From: a virus
Direction: 5' to 3' (one strand)
DNA length: 33,709 nt
Virus record (IMG/VR): IMGVR_UViG_3300029523_000016
Part shown: positions 1 through 33,709 of the stretch, piece by piece
How positions within the stretch are numbered: the stretch's first letter is position 1
Layout of the letters: the number at the start of each line of letters is the position of its first letter
Position numbers and translations under genes: made by a program
The notes under the pieces: model-generated
The model's database searches: none
What the model was told of the DNA's origin: nothing
Seen by the model: the letters and a program-made list of their open reading frames with translations, nothing else

Positions 1-113
1 TATTGTGTATTTCTTTTAATTTATTTTTTTCTCTTTCTCTTAATATTTTTCTTTCACTATTTTGGCTCATTTTTATTACCTCCATTATATTTTTCTTTGC
101 ATTCTTTTATAAA
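1..113. repeat. Terminal direct repeat, copy 1 (identical to 33597-33709)
   Basis: Bases 1-113 match 33597-33709 base for base. This is either an assembly overlap of a circular or circularly permuted genome, or a true terminal redundancy. Unique length is 33,596 bp. Confidence 0.95.
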
Positions 114-629
114 CTTTTTTATTATTCTACTCACTTGGGCTTGTGTAATATTTGTTTTTTTTGATATTTGGATTTGAGTTAATTCTTTATAGCCTAATAA
201 GCCATAAGTAGAACATATTATTAATTTATCTCTTTCACTTAATTTGAATATTTCTTTATAAATTAATTCTAATCTTTCTTTTTTTATAATGTTATCTTCT
301 ATATTTTCTTTTGAAGGAATTATATCTAATAAATATAATTCTTTACCATTATCATTTATTTGTGTATAAATTGATATGTCTTGTATCCCATTTCCTCTTT
401 TTTGCATAGATTGTTTTCTTTTATAAGCAAGTATTTCGTTAGTTATGCAAGATGTTAAATATGTTGATGCTTTATAGCCTTTATCTCCGCTGTAAGTATT
501 AGCACCTTTAACTAATCCTATCATTCCTATGTCATAATATTCATCAAGTTGATTATATAAATTATATTTTTTTAACACCATATATATTAAATTTATATTA
601 TCTAATATTAACTTTTCTTTCGTTAACAT
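57..629 (-). CDS. RNA polymerase sigma factor, sigma-70 family, SigF/SigG-like
   Basis: 190 aa. Region 2-like DIGMIGLVKGANTY...STYLTSCITNEILAYKRK. Region 4 HTH ELTQIQISKKTNITQAQVSRIIKK (compare ISQAQVSRLEK of SigF/G, recalled). The start overlaps the stop of the upstream small ORF. Confidence 0.85.
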   Translation of the reverse strand: MLTKEKLILDNINLIYMVLKKYNLYNQLDEYYDIGMIGLVKGANTYSGDKGYKASTYLTSCITNEILAYKRKQSMQKRGNGIQDISIYTQINDNGKELYLLDIIPSKENIEDNIIKKERLELIYKEIFKLSERDKLIICSTYGLLGYKELTQIQISKKTNITQAQVSRIIKKFIKECKEKYNGGNKNEPK

Positions 630-769
630 TTTAATTCATCTTCTATTTCTCTTATTTGTTTAGCAAAATATTCAGTATAAAATTTATCTTTAAATTGTTT
701 GGCAAGTTTATATCTTTCTAAAAAAGATTGTCTTATTTTCAATAATTCTCTTCTTCTATGTGCTTCCAT
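623..769 (-). CDS. Hypothetical small protein (48 aa), translationally coupled to the sigma gene
   Basis: The ATG at 767-769 shares a base with the upstream stop (TAATG). Its stop overlaps the sigma ATG. Sequence MEAHRRRELLKIRQSFLERYKLAKQF... Below the ORF-track size cutoff. Confidence 0.4.
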   Translation of the reverse strand: MEAHRRRELLKIRQSFLERYKLAKQFKDKFYTEYFAKQIREIEDELKC

Positions 770-1161
770 TATTTCTTACCTTCTTTAACTAAATCATTGT
801 ACTCATCATTAATTACTGCTTTGAAATAATGGTCACAATATGTGCTATCAAATTCATCAGTACAATGTTCTATAAATAAATCTTTATACTTCTCTTCCCA
901 TTCTTTAGCACCACAATCAACATAATTGCTGTATTCATCATCATAACCTCTACCACAATCACCACATCTCGTATGAAAATAGATTACATCTTGTCCAACA
1001 AATGAATTATATAAAGATATTTGTTCATCACTATCATCTTCATATTTTTCAACTAATCTCATAAGTTCATATCCCCTGCAACGAGGTATTTCACCATAGT
1101 TTTTTTCAATATAATTACTTAACTTTCCATCATAAGTATTTTCAAATGCTTTTAAATCCAT
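769..1161 (-). CDS. Hypothetical Cys/His-rich protein (130 aa)
   Basis: The track ORF is 769..1212. I prefer the ATG at 1161 (MDLKAFENTY), which overlaps the stop of the upstream 57-aa ORF (TAATG) and has a GGAAG-type RBS. Contains HTRCGDCGRGYDDEYSNYVDCG...HCTDEFDSTYCDHY. Confidence 0.6.
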   Translation of the reverse strand: MDLKAFENTYDGKLSNYIEKNYGEIPRCRGYELMRLVEKYEDDSDEQISLYNSFVGQDVIYFHTRCGDCGRGYDDEYSNYVDCGAKEWEEKYKDLFIEHCTDEFDSTYCDHYFKAVINDEYNDLVKEGKK

Positions 1162-1334
1162 TATCTTCTTCTTCCTTTCATTTTTTCTTCTTGATATATC
1201 TCTAGTACCCACTTCAAATTAAGTAAGGCACTTTTTGTTGTTTCACTTGCTGGTAAACTAAGTAAATAATTTATTTTTAATTCTATCTTTTCTTCAAAGG
1301 ATAGTCCCTCATAATTTATATTTATATCTTTCAT
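1161..1334 (-). CDS. Hypothetical small protein (57 aa)
   Basis: The ATG at 1332-1334 forms an ATGA overlap with the upstream stop, and its own stop overlaps the next ATG. Sequence MKDININYEGLSFEEKIELKINYLLSLPASETTKSALLNLKW... Confidence 0.45.
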   Translation of the reverse strand: MKDININYEGLSFEEKIELKINYLLSLPASETTKSALLNLKWVLEIYQEEKMKGRRR

Positions 1335-1657
1335 AATTCCTCCACTTCGACAATTAAATCGGCTTCCATTAATTCTTTTACTTTTTGTTTAAAAGCAATA
1401 TAAGAATTTTTAATATTTTCAATATCTAACTCTAGTTGTTCTAAATCATTGCACCACACACCCGTATTTTCTAAATTGAAACATAAAGTTCTACATAACC
1501 AACTATCTTTATAATTGTCATTATCTATTTTAATTGCAGAAAAGTATCTGGTGCTCGGACTATTATTAATCGGATAATAAACATATCCCCAGTGTTCATT
1601 TTTAAATCCATACTTTTCCAACTCTTTCAAATCAACATCTTCTCTTATTTTAAGCAT
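1331..1657 (-). CDS. Hypothetical protein (108 aa)
   Basis: Track ORF in a tightly packed operon. The N-terminus MLKIREDVDLKELE recurs in the mini-ORF at 4641-4703. Confidence 0.6.
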   Translation of the reverse strand: MLKIREDVDLKELEKYGFKNEHWGYVYYPINNSPSTRYFSAIKIDNDNYKDSWLCRTLCFNLENTGVWCNDLEQLELDIENIKNSYIAFKQKVKELMEADLIVEVEEL

Positions 1658-1661
1658 AATA

Positions 1662-2372
1662 TCATTCCTTTCTAATAGTATTGTTTATTCTTTCTTTTGC
1701 AATATTGAAATAATTTTCATCTAGTTCTATTCCTATAAAATTTCTATTTAATTCTTTACATGCAATGCCTGTAGTGCCAGAGCCCATAAAGCAATCTAAA
1801 ACAGTGTCATTTTTATTAGAAGATAAAAGTATTATTCTTTCTAACAATTCAATAGGTTTTTGTGCTTCATGGATTTTATTTTTTGGTGTATCGTAAGAAA
1901 ATATTTTTTGATATAGTTCACTTTTGGCTTTACCTTCATCATTCAAGATACATTTTAATGAACAACCATTGCCATAAATTCTTATAATATATTCAACATT
2001 AGAAGCATAAAATTTCGTGCTTATCATTCTATTAGTATTTTTGTACCAAAATAATACATCATATTGTAATTTATTTTTTAAAGCCCAATTAAGATAATAT
2101 GGTATTTGTAATTTGCTACAAAAAACATACATATTAATCTTTTTCATTTTCTTTTTTACATTATCTAAATATGTATAAATTTGTTGTTCTCCAAAATCAC
2201 TCATATTATTTACAACATTGCTATTAACATTCCGACAACCTACATTTAATCTTTTACTTTTACAACCACCTTTTATATGTAAATATGGTGGGTCTGTAAT
2301 TAACAAATCTATGCTACTATCGGGTATATCTTTCATTAATTCTAAACAATCGCCTTGCCTTAAATCTATCAT
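1662..2372 (-). CDS. DNA methyltransferase, N6-adenine/N4-cytosine type (beta-class motif order)
   Basis: 236 aa. DPPY catalytic motif (LLITDPPYLH) near the N-terminus and an AdoMet-binding motif DCFMGSGTTGIAC near the C-terminus. No adjacent restriction endonuclease. Confidence 0.85.
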   Translation of the reverse strand: MIDLRQGDCLELMKDIPDSSIDLLITDPPYLHIKGGCKSKRLNVGCRNVNSNVVNNMSDFGEQQIYTYLDNVKKKMKKINMYVFCSKLQIPYYLNWALKNKLQYDVLFWYKNTNRMISTKFYASNVEYIIRIYGNGCSLKCILNDEGKAKSELYQKIFSYDTPKNKIHEAQKPIELLERIILLSSNKNDTVLDCFMGSGTTGIACKELNRNFIGIELDENYFNIAKERINNTIRKE

Positions 2373-2566
2373 TATTTATCATCTCCTATTATTTCTATTG
2401 CATTCCATTGTAAATCTTCATAATAATTTACGCCTATTTTTTCTAGTTTTTGCAATGCTTCATTTTTATCTTTAGCAATTATTTCAACTTTTCTCTTATT
2501 CGTTTCATAATCATGATAGTATCCATATTCATTAGTTTCTATAAAAGTAAAAATAAACTTATACAT
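2372..2566 (-). CDS. Hypothetical protein (64 aa)
   Basis: Track ORF with start and stop overlapping its neighbours. Confidence 0.5.
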   Translation of the reverse strand: MYKFIFTFIETNEYGYYHDYETNKRKVEIIAKDKNEALQKLEKIGVNYYEDLQWNAIEIIGDDK

Positions 2567-3023
2567 CTTTACCTCCTATTATTTCTTTATATTTATTTAA
2601 AATACCACAACAAGCACCACTATTTATTGGGTCTCCTATCATATCGAATTGTTTTTCTTTTTCTTTTAAATATCTTATAAACTCTTTTTGTTGCATTGTG
2701 TTTTCATAATCCCATTTATCTAATTTATCTTTAGTTGCTTGTAATTTATTTATGTAATCTTCTTTATCTTCAAGTTGTTTCTTTAATTGCCTTAATTTTT
2801 CGCAATTACTAGGGCATTCAATATCACGTTCTGTCATTTCTTGTATAGTTAAGCTTGCTTCGTGTAGTTGTTTATTTTCTTGTTGTAAATCTTCTATGAA
2901 TTTTAATAATATATATATTTCAGCATAAGTAATATCGCTGTCTCCTATAAATTCATAAGAACCACTTTTTACTAATGAATTATTTTGTAAGATTTTAATA
3001 GTTTCTTTTACTTCTTTATTCAT
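2559..3023 (-). CDS. Hypothetical coiled-coil protein, paralogue A (CPSNCEKL family)
   Basis: 154 aa. QQENKQLHEASLTIQEMTERDIECPSNCEKLRQLKKQLE aligns with the 3717..4145 product. Confidence 0.6.
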   Translation of the reverse strand: MNKEVKETIKILQNNSLVKSGSYEFIGDSDITYAEIYILLKFIEDLQQENKQLHEASLTIQEMTERDIECPSNCEKLRQLKKQLEDKEDYINKLQATKDKLDKWDYENTMQQKEFIRYLKEKEKQFDMIGDPINSGACCGILNKYKEIIGGKDV

Positions 3024-3205
3024 TCTGACACCTCTTTATCTTTTAATATTTGTAATAAATCATTTAATCTATCAGCAACTGCTCTAATTTCTATATTATT
3101 TCTGTGAACTATACTATTTTTAGTAGCAAGATACAACAAATCTCCATTTTCAATAAAATCTATCGTATATTTACCAATATCGTAAGTATATTCTTTATCA
3201 TTCAT
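3020..3205 (-). CDS. Hypothetical protein (61 aa)
   Basis: Track ORF with an ATGA overlap to the downstream gene. Confidence 0.5.
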   Translation of the reverse strand: MNDKEYTYDIGKYTIDFIENGDLLYLATKNSIVHRNNIEIRAVADRLNDLLQILKDKEVSE

Positions 3206-3733
3206 TTACTCATCACTATCTCCTTCTATTATTTCTATTTTTTGATATTGTTCTAATAATTCTTTTATTTTCACTTCTTGCTCTAACAAACCTTTTTTTA
3301 CTTCTTCTATGTTTGAAAAATCTTCTCTTAATCTATTCAATCTTTTATCTAAAACATCAAAATCTTCTTCATAGTTTGCTATAATGTATCTAACATCATA
3401 ATAATATTCCCCATTTACTTTTATAAAATAATCCCACTTTTTTTCTCTTTTGTATCTAATTTCAATTCCTTTATTCCAAGAATTTTTTGGTTCATTACTA
3501 TAATCTTCAAAAAACATTTCTTCTGTAACTAAAACATACTCGTGTTTCCAATTATCCCCAACTTTTTTAAATATTAATTTATTCTTAATATATTTTAATG
3601 TTTCTTCAACTATTTCCAATTCACTATTTATTTTACGTTCTGTTTCTTTTTTCTCTTCTTCTAATTTTTTATTAACATTTTCATATGCCATTTCTTTTAT
3701 TTTTGATATTATTTCTTTATTCATCATTATCAC
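3206..3733 (-). CDS. Hypothetical protein (175 aa), charged and coiled-coil rich
   Basis: Track ORF. It ends ...GDSDE, and the next ATG follows immediately. Confidence 0.6.
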   Translation of the reverse strand: MIMMNKEIISKIKEMAYENVNKKLEEEKKETERKINSELEIVEETLKYIKNKLIFKKVGDNWKHEYVLVTEEMFFEDYSNEPKNSWNKGIEIRYKREKKWDYFIKVNGEYYYDVRYIIANYEEDFDVLDKRLNRLREDFSNIEEVKKGLLEQEVKIKELLEQYQKIEIIEGDSDE

Positions 3734-4145
3734 TTCCTTGTTCTAATTCTTGCATTTTATCTAGAACTTTTTTAAAGATGATTTTACTATTTGCTTCTCC
3801 GCCAAACTTTATAAAACCTAATTTAGACCATTCTTTTTCTTGTTCGTGCCAATAATTTATATCATTTATCAAATCTTCTTTTAACTTATTCCAATTATCT
3901 TTTAGTTGTTTATTTTCTTGCTGTAATTTTTCTAATTTTTCACAATTGCTAGGACACCATATATCTTCTTCTATCAGTTCTTGTATTCGTATGCTGGCAT
4001 CATGTAATTGTTGTTCTAAAAACTCATTATCATTTAATATGAACTCTATTGCTTCAATTTCTTGTTTATTTATTATTGTTGCATTATGTGTTTTGTAATG
4101 CCTTATTAAATAGGCAAATGTTCTTAATGCTAATTCTTTATTCAT
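3717..4145 (-). CDS. Hypothetical coiled-coil protein, paralogue B (CPSNCEKL family)
   Basis: 142 aa. EQQLHDASIRIQELIEEDIWCPSNCEKLEKLQQENKQLKD aligns with the 2559..3023 product. Confidence 0.6.
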   Translation of the reverse strand: MNKELALRTFAYLIRHYKTHNATIINKQEIEAIEFILNDNEFLEQQLHDASIRIQELIEEDIWCPSNCEKLEKLQQENKQLKDNWNKLKEDLINDINYWHEQEKEWSKLGFIKFGGEANSKIIFKKVLDKMQELEQGSDNDE

Positions 4146-4150
4146 TGTTC

Positions 4151-4237
4151 TTATTTCTCCTTTATCATCATAATTAATCCAATAATTGCTCCTATACCAA
4201 TTAACCCCCAGAATATTAATGGTATGTATAAAATCAT
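4151..4237 (-). CDS. Small hydrophobic peptide (28 aa, single TM)
   Basis: MILYIPLIFWGLIGIGAIIGLIMMIKEK. Strong RBS (AAGGAGGATTAAATG). The ATG abuts the upstream stop. Below the track cutoff. Confidence 0.45.
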   Translation of the reverse strand: MILYIPLIFWGLIGIGAIIGLIMMIKEK

Positions 4238-4477
4238 TTAATCCTCCTTATTCCAACCTAGTTCTTCTATTTGTTTGTTGATGGCTTGTAGCAAGTCCAT
4301 ATTAATGTATCTATCACTATATACTTGTTTTTCAAAAAAAGTTACTTTGTTTTCCCAATCATAACCACATAAATTTTCTTTATCTTCATTAGAGACAAAC
4401 TTATAATAAACAATTCCAATGCCTTTTTCTTTTTTAAATTCATATCCTAACTTTTCAAACATCTCTTTAGCACTCAT
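4238..4477 (-). CDS. Hypothetical protein (79 aa)
   Basis: Track ORF, contiguous with its neighbours. Confidence 0.55.
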   Translation of the reverse strand: MSAKEMFEKLGYEFKKEKGIGIVYYKFVSNEDKENLCGYDWENKVTFFEKQVYSDRYINMDLLQAINKQIEELGWNKED

Positions 4478-4648
4478 TTATTCTCCCTCTACTTTCTTAC
4501 AATATTCATTATCTAACAATATTCTTACACACTCTAATTTATCTTGTTGTATTCTTTCTAATTTCGCTTTTGTTTGTTTTTCTTCTATAAGTAATCTTTT
4601 TATTTGTTTCATACATTGTTCAAATGCCTTATTTTCTTTATCATTCAT
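4478..4648 (-). CDS. Hypothetical small protein (56 aa)
   Basis: MNDKENKAFEQCMKQIKRLLIEEKQTKAKLERIQQDKLECVRILLDNEYCKKVEGE. GAGGTG RBS 7 nt upstream. Its stop abuts the next ATG. Below the track cutoff. Confidence 0.45.
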   Translation of the reverse strand: MNDKENKAFEQCMKQIKRLLIEEKQTKAKLERIQQDKLECVRILLDNEYCKKVEGE

Positions 4649-4703
4649 TACTTACACCTCTTTCTAATTCTTTTAAATCTACATCATCTCTAATTTTTAA
4701 CAT
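4641..4703 (-). pseudogene. 20-codon mini-ORF, apparently the N-terminal remnant of a paralogue of the 1331..1657 gene
   Basis: MLKIRDDVDLKELERGVSNE versus MLKIREDVDLKELEKYGFKNE... Five of the 6 nucleotide differences in the first 14 codons are synonymous. It has its own RBS and overlaps both neighbours. Confidence 0.3.
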
Positions 4704-4876
4704 TATCTTTTTCCTTTCTTATCTTCATATTCTATAGGTATTCCATAAATTGTTTCTACTACCTCAATAAAATCATCTTCAATTATTATTTTTGTATGTG
4801 GATGATGATTATTTTTTATATATTCAATTAATGGCTGCGCCAATTCTTTTATTTTTTCTATTTTTTTATCTTTCAT
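4703..4876 (-). CDS. Hypothetical small protein (57 aa)
   Basis: MKDKKIEKIKELAQPLIEYIKNNHHPHTKIIIEDDFIEVVETIYGIPIEYEDKKGKR. Strong RBS (AAGGAGGAAAAACAATG). Below the track cutoff. Confidence 0.45.
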   Translation of the reverse strand: MKDKKIEKIKELAQPLIEYIKNNHHPHTKIIIEDDFIEVVETIYGIPIEYEDKKGKR

Positions 4877-4888
4877 TGTTTTTCCTCC

Positions 4889-5122
4889 TTACCACTTATA
4901 ATTCCACATCAAGTAAAACATATAGATACTTGCTATTGTCATTATTAAGAAAAACATAGTTATTAGGAATATACATATATTCTCACATCTTGCTTTTCTT
5001 TTCATTTGTCTATATTGTATTTCTTCTTTAGTTAATCTTTTTTTAGGTATTCTTTTTTTAATTTGTGGAAACTTTTTTTGCATTTTTTTTATTTCCTTTT
5101 CAGTTAATTCATTTGGTTTCAT
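4889..5122 (-). CDS. Small membrane protein (77 aa, C-terminal TM)
   Basis: Basic N-terminal half, then CENICIFLITMFFLIMTIASIYMFYLMW. Confidence 0.55.
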   Translation of the reverse strand: MKPNELTEKEIKKMQKKFPQIKKRIPKKRLTKEEIQYRQMKRKARCENICIFLITMFFLIMTIASIYMFYLMWNYKW

Positions 5123-5628
5123 CTTATCCTCCTAAAATCTTTGCAAGCCTCTGTATTTTTTGTTATTCTTATTTTTCTATATCTACAATAATATGTAGGT
5201 ATTGAATTACCTTTTATTTGCCTTTTTTCTAATAATCTGCAATTTTTACATCTATCTTTTATTTCTTTTTTCTCTTCTGATATTATAATTCTTTCTCTAA
5301 GGCTATTTTTTTTATCATATTTAAGTGTTTTCATTAACTCGGTAATACTTGTTATATTTTCTTTTTTTACTAAATATTCGGCACAATAGGTATGTATTTC
5401 ATTTCTTAATGATGTGTCTTTGCCATTATCTAATGCTTGATGACATTTAATACATAAAAGACAACCATTTTCTTTACATCCTTTGCCACCATGAGACCTT
5501 GATAAGAATATATGTGCTATTTGCAATGCTCCTCTATTTCCACAAAATATACATCTATTATTATCTCTTTTTTTTATATACTTTCTTGTTTCTTTGTCAA
5601 ACTCACAAAACTGGCTTCTAATACTCAT
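5119..5628 (-). CDS. HNH endonuclease
   Basis: 169 aa. CIFCGNRGALQIAHIFLSRSHGGKGCKENGCLLCIKCHQALDNG (CxxC...H...N...CxxCH). Extra Cys pairs in the C-terminal part. Confidence 0.75.
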   Translation of the reverse strand: MSIRSQFCEFDKETRKYIKKRDNNRCIFCGNRGALQIAHIFLSRSHGGKGCKENGCLLCIKCHQALDNGKDTSLRNEIHTYCAEYLVKKENITSITELMKTLKYDKKNSLRERIIISEEKKEIKDRCKNCRLLEKRQIKGNSIPTYYCRYRKIRITKNTEACKDFRRIR

Positions 5629-5825
5629 TATACCCTCTCAAAATAGTCATTTATTTCAGCATTACTATTAATCAATTTTGTCATCGCATAGGCTACTAAT
5701 TTTCTACAATTAAATCTATTATTTATAACGCCATTGATATATTGAAACGATAAACCAATTTCTTTTGCCATTTTTGATTGATTAATTTTGATATTAGTAA
5801 ATAATTCTTTTTTAAATCTATACAT
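5628..5825 (-). CDS. Small helix-turn-helix DNA-binding protein
   Basis: 65 aa. QSKMAKEIGLSFQYINGVINN resembles an XRE-type HTH. Confidence 0.5.
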   Translation of the reverse strand: MYRFKKELFTNIKINQSKMAKEIGLSFQYINGVINNRFNCRKLVAYAMTKLINSNAEINDYFERV

Positions 5826-6048
5826 CTTTTTCTTCCTTTCTTTTTAGAATATACTTTTTAAAACTGCAAAGTTTACCATAAATATTCTTTTTTGTTACCC
5901 ATTCTTCATCAAATTCTATTCCATACTTATGTTTTATGTCGAATATTCTGGCACTTAACCTAGTTATAAATAACTTTGAATAACTTTCATAAGTAGTTAT
6001 GCTTCCATGTTCATTTAGGTATTTAATTATCATTTCATTTTGTGTCAT
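5818..6048 (-). CDS. Small winged-helix/HTH-like protein
   Basis: 76 aa. IIKYLNEHGSITTYESYSKLFITRLSARIFDIKHKYG resembles phage HTH domains that bind via an RLSARI-type helix (recalled). Confidence 0.45.
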   Translation of the reverse strand: MTQNEMIIKYLNEHGSITTYESYSKLFITRLSARIFDIKHKYGIEFDEEWVTKKNIYGKLCSFKKYILKRKEEKDV

Positions 6049-6637
6049 TTTGCCCCTCCAAATATTCTTTTACTAATTTTATTGCCATTTCTTCATTTAC
6101 TGGCAATTTATAGAATTTTCTTTTTTCTTCTCTTAAATGTGTACCACTTACAAATGATAAAGGCATGTGGTATGTTTGTTCATATGCTATCTTATAAAGA
6201 TTTGTCTGATATGCCAAATATTCTTTATCGAATGTTGCTGTTCTTTTAAAGTCATTTACTCCTCTTTCCCCATTTATTTCTATTATCTGGTCTAACCTAC
6301 CTATTGCTACTGGTATATTATCAATAAATAATATAACTGGTATCTCTGAGGCTATTACTTGCCATTTATAATGTTTCTTTAAGAATATATAATTTTGAAG
6401 TTCTCTATTATTAAGGTCATTTATACCATCTTCTTCATAATCTTGAATTGCTTGGTGCATATTTGTACCTTTTTCGCTTGCCAATTCAAGTATTCTTTCA
6501 TCTACCCCTTGATACTTATTTCCGAATTTCTTTTTTAATATTGTTGTTATAGAGGGAAGAATAATTCCATTGCATATATAAAGATGACTATCTTCCCAAT
6601 ATTCTATAACATAATTACCTATAGTCCAAGTTTGCAT
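6035..6637 (-). CDS. PD-(D/E)XK (RecB/Cas4-like) exonuclease
   Basis: 200 aa. GRLDQIIEINGERGVNDFKRT (D...D-x-K) followed by YQTNLYKIAY (QxxxY). It sits next to the ERF annealase. Confidence 0.7.
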   Translation of the reverse strand: MQTWTIGNYVIEYWEDSHLYICNGIILPSITTILKKKFGNKYQGVDERILELASEKGTNMHQAIQDYEEDGINDLNNRELQNYIFLKKHYKWQVIASEIPVILFIDNIPVAIGRLDQIIEINGERGVNDFKRTATFDKEYLAYQTNLYKIAYEQTYHMPLSFVSGTHLREEKRKFYKLPVNEEMAIKLVKEYLEGQNDTK

Positions 6638-6981
6638 TATTTTATCTTGATTAATAATGAACTTTTAACTGGTGTAAACTCTACATAAGTATCATATAAA
6701 TCAGGTAAATCTTTTTTAAAATCTTTTGTTCTAAATGTTTCTTTCTCAGTCGGTGCTTTGTAAGTAATACTAATATTTTCATCTGATATTTTTATAATGC
6801 CTTTATCTTCCATTTCTTTTAATAAAGTTTCTCTTATTGCATCTTCTTTTCTTTTTAATTCTTTTTTTTCTTCATCTATCATTTTTAATTCTGATGTAAT
6901 TATATCTGCTAATTGATAGTTATCTTCTTTTTTTACTATAAAATTATATAAATCTACTTTTTTCACTTCGTTTTCTTGCAT
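6637..6981 (-). CDS. Hypothetical coiled-coil protein (Gp157-like position next to the recombinase)
   Basis: 114 aa. Charged coiled coil immediately downstream of the ERF gene. The call is based on position. Confidence 0.4.
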   Translation of the reverse strand: MQENEVKKVDLYNFIVKKEDNYQLADIITSELKMIDEEKKELKRKEDAIRETLLKEMEDKGIIKISDENISITYKAPTEKETFRTKDFKKDLPDLYDTYVEFTPVKSSLLIKIK

Positions 6982-6986
6982 AATAA

Positions 6987-7661
6987 TTATTCCTCATCTT
7001 TCTTTTTAAATAATTTACTTAATATTTCACTTGCTTTATTAATAGACATATCTTCTAACTTTTCAAGGTTATTTACTTCTAATAATTTTGTTAAGTTTTC
7101 GCCTTGATAATATTTTTGTATAAGTTCCATTTGTTTAGGGCTTATCTTTGCATTGCCAACTTGTTTAGTGGCTTTCTTGTAGCCATTTTCGGGGCTTGCC
7201 TCTTTGTCAGGGTCATCTCCAGTACTTAATTTATATGCTTTCATAAGTGCATATTTATCAGCATATGTCATTGCCTTTCCTGGTGCTTTATCGCCTGTAT
7301 CTAAACCATCTCCATAAACTATTGTCTCAATAAACTCACTAGGATTATCAATATTAACAAATCTATAAGTAGTTTCTATTCTCATAAATAATGTATTAGT
7401 TTTAGTTATGTTTCCATTATATTCACTTTCTTTTATTAAAGTATCTCTATCAATTACTTCTCTTTTTGCTGGATAACTATAAACTCTATACTTCTTTTCT
7501 ATAGGTTTTACTCCATCTAATACATCTCTTTCTGATACTGCTTTATAACTATTTGTTTTGCTTATAGACACAACCAATCCTTTTTCAATAACTCCTATTT
7601 CTTCGGTTATTAATGACATCTTTTCATAGATGTTCATCTTTTTAATCTCTTCTTCTTTCAT
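6987..7661 (-). CDS. erf: ERF-family single-strand annealing protein
   Basis: 224 aa. YGDGLDTGDKAPGKAMTYADKYALMKAYKLSTGDDPD matches the ERF core signature as recalled. Confidence 0.75.
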   Translation of the reverse strand: MKEEEIKKMNIYEKMSLITEEIGVIEKGLVVSISKTNSYKAVSERDVLDGVKPIEKKYRVYSYPAKREVIDRDTLIKESEYNGNITKTNTLFMRIETTYRFVNIDNPSEFIETIVYGDGLDTGDKAPGKAMTYADKYALMKAYKLSTGDDPDKEASPENGYKKATKQVGNAKISPKQMELIQKYYQGENLTKLLEVNNLEKLEDMSINKASEILSKLFKKKDEE

Positions 7662-7691
7662 TTTCTTTGTTCTCCTTTCATTTTCTTCTTA

Positions 7692-7720
7692 ATTATACAC
7701 CTTATTTTAATTTTTGTCAA
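7692..7720 (-). promoter_or_regulatory. Sigma-A-type promoter upstream of the erf module
   Basis: Minus strand reads TTGACA (7720-7715), 17 nt, TATAAT (7697-7692). Lies in the 74-bp gap between the replisome organiser and erf. Confidence 0.6.
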
Positions 7721-7735
7721 CTATGTTTTATATTT

Positions 7736-8521
7736 TTATTTAAAATCTTTTAATAATTCTTCCATTTCATTATTTTCATTAGTTTCTACTTCTTCTTTTT
7801 TTACATCAATATCAAACCATTCGGGCTTATGTTCTATTTTTTTGCTTATTTTTTTATCTCTATGTCTTTTAGTTTCTTCTTGTGCTTGGCTTACACTTTT
7901 AATTCCTAATTTTTGCCAATTATAAATTATAGTATCTATATAATTAATAGTATAAGCACCATTTAATATAGAAACTTTAACTGCATATCTAGTAAGTTCA
8001 TTATCTTCCCACTCTTTTATTTTTTCAATTTCGGTAGATGATAAAGTTCTTCCTAATTCTTTCTGCAAAAAGTCAAAAATTGTGTCGCATTTCTCTATAC
8101 TACTACTATTATTATTATTATCTGTGTTTATATCTGTGTTTATATCTGGTATAGGTTCATCACTTTTGTAAAATCCATTTGTCGATTTTGTAAAATGGAA
8201 ACAACATTTTTGTAAAATGGAAATCCCTTTTTCGGTAAATGCATACCACAAAGTTCTATCATATGCTAATTTATTGTAATTTCCTGTTTTTATTATTTCC
8301 TCTTCTTCCAAATGCTTTAAAGCATAACTAATTTTTCTTTCACTTGCATAGGGGAATAATTCATTTAATGCTTTTATACTATTATAAGTCCAATAAGTGC
8401 CATCATAATAACTTACATCGTTTGCTTTATTTTTTTCTATCCAAAAGAATAAATTGTTGATTATTATTGCTTCTAATATACCATATTCTTTTGCTAATTC
8501 TATATTAAATGAATGTTGCAT
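7736..8521 (-). CDS. Replisome organiser / DnaD-domain replication initiation protein
   Basis: 261 aa. C-terminal LSSTEIEKIKEWEDNELTRYAVKVSILNGAYTINYIDTIIYNWQKLGIKS is DnaD/DnaB_2-like. The central linker carries iterons. Confidence 0.7.
   Translation of the reverse strand: MQHSFNIELAKEYGILEAIIINNLFFWIEKNKANDVSYYDGTYWTYNSIKALNELFPYASERKISYALKHLEEEEIIKTGNYNKLAYDRTLWYAFTEKGISILQKCCFHFTKSTNGFYKSDEPIPDINTDINTDNNNNSSSIEKCDTIFDFLQKELGRTLSSTEIEKIKEWEDNELTRYAVKVSILNGAYTINYIDTIIYNWQKLGIKSVSQAQEETKRHRDKKISKKIEHKPEWFDIDVKKEEVETNENNEMEELLKDFK
8119..8223. repeat. Iteron cluster inside the replisome-organiser gene (candidate origin)
   Basis: TTTTGTAAAAT occurs at 8164, 8186 and 8208, exactly 22-bp phasing; the last two extend to TTTTGTAAAATGGAAA. 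There are 2.6 tandem copies of TATCTGTGTTTA at 8119-8149, with a TAC/TAT triplet run just upstream. Confidence 0.6.
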
Positions 8522-8523
8522 TT

Positions 8524-8682
8524 TTATTTTTCCTCCTTTTTAACTGGTACTAATTTTATAGTTTCATCATCATAGAATTCTAAATAGAATTCACTACCAT
8601 ATTTATTAATTATAAATTGTGGCATTATAATTCTATTTTTGGTCTTATCTGCTTTCTTCATAAATCTAAATAATAGTTTCAT
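8524..8682 (-). CDS. AbrB/SpoVT-like small DNA-binding protein (52 aa)
   Basis: MKLLFRFMKKADKTKNRIIMPQFIINKYGSEFYLEFYDDETIKLVPVKKEEK fits the swapped-hairpin pattern (R-I-x-I-P...G...l.i.....i.l.P). First gene after the 8740 promoter. Below the track cutoff. Confidence 0.5.
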   Translation of the reverse strand: MKLLFRFMKKADKTKNRIIMPQFIINKYGSEFYLEFYDDETIKLVPVKKEEK

Positions 8683-8711
8683 TTTCTCACCTACCTTTCT
8701 TATCTAAATCA

Positions 8712-8740
8712 ATTGTACCACCTTTAAGGGTACCTGTCAA
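8712..8740 (-). promoter_or_regulatory. Sigma-A-type promoter (replication/recombination operon)
   Basis: Minus strand reads TTGACA (8740-8735), 17 nt, TACAAT (8717-8712). The spacer holds an imperfect inverted repeat GGTAC...GTACC, a possible operator. Confidence 0.65.
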
Positions 8741-8838
8741 TATATAAAAAGAAGAAATATTATTTTTTTAATATCTCCCCCTATCTTCATATTATTTTTG
8801 TTCTATCATCTCTTTAAATATTGCCATAAGAACATTTA

Positions 8839-9468
8839 TTACATATATTTCCATTGGTATCCATAAGCACTTTTTGTTTTTCCTTTTAAACATTTTACTA
8901 TGTTAGTAGATATTCCATTAACATCTAAACCTGCTTCTTTTATAGAATTATATTCTTTTATTTTTTCATTATTTTTATAACTTGCTACTTTTATATTTTG
9001 AAATGGTGATACCTTTTTTTGATGTTTTAACCAACATTTTTTAGAACACAATTTATTTCTGTCTCTATGTTTTATTGGTGGCTCAAAAATTTCTCCACAC
9101 TCTATGCAAATCTTATTTTTAGGTAATTTTTCGAAATGTTCTCTATTATGACTTGTTGGTGTCATTAATTTCAAATTTTCTATTCTATTATCGTGTTTGT
9201 TTCCATTTTTGTGATGCACATATTCATTTCTTTCTAATTTTCTTCCTAAATGTTGTTCCATAATATATCTATGTTCACTTATTCGTTTACCATTTCTTAT
9301 TATCATTCTATATGTACTTAATATATTTTCTTTTGTATGTGGTTTTTCATATTTATTAAAACATTCTTTAGAACAAAAATGTTTCTTACTTCTTTCTAAT
9401 CTATACTTTCCTAAATAAAATTGTTTACCACATAAATCACATTTTATTAATTTACCATTTTTTTGCAT
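8839..9468 (-). CDS. Free-standing HNH homing-type endonuclease
   Basis: HNH core YVHHKNGNKHDNRIENLKLMTPTSHNREH. Two CxxC...CxxxC zinc knuckles. C-terminal IKEYNSIKEAGLDVNGISTNIVKCLKGKTKSAYGYQWKY is a NUMOD/IENR-like DNA-binding tail. I prefer the ATG at 9468 (GAGGTG RBS) over the GTG at 9477. Confidence 0.8.
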   Translation of the reverse strand: MQKNGKLIKCDLCGKQFYLGKYRLERSKKHFCSKECFNKYEKPHTKENILSTYRMIIRNGKRISEHRYIMEQHLGRKLERNEYVHHKNGNKHDNRIENLKLMTPTSHNREHFEKLPKNKICIECGEIFEPPIKHRDRNKLCSKKCWLKHQKKVSPFQNIKVASYKNNEKIKEYNSIKEAGLDVNGISTNIVKCLKGKTKSAYGYQWKYM

Positions 9469-9486
9469 TATATCCACCTCAATATA

Positions 9487-9514
9487 ATTATATCATATAT
9501 TTGGTTTATTGCAA
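9487..9514 (-). promoter_or_regulatory. Possible private promoter for the HNH gene, embedded in the methyltransferase 3' end
   Basis: Minus strand reads TTGCAA (9514-9509), 16 nt, TATAAT (9492-9487). The resulting leader would be very short. Confidence 0.35.
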
Positions 9515-10783
9515 TAATTGTTTGAATATTTCACACAATATGTTTACTACAATACTATCTCCGGCCAAATGATATAAACTTGAATTGCTTTGATTTTTAG
9601 CAACTTTATAATAATCTTCATCTTTAACCCCCATAAGTCTAAAGCATTCTAATGGCGTTAATTTTCTTATTTTTAAATTATTATAACAAATTCCTTCTTT
9701 TGGTGTAGTTTGTAAAGTATCACTAATTTCTTTTCCTAATTGTAGTCTTTCTCTTCCTTGCATAAATTTATCACTTTTTGAATATTGATATGTGCCTATT
9801 ATAAAATTGTCATCCATTCTGTTCCCCGCCCTAGTAGTGATTGTTTTTGCTATTACATTTCCATCAGAAACATTAAATTTAAAACCATTACCATTTTCTT
9901 TTTGCTTTTTTTCATTATGTATAAAAAATTTTATCATTTTATTACTCAAATAATACTTTTCATCAACTTCATCTTCTAATAAATTTTTAAGTTTTAATTT
10001 TAATGGTATTGGTTTGGGAAAAGTATATGAATAATATCCTAAGATACTAATCATAAAACATCTGTTTCGAGTTTGCGGTATACCATAATCAGTGGCTATT
10101 AAATCTTGAAAATAATTTTTATATCCTAATTTTTCCAATGCTAATTGCCATTTATTGAAATATTCAACATTATCTATCCCATGTACTTGTGGCACATTTT
10201 CCATCAATAATATTTGAGGTAGTTGGTTTAATTCTTTTAGTTCATTTAATATTCTTTCAACTTCCCATAACATACCACTTCTAGTTGAAGTATCTGCCAT
10301 TCCTTTGCCTTTGCCTGCCAAAGACAAATCTTGGCATGGAAATGAATAAGTCATAATGTAATCATATTGGTCTTTGTCAACTATTTTAAAGTCTTCACCT
10401 TTGGCATTTTGAATATTAACTAAATTATTTGTAGCAATTATGTTGTTATATATTTTTCTAAAATTTTGCCTTTTCAATTGTTCTCTAGTTGCTGGTTCAT
10501 TATAATTAATACTAACTCCTAATTCTACTAAAACTTTTAAAATATTATCATCACTTAAATCATCAGAATAATCAAAATAGTCTTGTATATGTAAGTCATT
10601 GTATGCTTGAATACTTTTGGCTGCCCACTCGCAAATTTTATAATGTTTTGCATTTGCACCTAGATATTTTAATGCTAAATACTGACTACCATAGCCCGCA
10701 AATAACTCTATAAGGCGTATAGGCTTTTTAATTTTGTATTTAGGATAAAGAAAATCAAATATTGTTATTTGCCCTTGTATCAT
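9506..10783 (-). CDS. DNA (cytosine-5) methyltransferase
   Basis: 425 aa with the motifs in canonical order: LFAGYGSQ (I), SFPCQDLSLAG (IV), ENVPQV (VI), QTRNRCFMIS (VIII), RKLTPLECFRLMGV (IX), GDSIVVNIL (X). Confidence 0.9.
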   Translation of the reverse strand: MIQGQITIFDFLYPKYKIKKPIRLIELFAGYGSQYLALKYLGANAKHYKICEWAAKSIQAYNDLHIQDYFDYSDDLSDDNILKVLVELGVSINYNEPATREQLKRQNFRKIYNNIIATNNLVNIQNAKGEDFKIVDKDQYDYIMTYSFPCQDLSLAGKGKGMADTSTRSGMLWEVERILNELKELNQLPQILLMENVPQVHGIDNVEYFNKWQLALEKLGYKNYFQDLIATDYGIPQTRNRCFMISILGYYSYTFPKPIPLKLKLKNLLEDEVDEKYYLSNKMIKFFIHNEKKQKENGNGFKFNVSDGNVIAKTITTRAGNRMDDNFIIGTYQYSKSDKFMQGRERLQLGKEISDTLQTTPKEGICYNNLKIRKLTPLECFRLMGVKDEDYYKVAKNQSNSSLYHLAGDSIVVNILCEIFKQLLQ

Positions 10784-10796
10784 AATACCTCCTTAA

Positions 10797-11267
10797 TTAT
10801 TCAAAACTGTTTTCAAACTTTATACTTTCTAATTTCTTTTTTAGAGCATTGATTTTATTTTCTGTACTTGTATAAGCATTTTTAAACCTTTTTAGCGAGC
10901 ATTCTTTATCTGCTAGTCTATTTATACTATCTTTGCAGAAACGAGTTCCTAGTGCCTCAAAATAAGCCATAGCGGGTGCTTTTCCATCTCTTTCGGTATT
11001 CCAATTCTTTCTTTCTTCGGTTGTTTTTATTGCTCTATCTATCTCTATTTGTGTTTTTAATTCTATTATGTCTTTAGTAAGTCTTGCTATTACTTCTCCT
11101 ATTATGTAATTAAGATTAGAATAAACCTCTATATTATGAGCATATAAATACATTGAATTAGGTTCATCTATAATCTTTTTAAATACTTCTTGATACATAC
11201 TAGCAAGTTCTTTTTCATTTATGTTTTTTATGTTAAAAGGGTTAAATAAGAATAATTTTTCTTCCAT
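10797..11267 (-). CDS. Hypothetical protein (156 aa)
   Basis: Track ORF with no recognisable motif. Confidence 0.55.
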   Translation of the reverse strand: MEEKLFLFNPFNIKNINEKELASMYQEVFKKIIDEPNSMYLYAHNIEVYSNLNYIIGEVIARLTKDIIELKTQIEIDRAIKTTEERKNWNTERDGKAPAMAYFEALGTRFCKDSINRLADKECSLKRFKNAYTSTENKINALKKKLESIKFENSFE

Positions 11268-11621
11268 TTACTCATCACTCTCTACTTTTTCTACTAAATC
11301 TTCTTTTATTATTAAAGTGACTTTTTCAAAATCTGACACTTTAAATACTAATTCTTTTTTCAAAATTCCTTTGTAGCCATCAAATTCAAACTCTTTATCT
11401 ACTATAATTTTCGCTTTTAATTCATCAGGAAATGCCCTAATGTTATATGCTTCTTCTATTGTTTTGCCATCTCTATTTTCCGAATTTTCTATTGCTTCAT
11501 ATATATCATTGGTTGCTTTAAACCAATCAGTATCAGGGCTTCCACCACAAACATACCAGTTTCTTATAAGATAAATATTCTTATTTATTTTGTGCCTATA
11601 TATAACTATCTCTTTATTCAT
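11268..11621 (-). CDS. Hypothetical protein (117 aa)
   Basis: Track ORF. It ends ...VESDE with the same 15-bp junction as at 3203-3217. Confidence 0.55.
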   Translation of the reverse strand: MNKEIVIYRHKINKNIYLIRNWYVCGGSPDTDWFKATNDIYEAIENSENRDGKTIEEAYNIRAFPDELKAKIIVDKEFEFDGYKGILKKELVFKVSDFEKVTLIIKEDLVEKVESDE

Positions 11622-11911
11622 TATCTCGCCACCTTTAATATATCTTCCATTTTTGTTAATATTGGCTCTATTGCTTCTATTTCAATATCAGTATATTCAG
11701 TAAAGCCTTTGTTTTCTTTACAATAAATCTTGTAATCATTTATTCTATCTATTGCTTTATCTATAGTTCTTTCATATACATCTCTTGTTTGTATTATATC
11801 ATCTCTAGTACTAGTCTCATAAATGATAAACTCTGCTACTTCTCTAGGTATATCGTATTCTTTACCATTTATATTTATCTTGCGTTTGCTTAATTTAACA
11901 TTATATTCCAT
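11621..11911 (-). CDS. Hypothetical protein (96 aa)
   Basis: Track ORF. Its start overlaps the RHH gene stop (TAATG). Confidence 0.55.
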   Translation of the reverse strand: MEYNVKLSKRKININGKEYDIPREVAEFIIYETSTRDDIIQTRDVYERTIDKAIDRINDYKIYCKENKGFTEYTDIEIEAIEPILTKMEDILKVAR

Positions 11912-12069
11912 TATTTACCTCCTTTTATTTTTTGTGCTTTTTCAAGCATAGCCATTACTAAGAATGATGTCTTGCTTTGTCCTGTCATTTTTGTTGCTTT
12001 TTCTAATTCATTAAACTCCCATTCAGAAAGTCTAATATTTAATACTCTTGTTTTTGTTTTCTTTCTCAT
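11911..12069 (-). CDS. Ribbon-helix-helix (CopG/Arc/MetJ-like) small DNA-binding protein (52 aa)
   Basis: MRKKTKTRVLNIRLSEWEFNELEKATKMTGQSKTSFLVMAMLEKAQKIKGGK has a basic N-terminus, a beta-strand (VLNIRLS) and two helices. AGGAG RBS. Below the track cutoff. Confidence 0.5.
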   Translation of the reverse strand: MRKKTKTRVLNIRLSEWEFNELEKATKMTGQSKTSFLVMAMLEKAQKIKGGK

Positions 12070-12077
12070 ATTATCTC

Positions 12078-12314
12078 CTATCTACAATATTTGTCGTATA
12101 ATTCGCAATATTGATTTTTATATTCTTTTAAATCGTCAATTTCTTTTTGTTGTTTTTCTATTGTGTCTGCTTGCTCTTCTATTACATCAGAATATTCTTC
12201 TAATTTATCGACTAATTCCTTAATAGTTACTAAGTCTTGGTTTCTGAATATCTCTTTTATAGTGTAACCATAGAAATCTTTTAAGTTGATATAAACATTA
12301 TTCATTTTCTCCAC
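12078..12314 (-). CDS. Hypothetical acidic coiled-coil protein (78 aa)
   Basis: Track ORF in the early operon. Confidence 0.5.
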   Translation of the reverse strand: MEKMNNVYINLKDFYGYTIKEIFRNQDLVTIKELVDKLEEYSDVIEEQADTIEKQQKEIDDLKEYKNQYCELYDKYCR

Positions 12315-12562
12315 CCCCTTTTCTTTCTTTTTTCTTCAGCATCTAAATAAATATTTATATTTCTTTTTGTTTTGCTATTTTCCCATTCGTAAAGTGTAGT
12401 TCCATATTTATTTATCTGATAATCTTCTATCATTCTAATTAATTCTTCTAGATACTTGAACTCGCCATGTCTTTTAATAAATTCAACTCTAAACAAATTT
12501 CTAGTTACCATTGCTTTATCTTTATACAAATTAAAATAAAAATTCAATTTAAATTCTTCCAT
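12302..12562 (-). CDS. Hypothetical protein (86 aa)
   Basis: Track ORF with a GGAGGG RBS. Confidence 0.5.
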   Translation of the reverse strand: MEEFKLNFYFNLYKDKAMVTRNLFRVEFIKRHGEFKYLEELIRMIEDYQINKYGTTLYEWENSKTKRNINIYLDAEEKRKKRGWRK

Positions 12563-12691
12563 TTTCTTTCCCTCCTTTTATTCGCTATTTATTTTAATTT
12601 TAACGAAGTTTTAATAATTCTAATATAATTGGTCTATTTTATTATTTTCATTAATTCTAGACTAATTTAATTAAGTCTAGTGATGTATTTA

Positions 12692-12793
12692 TTAATTTAA
12701 AGATGAAATTCTTTGTAAAATTAACAAAGTGCCAACAATAATTATTGAATAAAATATAATTATACCTTTATTTTCTTTTAAAAACTTTTTCAT
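12692..12793 (-). CDS. Micro-ORF (33 aa, single TM)
   Basis: MKKFLKENKGIIIFYSIIIVGTLLILQRISSLN. The ATG overlaps the upstream stop. Confidence 0.3.
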   Translation of the reverse strand: MKKFLKENKGIIIFYSIIIVGTLLILQRISSLN

Positions 12794-12879
12794 TATATTC
12801 TTTCTCCTTTCTTAACTCCATAATATTCATATAAGTCTCTATCTAAATTATATCTTAACCATTTAATTATCTTTTTCAT
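12793..12879 (-). CDS. Micro-ORF (28 aa)
   Basis: MKKIIKWLRYNLDRDLYEYYGVKKGERI. Starts 1 nt after the upstream stop and overlaps the next ATG. Confidence 0.25.
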   Translation of the reverse strand: MKKIIKWLRYNLDRDLYEYYGVKKGERI

Positions 12880-12880
12880 T

Positions 12881-13033
12881 TTACCACTCTTCCTCTTCTA
12901 TATAGTATTTATCTTTTATTCTATTTTTTTTGTCGTATAATTTTAGCATCTTTATAAATTCTTGTGCTTCTTTAAGGGTTTTGAATTCCTTTATTTCTCC
13001 ACTTTCTTCTCCATAAACAACATAACTTTTCAT
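12881..13033 (-). CDS. First early small protein (50 aa)
   Basis: MKSYVVYGEESGEIKEFKTLKEAQEFIKMLKLYDKKNRIKDKYYIEEEEW. AGGAAGAG RBS. First ORF after the 13096 promoter. Confidence 0.4.
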   Translation of the reverse strand: MKSYVVYGEESGEIKEFKTLKEAQEFIKMLKLYDKKNRIKDKYYIEEEEW

Positions 13034-13066
13034 TTTTCATCTCTTCCTTTCCTTAATGACATTATA

Positions 13067-13096
13067 ATTGTACCATAAAGTATATACATTTGTCAA
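13067..13096 (-). promoter_or_regulatory. Early promoter, sigma-A type with extended -10
   Basis: Minus strand reads TTGACA (13096-13091), 18 nt, TGgTACAAT (13075-13067). Located immediately after the late-operon terminator. Confidence 0.65.
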
Positions 13097-13177
13097 CACA
13101 TTAAATGAAATTTCTTTATTTTTTTTACATTTTCTTTATAAACCCTTATAAAATAAAGAAAATATGCAAATCGAGGC

Positions 13178-13208
13178 ATAAAAAAAGAAGTAGGTGCTTA
13201 GCCTACTT
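13178..13208 (-). terminator. Rho-independent terminator ending the late (lysis) operon
   Basis: Minus strand reads AAGTAGG-ctaagca-CCTACTT followed by cTTTTTTTat. The stem overlaps the endolysin stop codon. Confidence 0.8.
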
Positions 13209-14022
13209 AATATAATCTTATATTGTCCCAATTTGTAGTTCCATTTTGGATATTCAAATTAACTTGTCTTTGAACTTCATCATAGTTAGAACCTAGTGCA
13301 TTTATTCTATCTTCACCATTTCCAAAGTCTCCTCTAATAGTCTTTCTAACTAAATCTAGAATATCGATGCTTGGCTCTGGTACAGGTGCTAATATTTCAT
13401 TAACTCTTGCTTGCACTTCTGCATATCTATCGCCTAATGCATTCTTTCTATCTTCACCATTACCATATTTACCAGCGATAACTTCTTGTGCTAATTCCTC
13501 TGTAGTTTTTTCTTTGATTGGCTCTGGATTATTAATCTTATTTGCTTCATCAGCGATATACTGCATTTTGCTTCTTAGATAATCTCCAGGACAAGTGGTA
13601 CTAGTAAACATACTATGCCAAGTTAAATTTTTGCCAGGTACTAATATTCCCAAGCTTCTCCTCTTAGCGATATCTGCAACCAATTTAATAACAGCATTTA
13701 AAGTAATATCGTTAACATACCAACTATTATCATTATCAGATATTTCAATAGTTACTGACTTGCAGTTGCTATCCCAATTACTATTAGTCCAAGCAGTATC
13801 TTCTTCATCAACATAATTAGCAATACTTCCATCATACCCAACACCATAGTGAGAACTACCATATCTACCTTTTGCTTGAAATATTCTACCACATTGTTTT
13901 GCAGTTAATCTTCCTGCCATATGATGAATAGTAATTGCTTCAATGCTTCTACCATCTCTGCCTTTAGTATAATTCCCCTCATCTGCAGGTACTATTATTT
14001 GTGTTAGACTTGACTTACTCAT
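13207..14022 (-). CDS. Endolysin: N-acetylmuramoyl-L-alanine amidase (Amidase_2/PGRP) with two C-terminal CW_7-like repeats
   Basis: 271 aa. ITIHHMAG...SSHYGVGYDG...TIEISD...TWHSMFTSTTCPG. Tandem repeats GKYGNGEDRKNALGDRYAEVQARVNEIL and GDFGNGEDRINALGSNYDEVQRQVNLNI. Confidence 0.9.
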   Translation of the reverse strand: MSKSSLTQIIVPADEGNYTKGRDGRSIEAITIHHMAGRLTAKQCGRIFQAKGRYGSSHYGVGYDGSIANYVDEEDTAWTNSNWDSNCKSVTIEISDNDNSWYVNDITLNAVIKLVADIAKRRSLGILVPGKNLTWHSMFTSTTCPGDYLRSKMQYIADEANKINNPEPIKEKTTEELAQEVIAGKYGNGEDRKNALGDRYAEVQARVNEILAPVPEPSIDILDLVRKTIRGDFGNGEDRINALGSNYDEVQRQVNLNIQNGTTNWDNIRLY

Positions 14023-14094
14023 CTACTTCATCCCCCTTTCCATTACTTAACTCTAATTCCATTTCTTCTGTAATTTTAATTTCTTCCATATTAT

Positions 14095-14286
14095 CTACTC
14101 TCCTTTTATTTTATTTATTGCTTTATTTCCTAATAAATATGTTGATATTACCGCTATAACTACTGCTATAGTGTTTGTTACTTTATCTGCATTGATATTC
14201 CATATAGGAGCAATTCCTATAATTAAAGCATTTATTATAGTCAATATATTCAGAATATATTTACTTGCCTTTTTAAACTTTTCCAT
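14095..14286 (-). CDS. Holin-like membrane protein (63 aa, two TM segments)
   Basis: MEKFKKASKYILNILTIINALIIGIAPIW...TIAVVIAVISTYLLGNKAINKIKGE. I prefer the ATG at 14286 (AGAGAGGTG RBS). Immediately upstream of the endolysin. Confidence 0.6.
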   Translation of the reverse strand: MEKFKKASKYILNILTIINALIIGIAPIWNINADKVTNTIAVVIAVISTYLLGNKAINKIKGE

Positions 14287-14288
14287 TC

Positions 14289-14495
14289 TTAACACCTCTC
14301 TTTCAATTCACTAATTTCTTCTTTTATATATTTAATATCATCTTCTAGTCTGAATGTTCTTTCTACTACTGAATTATGTTTCTCTACTTTTTTTTCTAAT
14401 TGAGTAATTCTATACTTAATTAAATTCATTCCAGCAAAAGAACCTACACAAGTACCTAGAAATGATAAAAGTGCTACTATTATTGTGTCATTCAT
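14289..14495 (-). CDS. BhlA/UviB-like holin-like protein (N-terminal TM plus coiled coil)
   Basis: 68 aa. IIVALLSFLGTCVGSFAGMNLI followed by a charged coiled coil. The call rests on architecture and position. Confidence 0.45.
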   Translation of the reverse strand: MNDTIIVALLSFLGTCVGSFAGMNLIKYRITQLEKKVEKHNSVVERTFRLEDDIKYIKEEISELKERC

Positions 14496-14518
14496 ATTTC
14501 CTCCTTTTTATTTTATTT

Positions 14519-15451
14519 TTATTTCCATCTTCCTATTGCTAATACTTGAAATGTATAATCTGCACTTTCACTTGAAGTTGGTGCTAATATATAAACTTTT
14601 CCAGCATTATTTGCACTTGAAAATTGTACTGCTTCTAATGAAGCATTTACTTCGTGCAATGTTACATATACAAAAGGTATATCCTTAAATGCCATAGGAT
14701 AATTTCCTAAATCTGCTTGTGTAGTGCTTTCATACATATTTCCCCATGTTGATGTTCTCGCTAAAGTTCTAGTTACTTTGTGCATAGTTATTAATCTACC
14801 ATCTGAATACTTAATCCAACTTCCATTTTTATTACTACCACTTTCAACTATATAACCAGCCCAAGGCATATAAGATGTTGGAGTTGGGCTTTCTTCTATT
14901 TGAAATTTAAGAATTAAATTATTGAATGTTCTTAAACCACTACCAAAGTATCCAATCCAATGTAGTCTTGTTTCTTCTGTTAATGTAAAGGTACTAGAAT
15001 AAGTAGTTCCATCGGAAACACCAGCTTCAATGTTTTGTGAAAAAACAATAGTACCATCATAGATGTTTGTTCCATCGCTCTTTCTTAAGTAAAAATCAAT
15101 GTCACCATCTGATAGAGAACCACTGACTTTTTTTATAGTTGCTGTATATGTCCCCGCTTTTAAAATTATACCATCTTCATCTTTATTTACATTTGGACTA
15201 TCTAAAAAAATATTTGTTGAAGTGGTTGAACTTCCATTTATTAAAATTTGATTATTTGTTTGGTTAAAATTCAATCCAGTATTAGTGCTTATTTTTGCAT
15301 TTCCAACATTAAATAAATTTTTGAATATATTGCTTTCTACTATGCCATTTACCGATTTTTTTATTTCGTTCATATCGCCAGCAGTTACTTTATTTACATT
15401 AGCAATATCTGTATTTTCATGTAATGCTACCTTATCTTCATAAGTTATCAT
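14519..15451 (-). CDS. Putative tail fibre / receptor-binding protein
   Basis: 310 aa. N-terminus MITYEDKVALHENTDIANVNKVTAGDMNEIKKSVNGIVE is typical of Firmicute-phage fibre N-termini (recalled). Last structural gene before lysis. Confidence 0.5.
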   Translation of the reverse strand: MITYEDKVALHENTDIANVNKVTAGDMNEIKKSVNGIVESNIFKNLFNVGNAKISTNTGLNFNQTNNQILINGSSTTSTNIFLDSPNVNKDEDGIILKAGTYTATIKKVSGSLSDGDIDFYLRKSDGTNIYDGTIVFSQNIEAGVSDGTTYSSTFTLTEETRLHWIGYFGSGLRTFNNLILKFQIEESPTPTSYMPWAGYIVESGSNKNGSWIKYSDGRLITMHKVTRTLARTSTWGNMYESTTQADLGNYPMAFKDIPFVYVTLHEVNASLEAVQFSSANNAGKVYILAPTSSESADYTFQVLAIGRWK

Positions 15452-15539
15452 AAGTTACCTCCTTGAGAGATATTATTTAAATAATAACCACTTTTTTTTA
15501 TTAACTTATTATTTATTTTTTTCATTTTATCTTCCTCCT

Positions 15540-17483
15540 TTATACTATTTCCACCATTTGAGTGATATTATAAAATCTATCTGCTCTAAATATTGAAATT
15601 ATAGTTTGATAAACTGTTATTTCATCATTACTTATTATTTGAATATTTGTTATATCCTTTGATGCATATATATCAAAATCATATATATAACTTGTATCAC
15701 TAATCTTATAAATTTGATTAGCATTTAATTGAATTATATAATTAGTATTATCAGTAAAATTAATTTTTACTTTTAATGCTTTCATATTATTATAATCGGT
15801 TGTTTCTGATATACTATTATTTAGTCTGCTTGCCCCTACTGGGTTAAGTATAGAATTAGTTTCATCATTATCATTTCTTATTTGCAAAGTATTTATAAAA
15901 TTTATATTTAGTGTTTCATAGATATTCTTAGTTATAGTCTGATTATTACTTATTAATATAGAATTAGTTTTACCTAGCAAGTTTTCTTTTGCTACGATAT
16001 CATCATTTAAATAAGTATTTGGTACTTCAATTGTACTTTGTGTAGTTCTTCCACTTATTGTTTTATTATATAAATTTCTTGCGAATATTGGTATATTTGA
16101 ACTATTATATAATATTCCAGAATTAGGAACCATACTATTTAAATCTTGATATGGAAGTCCATTATAATTATTTTCATTATATATCTCTAGTGTTGAATAC
16201 AATAAATTTATTAATTGAAATTGATAATTATATAAATTAAATTGCTTTGTAACATTATAGAATATTATTGGATTAGAAACAGATTGACTAATATTTTCTT
16301 TTTCAACTAAATAAACTTGATTATTTGCAATTCTTCCTATATATAATGTATAAACAGAAATATTTGTATAGCATAACATAAATATATTTACATCATTGCC
16401 TTTTATACTCATTCCTAACCCACCATAATCTTGCTCTTCTAGATAATTGTCTAATACAAATTGATTTTTATATATATTGGCAACAGCACCATCTTTTATA
16501 TTAAAAATTTCATATAGAGCATATCTATTTGTACTTCCTTTATCAAAAGTATATTGATATATAATAGAATAAAAATTATTTTTTTGCTTTATTTTAGATA
16601 TATTTCTAATAACATTATATGCTATTAATTTTTCACTGTACTTTAAAACATTTATTGAAGTAAGTGAAATATTATCTCCATTTTTATTATATACACTTAG
16701 CATATCATCACTTGAAATACCTATCATTTGAAAATCTAGATTATTTTCATTATCCCAAGTCTGCCACATATCATTTATTGCATAAGATACACTAGTACCA
16801 AAACTACTATCGCTTTCAAATAATTTCCATTCATTTTCTGCTCCAACATTAATAGTAAGTTCTACAGCGATAGGAAATTTTCCTGTTGCTGTTGTATTAG
16901 TTCCACCAAATAAATAATTGCCTCCTCCAATTCTTCTTCGTATAAAATCATAAGCATAACTTCTTAAATTGCTAGGAAATTCATAAGATTTTTTAATTAT
17001 TAATTTATATTCTGCATCACTAGGTAATTTAACAGTAGGGTTATTTAACAAAAGAAATCTTAAAGTTCCTAATCCCTCTCCATATCTTTCTATTGCCATT
17101 AAATTACCAGTCTCATCAGCTTCTAATTTTAGCATTCTATCAATTTTTACACCACTTGAATATTTTGTAATTACTTGTATTATATTAAATCCAACATCTA
17201 CAATAACAATATATCCATTTAATTCTCTATTTATATCATCAACAACACCATATATTAATGTTTTATCAAGCCCATCATCACTTGCATTTTTACTTTGAAA
17301 TGAGCCATATATATATAATCTATATACTTCGTGTCCTTGCTTTTTTAATTCTGCTTTTAAATTATCAGTGAAATTATTAGTTGTTTCTTTTATTTGCTCT
17401 ATAGTAGGTTTATCTTCTTTATTCTGTATTTCATATTTGCCACATAAATATGTTATAATTTTACTTTTAAAATCATCTGTCAT
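15540..17483 (-). CDS. Tail tip / baseplate protein (Tal position)
   Basis: 647 aa, N/I/Y-rich. Second gene after the tape measure. The call is based on position only. Confidence 0.4.
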   Translation of the reverse strand: MTDDFKSKIITYLCGKYEIQNKEDKPTIEQIKETTNNFTDNLKAELKKQGHEVYRLYIYGSFQSKNASDDGLDKTLIYGVVDDINRELNGYIVIVDVGFNIIQVITKYSSGVKIDRMLKLEADETGNLMAIERYGEGLGTLRFLLLNNPTVKLPSDAEYKLIIKKSYEFPSNLRSYAYDFIRRRIGGGNYLFGGTNTTATGKFPIAVELTINVGAENEWKLFESDSSFGTSVSYAINDMWQTWDNENNLDFQMIGISSDDMLSVYNKNGDNISLTSINVLKYSEKLIAYNVIRNISKIKQKNNFYSIIYQYTFDKGSTNRYALYEIFNIKDGAVANIYKNQFVLDNYLEEQDYGGLGMSIKGNDVNIFMLCYTNISVYTLYIGRIANNQVYLVEKENISQSVSNPIIFYNVTKQFNLYNYQFQLINLLYSTLEIYNENNYNGLPYQDLNSMVPNSGILYNSSNIPIFARNLYNKTISGRTTQSTIEVPNTYLNDDIVAKENLLGKTNSILISNNQTITKNIYETLNINFINTLQIRNDNDETNSILNPVGASRLNNSISETTDYNNMKALKVKINFTDNTNYIIQLNANQIYKISDTSYIYDFDIYASKDITNIQIISNDEITVYQTIISIFRADRFYNITQMVEIV

Positions 17484-17492
17484 AATTACCTC

Positions 17493-18983
17493 CTAATTTA
17501 TAAATGGAGCATTTAATGTACAATTTAAGATATTATCTCCAATAACTGTAATTTCACTAATAGTTAAATTATTATATATGATATTTGCTGAATTTTCTAT
17601 ATCAACATTTCTTGTTATGCTCTCTCCCTCTTGAATATTTCCACTTGCTTTATTTCTTTGATTATCAAACCAATTTATTGCTCTTTCACTATTAAACGAA
17701 CTTGATAATTCATAAGTATAAAATATCTTTTCTTGGTCTGTTGTATTTATTACTTTTATTTCTTTTCTTTTTACCATATAATCTTGTGTTAAATCATCAA
17801 TAGGTGCATCAAAGTGTACTATTTGTCCAATATTATAAATATCTTTATCATCAGTTACTACTTTTAAATTGACTTCTGCACTACCTTTATATTTAATATA
17901 AGATTGTCCTACTTTATCAAGTTCATCGCTTGAAAGAACATCATTTCTATTCTCATATCTTGCTATAACTCCTTTTCTTCCTGTTTGATTTGCTACTCTT
18001 TCTACTTCATCACTATTATACACTATTTGTCTACCTTTTACAAGAGGTTGATACTTTATTTGTATCTGAGTTCCAGCAGGATAATTTTCTTCGCTTTCTA
18101 TTTGATTTTTGCCTGGTGTATAATAGAAATCTGCTTCTATTCCTATTTCTTTGTTTGATTTAGCGGTAAAAGTTTTAGATACGCCATTAACATTTATGCT
18201 TCTTACATTACCTATATTAGAAGATGTTAAGAAATTAACATCATATCCATTTGCTATTAATATTTCGGTGTAATCTATGCTTGCATAAACTTCATCAGAT
18301 TGCATTATTTGTTTATTTCTATAATCTCTACTTCCATAATTAAAAGAAATATCATTTATATTATTCTCTTCAAACCAAGTAATATTATATTCAATATTTT
18401 TTCCTCTTGTCATTAATATAGGGTCATAAAAGTCAATAGCAACTTTATCTTCATCAACAAGTCTTGTAAACCATTTAGAGCCTGTTATATCTGCTAGATA
18501 TTGAAATACATCATAAGCAGTTTTATTTTGTGTTGAATAAGCACCAATTATATCATCAGCACCGAATATATTAATATTACCTAATATGAAACCATAATCT
18601 TTAATAGCATCTATTATCATTTCTATTGCTTCGGTTATTGTCTTATTATTTATAACAAAGTCTAAAGTCTCGCCCTCACTAAGTAAAGTCTTAAAGTCTA
18701 ATATTTGTAAACTACAAAAGTGAGGATATCTAGGGTTAAGACTTATGTTACCAGAATTCTTTACTACTCCGCAAAAAACAAGTACATCATCTTTATATAT
18801 CTTACATTTAGAATAATCTTTAGGATAATAAAATCTAGAAATATAATTTTTATCATTTTCCCAACTTTTTGGATAGCAATTATTAAGAATGGTTGAGGAA
18901 GTAGTAAGTATTTCCTCTGTTATAGTAAATTCTTTATTACATACTACTTCTTCATTGTTTATTAACATTTTTAATCTACTCAT
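17493..18983 (-). CDS. Distal tail protein-like (Dit position)
   Basis: 496 aa, immediately downstream of the tape measure. The call is based on position only. Confidence 0.45.
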   Translation of the reverse strand: MSRLKMLINNEEVVCNKEFTITEEILTTSSTILNNCYPKSWENDKNYISRFYYPKDYSKCKIYKDDVLVFCGVVKNSGNISLNPRYPHFCSLQILDFKTLLSEGETLDFVINNKTITEAIEMIIDAIKDYGFILGNINIFGADDIIGAYSTQNKTAYDVFQYLADITGSKWFTRLVDEDKVAIDFYDPILMTRGKNIEYNITWFEENNINDISFNYGSRDYRNKQIMQSDEVYASIDYTEILIANGYDVNFLTSSNIGNVRSINVNGVSKTFTAKSNKEIGIEADFYYTPGKNQIESEENYPAGTQIQIKYQPLVKGRQIVYNSDEVERVANQTGRKGVIARYENRNDVLSSDELDKVGQSYIKYKGSAEVNLKVVTDDKDIYNIGQIVHFDAPIDDLTQDYMVKRKEIKVINTTDQEKIFYTYELSSSFNSERAINWFDNQRNKASGNIQEGESITRNVDIENSANIIYNNLTISEITVIGDNILNCTLNAPFIN

Positions 18984-18985
18984 AT

Positions 18986-21588
18986 TTATGCTCCTCCCAT
19001 TCCATAATTATAATCGTTTTTAGAGCCACCACTAAATGTCTTAATATTATTAACCATTTGTCCTAATGGGTCTTGCTCCATATTGTTATTTACTACTACA
19101 TTAATCTGTGGACTTAAATTAGTACTTGAACTTCCATATAGGCTAGGCGATAAACTAAACATATCATCAAACATTCCATCTACTGTTGAATTAACTTGTC
19201 CTTTCATATCTTCCATACCTTCTTCTAAACCTACCATATTCATTTTACCTATCCATGCAAATTCTGTTGATGGACTATGTATTCCAAATATACTTTTAAT
19301 TCCATTTAATATAGATTTTCCAAAGCCTTTAATCTTGTCTAATATCCATTTGCTAACATTTTTTATACCATTCCATATTCCCATAACCATATTTTTACCT
19401 ATATTAACTAATTTTTTAGGCAATTCCATAAAATAACCTACTAAAGAAGTTATTATTTTAGGAATATAACTTAAAAGTTTAGGGACTGCTTGTATTAATC
19501 CTTGCAATAAACCTATAAGTAATTGAAATCCTGCCTCTATAAATAAAGGCAAATTATCTATTAATATAGGTATAGTGCTAAGAATAGCATCTATGATAAC
19601 TGGTATCAATGTTGGTAATTGTTGTGCTAATGCTTGAATTATCATAATTAATCCTTGAATTAAAGCCTCTAGTATAATAGGCAACATATTTGCCAATTCT
19701 TGAATAATAGTAGGTAACATATCCATTAATATTTGAATAATACTAGGCAATGCTTGTGCTAGCCCTATTAACAATGTTGAAGTTCCTTGTATTAATGCTG
19801 GTAAAATTGCTTGAAGTAAAGGGGCTATCATAGGCACTAAATTATTCAATAAAGTAGTTAAGCCAGTTATTATTTGAGGTGCCATTTTGATTATAGCATT
19901 TGATATATTTGTTCCAGCAGTAGTAAAGGTACTTATCACTTCTTCTATACCACCTGCACCACTTAAAAAATTACTAAATGCCGATTTTGCACTATTTATT
20001 GAGCCACTTATAGTGGTAGAGGCTTCTTTTGCTGTCGTTCCTGTTACATCTAATTCTTCTTGAATTACATGAATAGCATTAAATACATCATTTAAATTAG
20101 AAATATCGTATTTAACTCCTGATATCTTTTCGGCATCAGCAAGTAATCTTTCCATTTCTGTTTTTGTGCCACCATACACTTGTTAACATAAAAGTTTTTT
20201 ATCTTTTATTTCTATATATTTATCATCTATATAGTTCAGCATATCTTTTAACTTATATAAAGTTCCGAAGCCTCGTGGAGGTATTATATCTTTTCAACCT
20301 CTATGCGTTGCCCCTGACTATACTTTGTATAGCCTTCGGTTCTGATTACCCTTTTTTTGATGGGCTTCCAGTTTAATTCTTCGGTTTATACTCGGCTATG
20401 GTCTTTCAACCGAGTTTTAAATTATCTAACCATTTATACCCCTAGTTTCCTAGTACTTTAACACTTATTTAAAAGTGGGATTAGACTATATCTTTATCTC
20501 ATTTGAGATAGTATGCACTTCCAATATCGTATCAATAGATATTGTACTGAGTAACGAACTCATAGTCGTTTGACCTTCCTATTTCTAGGCTTGGCACTGG
20601 ATAACCATATCTTTTAGACTTAGGCTTCCCCAGTTAGCAAGATTATCTCAACAAGTCATTTCCTACTTGTATTTTAATCTCACACCCTTGATAAGGTTCA
20701 CATACACTTACTTAATTATCACTAATTAAGCAGACATTAATTTTATCGTATAATTCTGCTTAGCAAATCCTTGATAAGCATTTTGAATATTCTCAATAGC
20801 AGTACCAAACTTATTTGAATTCCTTTAATACCCTCGGTTTCCCGATATTTATTAGGGGAGTAGACTATCTCATATTAACTCAAATACGTATCCATGATGT
20901 GTTCCTCCATGATTGCAACATCTAGAAATCTCTGATGGTAAAAATCCATCTTTTTTTGCTTCTATCATTGCATCATAAATTTGTATTTGTGTCAATCGCA
21001 CCACTTCGAATTATGTATCAATAATAATTCTACTTCCTTTCGGAATAGTCGTTACAGTTTCCTATTTTCATAGGCTTACCACGGTATTGTCCTCGGCTTT
21101 ACGTTAGGAGTTTCACCGTTAGCATAGTTTACACTACACACCCTTGATAAGGTTCAATGCGTTTAACTCGGACTATTTTGTTAATCCGCCATGTCTTGAA
21201 TAGCCATATCGCCAACTTTGGCTGCCTCTTCTGTATCTCCGCCTAGACTTTGTAATAAACTAGCACTAAATGAAGTTATTTGCTCCATATATTTATTGGC
21301 ATCAATTCCCGCTGTTGTATAGGCTTTTTTTGAGTTCTCTATAACTGTATCAGCACTATCTTTGAAAAGTGTCTCTACACCTCCGATATTCTGCTCTAAA
21401 TCAGCAACACCTTGTAAGGCATCTTTACCAAGTCCTAATAAAGAACTACCTACCTTTTCAATAGCACTAGACATTAAATTACCAATAGCAATAGTGCTTG
21501 CTTTCAATTTACCGGCGACACCATTAGTCTTTTTTTCTAGGTCTTTATCATCTCCTTTAAACTTGAAGATGACTTCTCCTCCATTCAT
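18986..21588 (-). CDS. Tail tape measure protein, four exons: 21588..21184, 20821..20753, 20438..20409, 20176..18986 (564 aa after splicing)
   Basis: Exon 1 ends ...AKVGDMAIQDMAD. Exon 2 is NSNKFGTAIENIQNAYQGFAKQN. Exon 3 is YKWLDNLKLG. Exon 4 is YGGTKTEMERLLADAEKISGVKYDISNLNDVFNAIHVIQEELDVTGTTAKEAS... followed by a long hydrophobic helical repeat region. All joins are in frame. The exon 2 / intron 2 boundary is uncertain by a few nt. Confidence 0.8.
20177..20408 (-). mobile_element. Group-I-like intron 3 (232 nt, ORF-less, minimal)
   Basis: P1: exon ACTCGGT pairs with intron GCCGAGT (nt 13-19) with a terminal U.G pair. The intron ends in G. Plausible P4/P5 with AA joiners, P8 AACTT-tatat-AAGTT, a J8/7-like AAAAGATA, and P9 CTATATA...TATATAG. 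The core was assigned by eye only. Confidence 0.55.
20439..20752 (-). mobile_element. Group I intron 2 (~314 nt, ORF-less)
   Basis: 8-bp P1 (exon TAAGCAGA with intron TCTGCTTA). GCCAAGCCTAGAAATAGGAAGGTCAAACGACTAT (P6 GAAA hairpin, J6/7, P7 5' strand) and AAAGATATAGTC (J8/7, P7 3' strand). Ends ...CTAGGGG. Confidence 0.7.
20822..21183 (-). mobile_element. Group I intron 1 (362 nt) carrying a decayed homing-endonuclease remnant
   Basis: P1: exon CGGAT pairs with intron GTCCG, with a U.G pair. AAGCCTATGAAAATAGGAAACTGTAACGACTAT and GAGATAGTC form P6/P7. Ends ...TATTAAAGG. Shares a 20-mer and other blocks with intron 2. Confidence 0.75.
20870..21004 (-). pseudogene. Remnant of a homing endonuclease C-terminal DNA-binding domain inside intron 1
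   Basis: 44-codon frame VVRLTQIQIYDAMIEAKKDGFLPSEISRCCNHGGTHHGYVFELI. It aligns with the tail of the 8839..9468 HNH (IKEYNSIKEAGLDVNGISTNIVKCLKGKTKSAYGYQWKY). No catalytic domain and no ATG. Confidence 0.5.
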
Positions 21589-21607
21589 TTATTCCACCTC
21601 CTTATTA

Positions 21608-21640
21608 TAAAATAAAGGGCTGGGCTTTTAACCCAACCCT
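21608..21640 (-). terminator. Intrinsic terminator between the major tail protein and tape measure genes
   Basis: Minus strand reads AGGGTTGGG-ttaaaag-CCCAGCCCT then TTATTTTA. The one non-Watson-Crick position is G.U in the minus-strand RNA but C/A on the other strand. Begins 7 nt after the MTP stop. Confidence 0.7.
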
Positions 21641-21647
21641 TATAGGT

Positions 21648-22121
21648 TTATCCTGCTACAACTTCTCCTTTACCAGTTACAACAATAGTTAATGCAAACT
21701 CGCCACTATCTTCAGCAGCACCGCCTAAATCACTAAAGTTCAAAGTACAAGGTACTTTATACTTAGTATAAGTCAATGCTCCTTCTTGAACTCCTGTTAA
21801 TAATTCGAATTGTACTAATTGATTATTAAATTGAGCAACAGTACCATCTTTAATTAATGTATGAATATCGCCTAATATTTTAACTACAGAAGCATTATTC
21901 ATGTCAATTTTAACAGTGGTATCAATAGATATGGCAGCACCAGTGATTATACTTCTTTGAATGGCATCGCACCAAACATACCAGTCTTGTTGCTCGAAAT
22001 CAGTTGTCAAACCAACCTCGGTAGTTGTACACATAGGAGTAAATGCAGGTACTGCACTAGTACCGGTATTTAAACCTAAGTTTTTAATGACTTCTCTATT
22101 ATTTACATAAAATTCATTCAT
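21648..22121 (-). CDS. Major tail protein
   Basis: 157 aa. Lies immediately upstream of the tape measure. Beta-rich with ...NFSDLGGAAEDSGEFALTIVVTGKG, typical of siphovirus tail tube proteins (recalled). No sheath gene is present. Confidence 0.7.
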   Translation of the reverse strand: MNEFYVNNREVIKNLGLNTGTSAVPAFTPMCTTTEVGLTTDFEQQDWYVWCDAIQRSIITGAAISIDTTVKIDMNNASVVKILGDIHTLIKDGTVAQFNNQLVQFELLTGVQEGALTYTKYKVPCTLNFSDLGGAAEDSGEFALTIVVTGKGEVVAG

Positions 22122-22136
22122 ATTTACACTTCCTTT

Positions 22137-22586
22137 CTATAAATCTTTTTCATAAATCTTACTTATAATACATTGTAAGGTTGAATTATACCCAACTCTT
22201 CTAATATCCATATACTCTATTGCTTGTGGATTAACATATTGAGTAAATATAATTTGCCACCTTTCCAATTTATTAGTTTCTTTATTTTCAACTTCTATTC
22301 TTTCCGATTTTCCTATTAGATTACCTATTAATAAAGATAATTCTTTACACTCTCTAATTGTAAGTCCATATATATCAACCATATAATAATTATACATAGG
22401 CAATATATTACCATAGAATACTTGTTTTTGTCCGCTTTGTTCTTGTACGACTATTACCCTACTATCATTATCATTTGTTGAATATTCGGCTTTTATTTTC
22501 CATTTGTCAGTGGTATAGCCACTAACTATGTTTTGAAGATATTTAATTAAGATTAATTGTTTCTTTTCTAATAATTCTCTTGTCAT
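22137..22586 (-). CDS. Tail completion / head-tail joining protein (by position)
   Basis: 149 aa, between the connector genes and the major tail protein. Confidence 0.4.
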   Translation of the reverse strand: MTRELLEKKQLILIKYLQNIVSGYTTDKWKIKAEYSTNDNDSRVIVVQEQSGQKQVFYGNILPMYNYYMVDIYGLTIRECKELSLLIGNLIGKSERIEVENKETNKLERWQIIFTQYVNPQAIEYMDIRRVGYNSTLQCIISKIYEKDL

Positions 22587-22942
22587 TTCAATTCATTCTC
22601 CTTTATAGCAATTCCAACGATACTCTTTTTTTGCTTAGTATATATTTCTTGATACCATTTACCAAAAGTACCAGGCTCAGTCCAATTAGTATTATTAGGC
22701 ATAACCCATACATATTTAGCATAGTTAGTATAAGAGCCTATATAATAATTTCCATCGCTTCCCCTAACTCCTGCTGCCATTGAAGTCTGTCTCATATGGA
22801 CTACTCCTTTTCTTCTTGACATAGGAATATGAGGAAATGTTCTATCAAGTGTTTGTCTTGCTATTGCATACATTATCTTATCAGAAGCCTCTAATACTTC
22901 CTTTTTCTTTCCTGGATACCAATTTACTTTAATATCAGCCAT
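22583..22942 (-). CDS. Head-tail joining protein (HK97 gp10-like position)
   Basis: 119 aa. The call is based on position. Confidence 0.4.
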   Translation of the reverse strand: MADIKVNWYPGKKKEVLEASDKIMYAIARQTLDRTFPHIPMSRRKGVVHMRQTSMAAGVRGSDGNYYIGSYTNYAKYVWVMPNNTNWTEPGTFGKWYQEIYTKQKKSIVGIAIKENELK

Positions 22943-23262
22943 TATTTAACCACTATAATTTTATTCTCTACTCTATTAAATATCCAACTATCTTGAACTT
23001 TTAACACTGTATGGACTTTATTATCAGCATATTTGCCTAAATAAATAATTTGGTCTCCTACTTTTACATCAACAAGTCTTCCAACTTGATAATAGCCAGT
23101 AGCCTCAGGCACTGTATAAACACCAAACCTTATAGCACTTTCACAATCATAAGGACAACATTTAATTGTAATTTCTTTATAATTAGTATCATCAAATATT
23201 TCATCATTTTCATCACGATTAAATTGCCTTAATGTTGCTTTCATACCATTTACTAGAAACAT
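22942..23262 (-). CDS. Head closure / head-tail adaptor protein
   Basis: I prefer the ATG at 23262 (MFLVNGMKATL, GGAGGAG RBS) over the track start at 23343. 106 aa. The call is based on position. Confidence 0.45.
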   Translation of the reverse strand: MFLVNGMKATLRQFNRDENDEIFDDTNYKEITIKCCPYDCESAIRFGVYTVPEATGYYQVGRLVDVKVGDQIIYLGKYADNKVHTVLKVQDSWIFNRVENKIIVVK

Positions 23263-23263
23263 T

Positions 23264-23644
23264 TTATTCTCCTCCAAAAGGTATAGTAAGAGCCATATTA
23301 CTAGACATTGGTGTACCTCTATATAGATATCCATTATTAGCAAGTATTCTTAGTGCTAGAGTAGAATAATCAGTCTTTAAAGGAGAACTCATTGTTCCTG
23401 CCTTTATATCTTTATCAAAATCAACAAATGGAATATCGTGTTCTAATACGAACCTCATTTGTTCCATAGAAGCATTTTTAATAGGCAAAGGGACACTAAT
23501 TGCATCCCAACTAGCATCCCTATATCTTAAGCCTATTTGTGAGAAAATCATCTCACTTACTGCTTCTATCTGCCAAGTTGAAATATCAGCATTTGCATAG
23601 TCTGGGTATTTATCCTCGAACTCTGCTATTGTGAAAAATTGCAT
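23264..23644 (-). CDS. Head-tail connector (gp6-like) protein
   Basis: 126 aa, first gene after the capsid gene. Confidence 0.5.
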   Translation of the reverse strand: MQFFTIAEFEDKYPDYANADISTWQIEAVSEMIFSQIGLRYRDASWDAISVPLPIKNASMEQMRFVLEHDIPFVDFDKDIKAGTMSSPLKTDYSTLALRILANNGYLYRGTPMSSNMALTIPFGGE

Positions 23645-23663
23645 TTTCTCACTTCCTTTCTAA

Positions 23664-24821
23664 CTATTCAGCAATTACAATTGTTCCATTGAATGCATTA
23701 GAATAGTTACCATATTTATCTACACCATAGATTGAAACATTGAATGAACCTGCTTCTGTTGGTGTTCCAGTAACTGCTCCAGTAGTTGCATTTAATGTTA
23801 ATCCTGCTGGTAATCCACCTGCTTCAAACTTTTCAACACCTGTTCCACTAAATGCTGTTTTTTGAGTATAATTTTGTCCAACTTTACCAGCATCGAATGA
23901 ACCAGCATCAACTGTTGGAATACTTTCAACTAATTTAATAACTGCTTCTGGTCTTACTACTTTTGCTCCGAACATTACATTTCCCTCAACAACGAAGTAT
24001 CCTGGGTAGCCAGGGAAGTTACCATTGTATTGAGCAAATGAACTCCAGAATGTATCACCAACTGTACCAACTTCATTAGCAAAGTATCCAACTACATTTG
24101 TATCTTTACCTTCTTTATCTTTTTCTATTACATTGCTATTGATTTGGAATACACTAACACCATAAGCATCAGCAACTTGTCCCATATCAACACCTTCAAC
24201 ACCTGCTCTTGTTTCAAATTTAAGAATTGATGTTAAACTTGAAATAAAGTAAGCATAAGCAGTTGAACTTAGTCCTAATAGGTATCCATCATAGATATTT
24301 CTATCAAATAATTTAGATTTTAAATCATTAATTAATTCAATAGTTTCAGTTCCACTTGCTGGAGCCCATTTAGTGATTTGTCCATCAGTATAAGCCATTG
24401 AACCATCGGCAGAGCCTGTAATATCAGCATTTAATTTATTAAAGCCATAAACGTCGATTTGTCTAGATATTTGAGCCTCTTTTAATTCGATTTGTCCTTC
24501 GATTGCTCTTTCGATACCACTACCCATTACTATAGGGCTTACTCTAAATGAATAGTCCATAGGTAATTCAGTTAAGTCAACTTTTACTGAATTGTAAGTA
24601 GCAAGTTCGTTTGTTATTCCTCCTTGTGCAATTTCTACATTATTTCTTACATTTAATGCAGTGTCTAATTGCTTAACAATCTCAATAATTGGAGTGCCAG
24701 TTCTTCCAACTTCAAACCATCTTCTGTCTAGCATTTTATAGAATTGAGAATTGTAAAGTAAATTAGCATAAGTTCTTTTCATTAAACCTTGTAGGTCTAA
24801 ATTAACTCCTGTAAAATTCAT
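23664..24821 (-). CDS. Major capsid protein with C-terminal Ig-like domain
   Basis: 385 aa, following the scaffold gene. C-terminus GGLPAGLTLNATTGAVTGTPTEAGSFNVSIYGVDKYGN is an Ig-like decoration motif. Confidence 0.7.
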   Translation of the reverse strand: MNFTGVNLDLQGLMKRTYANLLYNSQFYKMLDRRWFEVGRTGTPIIEIVKQLDTALNVRNNVEIAQGGITNELATYNSVKVDLTELPMDYSFRVSPIVMGSGIERAIEGQIELKEAQISRQIDVYGFNKLNADITGSADGSMAYTDGQITKWAPASGTETIELINDLKSKLFDRNIYDGYLLGLSSTAYAYFISSLTSILKFETRAGVEGVDMGQVADAYGVSVFQINSNVIEKDKEGKDTNVVGYFANEVGTVGDTFWSSFAQYNGNFPGYPGYFVVEGNVMFGAKVVRPEAVIKLVESIPTVDAGSFDAGKVGQNYTQKTAFSGTGVEKFEAGGLPAGLTLNATTGAVTGTPTEAGSFNVSIYGVDKYGNYSNAFNGTIVIAE

Positions 24822-24861
24822 AATTTCTTCCTCCTTTTCTTTCCTCTATATTTAACTAAAA

Positions 24862-25419
24862 TTATTTAGTTACAGGTATCATTAAATCTTTAATACTAGT
24901 ACCTCTAGTTATCTTTATATCTTTACCAGTATTAGCATTATTTCCATTTACTCCACCCTCATTAGGTGCTTGTGTAAATGGTATGTTATTCTTCTTTTCT
25001 GTTTCTGGGAAATATGTATTTTTAAATCTAGTTACTATTCCCTCAATTGCTTTGTCATCATCTTTTTCATCAGCATAAAGACTATTCCTTAATTTAACTA
25101 CTTCATCAAAGTTTTCTTCTTTAAAACCTCTCTTAACGAGTTTATTCTCTAGACTTAATCTACCCATCTTATCATTTGCTTCACTTAAAGTCTTGACAGT
25201 ATTGTTGTAGTTAGTTTCTAGATTTGCATAATCTCCTTGAAGTTTAGTATAATCTTCTTTCTTTACATATCCTGAATAATCAGCCTTAGGAATATCACTA
25301 TTCTTTGTATAGCCTTTATAAAGGTCTTTTTCCATAGCAGAAACATCTAGGTCATCATTACTTATAGTAATCTCTTTGTTTTTTAGATATTTAGTAATAT
25401 CAAAATTCATATTTATCAT
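24862..25419 (-). CDS. Scaffolding protein
   Basis: 185 aa, charged and helical, between the MuF-like and capsid genes. Confidence 0.55.
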   Translation of the reverse strand: MINMNFDITKYLKNKEITISNDDLDVSAMEKDLYKGYTKNSDIPKADYSGYVKKEDYTKLQGDYANLETNYNNTVKTLSEANDKMGRLSLENKLVKRGFKEENFDEVVKLRNSLYADEKDDDKAIEGIVTRFKNTYFPETEKKNNIPFTQAPNEGGVNGNNANTGKDIKITRGTSIKDLMIPVTK

Positions 25420-25490
25420 TCTCCTTTTTTTTAGAAGTGATAAAAGTGTGTCGCGACTGCTAACCTTTTATAGACTTAATAGCAATTGGT

Positions 25491-26462
25491 CTATTTATTT
25501 AATTCTTTTATAGTAGCATTTATCTTTTTTATTTTAGCATTTGTTTTATCTACCTCACTTCCATTTCCTAAATCTTCATATATCTTTTTATCATTCTTTA
25601 ATTTAGTTCTTTTTAGTTGTAGGGCTTGTATCTTTTGCTTTTTTTCATAATCTTCTTGCCACTTATCAGAATTATAATCATTTTTTTGTATTTGGTCTTT
25701 ATCCCAATATATAGTCCATTGGTGTCTACAATTAGGATGACCTACACCTCCAGCAATTGCTTCTTCTTGTGGATAATATTTAATTCCATCAGAAGTATAT
25801 CCACTCTTTCCTTCTTTACTATATACCTTACCTTGATAAGGCATACATAAAGGGCAAGCGAATGTATGTGCTGGTAAGTATAAAAGTTCTTTCTCCAATA
25901 AATTAGCATCGTACATTGTCCTGTTCCAACCTGCATGATTAAGATTAGTATTATAAAGCATTGAATTATAATCTGCTATGTTATGCCAACTTCTTACACT
26001 TCCATCTTTATTATGGTATGGAATAGTTGCTTGCACTTCATCATATTTAGTTACTAATTTAGATAAATAACTTTCTCTATCTATATAACCTTTATTTGCT
26101 GTCTTTCTTCTGCCTTTATAATATTCATCAATATTATATTTATATTTTTTCTCTACATTTTGGAATACCTTTTCACTTGCTAATTCATATATTTGTTTAT
26201 ATTCAGCATCAGGATTTATTATTTTATTTCCCTCTAAATCTCTAGCCATTATCATATCTTCAAGTTCTTTTATTCTTTCAGCCATATATTTATGGTCTAC
26301 CTTTTCCCATATTTTTGCAGTTTCTTTTTTGAACTCTGCTAGTGTCTTATTCTTATATAGGTAATCGAAGAATACTCGTTTAGTTTCATACATTAGTTTA
26401 TAATATTCATTCTTTGAATAGTAAGCACTATCTTCTATAAATAAACTAAATGGGTCTTTCAT
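25491..26462 (-). CDS. Head morphogenesis protein (SPP1 gp7 / Mu F-like minor capsid)
   Basis: 323 aa. CPLCMPYQGKVY...GVGHPNCRHQW signature. Directly after the portal gene. Confidence 0.75.
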   Translation of the reverse strand: MKDPFSLFIEDSAYYSKNEYYKLMYETKRVFFDYLYKNKTLAEFKKETAKIWEKVDHKYMAERIKELEDMIMARDLEGNKIINPDAEYKQIYELASEKVFQNVEKKYKYNIDEYYKGRRKTANKGYIDRESYLSKLVTKYDEVQATIPYHNKDGSVRSWHNIADYNSMLYNTNLNHAGWNRTMYDANLLEKELLYLPAHTFACPLCMPYQGKVYSKEGKSGYTSDGIKYYPQEEAIAGGVGHPNCRHQWTIYWDKDQIQKNDYNSDKWQEDYEKKQKIQALQLKRTKLKNDKKIYEDLGNGSEVDKTNAKIKKINATIKELNK

Positions 26463-27826
26463 TATACTTCTCCAAACTTAACTTGTATTGCTTCTTCTTC
26501 CTCTTTGTTAGCATTAATTAATTCTTCTATTAATTTACTATTTTTACCTACATAGTCATCATCAATTAACTTATTAAGTATAGGGGTTATTATCTTAGCC
26601 TTTACACTATATGGAACACTGCCAACACTTTGAATTCTATTTAATACTTGAAGTTTCTTCATATCATTGAATTTCTCATTTGCTCCATAATCCCAATTTA
26701 ACTCGGTAGGTATTAGATTAACTTTTATGTTGTTTGCTTGCTGAGCCTTAACAACATTTTCAAGTAGATGATTTATTTGAGGCTCTATTTGTGTCTTTAT
26801 TGCCTCGATAGTCATATCAGAATTATTCTTACTTAAATCTATGCTATCGACATTCTGATAAGCATCTTTTTCATATCCAAATGTTGCAGGACTTAGTCCA
26901 GCCATTTGAATTACTTGATAATCGCAGAATTTAAACGAACTAATATATTCATTAAATCTAATATTACCTTGTAAAAATTCAAATAATTGGTGGTCTTTAT
27001 CCCCTGGCAATAAAGTAAAGTAATCTGCTAATTTACCAACACTTAATGTATCAACTTTATAATGATTACTTGCAGGTTGCCAATTAGTTACTATATCTCC
27101 ACTTTGATAATGCTGGCTTGTTACTATCTTAGTTTTGGTCTTTTCTATTTCATCAACAAAGGTGTTGAATATTTCCATTTCTTCATTTAAGAATTTTTTA
27201 CTATCTTTAAAGAAATTCTGACCTATATCTATATTAATTAGATTTTCATAAGGTAATATGTACTTAGCAATGTATTCATTACCAGTTCTTAGATTAAATG
27301 TACCTAAATCAACAGGTATTAATTTGCCACCTTTATCTTCTTTGAATACTTCCATAGTCATATAAGTAATACCATTCTCTAACTTAATATTTCTATGAAG
27401 TTCATATATATCTTCTTTAGTAACGAATTCTTGTACGATAGTACCACTTATTACTTTGTCATATTTTTGTACTAAATCGTGTATGTCTGATTTCTTAATA
27501 CACTCTAAATATATCTTATTATAAAATTTATTTATTAATATGAAACTTTCTTCTTCATATACTGCTAATTCTAGGCTCTCTTTAAGTGTAGGCATTAACC
27601 AATTTATTGATAATCCCTCTGTTTGTGTTACTAAATCTGAGCCAAATATTTGATTTACTATATATGTAGCAACCTTTTTACCACTAGGAGCAATTATATA
27701 GTCATTTTTCTTGTAAATATTAGGCTTTCCATTAGTTATACCAGGTTGAGTTACTGTTGCCTCTACTCTTATATATGGAGCCTCTAAATAGTTGTATGCT
27801 GATTTTAATCTTACTTGATTATTCAT
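26462..27826 (-). CDS. Portal protein
   Basis: 454 aa. Position between the terL region and the MuF-like gene, and the size is typical. Confidence 0.75.
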   Translation of the reverse strand: MNNQVRLKSAYNYLEAPYIRVEATVTQPGITNGKPNIYKKNDYIIAPSGKKVATYIVNQIFGSDLVTQTEGLSINWLMPTLKESLELAVYEEESFILINKFYNKIYLECIKKSDIHDLVQKYDKVISGTIVQEFVTKEDIYELHRNIKLENGITYMTMEVFKEDKGGKLIPVDLGTFNLRTGNEYIAKYILPYENLINIDIGQNFFKDSKKFLNEEMEIFNTFVDEIEKTKTKIVTSQHYQSGDIVTNWQPASNHYKVDTLSVGKLADYFTLLPGDKDHQLFEFLQGNIRFNEYISSFKFCDYQVIQMAGLSPATFGYEKDAYQNVDSIDLSKNNSDMTIEAIKTQIEPQINHLLENVVKAQQANNIKVNLIPTELNWDYGANEKFNDMKKLQVLNRIQSVGSVPYSVKAKIITPILNKLIDDDYVGKNSKLIEELINANKEEEEAIQVKFGEV

Positions 27827-28161
27827 TTAATATCAACTCCTTCATATATTAGAGTTTCAATATGAGCCTCTCTTTTCTTTTCATCAGTCAATTTATATTT
27901 ATAACTTTGAACTACTATTTGCACTTTTCTATCAGTTCCTAGTAAATGTTTCATACCTCTTGTTTTTACTACATAGAACTTACCCATAGGAGCAAAGTCT
28001 TTATCTATCTTTCTTTTATCTATGCATTGACCATTTAAATATAAATACAAAGTCCATTTCTTATTATTTTCATAATTTAATCTTGATTTTTGCATAAATT
28101 CTGCAATTTTGCCGATTAATTTATTAAAAATGGCACTTATTTGCTTTATTAGAGTTCTCAT
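27823..28161 (-). CDS. Hypothetical protein (112 aa)
   Basis: I prefer the ATG at 28161 (MRTLIKQ, GAAAGGAG RBS). The track extension to 28200 would run through the terminator T-tract. Confidence 0.5.
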   Translation of the reverse strand: MRTLIKQISAIFNKLIGKIAEFMQKSRLNYENNKKWTLYLYLNGQCIDKRKIDKDFAPMGKFYVVKTRGMKHLLGTDRKVQIVVQSYKYKLTDEKKREAHIETLIYEGVDIK

Positions 28162-28189
28162 TTTTAACTCCTTTCTATGTGTATAAATA

Positions 28190-28223
28190 ATAAAAAACAT
28201 ATAGTTATCTCTTTAACTATATG
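28190..28223 (-). terminator. Intrinsic terminator ~40 nt downstream of the 28298 promoter
   Basis: Minus strand reads CATATAGTTA-aagaga-TAACTATATG (perfect 10-bp stem) followed by TTTTTTATT. Confidence 0.75.
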
Positions 28224-28269
28224 CTTCTTATGTTTACGACACACTTTTTCGCACTTTTCTATCTCTTAA

Positions 28270-28298
28270 ATTATAGCATAATTATTTATTATTGTCAA
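28270..28298 (-). promoter_or_regulatory. Consensus sigma-A promoter with extended -10
   Basis: Minus strand reads TTGACA (28298-28293), 17 nt, TGcTATAAT (28278-28270). Overlaps the last codons of the 28282..28506 ORF. Confidence 0.7.
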
Positions 28299-28506
28299 CA
28301 TCTCTTTTATAACTTCTAATATGTATGTAATGAGTAGGGTAGATTTCATATACTTCTATCATCTTACACTTAGGGCAAGGATATTCTATTACCAAAGGAG
28401 TTTCCACTTCTATTCCCATTTTTTTTAGATTTTTATAATATTCTTCAATTTCTATTTTAAATAAATATCTTTTTGTAGATTTACAACGAATTTCGATTTT
28501 AATCAA
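28282..28506 (-). CDS. Small zinc-ribbon protein (CPKC; loosely Mu Com-like)
   Basis: 74 aa. IEIRCKSTKRYLFKIE...EYPCPKCKMIEVYEI. The first Cys pair is degenerate. Confidence 0.45.
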   Translation of the reverse strand: MIKIEIRCKSTKRYLFKIEIEEYYKNLKKMGIEVETPLVIEYPCPKCKMIEVYEIYPTHYIHIRSYKRDVDNNK

Positions 28507-28512
28507 CTCCTT

Positions 28513-29889
28513 TTATACCACTGGTGCTCTATCAGTTTCTTTAAACTCTATTATGATATACCTTAAAGCATCTATATGGTCATCAAACTCTTTTACATAG
28601 GTCTCTTTACCACTTTTAGCACTTGCTTTTAAATCATATCTATAACTTTCTAATTCAAGCAATCCATCATCTTTACCACTATAAACCAATTCGCCATTGT
28701 CTGTTATATGCTTAATTGCTTTTTGTTTATATATAAGCAAATATTCCTTATAAAACAAAGATTGCATATATTGAACTCCTTCAACTACATTATCCATACT
28801 TTTATTGATTAATGTATGTGGTATATTATCAGCAATTAACCTATTATGGAAATGAGCAGCAGCACTATCTAATACCATAGTGGTTATAGGCACCTGTCCA
28901 TACTCGCTTTTTAGATACAATAAGAATAATCTTAATTGCTTGCTAAAATATTCAGTTGTAGGGTTATCTTGTTCTTCTTTAGCATTGTGGTAATAATACT
29001 CTAGCCTTATTAATACCCATTTCTTATTTACTTTATCATAAGCAAGAGCAATAGGTACGAAGGCTGTCGCATGGACTGAGCCATAGTCTATTCCTATTCC
29101 TATTTCTCTGAAAGCATAGTCATTTAAATCATTAATGATGTTTATTGTTGTAAAAATTTTTCCAGTTGCAAGTATCCATCTATTGAATATCTTTTGTTCT
29201 CTTAGATTTCCAGGTGGGAACATTTCCAATACCTTTCGCATTGCTTCTTCTGTTTTTATCTTAGGATTGTCATAAGGAAAGAAAGAATAATGCTTAGCAT
29301 AAGGTTTCTTATCTATGTAGTCAATCTTATATGGGTGATTTTCCCCTCCCTCAACATTGAACGAATGTATGGTCTTTAAATAGGGATGGTCTGCGTAAGA
29401 TACTTGTCTACCAGGGAATTCATTAAATGGCTCTCTTAAATTATCTTGTGAGTATATTCTAGCACTTTCATCTATCCATTCAAATATTAAAGGTTTACCT
29501 AATATCTTGTTAAATGCAAGAACATTGTTAAAACCAAAGAAATAATATCTGATATTGTATATTTCAAGATATTTTTCATCAGTCTGCCACCTTAATATAT
29601 AATCTCTTCCTTTTTTTAACTTCATATCATCTAGAAATTTTTTTAAAGGCTCTAATATATTACCTTTTAATGTCTCTAAACTCCAACCAGTTATAGAGCC
29701 AAAATAAGTTTCATTTGGATTATAGTTATATAAGGCTTGAGCATATAAGATACATCCTAAACATATATCAAAGGTCTTGCCACTTTGTGTACTTCCTAAT
29801 ACATATATTTCAGTTAGATTAGGACTAATTATATCATTTAGTAGTTGACTTTGCTTTTTTGATAGTGTTAGATTTAGATTTGTTTCCAT
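28513..29889 (-). CDS. terL: Terminase large subunit
   Basis: 458 aa. Walker A VLGSTQSGKTF and Walker B-like IFEWIDESARI. C-terminal nuclease-like region with LDSAAA...DDHIDALRY. Confidence 0.9.
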   Translation of the reverse strand: METNLNLTLSKKQSQLLNDIISPNLTEIYVLGSTQSGKTFDICLGCILYAQALYNYNPNETYFGSITGWSLETLKGNILEPLKKFLDDMKLKKGRDYILRWQTDEKYLEIYNIRYYFFGFNNVLAFNKILGKPLIFEWIDESARIYSQDNLREPFNEFPGRQVSYADHPYLKTIHSFNVEGGENHPYKIDYIDKKPYAKHYSFFPYDNPKIKTEEAMRKVLEMFPPGNLREQKIFNRWILATGKIFTTINIINDLNDYAFREIGIGIDYGSVHATAFVPIALAYDKVNKKWVLIRLEYYYHNAKEEQDNPTTEYFSKQLRLFLLYLKSEYGQVPITTMVLDSAAAHFHNRLIADNIPHTLINKSMDNVVEGVQYMQSLFYKEYLLIYKQKAIKHITDNGELVYSGKDDGLLELESYRYDLKASAKSGKETYVKEFDDHIDALRYIIIEFKETDRAPVV

Positions 29890-30070
29890 TTTCCAACTCC
29901 CTATCTATTTCTTCAATTTTCTGAGTAGTCTTCCCTTGACACTCATTACTTTCTATATCTTTAATAATTAATTCTTTCTTTTCTAATTTCAATTTTTCTT
30001 CATTAGATACTATCAAACCATTGCTATCTTTGATTAAATATCTATCTTCTCTTAATTTAATAAACTCCAT
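29834..30070 (-). CDS. Hypothetical protein (78 aa) overlapping the terL start
   Basis: Track ORF with a 56-nt overlap with terL. Function unknown. Confidence 0.45.
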   Translation of the reverse strand: MEFIKLREDRYLIKDSNGLIVSNEEKLKLEKKELIIKDIESNECQGKTTQKIEEIDRELENGNKSKSNTIKKAKSTTK

Positions 30071-30079
30071 ATTTACCTC

Positions 30080-30322
30080 CTATTTAAGTCTAAATACTTG
30101 TCCATTATCAGAATACATACCATAGCCATTGCCTAAGTCTTTGTATACTCTTCCATTGTGTAATTTGATTTTACTTTCTGCTGTTTTTGGAATAGTAGAG
30201 CCAACCTTAACAAATTTAGTAGGTATTTCTGTTTTTTCTTCTTGAACTTGTGAATTAACTGGCTTGTTATCTAAACTAATAACATCAACCTTTTTCTTTC
30301 CAGTGTTACTCTTTTTTGCCAT
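30080..30322 (-). CDS. Hypothetical basic protein (80 aa)
   Basis: I prefer the ATG at 30322 (MAKKSNTGKKKV, AAGGAGG RBS). The track extension to 30361 is created by a 20-bp duplication. Confidence 0.5.
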   Translation of the reverse strand: MAKKSNTGKKKVDVISLDNKPVNSQVQEEKTEIPTKFVKVGSTIPKTAESKIKLHNGRVYKDLGNGYGMYSDNGQVFRLK

Positions 30323-30353
30323 TTCTGATACCTCCTTTTTCTTTCCAGTGTTA
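30289..30353. repeat. Perfect 20-bp direct repeat bracketing the RBS and start codon of the 30080..30322 gene
   Basis: CCTTTTTCTTTCCAGTGTTA occurs at 30289-30308 and 30334-30353, offset 45 bp. Confidence 0.9.
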
Positions 30354-30361
30354 TTAAACAC

Positions 30362-30751
30362 TACACTAATAATATGTTTAGTTTTCTAAAGTAGTTAGCC
30401 TGTTAGAAATATAGTGCCTCATTGGCGAACCTAACCTACACTTGCATATTATCATTGTACTGCTTAATAGATACTATACCAATGATATATACTATTCATA
30501 GTGGAACTATGGACTTCAATCTATATCATCAGTATACTACCTATAAGGGTAGTACTATAATTCATTTATGGCGGGGGTATGTTATCCAAATACACTTCAC
30601 ATACACTATCAACAATAATAGCCTTTCTAATGTGTCAAATTATACTTAATTATTATGTCTTTAGCAAGTGGGTGGGCTCGAACCACCATTCAATTTTAGG
30701 TTGACAGCCTATTATCTACTCATAAGGTCTCCCAGAGTAGCCCCCAGATTT
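30362..30751 (-). other. ORF-free, hairpin-rich, less AT-rich tract with a tRNA-like 5' module (candidate ncRNA, leader or packaging-signal region)
   Basis: No minus-strand ORF. T arm GGTGG-TTCGAGC-CCACC at 30687-30671, plus D-like and anticodon-like hairpins at 30740-30697. Several further perfect 6-7 bp hairpins lie downstream. Confidence 0.4.
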
Positions 30752-31090
30752 TTATAATTCATCTATTGTTAAATTATATTTATATTCAAATAATTTCTTC
30801 TTTAATTTATAAACTTCTGTTCTAACTCCTTTAGTATCTTCAACTACCCATTTTTTATCAACATAATCGTAATAGTAAAAGTCTGCTATGTAATATATAG
30901 GTCTTATCTTTTTACCTTTAACATTTGTATATCCTTCTTGAAGTAAGAACTTTTTTTGTAGTTCTAGATTACATATATAATCAGTGTCTTGCATTAATTC
31001 AAGGTCTTTATATCTCTGCATTTCTTTTTTACTTTCGAACTTAATTCCATTATAGATAACTTTGGTGTTGTGATATTTATTTATTTTCAT
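30752..31090 (-). CDS. DUF1064-type PD-(D/E)XK nuclease (resolvase-like)
   Basis: KYHNTKVIYNGIKFESKKEMQRYKDLELMQDTDYICNLELQKKF...IYYIADFYYYD...VVEDTKG...YKLKKKLFEYKY matches DUF1064 as recalled. I prefer the ATG at 31090 (GGAGAG RBS). Confidence 0.7.
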   Translation of the reverse strand: MKINKYHNTKVIYNGIKFESKKEMQRYKDLELMQDTDYICNLELQKKFLLQEGYTNVKGKKIRPIYYIADFYYYDYVDKKWVVEDTKGVRTEVYKLKKKLFEYKYNLTIDEL

Positions 31091-31439
31091 ATAATACACT
31101 CTCCAAATTACTATTATCTACTACTTCTAATTTTATTGTTGGAACTGATACCTCGGTTTTTTCTGGTTCTAATTCTCCTATTGTTTCAAGAATAGTTTTA
31201 TAATTAATAGCATTCCCTTTCATGGCACCTTTTACAAGCCCTATGTTTACTAAATCTTGATAAGTCTTTCCAGATGGATTTCCTTTTTTATCTTTTACTT
31301 CTTCTTGTAATAGTTCTTTAAGAGCCATTTTAAAGGTTTTTTTTAATGCCCTTACTTCTCCACTACGTTTACCAGCCCTCGACTGTTCTTCTTTTGTTAG
31401 TGTATGCCCTCCTGGTATTAAGTTATCTTCTTTAGCCAT
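31077..31439 (-). CDS. Putative terminase small subunit-like protein
   Basis: 120 aa. NLIPGGHTLTKEEQSRAGKRSGEVRALKKTFKMALKELL...LVKGAMKGNAINYKTILETIGE resembles a Firmicute-phage TerS family (pattern ...GRKGG..SGE.RR.KKT.KE.L..LL...KA.KGD.KA...I.D..GE), recalled from memory and not verified. Confidence 0.4.
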   Translation of the reverse strand: MAKEDNLIPGGHTLTKEEQSRAGKRSGEVRALKKTFKMALKELLQEEVKDKKGNPSGKTYQDLVNIGLVKGAMKGNAINYKTILETIGELEPEKTEVSVPTIKLEVVDNSNLESVLYENK

Positions 31440-31485
31440 AGTATCACCTACTTTATTATATCTTTTAATTTCTTTTTATTAACCA

Positions 31486-31899
31486 TTATTTCAACTCTGC
31501 CATTACTAAATATTTATTATTGATTTCCTCTACATAAGATAAGGCTTTTTCCTTGCTATTATACGCTTTTGTTAAACCTAAACCATTTTTAACTACCCAT
31601 ACTTGGCTTACTTCTACTTCAGCATCTATGATAGTACCTTTATCTTTTTCATTTTTAGTCTTAGAATATTTATCTATAGGCTTAGTAACTGTAATTTTAT
31701 TATATTCAACATCTTTATCAATTATCATTTCAAATAATGCTTTCTTATAACTTATTTCATCTAATTCCATATATTCTACATTACATAATAATTGTCCTGT
31801 AGGTATTAACATATAATTTCCTTTTTTATCTTCATATTTAGCTATTTCTTTTGTTACCTTTGTTATATTTTTATTAAACTTAATTAAATCTCTTTCCAT
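31486..31899 (-). CDS. Hypothetical protein (137 aa)
   Basis: Track ORF. Confidence 0.5.
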   Translation of the reverse strand: MERDLIKFNKNITKVTKEIAKYEDKKGNYMLIPTGQLLCNVEYMELDEISYKKALFEMIIDKDVEYNKITVTKPIDKYSKTKNEKDKGTIIDAEVEVSQVWVVKNGLGLTKAYNSKEKALSYVEEINNKYLVMAELK

Positions 31900-31914
31900 T
31901 TTTTATTTTCCTTC

Positions 31915-32211
31915 CTAATTTTCGTAAATTATTTCTTTGTCATATTCAACAGCAATTTGGTGTTCTATTTTGCATCCTCTTGCTTTTTCCCAACCTTTCA
32001 TAAAAAAGATTATATCTGCTTGTGCTAAATATTCAATGCTTTTTGATAAAAACCATATTGCTTCATCAACATTTTTCGGTGCTTCATCAAATACAGTATC
32101 TAATACTTCATAACCATTATCTTCAAATTCTTGTACTAATACTTTTCTTTCTTCTTTTATTTGTTCATTTGTTTTGCCTCTCATAGGTTGGCTTATCATT
32201 ATTTTTTTCAT
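31915..32211 (-). CDS. DUF4406 / nucleoside 2-deoxyribosyltransferase-like protein
   Basis: 98 aa. ISQPMRGKTNEQI...ADIIFFMKGWEKARGCKIEHQIA fits the DUF4406 pattern (ISGPM.G...N......D.v..l.GW..S.Ga..E...A). Confidence 0.55.
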   Translation of the reverse strand: MKKIMISQPMRGKTNEQIKEERKVLVQEFEDNGYEVLDTVFDEAPKNVDEAIWFLSKSIEYLAQADIIFFMKGWEKARGCKIEHQIAVEYDKEIIYEN

Positions 32212-32456
32212 TATTTTCCTCCTATTTTTCCTATATTTTCCATCATTTTTAAATATTCTTTGCCAATAGGACTTTTAAAATAATTATTACATATATCTAT
32301 TGCACAATTTATGGTTGCATTTGCAACATTTTTAATAAGTGAAATAACTTCTTCTGGTTTGGTTTTATTTGCAATACAAATATTTGCTAAATTGTGTTTT
32401 TGCTCATCAGTCATTTTTTCCACTATATCAGCATTTGTGATATTAATATGTTTCAT
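32211..32456 (-). CDS. Hypothetical protein (81 aa)
   Basis: Track ORF whose start and stop abut its neighbours. Confidence 0.5.
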   Translation of the reverse strand: MKHINITNADIVEKMTDEQKHNLANICIANKTKPEEVISLIKNVANATINCAIDICNNYFKSPIGKEYLKMMENIGKIGGK

Positions 32457-32845
32457 TATTTTCCTCCTAATTGACTTGTTTCTTTTAATCTTCCTTTTAA
32501 ATTATCAAACACTTCCTTTGTAGGTATAAATATTTGAGGTATTTGATTAATTCTTCTTAATTCTCTCCAATATTTTCGCTCTTCTTTATCTTTTATACTT
32601 GCTATATTTATTGTTCTTGATTTTATAATGTCATACAAAGGTTCGGTTTTAGGTACACTTCCTAATTTCTTTTTAAATTCAAATAAACCCAATTGCATAA
32701 AATCTTTATATGAGATGTTTTCATATCTACTACAATAAAAGGCATAGGCTTGGTCTAAGTCCTCTTGATAAGCAAAGCAAAATATTGTTTTATTGCTTGT
32801 TTTTTTGCTATAATTATTCTTTATTTCCCTCACTGGGAGTATCAT
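32456..32845 (-). CDS. Hypothetical protein (129 aa)
   Basis: Track ORF. Confidence 0.5.
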   Translation of the reverse strand: MILPVREIKNNYSKKTSNKTIFCFAYQEDLDQAYAFYCSRYENISYKDFMQLGLFEFKKKLGSVPKTEPLYDIIKSRTINIASIKDKEERKYWRELRRINQIPQIFIPTKEVFDNLKGRLKETSQLGGK

Positions 32846-33284
32846 CTAGTCCTTTGTTAATGATTTGTCCTAATTTAGAACTAAATAATTGTAGTTGCAT
32901 AGGTTGTTCTGCTTCTGGTATGTTATCAATACCCATATCATCAAATAAATCTTTTATGTTCTTACCGAATAATTTTTCTATCATTTCATTTAATATAATT
33001 GCCTCTTCTAATTGAATATAAAACTTTTCATATTCTTGATAGTTAGTTTCATCATAAGTTATATGACCTTTTCCATCATCTTTTTTGATAATAAGGTCAT
33101 TTTTTGTTATTCCTTGTTTACTTAATTCTTTATACATATTAAGTCTTGCTGTTGCTACTATTCCTTGTAACTTTTCAGCCATTTCAATTGTTCTTTTGAA
33201 CTCAATAGATACTTCTTTTTTATCTTTGCTAGTATATACTAATTTATAAGTATCTAAGTCCATTTTAATAAATTCATATTTCAT
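32814..33284 (-). CDS. Hypothetical protein (156 aa)
   Basis: I prefer the ATG at 33284 (MKYEFIK, TGGAGGA RBS) over the track start at 33296. Confidence 0.5.
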   Translation of the reverse strand: MKYEFIKMDLDTYKLVYTSKDKKEVSIEFKRTIEMAEKLQGIVATARLNMYKELSKQGITKNDLIIKKDDGKGHITYDETNYQEYEKFYIQLEEAIILNEMIEKLFGKNIKDLFDDMGIDNIPEAEQPMQLQLFSSKLGQIINKGLDDTPSEGNKE

Positions 33285-33462
33285 TTTATCCTCCAATTCT
33301 AAAAAAGTTAGAAATTATCACACTCACTAAAGGCAAACTCATAATTTCATAAAAGAATATTTATTGGAGAACAAACATTTTATATCTTTTAAAGGGGTGA
33401 ATAATATGTTTAAGAAAATAATATTTTTAGTTTTTGCTTGTTCTCCTACTTTTTCACTTCCT

Positions 33463-33491
33463 ATTATAGCATAATTATTTCTTTATTGCAA
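33463..33491 (-). promoter_or_regulatory. Sigma-A-type promoter with extended -10 (second copy of the 18-bp box)
   Basis: Minus strand reads TTGCAA (33491-33486), 17 nt, TGcTATAAT (33471-33463). Overlaps the last codons of the zinc-ribbon ORF. Confidence 0.55.
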
Positions 33492-33666
33492 CTAAATTAT
33501 TACATCTTATACAATATACTTCGTTTTTGCTATTAGTCATAAATAAACTTTTTTTATGACATTTAGGGCATATTTCTTTTGGCTTTCTATTGTATGTATT
33601 GTGTATTTCTTTTAATTTATTTTTTTCTCTTTCTCTTAATATTTTTCTTTCACTATTTTGGCTCAT
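33475..33666 (-). CDS. Small zinc-ribbon protein (63 aa)
   Basis: MSQNSERKILREREKNKLKEIHNTYNRKPKEICPKCHKKSLFMTNSKNEVYCIRCNNLVAIKK, with CPKC...CIRC. I prefer the ATG at 33666 (GGAGGT RBS). On the circular map its start overlaps the sigma gene 3' end. Confidence 0.55.
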   Translation of the reverse strand: MSQNSERKILREREKNKLKEIHNTYNRKPKEICPKCHKKSLFMTNSKNEVYCIRCNNLVAIKK

Positions 33667-33709
33667 TTTTATTACCTCCATTATATTTTTCTTTGCATTC
33701 TTTTATAAA
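33597..33709. repeat. Terminal direct repeat, copy 2 (identical to 1-113)
   Basis: Identical to 1-113. It duplicates the 3' end of the sigma gene and the 5' end of the zinc-ribbon gene. Confidence 0.95.

Follow-up and report, generated by a model that had tools for sequence, protein, structure and literature searches.

In an uncultured gut phage, we found that three insertions, all inside 99 nt of coding sequence, divide the tape measure gene into four exons; we predict, with a probability of about 0.88, that the insertions are mobile group I introns that entered the gene independently, and we infer their splicing and its efficiency from the sequence. The gene lies on the minus strand of a viral stretch of 33,709 nucleotides (IMG/VR record IMGVR_UViG_3300029523_000016; hereafter, the window). 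The three-intron arrangement is real, has clear published precedents and involves no new mechanism. An initial annotation of this DNA had proposed three group I introns and four exons in a tape measure gene, a proposal supported by collinearity with intron-less alleles, PHROG matches, guide sequences, HNH-bearing relatives and homologues among known phage introns. As it had reported, the ORF at 21588..21181 ends in ...GDMAIQDMAD followed by a stop, the ORF at 20179..18986 begins with (GTG)YGGTKTEMERLL, and the approximately 1 kb separating them holds no long ORF on the coding strand. The predicted layout, in the direction of transcription, is:

21603..21594 (minus strand): Shine-Dalgarno sequence of exon 1, AAGGAGGTGG, read from the sequence
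21184..21588 (minus strand): exon 1, 405 nt, 135 codons, with ATG at 21588 and the 3′ end ...GCG GAT, based on the ORF list and L002 2889..3405
20822..21183 (minus strand): intron 1 (I1), 362 nt, absent from L002, with exact boundaries
20745..20821 (minus strand): exon 2, 77 nt, NSNKFGTAIENIQNAYQGFAKQNYT plus the AT of a Met codon, collinear with L002 3406..3482
20431..20744 (minus strand): intron 2 (I2), 314 nt, with boundaries unambiguous from intron-less alleles
20409..20430 (minus strand): exon 3, a 22-nt micro-exon, the G of the Met codon plus LDNLKLG, equivalent in position to L002 3483..3504
20177..20408 (minus strand): intron 3 (I3), 232 nt, absent from L002
18986..20176 (minus strand): exon 4, 1191 nt including the stop, from YGGTKTEMERLL... 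to the C-terminus, matching L002 3505..4695 at 97% identity

Conceptual joining of the exons, with removal of 362 + 314 + 232 = 908 nt, yields a 564-aa product that matches the uninterrupted 564-aa protein P0001 with 99% amino acid identity over the full length, in agreement with the spliced size computed initially. The DNA of the intron-less allele L002 is collinear, base for base and at 96-97% nucleotide identity, with 21700..21184, 20821..20745, 20430..20409 and the sequence from 20176 onward. All four exons are free of frameshifts and stops and are 96-100% identical to intact alleles, and exon 3 is 100% conserved among all alleles with both I2 and I3. PHROG profiles identify the product as a tail length tape measure protein (phrog_6900, 7.6e-69; phrog_58, 3e-63; also phrog_991, phrog_3981 and others), the corresponding segment is labelled tape measure in 300+ deposited phages, and none of the Pfam families matches it. 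The gene is flanked by small tail-module genes and large distal tail genes, neighbors that are without a PHROG match. The interrupted region encodes the protein's most conserved motif, ...MAD^NSNKFGT..AYQGFAKQNYTM^LDNLKLG^YGGTK... (carets mark junctions here and below). The interrupted segment had also been described as less AT-rich than its surroundings, which holds relative to exon 4 and the downstream genes (GC 0.34-0.385 versus 0.25-0.32), but not relative to exon 1 (0.36-0.39).

The boundaries of the middle intron required correction. Two coding islands on the minus strand had been recognized initially, but I2 spans 20744..20431 and not 20752..20439, a shift of 8 nt on both sides, and by comparison with L002 exon 2 is 77 nt rather than 69 (20821..20745) and exon 3 is 22 nt rather than 30. 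The peptide given as ...AKQN^YKWLDNLKLG is actually ...AKQNYTM^LDNLKLG..., as the motif given in that same annotation, QNYTMLDNLKLG, already indicated. On the earlier junctions, exon 2 would end in ...CAGAAT at 20753, exon 3 would start with TATAAATGG at 20438, the cDNA across exons 2 and 3 would read ...CAGAATTATAAATGG... and the product ...QNYKWLDNLKLG...; these junctions do have a U at position -1, close the intron with a G and preserve the frame. They are almost certainly wrong, however: every uninterrupted homologue reads QNYTMLDNLKLG, collinearity with L002, L003 and L004 unambiguously places the I2 junction between ...TATACGAT and GTTAGAT, the same corrected junction recurs in Lactococcus phage 38502, Streptococcus phage Str-PAP-1 and L035, and the guide UAAUGUC pairs with GAU^GUUA and not with the earlier junction.

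Read-out of the sequence confirms the earlier observation of a final T in every upstream exon and a final G in every intervening sequence, and the terminal G is present in 3/3 introns and in all homologues at the three sites. A U.G wobble of P1 at the 5′ splice site is likewise found in 3/3 introns (CGGAU/GUCCG, GAU/GUC and CUCGGU/GCCGAG), those of introns 1 and 3 having been recognized from the start. The predicted guides, along with a coding remnant in I1, are:

21169..21173 (minus strand): I1 internal guide sequence GUCCG, pairing with the exon 1 end CGGAU (P1, terminal U.G), read from the sequence
20870..21004 (minus strand): 44-aa remnant ORF in the I1 P8 loop, the C-terminal end of a lost HNH endonuclease (phrog_20162, E=2e-4, profile positions 42-80 of 88)
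20733..20739 (minus strand): I2 internal guide sequence UAAU^GUC, with GUC:GAU at the exon 2 end (P1, U.G) and UAAU:GUUA at the exon 3 start (P10), read from the sequence
20391..20402 (minus strand): I3 internal guide sequence ACCAUA^GCCGAG, with GCCGAG:CUCGGU at the exon 3 end (P1) and ACCAUA:UAUGGU at the exon 4 start (P10), from a complementarity check

The guide-pairing exon base tracks intron occupancy with no exception across 23 loci (raw counts that ignore kinship). At site 1, an exon G at -4 (GCG) is present in 6/6 I1-bearing alleles and 0/16 empty ones; at site 2, an exon G at -3 (ACG) is present in 13/13 I2-bearing and 0/10 empty alleles, and also in 38502, Str-PAP-1 and L035; and at site 3, the guide-pairing exon base is found in 10/10 occupied and 0/11 empty alleles. 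Exon and guide moreover covary at site 3 among three intron lineages (CUCGGU:GCCGAG, UUGGGU:GCUCAA and CUGGGU:GCUCAG).

I1 opens with an in-frame TAA and closes with ...AAAGG (folding z-score -2.4). Aligned in two pieces, its core shares approximately 92% identity with an element that lies inside the gene annotated as the terminase large subunit in phage Twort. An 863-nt version of I1 with a NUMOD4+HNH_3 ORF is present in L004, L019 and L022, and window positions 20988..20745 align to L004 1920..2163, including the 3′ end of the L004 HNH ORF. We identify I1 as a predicted ORF-deleted derivative of this 863-nt HNH-carrying intron, of the Twort type and IA2-like. P10 pairing is not essential in every group I intron, and a search for a P10 in I1 gave no convincing pairing. 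Separately, folding might be slowed by the approximately 190 nt of a dead ORF that the P8 loop of I1 retains.

I2, which starts with AAAAUUAAUGUC and ends with ...UAUAAAUG (...AAAUG), meets an in-frame stop after six codons and is predicted to be an ORF-less Twort-type group I intron (folding z-score -3.9). Its P1 is only 3-4 bp and its P10 4-5 bp, GUUA(G)/(U)UAAU, the two being served by a contiguous guide of 7 nt. Longer candidates for P1 upstream of GAU (AAGCAGA/UCUGCUU and AUACG/UGUAU) were rejected, as they clash with the conserved guide or are unconserved in 38502 or L035. I1 and I2 have a core in common with Twort-type introns; their P2, P3-position helix, P7.1 and P7.2 diverge in sequence yet keep pairing. 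Sequence and fold show, in both, that the P7.1/P7.2 positions are taken by hairpins separating the P7 5′ strand from P3′, and both have two hairpins between the 5′ strand of the P3-position helix and P4, where the helix labels may be wrong.

I3 begins with an in-frame TGA, ends in ...AAGUG and is compact and ORF-less (folding z-score -3.6). Its guide forms 12 contiguous pairs with the ligated junction, 6 bp of which are P10, and a GCCAUA variant still pairs via G.U. Resembling the JCL1032/phiSH1-like family, I3 has homologues in the split terminase or capsid genes of JCL1032, PMBT8, an Exiguobacterium phage and a bajarodcaudo virus, and its helices P3, P4, P6, P7.2, P8, P9 and P9.1 covary across five lineages in strand-by-strand checks. 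P3 occurs in four variants (CCGAAG/CUUCGG, CGGCGG/CCGCCG, GUGCGGU/ACCGCAC and UCGGAG/CUCCGA), and P4, P6, P7.2, P8, P9 and P9.1 in three to five each, all of which pair but for one mismatch in the P9.1 of PMBT8. When I3 was aligned with its distant homologues in MAFFT, the 5′ halves and the P8/P9 loops fell out of register, and the pairs were instead checked strand by strand and against independent folds; unconstrained minimum free energy folds of three homologues recovered P3, P4, P5, P6, P8, P9 and P9.1, with P7.2 in the JCL1032 fold only. P7 (UCAG/CUGA) is tentative, with two supporting lineages only. JCL1032 is a Lactobacillus delbrueckii phage with an intron in its terminase large subunit gene (GenBank EU409559), the CDS of which is annotated as a join. 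This intron is like I3 in a 35-nt block of 94% identity and in the same P3/P4/P6/P7.2/P8/P9/P9.1 architecture with compensatory changes, and unlike it in lying in another gene and site with a different guide pairing (AACGGU:GCCGUU versus CUCGGU:GCCGAG). It reportedly self-splices. We regard I3 as a putative compact group I intron of the JCL1032-terminase-intron family and as a candidate for subgroup IA1.

Neither a scan of the whole window at the Rfam gathering threshold nor an E-value scan of it gave a match; the following RF00028 matches come only from a focused 1.2-kb scan. On the minus strand, in the test suggested by the initial annotation, all three segments match, but all fall below the gathering score of 50 bits and those of I1 and I3 are weak: I2 matches at 20705..20463 (43.9 bits, E=1.3e-9, model 1-253), I1 at 21166..20962 (16.3 bits, E=0.24, full model) and I3 only partially, over P4-P5, at 20371..20342 (13 bits, E=2.3). 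We attribute the low scores to the ORF remnant in P8 in the case of I1 and to a compact divergent subfamily in the case of I3. The L035 homologue of I2 at the same site scores 54 bits, above the gathering score, and a multi-locus Rfam scan found only the two L035 introns and missed every ORF-carrying intron.

The same three insertions occur at the same positions in the independently assembled L012, L013 and L019, which argues that they are not chance, and all seven other combinations of occupied and empty sites are also seen among relatives (eight states with the triple one) drawn from ENA, Logan, IMG/VR and a GTDB MAG. I1 forms a size series of 863, 419 and 362 nt and I2 one of 843, 388 and 314 nt. 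The I2 variants of 842-843 nt, in L014 and L016, are long enough for a NUMOD4+HNH_3 ORF; such an ORF is carried by an alternative 794-nt intron at site 3 in sibling genomes, and site 2 is also occupied, with annotated endonuclease ORFs, in 38502 and Str-PAP-1. In the window, I1, I2 and I3 are all without an endonuclease gene, I2 and I3 being minimal forms. That sibling introns encode HNH homing endonucleases would explain the spread of the introns among phages. The ORF-less I2 and I3 occur in many diverged genomes (contigs of approximately 32-34 kb) and are 98-100% identical between genomes with exons 73-94% identical. The minimal I2 and I3 are always found together, and the putative intact-ORF I2 only where site 3 is empty. 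A megablast search of 50,697 phage records with the window returned intron fragments only and no relative of the phage itself, and no further introns were found in the other non-coding gaps (12300-14700).

Following the established group I pathway, from which the steps below are taken, the gene would be transcribed into one pre-mRNA, in which each intron would fold into a ribozyme core and its guide would pair with the 3′ end of the upstream exon so that the splice-site U faces G (P1). Free guanosine would attack the 5′ splice site, and the exon 3′-OH would then attack past the terminal G of the intron, with P10 to the next exon likely helping in I2 and I3. Three such reactions would join the four exons into an mRNA for the 564-aa protein. 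The stops at nucleotides 1-3 of I1 (TAA) and I3 (TGA) and six codons into I2 would halt ribosomes before they reach the ribozyme.

We weighed several other accounts of the same DNA. The insertions could be decayed, non-splicing relics in the tape measure pseudogene of a defective phage or prophage, as might be suggested by the lack of an endonuclease gene in any of the three introns, by I1 being visibly a deletion product and by the Rfam scores under the gathering threshold. We consider this unlikely: the exons are undamaged and match intact alleles at 96-100% identity, neither the core helices nor the guide pairings are disrupted, and dead insertions in an essential gene would not be expected to persist as the ORF-less I2 and I3 do, 98-100% identical across many diverged phage genomes of full length. 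It is more improbable still that intron-bearing reads of other phages were joined into a chimeric contig. The data are of the metagenomic type and relatives with differing intron content co-occur in the same collections, but L012, L013 and L019 were assembled independently with identical junctions, single and double states are seen repeatedly, and the exon flanks agree site by site with intron presence, a match that a chimera would tend to break.

Equally improbable is expression without RNA splicing, whether by separate translation of fragments that later assemble, ribosomal bypassing or protein splicing. There are known cases of phage genes that free-standing endonuclease genes split and that are translated in pieces, and exon 4 has a possible GTG start; against this, exons 2 and 3 (25 and 7 codons) are without start codons or ribosome-binding sites, the gaps of 232-362 nt contain multiple stops and are well past known bypassing, there is no intein-like ORF, and each of the three gaps shows the hallmarks of a group I intron and has homologues among such introns. 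Invasion by three splicing group I introns is hence the reading we prefer.

On top of this reading, the tight packing of the introns could itself be functional rather than incidental, a thought we regard as a long shot. Exons 2 and 3 together measure 99 nt, or 33 codons, with the end of exon 1 and the start of exon 4 on codon boundaries, so that joining the I1 5′ site to the I3 3′ site would stay in frame. Such joint skipping, if true, would produce a tape measure isoform without its 33 most conserved residues, analogous to the exon skipping in Twort orf142. In a related reading, the three ORF-less introns may travel together as a cassette of approximately 1 kb, spread by co-conversion through a single HNH endonuclease that a co-infecting sibling provides in trans. 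Such transfer would agree with the constant co-occurrence of minimal I2 and I3 and with the restriction of the putative intact-ORF I2 to genomes with site 3 empty.

The initial annotation's view that the arrangement would be unusual was overstated, given the precedents of Twort orf142 (PMC10136302) and the tape measure genes of Bacillus cereus-group prophages (PMC2504315). As summarized in PMC10136302 and PMC11878797, the Twort tail tube gene orf142 has three self-splicing group I introns with a 23-nt internal exon (Landthaler & Shub 1999), and its exon skipping was shown experimentally. To the extent of these summaries, the two systems share a late structural tail gene, three ORF-less group I introns, cores of the IA2 type (probable here) and a micro-exon between introns 2 and 3 (23 nt in Twort versus 22 nt here). 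They differ in that ours is a tape measure gene and not a tail tube gene, and an approximately 33-kb uncultured gut phage and not a 130-kb myovirus; further, Twort introns 2 and 3 are near-copies, whereas here the third intron is from another family than the first two. The B. cereus-group genes, by the description of Tourasse & Kolsto 2008 (PMC2504315), hold TMP-IVS1, IVS2, IVS3a and IVS3b at three sites. They parallel our case, as far as described there, in the tape measure host, in related introns at two sites, IA2-type there and probably so here, with another class at the third, in one site shared by two different introns with near-identical guides, and in being mostly endonuclease-less and patchy among phages; the JCL1032/phiSH1-like family is linked in that source to their IA1 introns. 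In contrast, the genes it describes have at most two introns each (E33L, IVS1 + IVS3a) and a protein of >1200 aa, whereas here all three sites are filled within 99 nt, a comparison of sites by description in that the published alignment omits the central part of the gene.

Among cultured phages, insertion points identical to those of the window in QNYTM^LDNLKLG^YGGT are found in 38502 (site 2), Str-PAP-1 (site 2 and another upstream) and the Streptococcus phage MissG1 (site 3), with guides shared with the window (UAAUGUC at site 2 and ACCAUAGCCGAG at site 3). The MissG1 tape measure intron, annotated as ncRNA, has a guide identical to that of I3. These three phages have one or two introns rather than three, which their GenBank records do not annotate as introns, giving instead two tape measure CDSs and an "endonuclease" or "ncRNA". 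Elsewhere, Bastillevirinae carry two or three group I introns per essential gene, with DNA-metabolism genes favored (PMC11878797), and the Streptococcus thermophilus lysin intron has deletion derivatives (Foley et al. 2000, as cited in PMC11878797). In the terms of that source, our system is like these in its multi-intron essential gene and in the endonuclease-deleted series of a single intron, and unlike them in that their hosts are DNA polymerase, terminase or lysin genes and not a virion structural gene.

As it stands, annotation yields two unrelated ORFs of 135 and 397 aa in place of the gene, "exon 4 only" fragments form clusters of 60-196 member sequences in protein databases, and the default thresholds of Rfam find 0/3 of the introns. 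Mis-annotation of tape measure genes is thus systematic, both in this lineage of gut phages and among several deposited phages of Streptococcus and Lactococcus. Among the relatives, eight occupancy states form a natural series over three sites that lie inside 99 nt; versions of the same introns range from complete through partly deleted to minimal, and one site is contested by two unrelated introns. The lineage is therefore suited to the study of intron gain, endonuclease loss, co-conversion and interference between neighboring homing sites, and indicates that a virion structural gene can be an intron hotspot in the manner of DNA-metabolism genes.

We found that a strong Shine-Dalgarno sequence (AAGGAGGTGG, 21603..21594) serves a minus-strand ORF that starts at 21588 and ends at a TAA immediately 3′ of ...GDMAIQDMAD, and that a second minus-strand ORF, with a GTG start, occupies 20179..18986 and opens with YGGTKTEMERLL; the 1 kb separating them holds no long ORF on the minus strand. 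The conceptual spliced product recovers thousands of relatives, among them many 564-aa proteins without interruption; the best of these, P0001, is 99% identical to it from end to end and has the sequence ...QDMADNSNKFGTAIENIQNAYQGFAKQNYTMLDNLKLGYGGTKTEMERLL.... The DNA encoding P0001, on a 33-kb ENA gut-metagenome scaffold (L002), is collinear with the window in four blocks: 21700..21184 with 2889..3405, 20821..20745 with 3406..3482, 20430..20409 with 3483..3504, and from 20176 on with 3505 on. The resulting map of the gene is:

21588..21184, minus strand: exon 1 (405 nt)
21183..20822, minus strand: first insertion, I1 (362 nt)
20821..20745, minus strand: exon 2 (77 nt)
20744..20431, minus strand: second insertion, I2 (314 nt)
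20430..20409, minus strand: exon 3 (22 nt)
20408..20177, minus strand: third insertion, I3 (232 nt)
20176..18986, minus strand: exon 4 (1191 nt)

Ligation according to this map would join GGCGGAT to AATTCAAA, TATACGAT to GTTAGATAA and AACTCGGT to TATGGTGG, and in-frame stops lie at intron nucleotides 1-3 of I1 (TAA) and I3 (TGA) and six codons into I2. The split gene described in the initial annotation is real once the middle junction is corrected: its I2 had the right length and frame but was placed 8 nt too far upstream at either end, as judged by collinearity with L002, and the YKW peptide read there gives way to YTM. The boundaries of I2 cannot slide because the bases beside the true junctions differ. 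The intervening 1 kb, described as less AT-rich than its surroundings, does exceed exon 4 and the downstream genes in GC (0.34-0.385 vs. 0.25-0.32) but not exon 1.

Homology indicates that the interrupted gene is the tape measure gene: among PHROG families, a dozen with the name tail length tape measure protein match the 564-aa product (E down to 7.6e-69), with no match among Pfam families. The surroundings of the three sites, a segment of 123 aa, occur in 379 deposited phage genomes; the usual annotation there is tape measure or minor tail protein, and in 362 of the genomes the segment is uninterrupted. A megablast of the window against 50,697 deposited phage genomes returned only intron fragments; its relatives are contigs of ~31-34 kb from human-gut metagenomes and IMG/VR, one of them binned within a 'Bacilli bacterium' MAG. 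Almost all genes of the window lie on the minus strand, and none of the neighboring tail genes (157, 496 and 647 aa) has a PHROG match. The gap that separates the tape measure start codon from the 157-aa gene upstream contains a strong terminator-like hairpin (21641-21604, minus strand; 12 pairs, then a T-run), directly followed by a promoter-like TTAAAA-16-TATAAT, which suggests that the intron-bearing gene may start its own transcription unit or undergo attenuation. Elsewhere on the coding strand, within 12300-14700, the non-coding gaps 12562-13207 and 14022-14519 yielded no RNA family in a permissive Rfam scan.

The initial annotation pointed to the Rfam group I intron model (RF00028), and in 20100-21300 all three segments match it on the coding strand, each below the gathering score of 50 bits: I2 over the full model (43.9 bits, E=1.3e-9), I1 likewise (16.3 bits, E=0.24) and I3 as a P4-P5 fragment (E=2.3). 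Rfam scans of the whole window detected none of them, and it is because of such scores and empty scans that introns of this kind go unannotated. The homolog of I2 at the same site in a Tissierellia MAG (L035) reaches 54 bits. In all three, the upstream exon ends in U, the intron ends in G and a guide sequence lies a few bases inside. The guide of I1 (GUCCG) pairs with CGGAU to form P1, the pairing at the 5′ splice site; a P10 pairing with the next exon was sought for I1 and none was found. That of I2 consists of UAAU, pairing with GUUA of exon 3 (P10), followed by GUC, pairing with GAU in a P1 of only 3-4 bp. The guide of I3, ACCAUA followed by GCCGAG, pairs with UAUGGU of exon 4 (P10) and CUCGGU (P1), and these 12 pairs run without a gap across the ligated junction. 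All three fold more stably than their dinucleotide shuffles (z = -3.6 for I3, -3.9 for I2 and -2.4 for I1). These features support the reading of three group I introns in the tape measure gene with predicted splicing.

I1 and I2 share a core comprising GAACCUUAUCAAGGGUGUG, UGCUAAC plus P4, and the 5′ (AACGACUAU) and 3′ (GAUAGUCUA) strands of P7, and each of the two matches introns of the Twort type from Staphylococcus, Listeria, Enterococcus and Bacillus phages. The P7.1 and P7.2 hairpins of I1 and I2 keep their pairing although the sequences differ. In the minimum free energy (MFE) fold of I2, P2, P4-P6, P7.1, P7.2, P8 and P9 are present along with a long-range helix in the position of P3. 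This helix covaries, with GUAUG/CAUAC in I2, CGCAU/GUGCG in I1 and GUACG/CGUAC in phage 38502. In I1 and I2, its 5′ strand is separated from P4 by two hairpins, a layout that is hard to reconcile with the standard diagram, such that helix labels there may be wrong. I3 is similar at the DNA level to sequences in gaps that split essential genes of other phages, namely the terminase genes of Lactobacillus phage JCL1032 (a CDS annotated as joined), Staphylococcus phage PMBT8 and an Exiguobacterium phage (followed by an HNH gene), and a capsid gene of bajarodcaudo virus 1. Unconstrained MFE folds of the I3, JCL1032 and PMBT8 introns each give P3, P4, P5, P6, P8, P9 and P9.1 at equivalent positions, and strand-by-strand checks found that P3, P4, P6, P7.2, P8, P9 and P9.1 differ in sequence among lineages and stay complementary. 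In I3 numbering, these are P3 (25-30/139-144), P4 (38-41/64-67), P5 (44-47/58-61), P6 (77-82/86-91), P7.2 (108-112/127-131), P8 (145-149/155-159), P9 (175-181/191-197) and P9.1 (202-206/215-219), with P7 tentatively at 92-95/170-173.

The guides also covary with the exons. At site 3, the insertion point of I3, the exon:guide pairs in three intron lineages are CUCGGU:GCCGAG, UUGGGU:GCUCAA and CUGGGU:GCUCAG. Among 23 close relatives, whose shared ancestry means that the counts are not independent events, the synonymous exon base opposite the guide tracks occupancy without exception: GCG-GAT at site 1 in 6/6 with I1 vs. 0/16 without (GCA/GCT), ACG at site 2 in 13/13 with I2 vs. 0/10 without (ACC/ACT/ACA), and CTC-GGT at site 3 in 10/10 with window-type I3 vs. 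0/11. Such a pattern would be expected from P1 selection, from co-conversion in the course of homing, or from the two together. As GCG and ACG are part of the first two junctions and occur in none of the empty alleles examined, they would tell spliced RNA from intron-less DNA. Exon 2 (20745-20821) is the least conserved DNA stretch among otherwise near-identical genomes (83-98% vs. 96-100% for its neighbors), and the differences inspected near its junctions are all synonymous; this divergence would fit either selection on the target sites of homing endonucleases or repeated rounds of co-conversion.

We mapped 28 IMG/VR loci, three GTDB loci and several ENA/Logan contigs on the uninterrupted coding sequence, in which sites 1, 2 and 3 lie after nucleotides 405, 482 and 504.

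Occupancy of the three sites in the window and related loci (L-numbers)
No site: L002/6, 7, 8, 9, 25
Site 1: L003
Site 2: L014-17, L034
Site 3: L018, L021
Sites 2 and 3: L010, 11, 20, 23
Sites 1 and 3: L004, L022
All three sites: window, L012, L013, L019

I1 occurs at 863, 419 and 362 nt and I2 at 843, 388 and 314 nt, size series that appear to show endonuclease loss. NUMOD4+HNH_3 proteins are encoded by I1 in its 863-nt form and by an alternative site-3 intron of 794 nt, and a 44-aa ORF of the window I1 (21004..20870), located in the P8 loop (AUUGAC/GUUAAU), matches the C-terminus of an HNH family. Lateral spread is indicated by intron identity exceeding exon identity: I2 and I3 are 98-100% identical across genomes whose exons are only 73-94% identical (e.g., in L019, I3 100% and I2 98.4% vs. 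73% in exon 4 nt 901-1300). Site 3 hosts at least two unrelated intron types with guides adapted to the local synonymous codons (L004 2164-2979, L022, L005; L031-33, L036 and L037): the compact 232-nt JCL1032-like type of the window, and a Twort-like type that either carries an HNH ORF in P6 (794-921 nt) or lacks an ORF (~310 nt; Streptococcus phage MissG1, L037). I2 of 842-843 nt, with room for an endonuclease ORF, is confined to genomes in which site 3, at a distance of 22 bp, is empty (L014, L016), and the genomes with both I2 and I3 (L010-13, L019, L020, L023 and the window) always have I2 in its minimal 313-315-nt or 388-nt form. In this small sample, the pattern may reflect interference between neighboring homing sites, or hitch-hiking.

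Sites 2 and 3 are in use well outside the window lineage. Site 2 is also used by Lactococcus phage 38502, Streptococcus phage Str-PAP-1 and L035, and site 3 by MissG1 (annotated as ncRNA, with an identical guide), L031-33 and L036. Str-PAP-1 (L042; KP208803, 1-1700) has a second endonuclease-carrying insertion just upstream of its site-2 intron, which itself has an endonuclease ORF; its coding sequence picks up again near ...NKMG/TSMESIQ, so the hotspot seems to have an extra site between sites 1 and 2. In the KP208803 record, the CDSs annotated over this stretch are limited to 'endonuclease' and 'tail tape measure protein'.

Each single feature of the window gene has precedent. Twort orf142, now recognized as a tail tube gene, is described as having three group I introns, the second and third separated by an exon of 23 nt (22 nt in the window gene), and as showing exon skipping (PMC10136302, PMC11878797). 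Tape measure genes of Bacillus cereus-group prophages contain IA2 relatives at two sites and two different IA1 introns with near-identical guides at a third, most without endonuclease genes and with at most two introns per gene described (PMC2504315), and the polymerase and terminase genes of Bastillevirinae have up to three introns (PMC11878797). What sets the window apart is that these features come together: a single tape measure gene has all three of its sites, which lie within 99 nt, occupied and includes a 22-nt exon, and the uncultured lineage of gut phages to which it belongs offers a natural series of occupancy states. Six protein clusters (P0058, P0062, P0072, P0088, P0095 and P0111; 60-196 members) consist of 389-404-aa 'proteins' that represent exon 4 or exons 3+4 alone, with GTG or ATG codons that are there by chance taken as starts; this systematic artefact of gene calling stems from introns in tape measure genes. 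Rather than a new mechanism, the main value of these introns lies in annotation and in a model for intron population dynamics.

Follow-up and report, generated by a model that had tools for sequence, protein, structure and literature searches.

The 33,709-nt stretch of viral DNA analysed here (IMG/VR record IMGVR_UViG_3300029523_000016; hereafter the window) carries on its minus strand a tail tape-measure gene interrupted by three group I introns. Two of these, introns 1 and 2, raise the question of how closely they are related and why both keep the same short blocks of sequence; an earlier note, made from the letters alone, had described them as paralogous ribozymes with compensatory stem changes. 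The intron junctions were set by protein collinearity. The spliced tape-measure protein is collinear with intron-less tape-measure proteins in one piece over 122 aa, without indels, and the spliced product shows 81% identity to the tape-measure protein of Acutalibacter phage Fontainebleau. A U.G pair is found at both 5' splice sites, and G is the last base of both introns. Two gaps in the ORF map (28200-28513 and 11911-13207) were considered as further introns and rejected, since on reading they proved to contain small genes.

All of the strings listed in the earlier note were found where it had placed them, far above chance. The identical 20-mer TGAACCTTATCAAGGGTGTG is present in both introns (Table 1) and, with up to 3 mismatches allowed, occurs in the window at these two sites only (expectation 0.00 in 100 shuffles). 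The same 9-nt loop is enclosed as GAATTAT-TATTGATAC-ATAATTC in intron 1 and as CAATATC-TATTGATAC-GATATTG in intron 2, with GAAGTG directly 3' of each hairpin (21007-21002 and 20521-20516); the pattern TATTGATAC-N7-GAAGTG gave two exact matches, compared with 0.09 expected even with up to 2 mismatches. The hairpin, claimed to be a selected RNA structure, is indeed one: it is P7.2, with true compensatory changes. Its 7-bp stems, which had been called entirely different and mutually compensating, are both perfectly complementary, but three of their seven pairs are the same, and each of the four that differ is compensated on both sides. The block ACGACTAT lies at 21052-21045 and 20569-20562 (minus strand), followed downstream by GATAGTC / GATATAGTC, and the P7 pairing proposed for these blocks was recovered as GACUA/UAGUC in both introns. 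The 10-mer CTTATCAAGG has extra copies at 25840, 20778, and 5506; as an intron marker at 25840 and 5506 it was rejected, being ordinary coding sequence with no intron there.

The P1, P3, P4-P6, P7, and P8 helices were all located, and are complementary, in both introns. Covariation among relatives supports P3, P4, P5, and P6, and RNAalifold recovered P3, P3.2, P4, P5, P6/P6a, and P7.2 independently, with 25 of the 34 RNAalifold pairs staying paired through two-sided changes. Between introns 1 and 2, 13 pairs are changed on both sides (five in P3, two in P4, two in P6, and four in P7.2), and none is broken. Within the family, all five variable pairs of the intron 1 P3 helix and 7/7 pairs of the P7.2 stem covary, and in the S. 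thermophilus-type members the GUG/UGC base of P3.2 shows a covarying change of G.U to C-G. Folded by itself, intron 2 also forms its P3 helix in the minimum-free-energy structure. The J8/7 segment reads GAGAUAGUC in intron 1 and AAGAUAUAGUC in intron 2, and P10 comprises 3 bp and 5 bp, respectively.

Two other arrangements were tried and rejected. When the 20-mer hairpin was read as P2, with the P3 5' strand just upstream of UGCUAAC, no complementary partner was found there; covariation sets the P3 5' strand immediately 5' of UGAAC. A split P3 pairing UGC with the GUG of GAAGUG was likewise set aside, as RNAalifold and the G.U to C-G change favour the GUG ending the 20-mer, at the base of P3.2.

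In descriptions of subgroup IA2, a standard P2 separates P1 from P3, and the P9 region is extended to P9.0, P9.1, and P9.2 (PMC4227781). Between these two helices intron 1 lacks any hairpin, and intron 2 has one hairpin within the P1 loop; in place of P2, both carry two hairpins after the P3 5' strand, which were named P3.1 and P3.2 here by position, between that strand and J3/4. The P9 region consists of an enclosing helix and one or two hairpins. The earlier reading of both introns as group I ribozymes resembling phage IA2 introns was supported, with P7.1 and P7.2 located between P7 and P3'.

Table 1. Features of introns 1 and 2 and of the intervening exon in the window (RNA letters, minus-strand sense; a slash in the protein context marks the intron).
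Feature	Position	Strand	Description
Intron 1, group I	20822..21183	-	362 nt; between tape-measure codons ...M-A-D and N-S-N
Intron 1 P1	21169..21188	-	exon CGGAU (21188-21184) with guide GUCCG (21173-21169); 5/5 pairs; U.G at splice site
Intron 1 P3 5' strand CGCAU(U)	21156..21161	-	partner (G)GUGCG 21002-20997; helix recovered independently by RNAalifold
Intron 1 20-mer	21137..21156	-	UGAA, P3.1 hairpin, then GUGUG; last GUG begins P3.2
Intron 1 P3.1	loop UAUCA 21149-21145	-	stem CCU/AGG; stem covaries in family
Intron 1 P3.2	21122..21139	-	GUG-UAGU-GUAA-ACUA-UGC; J3/4 UAA next
Intron 1 P4-P6 domain	21056..21119	-	P4 ACGGU/ACCGU, P5, P6 GGU/ACU, P6a CCUAU-GAAA-AUAGG
Intron 1 P7 5' strand GACUA	21050-21046	-	3' strand UAGUC at 20867-20863
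Intron 1 P7.1	21044-21035	-	hairpin UCC-GAAA-GGA
Intron 1 P7.2	21008..21030	-	GAAUUAU/AUAAUUC; loop UAUUGAUAC 21023-21015; UGAUA 21020-21016 complementary to P3.1 loop
Intron 1 J7.2/3 GAAGU + P3 3' strand GGUGCG	20997..21007	-	
Intron 1 P8	CAAAUAC 20989-20983 with GUAUUUG 20887-20881	-	
ORF in intron 1 P8 loop	20870..21004	-	44 codons; C-terminal remnant of HNH homing endonuclease gene
Intron 1 P9	20835..20844	-	hairpin CGG-GAAA-CCG
Exon 2	20745..20821	-	77 nt; encodes NSNKFGTAIENIQNAYQGFAKQNYT(M)
Intron 2, group I	20431..20744	-	314 nt; within Met codon of ...Q-N-Y-T-M/L-D-N
Intron 2 P1	20733..20747	-	exon GAU (20747-20745) with GUC (20735-20733); only 3 bp
Intron 2 P10	UUAAU 20740-20736 with 3' exon GUUAG 20430-20426	-	5 bp
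Intron 2 P3 5' strand GUAUG(U)	20700..20705	-	partner (G)CAUAC 20516-20511
Intron 2 20-mer	20681..20700	-	anatomy as intron 1; P3.1 loop UAUCA 20693-20689
Intron 2 P3.2	20637..20683	-	GUG-AGAUUA...(ACAAGU/ACUUGU hairpin)...UAAUCU-UGC
Intron 2 P4-P6 domain	20573..20634	-	P4 ACUGG/CCAGU, P5/P5a, P6 GCC/GGU, P6a CCUA-GAAA-UAGG
Intron 2 P7 5' strand GACUA	20567-20563	-	3' strand UAGUC 20488-20484, within AAAGAUAUAGUC
Intron 2 P7.1	20561-20549	-	hairpin GAGU-UCGUU-ACUC
Intron 2 P7.2	20522..20544	-	CAAUAUC/GAUAUUG; loop UAUUGAUAC 20537-20529; UGAUA at 20534-20530
Intron 2 J7.2/3 GAAGU + P3 3' strand GCAUAC	20511..20521	-	
Intron 2 P9 hairpin	20453-20442	-	CUAG-GAAA-CUAG

A scan of the whole window against Rfam gave no match, either at the gathering threshold or at E<=1. 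When RF00028 was used in a 2.5-kb scan, intron 2 scored 43.9 bits (E 2.6e-9) and intron 1 16.3 bits, neither reaching the gathering score of 50 bits. This general group I model is without P3.1/P3.2 or P7.1/P7.2, and intron 1 also has an ORF in P8. The RF00028 alignment of intron 1 puts P7.2 into the P8 slot, a misplacement that shows where the general model is weak and does not speak against homology. R1, a covariance model of 169 positions covering P3 - P3.1 - P3.2 - P4-P6 - P7 5' strand - P7.1 - P7.2 - P3', takes its seed from 29 other phage introns and excludes the window and its near-identical relatives. The R1 model matched intron 2 with 161.6 bits (E 7.5e-53, 20705-20511) and intron 1 with 140.1 bits (E 1.3e-45, 21161-20997), in each case over model positions 1-169, and no further match was obtained across the window. 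The shared blocks do not fall in non-homologous positions: R1 puts the 20-mer, P6a, ACGACUAU, P7.2 with its loop, and GAAGUG at equal model positions, which makes the two introns homologous ribozymes of an IA2-like type. Both very probably belong to a large IA2-like group I family in phages of Gram-positive bacteria, a degree of confidence that covers the whole account given below, including the loop contact, the site lineages, and the endonuclease loss. An exact-match scan of bacterial genomes with the P7.2 region of intron 1 gave no match, and a general pattern found 9 loci only.

In both introns, the middle of the 20-mer is the P3.1 loop, UAUCA, and UGAUA in the P7.2 loop is its complement. 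This complementarity was absent from the earlier note. The family sequences were gathered by patterns fixing the P7.2 side only; P3 and P7.2 were partly search criteria, so that their near-100% pairing is partly by construction, and the kissing pairs were not used in this way. Among 76 distinct sequences, the first central kissing pair is C-G in 58, U-A in 15, and G-C in 3, and the second is C-G in 64, A-U in 9, and U-A in 3, with none unpaired at either position. Six dinucleotide states were observed (central P7.2:central P3.1 = GA:UC, GG:CC, AG:CU, AA:UU, UG:CA, and GC:GC), and the states change within both site lineages. In slid-pairing controls, pairing falls to 30-39%. Of the five kissing pairs, the three outer ones are invariant or vary without compensation, the U of the first pair being replaced by A or G in 8/76 sequences; covariation therefore proves the two central kissing pairs only. 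Distant relatives have other complementary loops, such as UGUUC with GAACA (5 bp) and an 8-bp match in contig L161; in the distant subset containing L161, the mean longest complementary run is 3.8 vs 2.8 for shuffled partners (3.8 reached in 0/2000 permutations). In a second large class of relatives, where the P3.1 loop is of the UAAAU type and the P7.2 loop is GUGAAAUUC, complementarity was not found, and the contact is thus not universal in the wider family. The paired variation indicates that the P3.1 and P7.2 loops probably form a kissing-loop tertiary contact.

A bolder reading, which is possible but rather doubtful, is that this contact is an undescribed interaction defining a large clade of phage group I introns, one hardly picked up by the general Rfam model, with its central pairs acting as a freely changeable six-state code and with possible pairing across introns. 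Literature searches on P7.2, P3.1, P11, and kissing returned no description of the contact, key older papers lying outside their coverage. Both introns of the one pre-mRNA have the same kissing state, GA:UC; since they share the code, cross-intron pairing could couple or disturb their folding and, if true, could favour exon skipping. The loss of exons 2 and 3 at once would take out 99 nt and leave the frame intact.

The word 'paralogous' holds in that the introns are homologous and share a family, and fails in that they are not copies of each other: their P3-to-P3' cores are 63% identical, and among 96 relatives their mutual ranks are 30th and 82nd. Intron 1 falls with introns from the ...DMAD/N site of other phages (76-78%) and intron 2 with those from the ...NYT(M)/L site (83-99%), and the present tree separates the two site lineages. 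Since the 20-mer and the 9-nt loop recur across the whole family, they give no evidence of a special relationship between introns 1 and 2. Each intron would represent a lineage tied to its own conserved tape-measure site and found in many phages, and the two would not be recent mutual copies.

Partial gene conversion, by which the 20-mer and the P7.2 loop of two old relatives were homogenised between co-resident copies, appears improbable. It would explain why the co-resident introns share the GA:UC state, the same P3.1 stem, and indeed the identical P3.1 hairpin CCUUAUCAAGG, while the nearest intron 1 relatives (L268, L293, and L344) are GG:CC and several close intron 2 relatives are GG:CC or AG:CU. 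However, GA:UC is the second commonest state (20/98) and CCUUAUCAAGG its commonest P3.1 form, so that the prior of coincidence is roughly 0.1-0.2, and two separate short tracts would both need converting. Moreover, both introns occur together in one phage lineage only (the window, L051, and L077), which offers no replication, and no other contigs with family introns at both sites were found. Less likely still is a recent duplication or transposition inside the gene that left the 20-mer and the loop as remnants: the introns do lie 77 nt apart in one gene, with both blocks identical and with similar guide sequences (GUCCG and GUCUG), but the low core identity and mutual ranks, the closer same-site relatives elsewhere, and the presence of the shared motifs throughout the family speak against it. 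Hardly any weight is given to another cause for conservation of the 9-nt loop, such as a protein binding site or a different RNA contact: its invariant flanks UAU...C are not accounted for by the 5-bp pairing, and P7.2 of Twort contacts the P7 minor groove (bioRxiv 10.1101/2021.08.11.455951), but the six complementary states with zero mismatches in 76 sequences, the poorly paired slid controls, and the unrelated complementary loops of distant relatives oppose it, and both causes can hold together.

In the preferred reading, that of homologous introns from separate site lineages with a P3.1-P7.2 contact, each RNA would fold into a core of P1, P3-P8, P4-P6, P7, and P9 and splice in the manner predicted from its family. 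An external guanosine would attack 3' of the U in the P1 U.G pair; in the second step, the terminal G would replace the guanosine, and exon ligation would restore the reading frame. The GNRA loop of the P9 hairpin would dock on a receptor. The 5-bp kissing contact would tie two peripheral arms together beside the core, and the 20-mer and the P7.2 loop would both be conserved because the loops pair with each other. The stems could drift freely by compensatory substitution, and the loops could change only jointly. Such a contact would take up the entire 5-nt P3.1 loop and is sterically tight, which counts against it; the RF00028 scores below the gathering score and the short P1 of intron 2 also speak against the preferred reading.

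The P8-loop ORF of intron 1 has an intact counterpart at the same place in the near-identical phage contig L077, a 189-aa ORF with NUMOD4 and HNH_3, the last 36 residues of which match the window's ORF. To judge from this comparison, a deletion has evidently removed the HNH homing endonuclease gene of intron 1. The 44-codon remnant had no Pfam match, and no ORF was detected in intron 2. Among near-identical phages the HNH gene has been deleted independently, which gives a clear picture of how the intron life cycle proceeds.

Related group I introns at several phage tape-measure sites have been known since 2008, and the finding as first stated is ordinary. The loop-loop contact would give a concrete reason for two conserved blocks, and the natural compensatory variants of the kissing loops provide a ready set for folding studies. 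In addition, the family escapes standard annotation: Rfam finds nothing at whole-window scale, and GenBank lists split ORFs. Many 'fragmented' phage tail and lysin genes would become whole under a dedicated model of the R1 kind.

Among known systems, TMP-IVS1 and TMP-IVS2 are group I introns in the tape-measure gene of Bacillus cereus-group prophages, a gene with introns at three different sites (Tourasse and Kolsto 2008, PMC2504315). The host gene is thus that of the window, and there too two IA2 introns from different sites are relatives of each other, with a conserved P3-P7 core and with P1 and the guide divergent and fitted to the site. Identity within the Bacillus pair reaches 80% overall and 90-92% for the core (PMC2504315), whereas the core of the window pair is 63% identical. 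The introns of Lactococcus phage 38502 (KX160204) and Streptococcus phage Javan271 (MK448723) occupy the site of intron 2 (...YQGFAKQNYT...) and are 75-78% identical to it; phage 38502 has the state GA:UC, as in the window, and Javan271 has AG:CU. Unlike the window, both contain full HNH endonuclease genes, and their records list split 'tape measure'/'minor tail' ORFs without an intron feature.

The lysin intron of S. thermophilus phages (DT1, J1, and others), which is near intron 1 in the tree, shares with the window UGAA-P3.1-GGUGU, P3.2, GCUAAC, P7.1, GAAGUG, and a 7-bp P7.2 with a 9-nt loop, here UAUUUGUAC. UUGUA is the complement of its P3.1 loop, which reads UACAA or AACAA; the intron differs from the window in its host gene, lysin, and in its state, UG:CA (GA:UC in the window). 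Foley et al. are said to have reported in 2000 that this intron is spliced in vivo and to have classed it as IA2. In phage Twort, the single gene orf142 reportedly holds three related group I introns of the IA2 type, as described by Landthaler and Shub in 1999, and in the crystal structure of a Twort ribozyme by Golden et al. in 2005, P7.1 and P7.2 are said to belong to a ring of peripheral elements that encircles the active site. The Twort stretch ACGACUAUUCCGA-AGGAAGUAG is presumably nearly identical to intron 1. The Twort intron carries a standard P2 ahead of P3 and a P7.2 loop of 4 nt; it is not known to have P3.1/P3.2, and would hence lack such a loop-loop pairing.

P11, the tertiary pairing of subgroup IA (Jaeger, Westhof and Michel 1991, as described in PMC12088405), likewise fastens the P7 extension to a different region of the ribozyme through a loop. 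The partner in P11 is the extended P6 stem (PMC12088405), whereas in the window it is the loop of the hairpin after the P3 5' strand, and L6a of the window introns is a GAAA tetraloop, unlike the extended P6 of P11 introns.

The tail tape-measure gene is split by three introns on the minus strand, and its four pieces join into one open frame. The spliced product, which reads ...AIQDMAD|NSNKFGTAIENIQNAYQGFAKQNYT(M)|LDNLKLG|YGGTKTEMERLL... in the junction region, aligned in a single piece and without indels to the products of intron-less genes of many phages; its identity to the tape-measure protein of Acutalibacter phage Fontainebleau was 81%. The borders of the three introns were fixed from this collinearity. 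The 5' splice sites of introns 1 and 2 are preceded by a U able to form a U.G pair with the guide sequence, and both introns end in G. The lengths of exons 2 and 3 sum to 99 nt (77 + 22); joint skipping of both (20409-20821) would be in frame, and skipping of either alone would break it. A known case of exon skipping is Twort orf142, which has three related introns.

Coordinates of the gene pieces, introns and shared elements in the window
Feature	Position	Strand	Length or remark
Tape-measure gene	21588-21184, 20821-20745, 20430-20409, 20176-18986	minus	four pieces
Intron 1	21183-20822	minus	362 nt
Exon 2	20821-20745	minus	77 nt, between introns 1 and 2
Intron 2	20744-20431	minus	314 nt
Exon 3	20430-20409	minus	22-nt micro-exon left by third intron
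Third intron	20408-20177	minus	232 nt
20-mer TGAACCTTATCAAGGGTGTG, intron 1	21156-21137	minus	
20-mer TGAACCTTATCAAGGGTGTG, intron 2	20700-20681	minus	
Hairpin GAATTAT-TATTGATAC-ATAATTC, intron 1	21030-21008	minus	
Hairpin CAATATC-TATTGATAC-GATATTG, intron 2	20544-20522	minus	
UAUCA / UGAUA, intron 1	21149-21145 / 21020-21016	minus	
UAUCA / UGAUA, intron 2	20693-20689 / 20534-20530	minus	
Guide/exon comparison	20733-20747, 21169-21188		with site-B relatives L042, L074

Introns 1 and 2 have the same order of elements: P1, the 5' strand of P3 (intron 1, CGCAU; intron 2, GUAUG), UGAA, a hairpin with a 3-bp stem and the loop UAUCA, GUGUG, a second hairpin, and J3/4 UAA; P4, P5, P6, P6a capped by a GAAA loop, the 5' strand of P7 (GACUA), P7.1, AGUA, P7.2, GAAGU, and P3'; then P8, J8/7 with the P7 3' strand UAGUC, the P9 region with a GAAA hairpin, and the terminal G. 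Subgroup IA is marked by P7.1 and P7.2, and the core strongly resembles that of phage IA2 introns, as the earlier note had suggested. A standard P2 is replaced by the two hairpins that separate the P3 5' strand from J3/4, named P3.1 and P3.2 here after their positions; PMC3873408 lists P3.1 as an optional group I pairing. At its base, P3.2 has a pairing between the last GUG of GUGUG and UGC. This base covaries (alignment A4, columns 26 and 68): most members have G.U (GUG ... UGC), and introns of the S. thermophilus lysin type and the L323 type have C-G (GUC ... GGC), which supports pairing of the 20-mer end with the UGC before J3/4.

All strings that the earlier note had named were confirmed on the minus strand at its coordinates. 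With up to three mismatches allowed, the 20-mer had no third match in the window, and 100 shuffles gave no match; the pattern of loop plus GAAGTG had two exact matches versus 0.09 expected at up to two mismatches. Both 7-bp hairpins (P7.2) are preceded by ACGACTAT, directly followed by GAAGTG, and have GATAGTC or GATATAGTC downstream. Their stems had been described as entirely different, which is overstated: four pairs differ, all compensated, and three are identical.

The general Rfam model RF00028 gave 43.9 bits for intron 2 and 16.3 bits for intron 1, both below the gathering score of 50 and only when a short stretch was scanned (E 2.6e-9 for intron 2 in a 2.5-kb scan); over the whole window, at the gathering score and E<=1, all three introns were missed by Rfam. 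For this reason, the covariance model R1 was built from 29 diverse P3-to-P3' cores from viral contigs, excluding the window and its near-identical relatives. R1 had exactly two matches in the window, both spanning the full model: intron 2 (20705-20511, 161.6 bits, E 7.5e-53) and intron 1 (21161-20997, 140.1 bits, E 1.3e-45). The 20-mer, the P6a GAAA hairpin, ACGACUAU, the 7-bp hairpin with its loop, and GAAGUG occupy the same R1 positions in both introns; thus, the covariance-model alignment, proposed in the earlier note as a test, did not refute their homologous placement. With the 29 sequences and no structural input, RNAalifold recovered P3, the hairpin after P3, P4, P5, P6/P6a, and P7.2, 25 of 34 pairs being kept through two-sided changes. 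Comparison of introns 1 and 2 shows two-sided changes at 13 base pairs (P3, five; P4, two; P6, two; P7.2, four), with none broken.

As an added result, which explains the conserved blocks, we infer a well-supported loop-loop contact between P3.1 and P7.2. This predicted kissing-loop tertiary contact would link the insertion in P3 with the extension of P7. The stretch UGAUA within the P7.2 loop UAUUGAUAC is perfectly complementary to the P3.1 loop UAUCA. Covariation was tested by a scan for P7.2 loops with other central dinucleotides, the P3.1 side being left free, and the P3.1 loop tracked the P7.2 loop in every case (P7.2:P3.1 states GA:UC, GG:CC, AG:CU, AA:UU, UG:CA, and GC:GC); G.U variants also exist. 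In a 76-sequence module alignment, the first central pair was C-G in 58, U-A in 15, and G-C in 3, and the second was C-G in 64, A-U in 9, and U-A in 3, with no unpaired cells at either; sliding the partner by 1-3 columns as a control lowered overall pairing from 98.5% to 30-39%. The kissing states switch inside the lineages of both insertion sites, so several independent double changes are needed. Distant relatives have unrelated yet complementary loops, e.g., UGUUC with GAACA, and an 8-bp match in the locus L161; in this subset, the mean longest complementary run was 3.8 versus 2.8 for shuffled partners (0 of 2000 permutations reached 3.8). Another large class within the wider family (L123, L127, L133, L139, L143, L169, L176, L193, L203, L216, and others) has the P3.1 loop (G/A)UAAAU(A/G) and a longer P7.2 with the loop GUGAAAUUC. 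No P3.1-P7.2 loop complementarity was found in this class (2.82 observed versus 2.94 for shuffled partners), and its introns presumably join the two arms another way, if at all. In exon 2, about 25 nt upstream of intron 2, CTTATCAAGG (20769-20778, minus strand; codons A-Y-Q-G) is identical to the 20-mer centre including UAUCA and could compete for the P7.2 loop. It looks like a coding coincidence, since the codons of relatives at this place vary (UAUCAA, UACCAA) independently of the intron kissing state.

Viral contigs scanned for TATTGATAC-N7-GAAGTG yielded 25 genuine introns, in which at least 12 different 7-bp stems occur, all perfectly complementary; the GUGAA-hairpin-GUGUG motif recurs among these introns and in more than 100 further loci. 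The 20-mer and the loop are family-wide and therefore do not indicate that introns 1 and 2 are specially related. Their P3-to-P3' identity is 63%, and they rank 30th and 82nd of 96 among each other's relatives. After two near-identical contigs, the nearest relatives of intron 1 sit at its own ...DM(A/S)D| site (site A) in other viral contigs (76-78%), and the Streptococcus thermophilus phage lysin intron is close by in the tree. The intron 2 lineage is widespread at the ...YQGFAKQNYT| site (site B; 83-99%), including Lactococcus phage 38502 and Streptococcus phage Javan271. Because of the low mutual rank and the closer same-site relatives in other phages, introns 1 and 2 are judged from sequence comparison to be two site-bound lineages of one family. 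The earlier interpretation was thus partly supported: the introns are paralogous only loosely, as members of the same family, and not as copies made in this genome. Gene conversion between them could lie behind the shared GA:UC state and P3.1 stem, in which some of the closest relatives differ; however, this sharing is compatible with chance (roughly 0.1-0.2), and a second phage lineage with both introns, looked for as a test of conversion, was not found. As for the two site-bound lineages, the guide of site-B introns (GUCCG or GUCUG) pairs over only 3 bp with their own exon end, ACGAU, but over 5 bp with that of site A, CGGAU, which may be a trace of the site-B lineage having arisen from a site-A intron.

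The third intron is group I-like and of a different kind from introns 1 and 2, since R1 had no match to it and Rfam gave only a 13-bit fragment. In its P1, CUCGGU is paired with GCCGAG and U.G lies at the splice site; in its P3, CCGAAG is paired with CUUCGG. Complementarity also holds in P4, P5, the 8-bp P6, P7 (GCAUA/UAUGC), and P9. The 44-codon ORF of intron 1 (20870-21004) is a C-terminal remnant of an HNH homing endonuclease gene, which the near-identical contig L077 carries (1676-2245) as an intact 189-aa NUMOD4 + HNH_3 ORF. The deletion in the window joins two 9-bp direct repeats AAATTTATG, of which one copy is left (20982-20974), and the other near-identical contig, L051, has a separate, independent deletion in the same gene. 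The P8 loop of the L051 copy of intron 2 holds an A/T-rich insertion of 74 nt (alignment A3, columns 1201-1274), absent from the window and L077.

Public records of phages with the same intron as intron 2 (GenBank MK448723, KX160204, and OL774877) list two "tape measure" or "minor tail" ORFs and an HNH gene; an ncRNA is marked at the intron in one record only (phage MissG1). Related tape-measure introns at different sites already have precedent, and the three related introns within one gene, orf142 of phage Twort, are a further one. Group I introns occupy three tape-measure sites in prophages of the Bacillus cereus group (Tourasse and Kolsto 2008; PMC2504315); two of them are mutually related IA2 introns at different sites that share a conserved P3-P7 core, the P1/guide sequence being adapted to each site. 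No description of the P3.1-P7.2 loop pairing was found in the searched literature, which omits older structural papers, and the pairing may already be known. P11 of subgroup IA joins the P7 extension to P6 (PMC12088405), whereas the contact predicted for introns 1 and 2 uses a different partner, the P3.1 loop.

Follow-up and report, generated by a model that had tools for sequence, protein, structure and literature searches.

A conserved promoter-leader-terminator RNA element at the entrance to the late operon of a gut phage family: a candidate transcription attenuator

The timing of late gene expression is, to our knowledge, well understood for the lambdoid phages and a few Bacillus and Lactococcus phages; for the gut phages of uncultivated Bacillota, abundant as they are, it is scarcely understood. 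The question is raised sharply by one locus of the 33,709-nt phage sequence analysed here (the whole stretch is referred to as the window), where a first-pass annotation had placed a full-consensus minus-strand promoter (TTGACA, 17 nt, TGcTATAAT), then a 10-bp perfect hairpin with six Ts, and only then a ribosome-binding site, an ATG at 28161 and the portal gene. All of these elements proved to be where they had been placed, the promoter at 28298-28270, the hairpin and T-run at 28223-28192 and the Shine-Dalgarno (SD) sequence at 28175-28168, with the portal gene identified by PHROGs/Pfam. What, then, does a terminator do between a consensus promoter and the structural genes of a phage?

The first 113 nt of the window recur exactly, as a direct repeat, in its last 113 (positions 1-113 and 33597-33709), so that it represents an entire phage genome of 33,596 bp, either circular or terminally redundant; its GC content is ~26%, and its minus strand carries every credible gene. 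ARAGORN found neither a tRNA nor a tmRNA. The replication and early region, which contains ERF, a DnaD-like protein, HTH proteins, methylases and HNH proteins, is headed by three near-consensus sigma-A-type promoters on the minus strand (13096, 8740 and 7720). Past the circular junction, in minus-strand order, come a small zinc-ribbon open reading frame (ORF), a second good promoter, several small genes and terL, followed by a 74-aa ORF, the promoter, leader and terminator studied here, a 112-aa ORF and the portal gene. Minor head (likewise supported by PHROGs/Pfam), scaffold, capsid, tail, tape-measure and lysis genes extend 3' of the portal gene down to 13207. Between 28192 and the portal gene there is no other good or strong promoter, and transcription can enter the portal, head, tail and lysis genes only by way of the terminator at 28223-28192. 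The landmarks of the genome are:

57-629, minus strand: sigma-70-family factor (Sigma70_r2 and r4), last gene of the early region
13207-14022, minus strand: endolysin, end of the late gene run
21615-21641, minus strand: strong, G+C-rich intrinsic terminator within the late operon, 12-bp stem with six G-C pairs
26462-27826, minus strand: portal gene (PHROGs/Pfam)
28513-29889, minus strand: terL (PHROGs/Pfam)
33463-33491, minus strand: second good promoter, TTGCAA-17-TGcTATAAT, with 18 bases (AAATAATTATGCTATAAT) identical to the promoter studied here

Elsewhere in this genome, the tape-measure gene lies in two minus-strand pieces, an N-terminal part at 21181-21588 and the remainder at 18986-20179, separated by ~1 kb (20180-21180) in which all three kinds of stop codon occur in all frames. 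This gap holds an Rfam Intron_gpI match at 20463-20705 (43.9 bits, E = 1e-9, just below the gathering score of 50) and a second, weak one at 20962-21166, and is probably one or two group I introns. A 390-nt non-coding minus-strand gap between the DUF1064 gene and the next ORF (30362-30751) harbors a perfect tRNA T-arm-like sequence, GGTGGTTCGAGCCCACC, along with other G+C-rich stretches; ARAGORN predicted no tRNA in it, Rfam returned only two weak matches to implausible eukaryotic families, and the gap could be a non-coding RNA, a tRNA remnant or att-like site, or a packaging site.

The promoter in front of the late genes is the best-scoring site of the entire window and the only 12/12 match with a TG within 20000-33709. 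Taken as a class, promoter-like sites show no enrichment, with 72 present where 80 would be expected, so significance attaches to this site being perfect and conserved. From the promoter and terminator geometry, transcription would start near 28263 and yield a short RNA of ~68-72 nt. The parts of the locus are:

28282-28506, minus strand: 74-aa Cys3-His protein just upstream of the leader, its stop overlapping the promoter
28293-28298, minus strand: -35 hexamer TTGACA, overlapping the last codons of the 74-aa ORF
28270-28278, minus strand: extended -10, TGcTATAAT, 17-nt spacer from the -35
28262-28264, minus strand: predicted transcription start from promoter geometry, 6-8 nt past the -10
28250-28256, minus strand: 5' leader motif AAGUGC(G), unique in the window
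28230-28244, minus strand: P1 mini-hairpin (GUGU 28244-28241, loop GUCGUAA 28240-28234, ACAU 28233-28230)
28198-28224, minus strand: terminator hairpin, core of 10 perfect base pairs, conserved foot GCAU at 28224-28221
28192-28197, minus strand: U6 tract, predicted 3' end of the ~70-nt RNA
28190-28260, minus strand: match to covariance model R1 (see below), 30.9 bits, E = 6e-4, the sole hit in the 33.7-kb window
28168-28175 and 28159-28161, minus strand: SD GAAAGGAG and ATG of the first late gene
27823-28161, minus strand: 112-aa basic protein (pI 9.8) with a 'KKWTLYLYLNGQC' core, a homologue of which always lies directly 3' of the leader

The second promoter (33491-33463), with AAGTGAAAAAGT after it, overlaps the stop of the small zinc-ribbon ORF 33475-33681 and has the appearance of a promoter module duplicated in part. 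Its 170-nt leader (33462-33290) was considered as a second copy of the element and rejected (z = -1.1, no covariance-model match).

The arms of the hairpin, CATATAGTTA (28223-28214) and TAACTATATG (28207-28198), enclose the loop AAGAGA (28213-28208). With fewer than three G-C pairs in its stem, the hairpin escaped a standard terminator scan; in a scan without the GC requirement it is the most stable minus-strand hairpin with a T-run, at -11.6 kcal/mol. The complete 81-nt leader folds at -20.1 kcal/mol (z = -5.6), a value reached by none of 200 shuffled sequences. Another ATG, at 28198-28200, falls within the 3' arm of the terminator; it shares the reading frame of the 28161 start and gives MFFIIYTHRKELK-M...; public gene calls often begin there (125-aa versions), and in other clades its equivalent is the sole possible start. 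Reading the leader box as a peptide (GTG CGA AAA AGT GTG TCG TAA) was rejected, as indels between clades break the frame and no SD precedes it.

Megablast of the region against GenBank phages gave zero matches and tblastn with terL found relatives there at no more than 25% identity, so that no annotated relative was usable. Relatives were located instead in IMG/VR and in gut metagenome-assembled genomes labelled Bacilli, 'Tenericutes', Clostridia and Erysipelotrichaceae. With terL as the seed for scans of viral and genome collections, and with a DNA-pattern scan independent of protein context, more than 150 loci were obtained, from which 77 distinct versions of the cassette were extracted, all from related gut phage contigs with terL 48-99% identical. 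The conservation of the promoter-terminator layout in these relatives shows that it is not a product of chance. Among close relatives the cassette is nearly identical, even where terL has been displaced by split-intein/HNH insertions. At 77-85% terL identity both promoter hexamers remain perfect, the spacer and the start of the transcript are changed in sequence, the box AAGTGC(G)AAAAAGTGTGTC..AAACATAAGAAGCATA is retained, and the hairpin stem carries compensatory substitutions. At 48-64% the same plan is still recognizable, running from the promoter through a variable 8-16 nt, AAGUGC(A/G), a linker, P1, (G)GAAG and a terminator with the foot GCAYA/URUGC to a run of five to eight Us, and then to the SD and ATG of a gene with a KWxLYLYxNG core and to the portal gene.

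Across the whole set, 53 of the 77 members have a promoter matching at least 11 of 13 positions at the right distance (random positions: 0.56%). The promoter hexamers are conserved across clades, with TTGACA retained in most relatives, while the spacer diverges and the early transcribed bases drift. The distance from the -10 to AAGUGC is mostly 8-16 nt. AAGUGC(A/G) is invariant in all aligned members, with AAGUGU read in L081, L082 and L094, and a U-run of five to eight is found in every full-length member examined. The three loci with AAGUGU have no recognizable promoter but retain leader and terminator; there the element would be read from the terL operon.

Two variants of the surroundings were observed among these loci. 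In some clades (L058, L064, L065, L111, L174) two to three copies of (A)TGTCG at ~10-nt spacing replace the -35 upstream of a perfect TATAAT, which suggests an activator-dependent version of the promoter. In L010 (4001-6396; also L012, L014-L017, L019, L024, L029 and L030) terL is a 'fractured' gene, whose residues 1-442 are fused to an intein N-fragment (CLTGDT...) ending in a stop. Next comes a separate HNH endonuclease gene, served by a consensus promoter of its own, and then an intein C-fragment (...VVHN|C) joined to the final 16 residues of terL; the whole is a split intein whose halves flank a homing endonuclease.

The element keeps a fixed company. With both the context-free pattern scan and the covariance model, true members were found only directly upstream of KWxLYLY genes; hits of ~22 bits at L107, L108, L121, L122, L133, L125, L097 and L156, none with a KWxLYLY gene, were coding sequence or unrelated terminators and were discarded. 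The start codon of the downstream gene lies inside the terminator 3' arm in 11 of the 73 resolved members, directly after the U-run in 13, and 4-41 nt downstream in the other 49; its SD is found 0-41 nt past the U-run or inside the hairpin, and in members whose start is inside or directly after the terminator it occupies the hairpin loop. This exclusive context, the existence of promoter-less members and the position of the start codon in or near the terminator tie the RNA to the gene 3' of it.

In most lineages P1 consists of an outer helix of 3-6 bp, a bulged G beside an invariant G-C pair, an inner helix of 3-5 bp and a variable loop, conserved in neither sequence nor length. The window clade ('class A') has instead a 4-bp mini-hairpin, GUGU-GUCGYAA-ACAY. 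The string GUCGCAAAC, which in other lineages makes up the 3' side of P1, is kept in this clade, and the opposite, 5' strand of P1 appears to have been lost. A plain MAFFT alignment of the leaders placed P1 off by one column in several rows and was replaced by an N-padded, hand-registered alignment (A3) and by covariance-model-based ones. In A3, double-sided changes occur in 17 of 25 pairs (178 cells, against 52 +/- 6 in shuffles); its 100% pairing is by construction and carries no weight. The covariance model R1, seeded only with distant bulged-P1 relatives and with no window-clade sequence, was used to search and align 63 sources, and gave exactly one convincing match per locus. In the resulting alignment 94% of cells are paired, against 70% in shuffles and 30-56% in slid-partner controls, and 257 cells carry double-sided changes, against 83 in shuffles. 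P1 and the terminator stem thus covary strongly, and the conserved part of the cassette is the transcribed leader with its covarying helices, not the promoter interior.

The invariant GUGC of the leader motif (28254-28251) is complementary to the invariant GCAY that forms the foot of the terminator 5' arm (GCAU 28224-28221 in the window). When nascent transcripts ending before the terminator 3' arm were folded, the proposed helix between these strands, P0, enclosed P1 in the minimum-free-energy structure of 56 of the 57, with a mean pair probability of 0.93; GCAY was paired with a probability of 0.95, which fell to 0.55 when the 5' segment was shuffled, so that even in this control the foot is paired about half the time. 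P0 is only 4 bp long with both strands invariant, and family covariation says nothing about it. Once the terminator can form it is favored by a wide margin, the full leader of the window folding at -20.1 kcal/mol with the terminator and at -5.7 kcal/mol in the competing state. As modeled, the GUGC:GCAY pairing would have the layout of a factor-stabilized antiterminator.

We therefore propose, at a probability of roughly 0.55, that the element acts in cis as a transcription attenuator where the morphogenesis and lysis operon begins, keeping that operon off until a factor prevents the hairpin. The consensus promoter would be fired constitutively by the host sigma-A-type polymerase, and the nascent leader would adopt a small domain in which P0 (28254-28251 with 28224-28221) surrounds P1 and is connected to it through a purine-rich internal loop. 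By default, the terminator, needing the same GCAU as its foot, would displace the 4-bp P0, and polymerase would halt at the U-run and release the ~70-nt RNA. A trans-factor holding P0/P1 together would keep the terminator from forming, so that the KWxLYLY gene and the portal, head, tail and lysis genes are transcribed; in clades with the ribosome site in the hairpin, that site would be freed together with read-through. As in factor-dependent attenuators generally, an intrinsic terminator lies in the 5' leader directly upstream of a gene. Counted against the attenuator is the phage's own sigma factor (57-629), which may have a part in late transcription. A more specific version of the proposal, which we put forward only tentatively, is that a small phage protein of new fold, with the two encoded beside the leader as candidates, or else a metabolite, binds a ~40-nt aptamer-like domain made up of AAGUGCA, the bulged-G hairpin and the GAAG junction, and thereby both blocks the terminator and unmasks the ribosome site.

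The arrangement had been likened to lambda PR'/6S RNA/tR', and the regulatory logic of that comparison holds: a strong constitutive promoter is followed by an intrinsic terminator before the lysis and morphogenesis genes, the order is conserved, a short abortive RNA would be the default, and late expression would require overcoming the terminator. The Q-type mechanism, on present evidence, does not carry over. In lambda, Q binds to DNA inside the promoter and acts on a polymerase held at a sigma-dependent pause. In the gut phages the promoter interior is unconserved and some members have no promoter; conservation falls instead on a structured RNA, with a 5' motif complementary to the foot of the terminator, and the host belongs to a low-GC gut lineage of the Bacillota/'Tenericutes'. 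TAGAAA/TAGATA-like sequences, possible -10-like pause elements, stand before AAGUGC in the window clade and are not kept across the family. Pfam and PHROGs searches of 50 window ORFs (packaging, early and some structural) found no Q-family, N, NusG-like, CAT/PRD, ANTAR or known RNA-binding domain. The suggestion that an antiterminator modifies polymerase at the promoter is accordingly disfavored by the diverging spacer and first transcribed bases, the promoter-less members and the lack of a Q-like domain among those 50 ORFs.

A wider class of processive antitermination, of the lambda N-nut, HK022 put, conAn or Q type, would have AAGUGCA and P1 serve as a nascent-RNA loading site at which a factor or the RNA itself renders polymerase terminator-resistant through the 15-kb late operon. 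Nut sites have a boxA-boxB layout, and the order of promoter, conserved linear box, small covarying hairpin and terminator resembles it, as it does put; a resistant polymerase would also pass the strong internal terminator at 21641-21615, and a small protein gene next to a cis RNA element recalls conAn (PMC8191782). Nevertheless, we consider this class unlikely. There is a single copy per genome, the P1 loops vary in sequence and length in a way that boxB does not while the bulged G flanked by a G-C pair is conserved, the terminator is an integral, sequence-conserved part of the element, the unconserved promoter spacer leaves no equivalent of a Q-binding element, and no Q, N or NusG-like domain occurs among the proteins scanned. 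Modification of polymerase would not need the invariant 5' motif to be complementary to the invariant terminator foot, and the 24 of 73 start codons lying in or directly after the hairpin would still be occluded if only polymerase were altered. Prevention of the hairpin fits better than an altered polymerase because, in this third of the members, it would open translation as well; the ribosome site within the hairpin is our main argument, an indirect one, for a structure-based mechanism. The internal terminator just upstream of the tape-measure gene, which overlaps a 10/12 promoter-like site, bears on whether late transcription is terminator-resistant.

Less likely still is a stand-alone small RNA gene, whose ~70-nt product would act in trans through its invariant 5' end, or as a packaging or assembly cofactor encoded next to the terminase and portal genes, with read-through as leakage. 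A consensus promoter with a terminator is the classic layout of such a gene, an invariant single-stranded 5' motif is seed-like, and there is precedent in StxS, a PR'-tR' by-product of an Stx phage that acts as a small RNA (PMC7547250). Yet one and the same gene always follows the element immediately, its SD 0-41 nt past the U-run or within the hairpin; the late genes would be left without another evident promoter; and sites complementary to the motif (GCACTT) number 18 against 10.6 expected, with no pattern at start codons, for a motif that at 6-7 nt is too short for a meaningful comparison. That promoter-less L081, L082 and L094 keep leader and terminator argues for a cis element rather than an independent RNA gene. 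The terminated ~70-nt product may have a secondary role as a trans-acting RNA, though none of the observations calls for one.

We give somewhat less credence again to an unregulated partial terminator, an insulator or stoichiometry setter that would stop a fixed fraction of transcripts from the promoter and the terL operon without acting as a switch. Leaky terminators are common in phage operons, and that at 21641-21615 may be another; the window hairpin itself, with an AT-rich stem of modest stability (about -10 to -12 kcal/mol), could be leaky on its own, without any factor. Such a device, however, leaves the invariant 5' motif, the covarying bulged-G P1 and the conserved foot unexplained over terL identities of 48-99%, and a strong promoter directly before a terminator would be wasteful. 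A related suggestion, that the hairpin mainly stops read-through from terL and the promoter re-initiates, is disfavored by their order, since the promoter precedes the terminator and the 30 nt after the U-run hold only the SD. Lastly, a metabolite-sensing ON-riboswitch, in which the P0/P1 junction would bind a small molecule reporting host state or phage DNA replication, would share the use of the aptamer closing-helix 3' strand as terminator 5' arm and has conserved junction nucleotides with variable loops, but is very improbable given its very small conserved core, a 4-bp window-clade P1 with little room for a ligand pocket and no Rfam riboswitch match.

The attenuator has its nearest relatives in kind among the leader controls of Firmicutes. 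In LicT/SacY-RAT, PyrR, HutP and TRAP systems and in the pbuE adenine ON-riboswitch, nucleotides are shared between the antiterminator and the terminator 5' arm, as predicted here for P0; termination is the default and a bound factor gives read-through, as we propose, and a candidate regulator adjoins the leader. The present RNA differs from RAT, PyrR, HutP, TRAP and ANTAR sites and from any Rfam family, it would control a phage structural operon, and in the ORFs scanned neither a CAT/PRD or ANTAR domain nor any other domain known to bind RNA was found. Phage Mu Com-mom offers another parallel, as a small zinc-binding protein gene lies upstream of a hairpin that sequesters a start codon, the situation of many family members here. 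The Cys3-His protein shares neither sequence nor fold with Com and is a putative RNA binder; the hairpin here, in contrast to that of mom, has a U-run and a dedicated upstream promoter, so that control would probably be mainly transcriptional. The conAn systems of pLS20 and other Gram-positive conjugative plasmids likewise place a small protein gene before a cis RNA region, one that suppresses termination, on a Bacillota mobile element, without homology to the present one; conAn2 spans 260-600 nt, acts processively at a distance and has no promoter or terminator of its own (PMC8191782). A type III toxin-antitoxin system (ToxIN-like) was also considered and rejected, as the ~45 nt of leader ahead of the hairpin are present once, with no tandem repeats, and the downstream gene is syntenic with the portal gene. 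Rfam 15 gave no gathering-level match in the window, the best leader hit (E = 0.22) being to an unrelated family, as was that for the leader of L083 (E = 0.15), and the literature searched contains no description of the motif. This leader RNA family, its architecture and its putative partner are undescribed in Rfam or the searched literature; a gate before phage late genes is known as a kind.

The factor is most likely a phage protein made earlier, and two candidates present themselves by position. The 74-aa Cys3-His protein encoded upstream has invariant C8, C44 and C47, a near-invariant H62 and a pI of 9.0. Its AF2 model is confident (pLDDT 84.7) and of beta-beta-alpha-beta-beta-beta topology, with no significant match in the PDB and only weak ones in BFVD (E = 0.05), to small cysteine-rich phage proteins, and searches found no informative homologues. 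One locus, L033, lacks both the Cys3-His gene and the leader, a single event, and at several loci other genes lie between the two; their synteny may reflect shared descent alone, and the assignment of this protein as trans-factor is speculative. The 112-aa basic KWxLYLY protein encoded downstream is represented by 322 clusters in public data; its structure model is poor (pLDDT 66), the fold search gave no meaningful match and no informative homologue was found. A regulator encoded 3' of its own terminator generates positive feedback, as with bglG or hutP, and the same would follow if the KWxLYLY protein were the factor.

The element is a compact and sharply delimited RNA in which the invariant nucleotides are clear and the helices covary; its target operon is unambiguous, and it offers a directly testable model of how lysis and assembly genes are gated in these gut phages. 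It is a candidate for a new protein-RNA (or ligand-RNA) antitermination pair, and the small, portable promoter-leader-terminator cassette could serve as a switch in low-GC hosts. For annotation, the leader is a useful marker of the early/late boundary in this phage family. If the more specific reading is true, a switch worked by a new-fold protein or a metabolite would time the whole morphogenesis and lysis program in widespread gut phages of uncultivated low-GC Bacillota.
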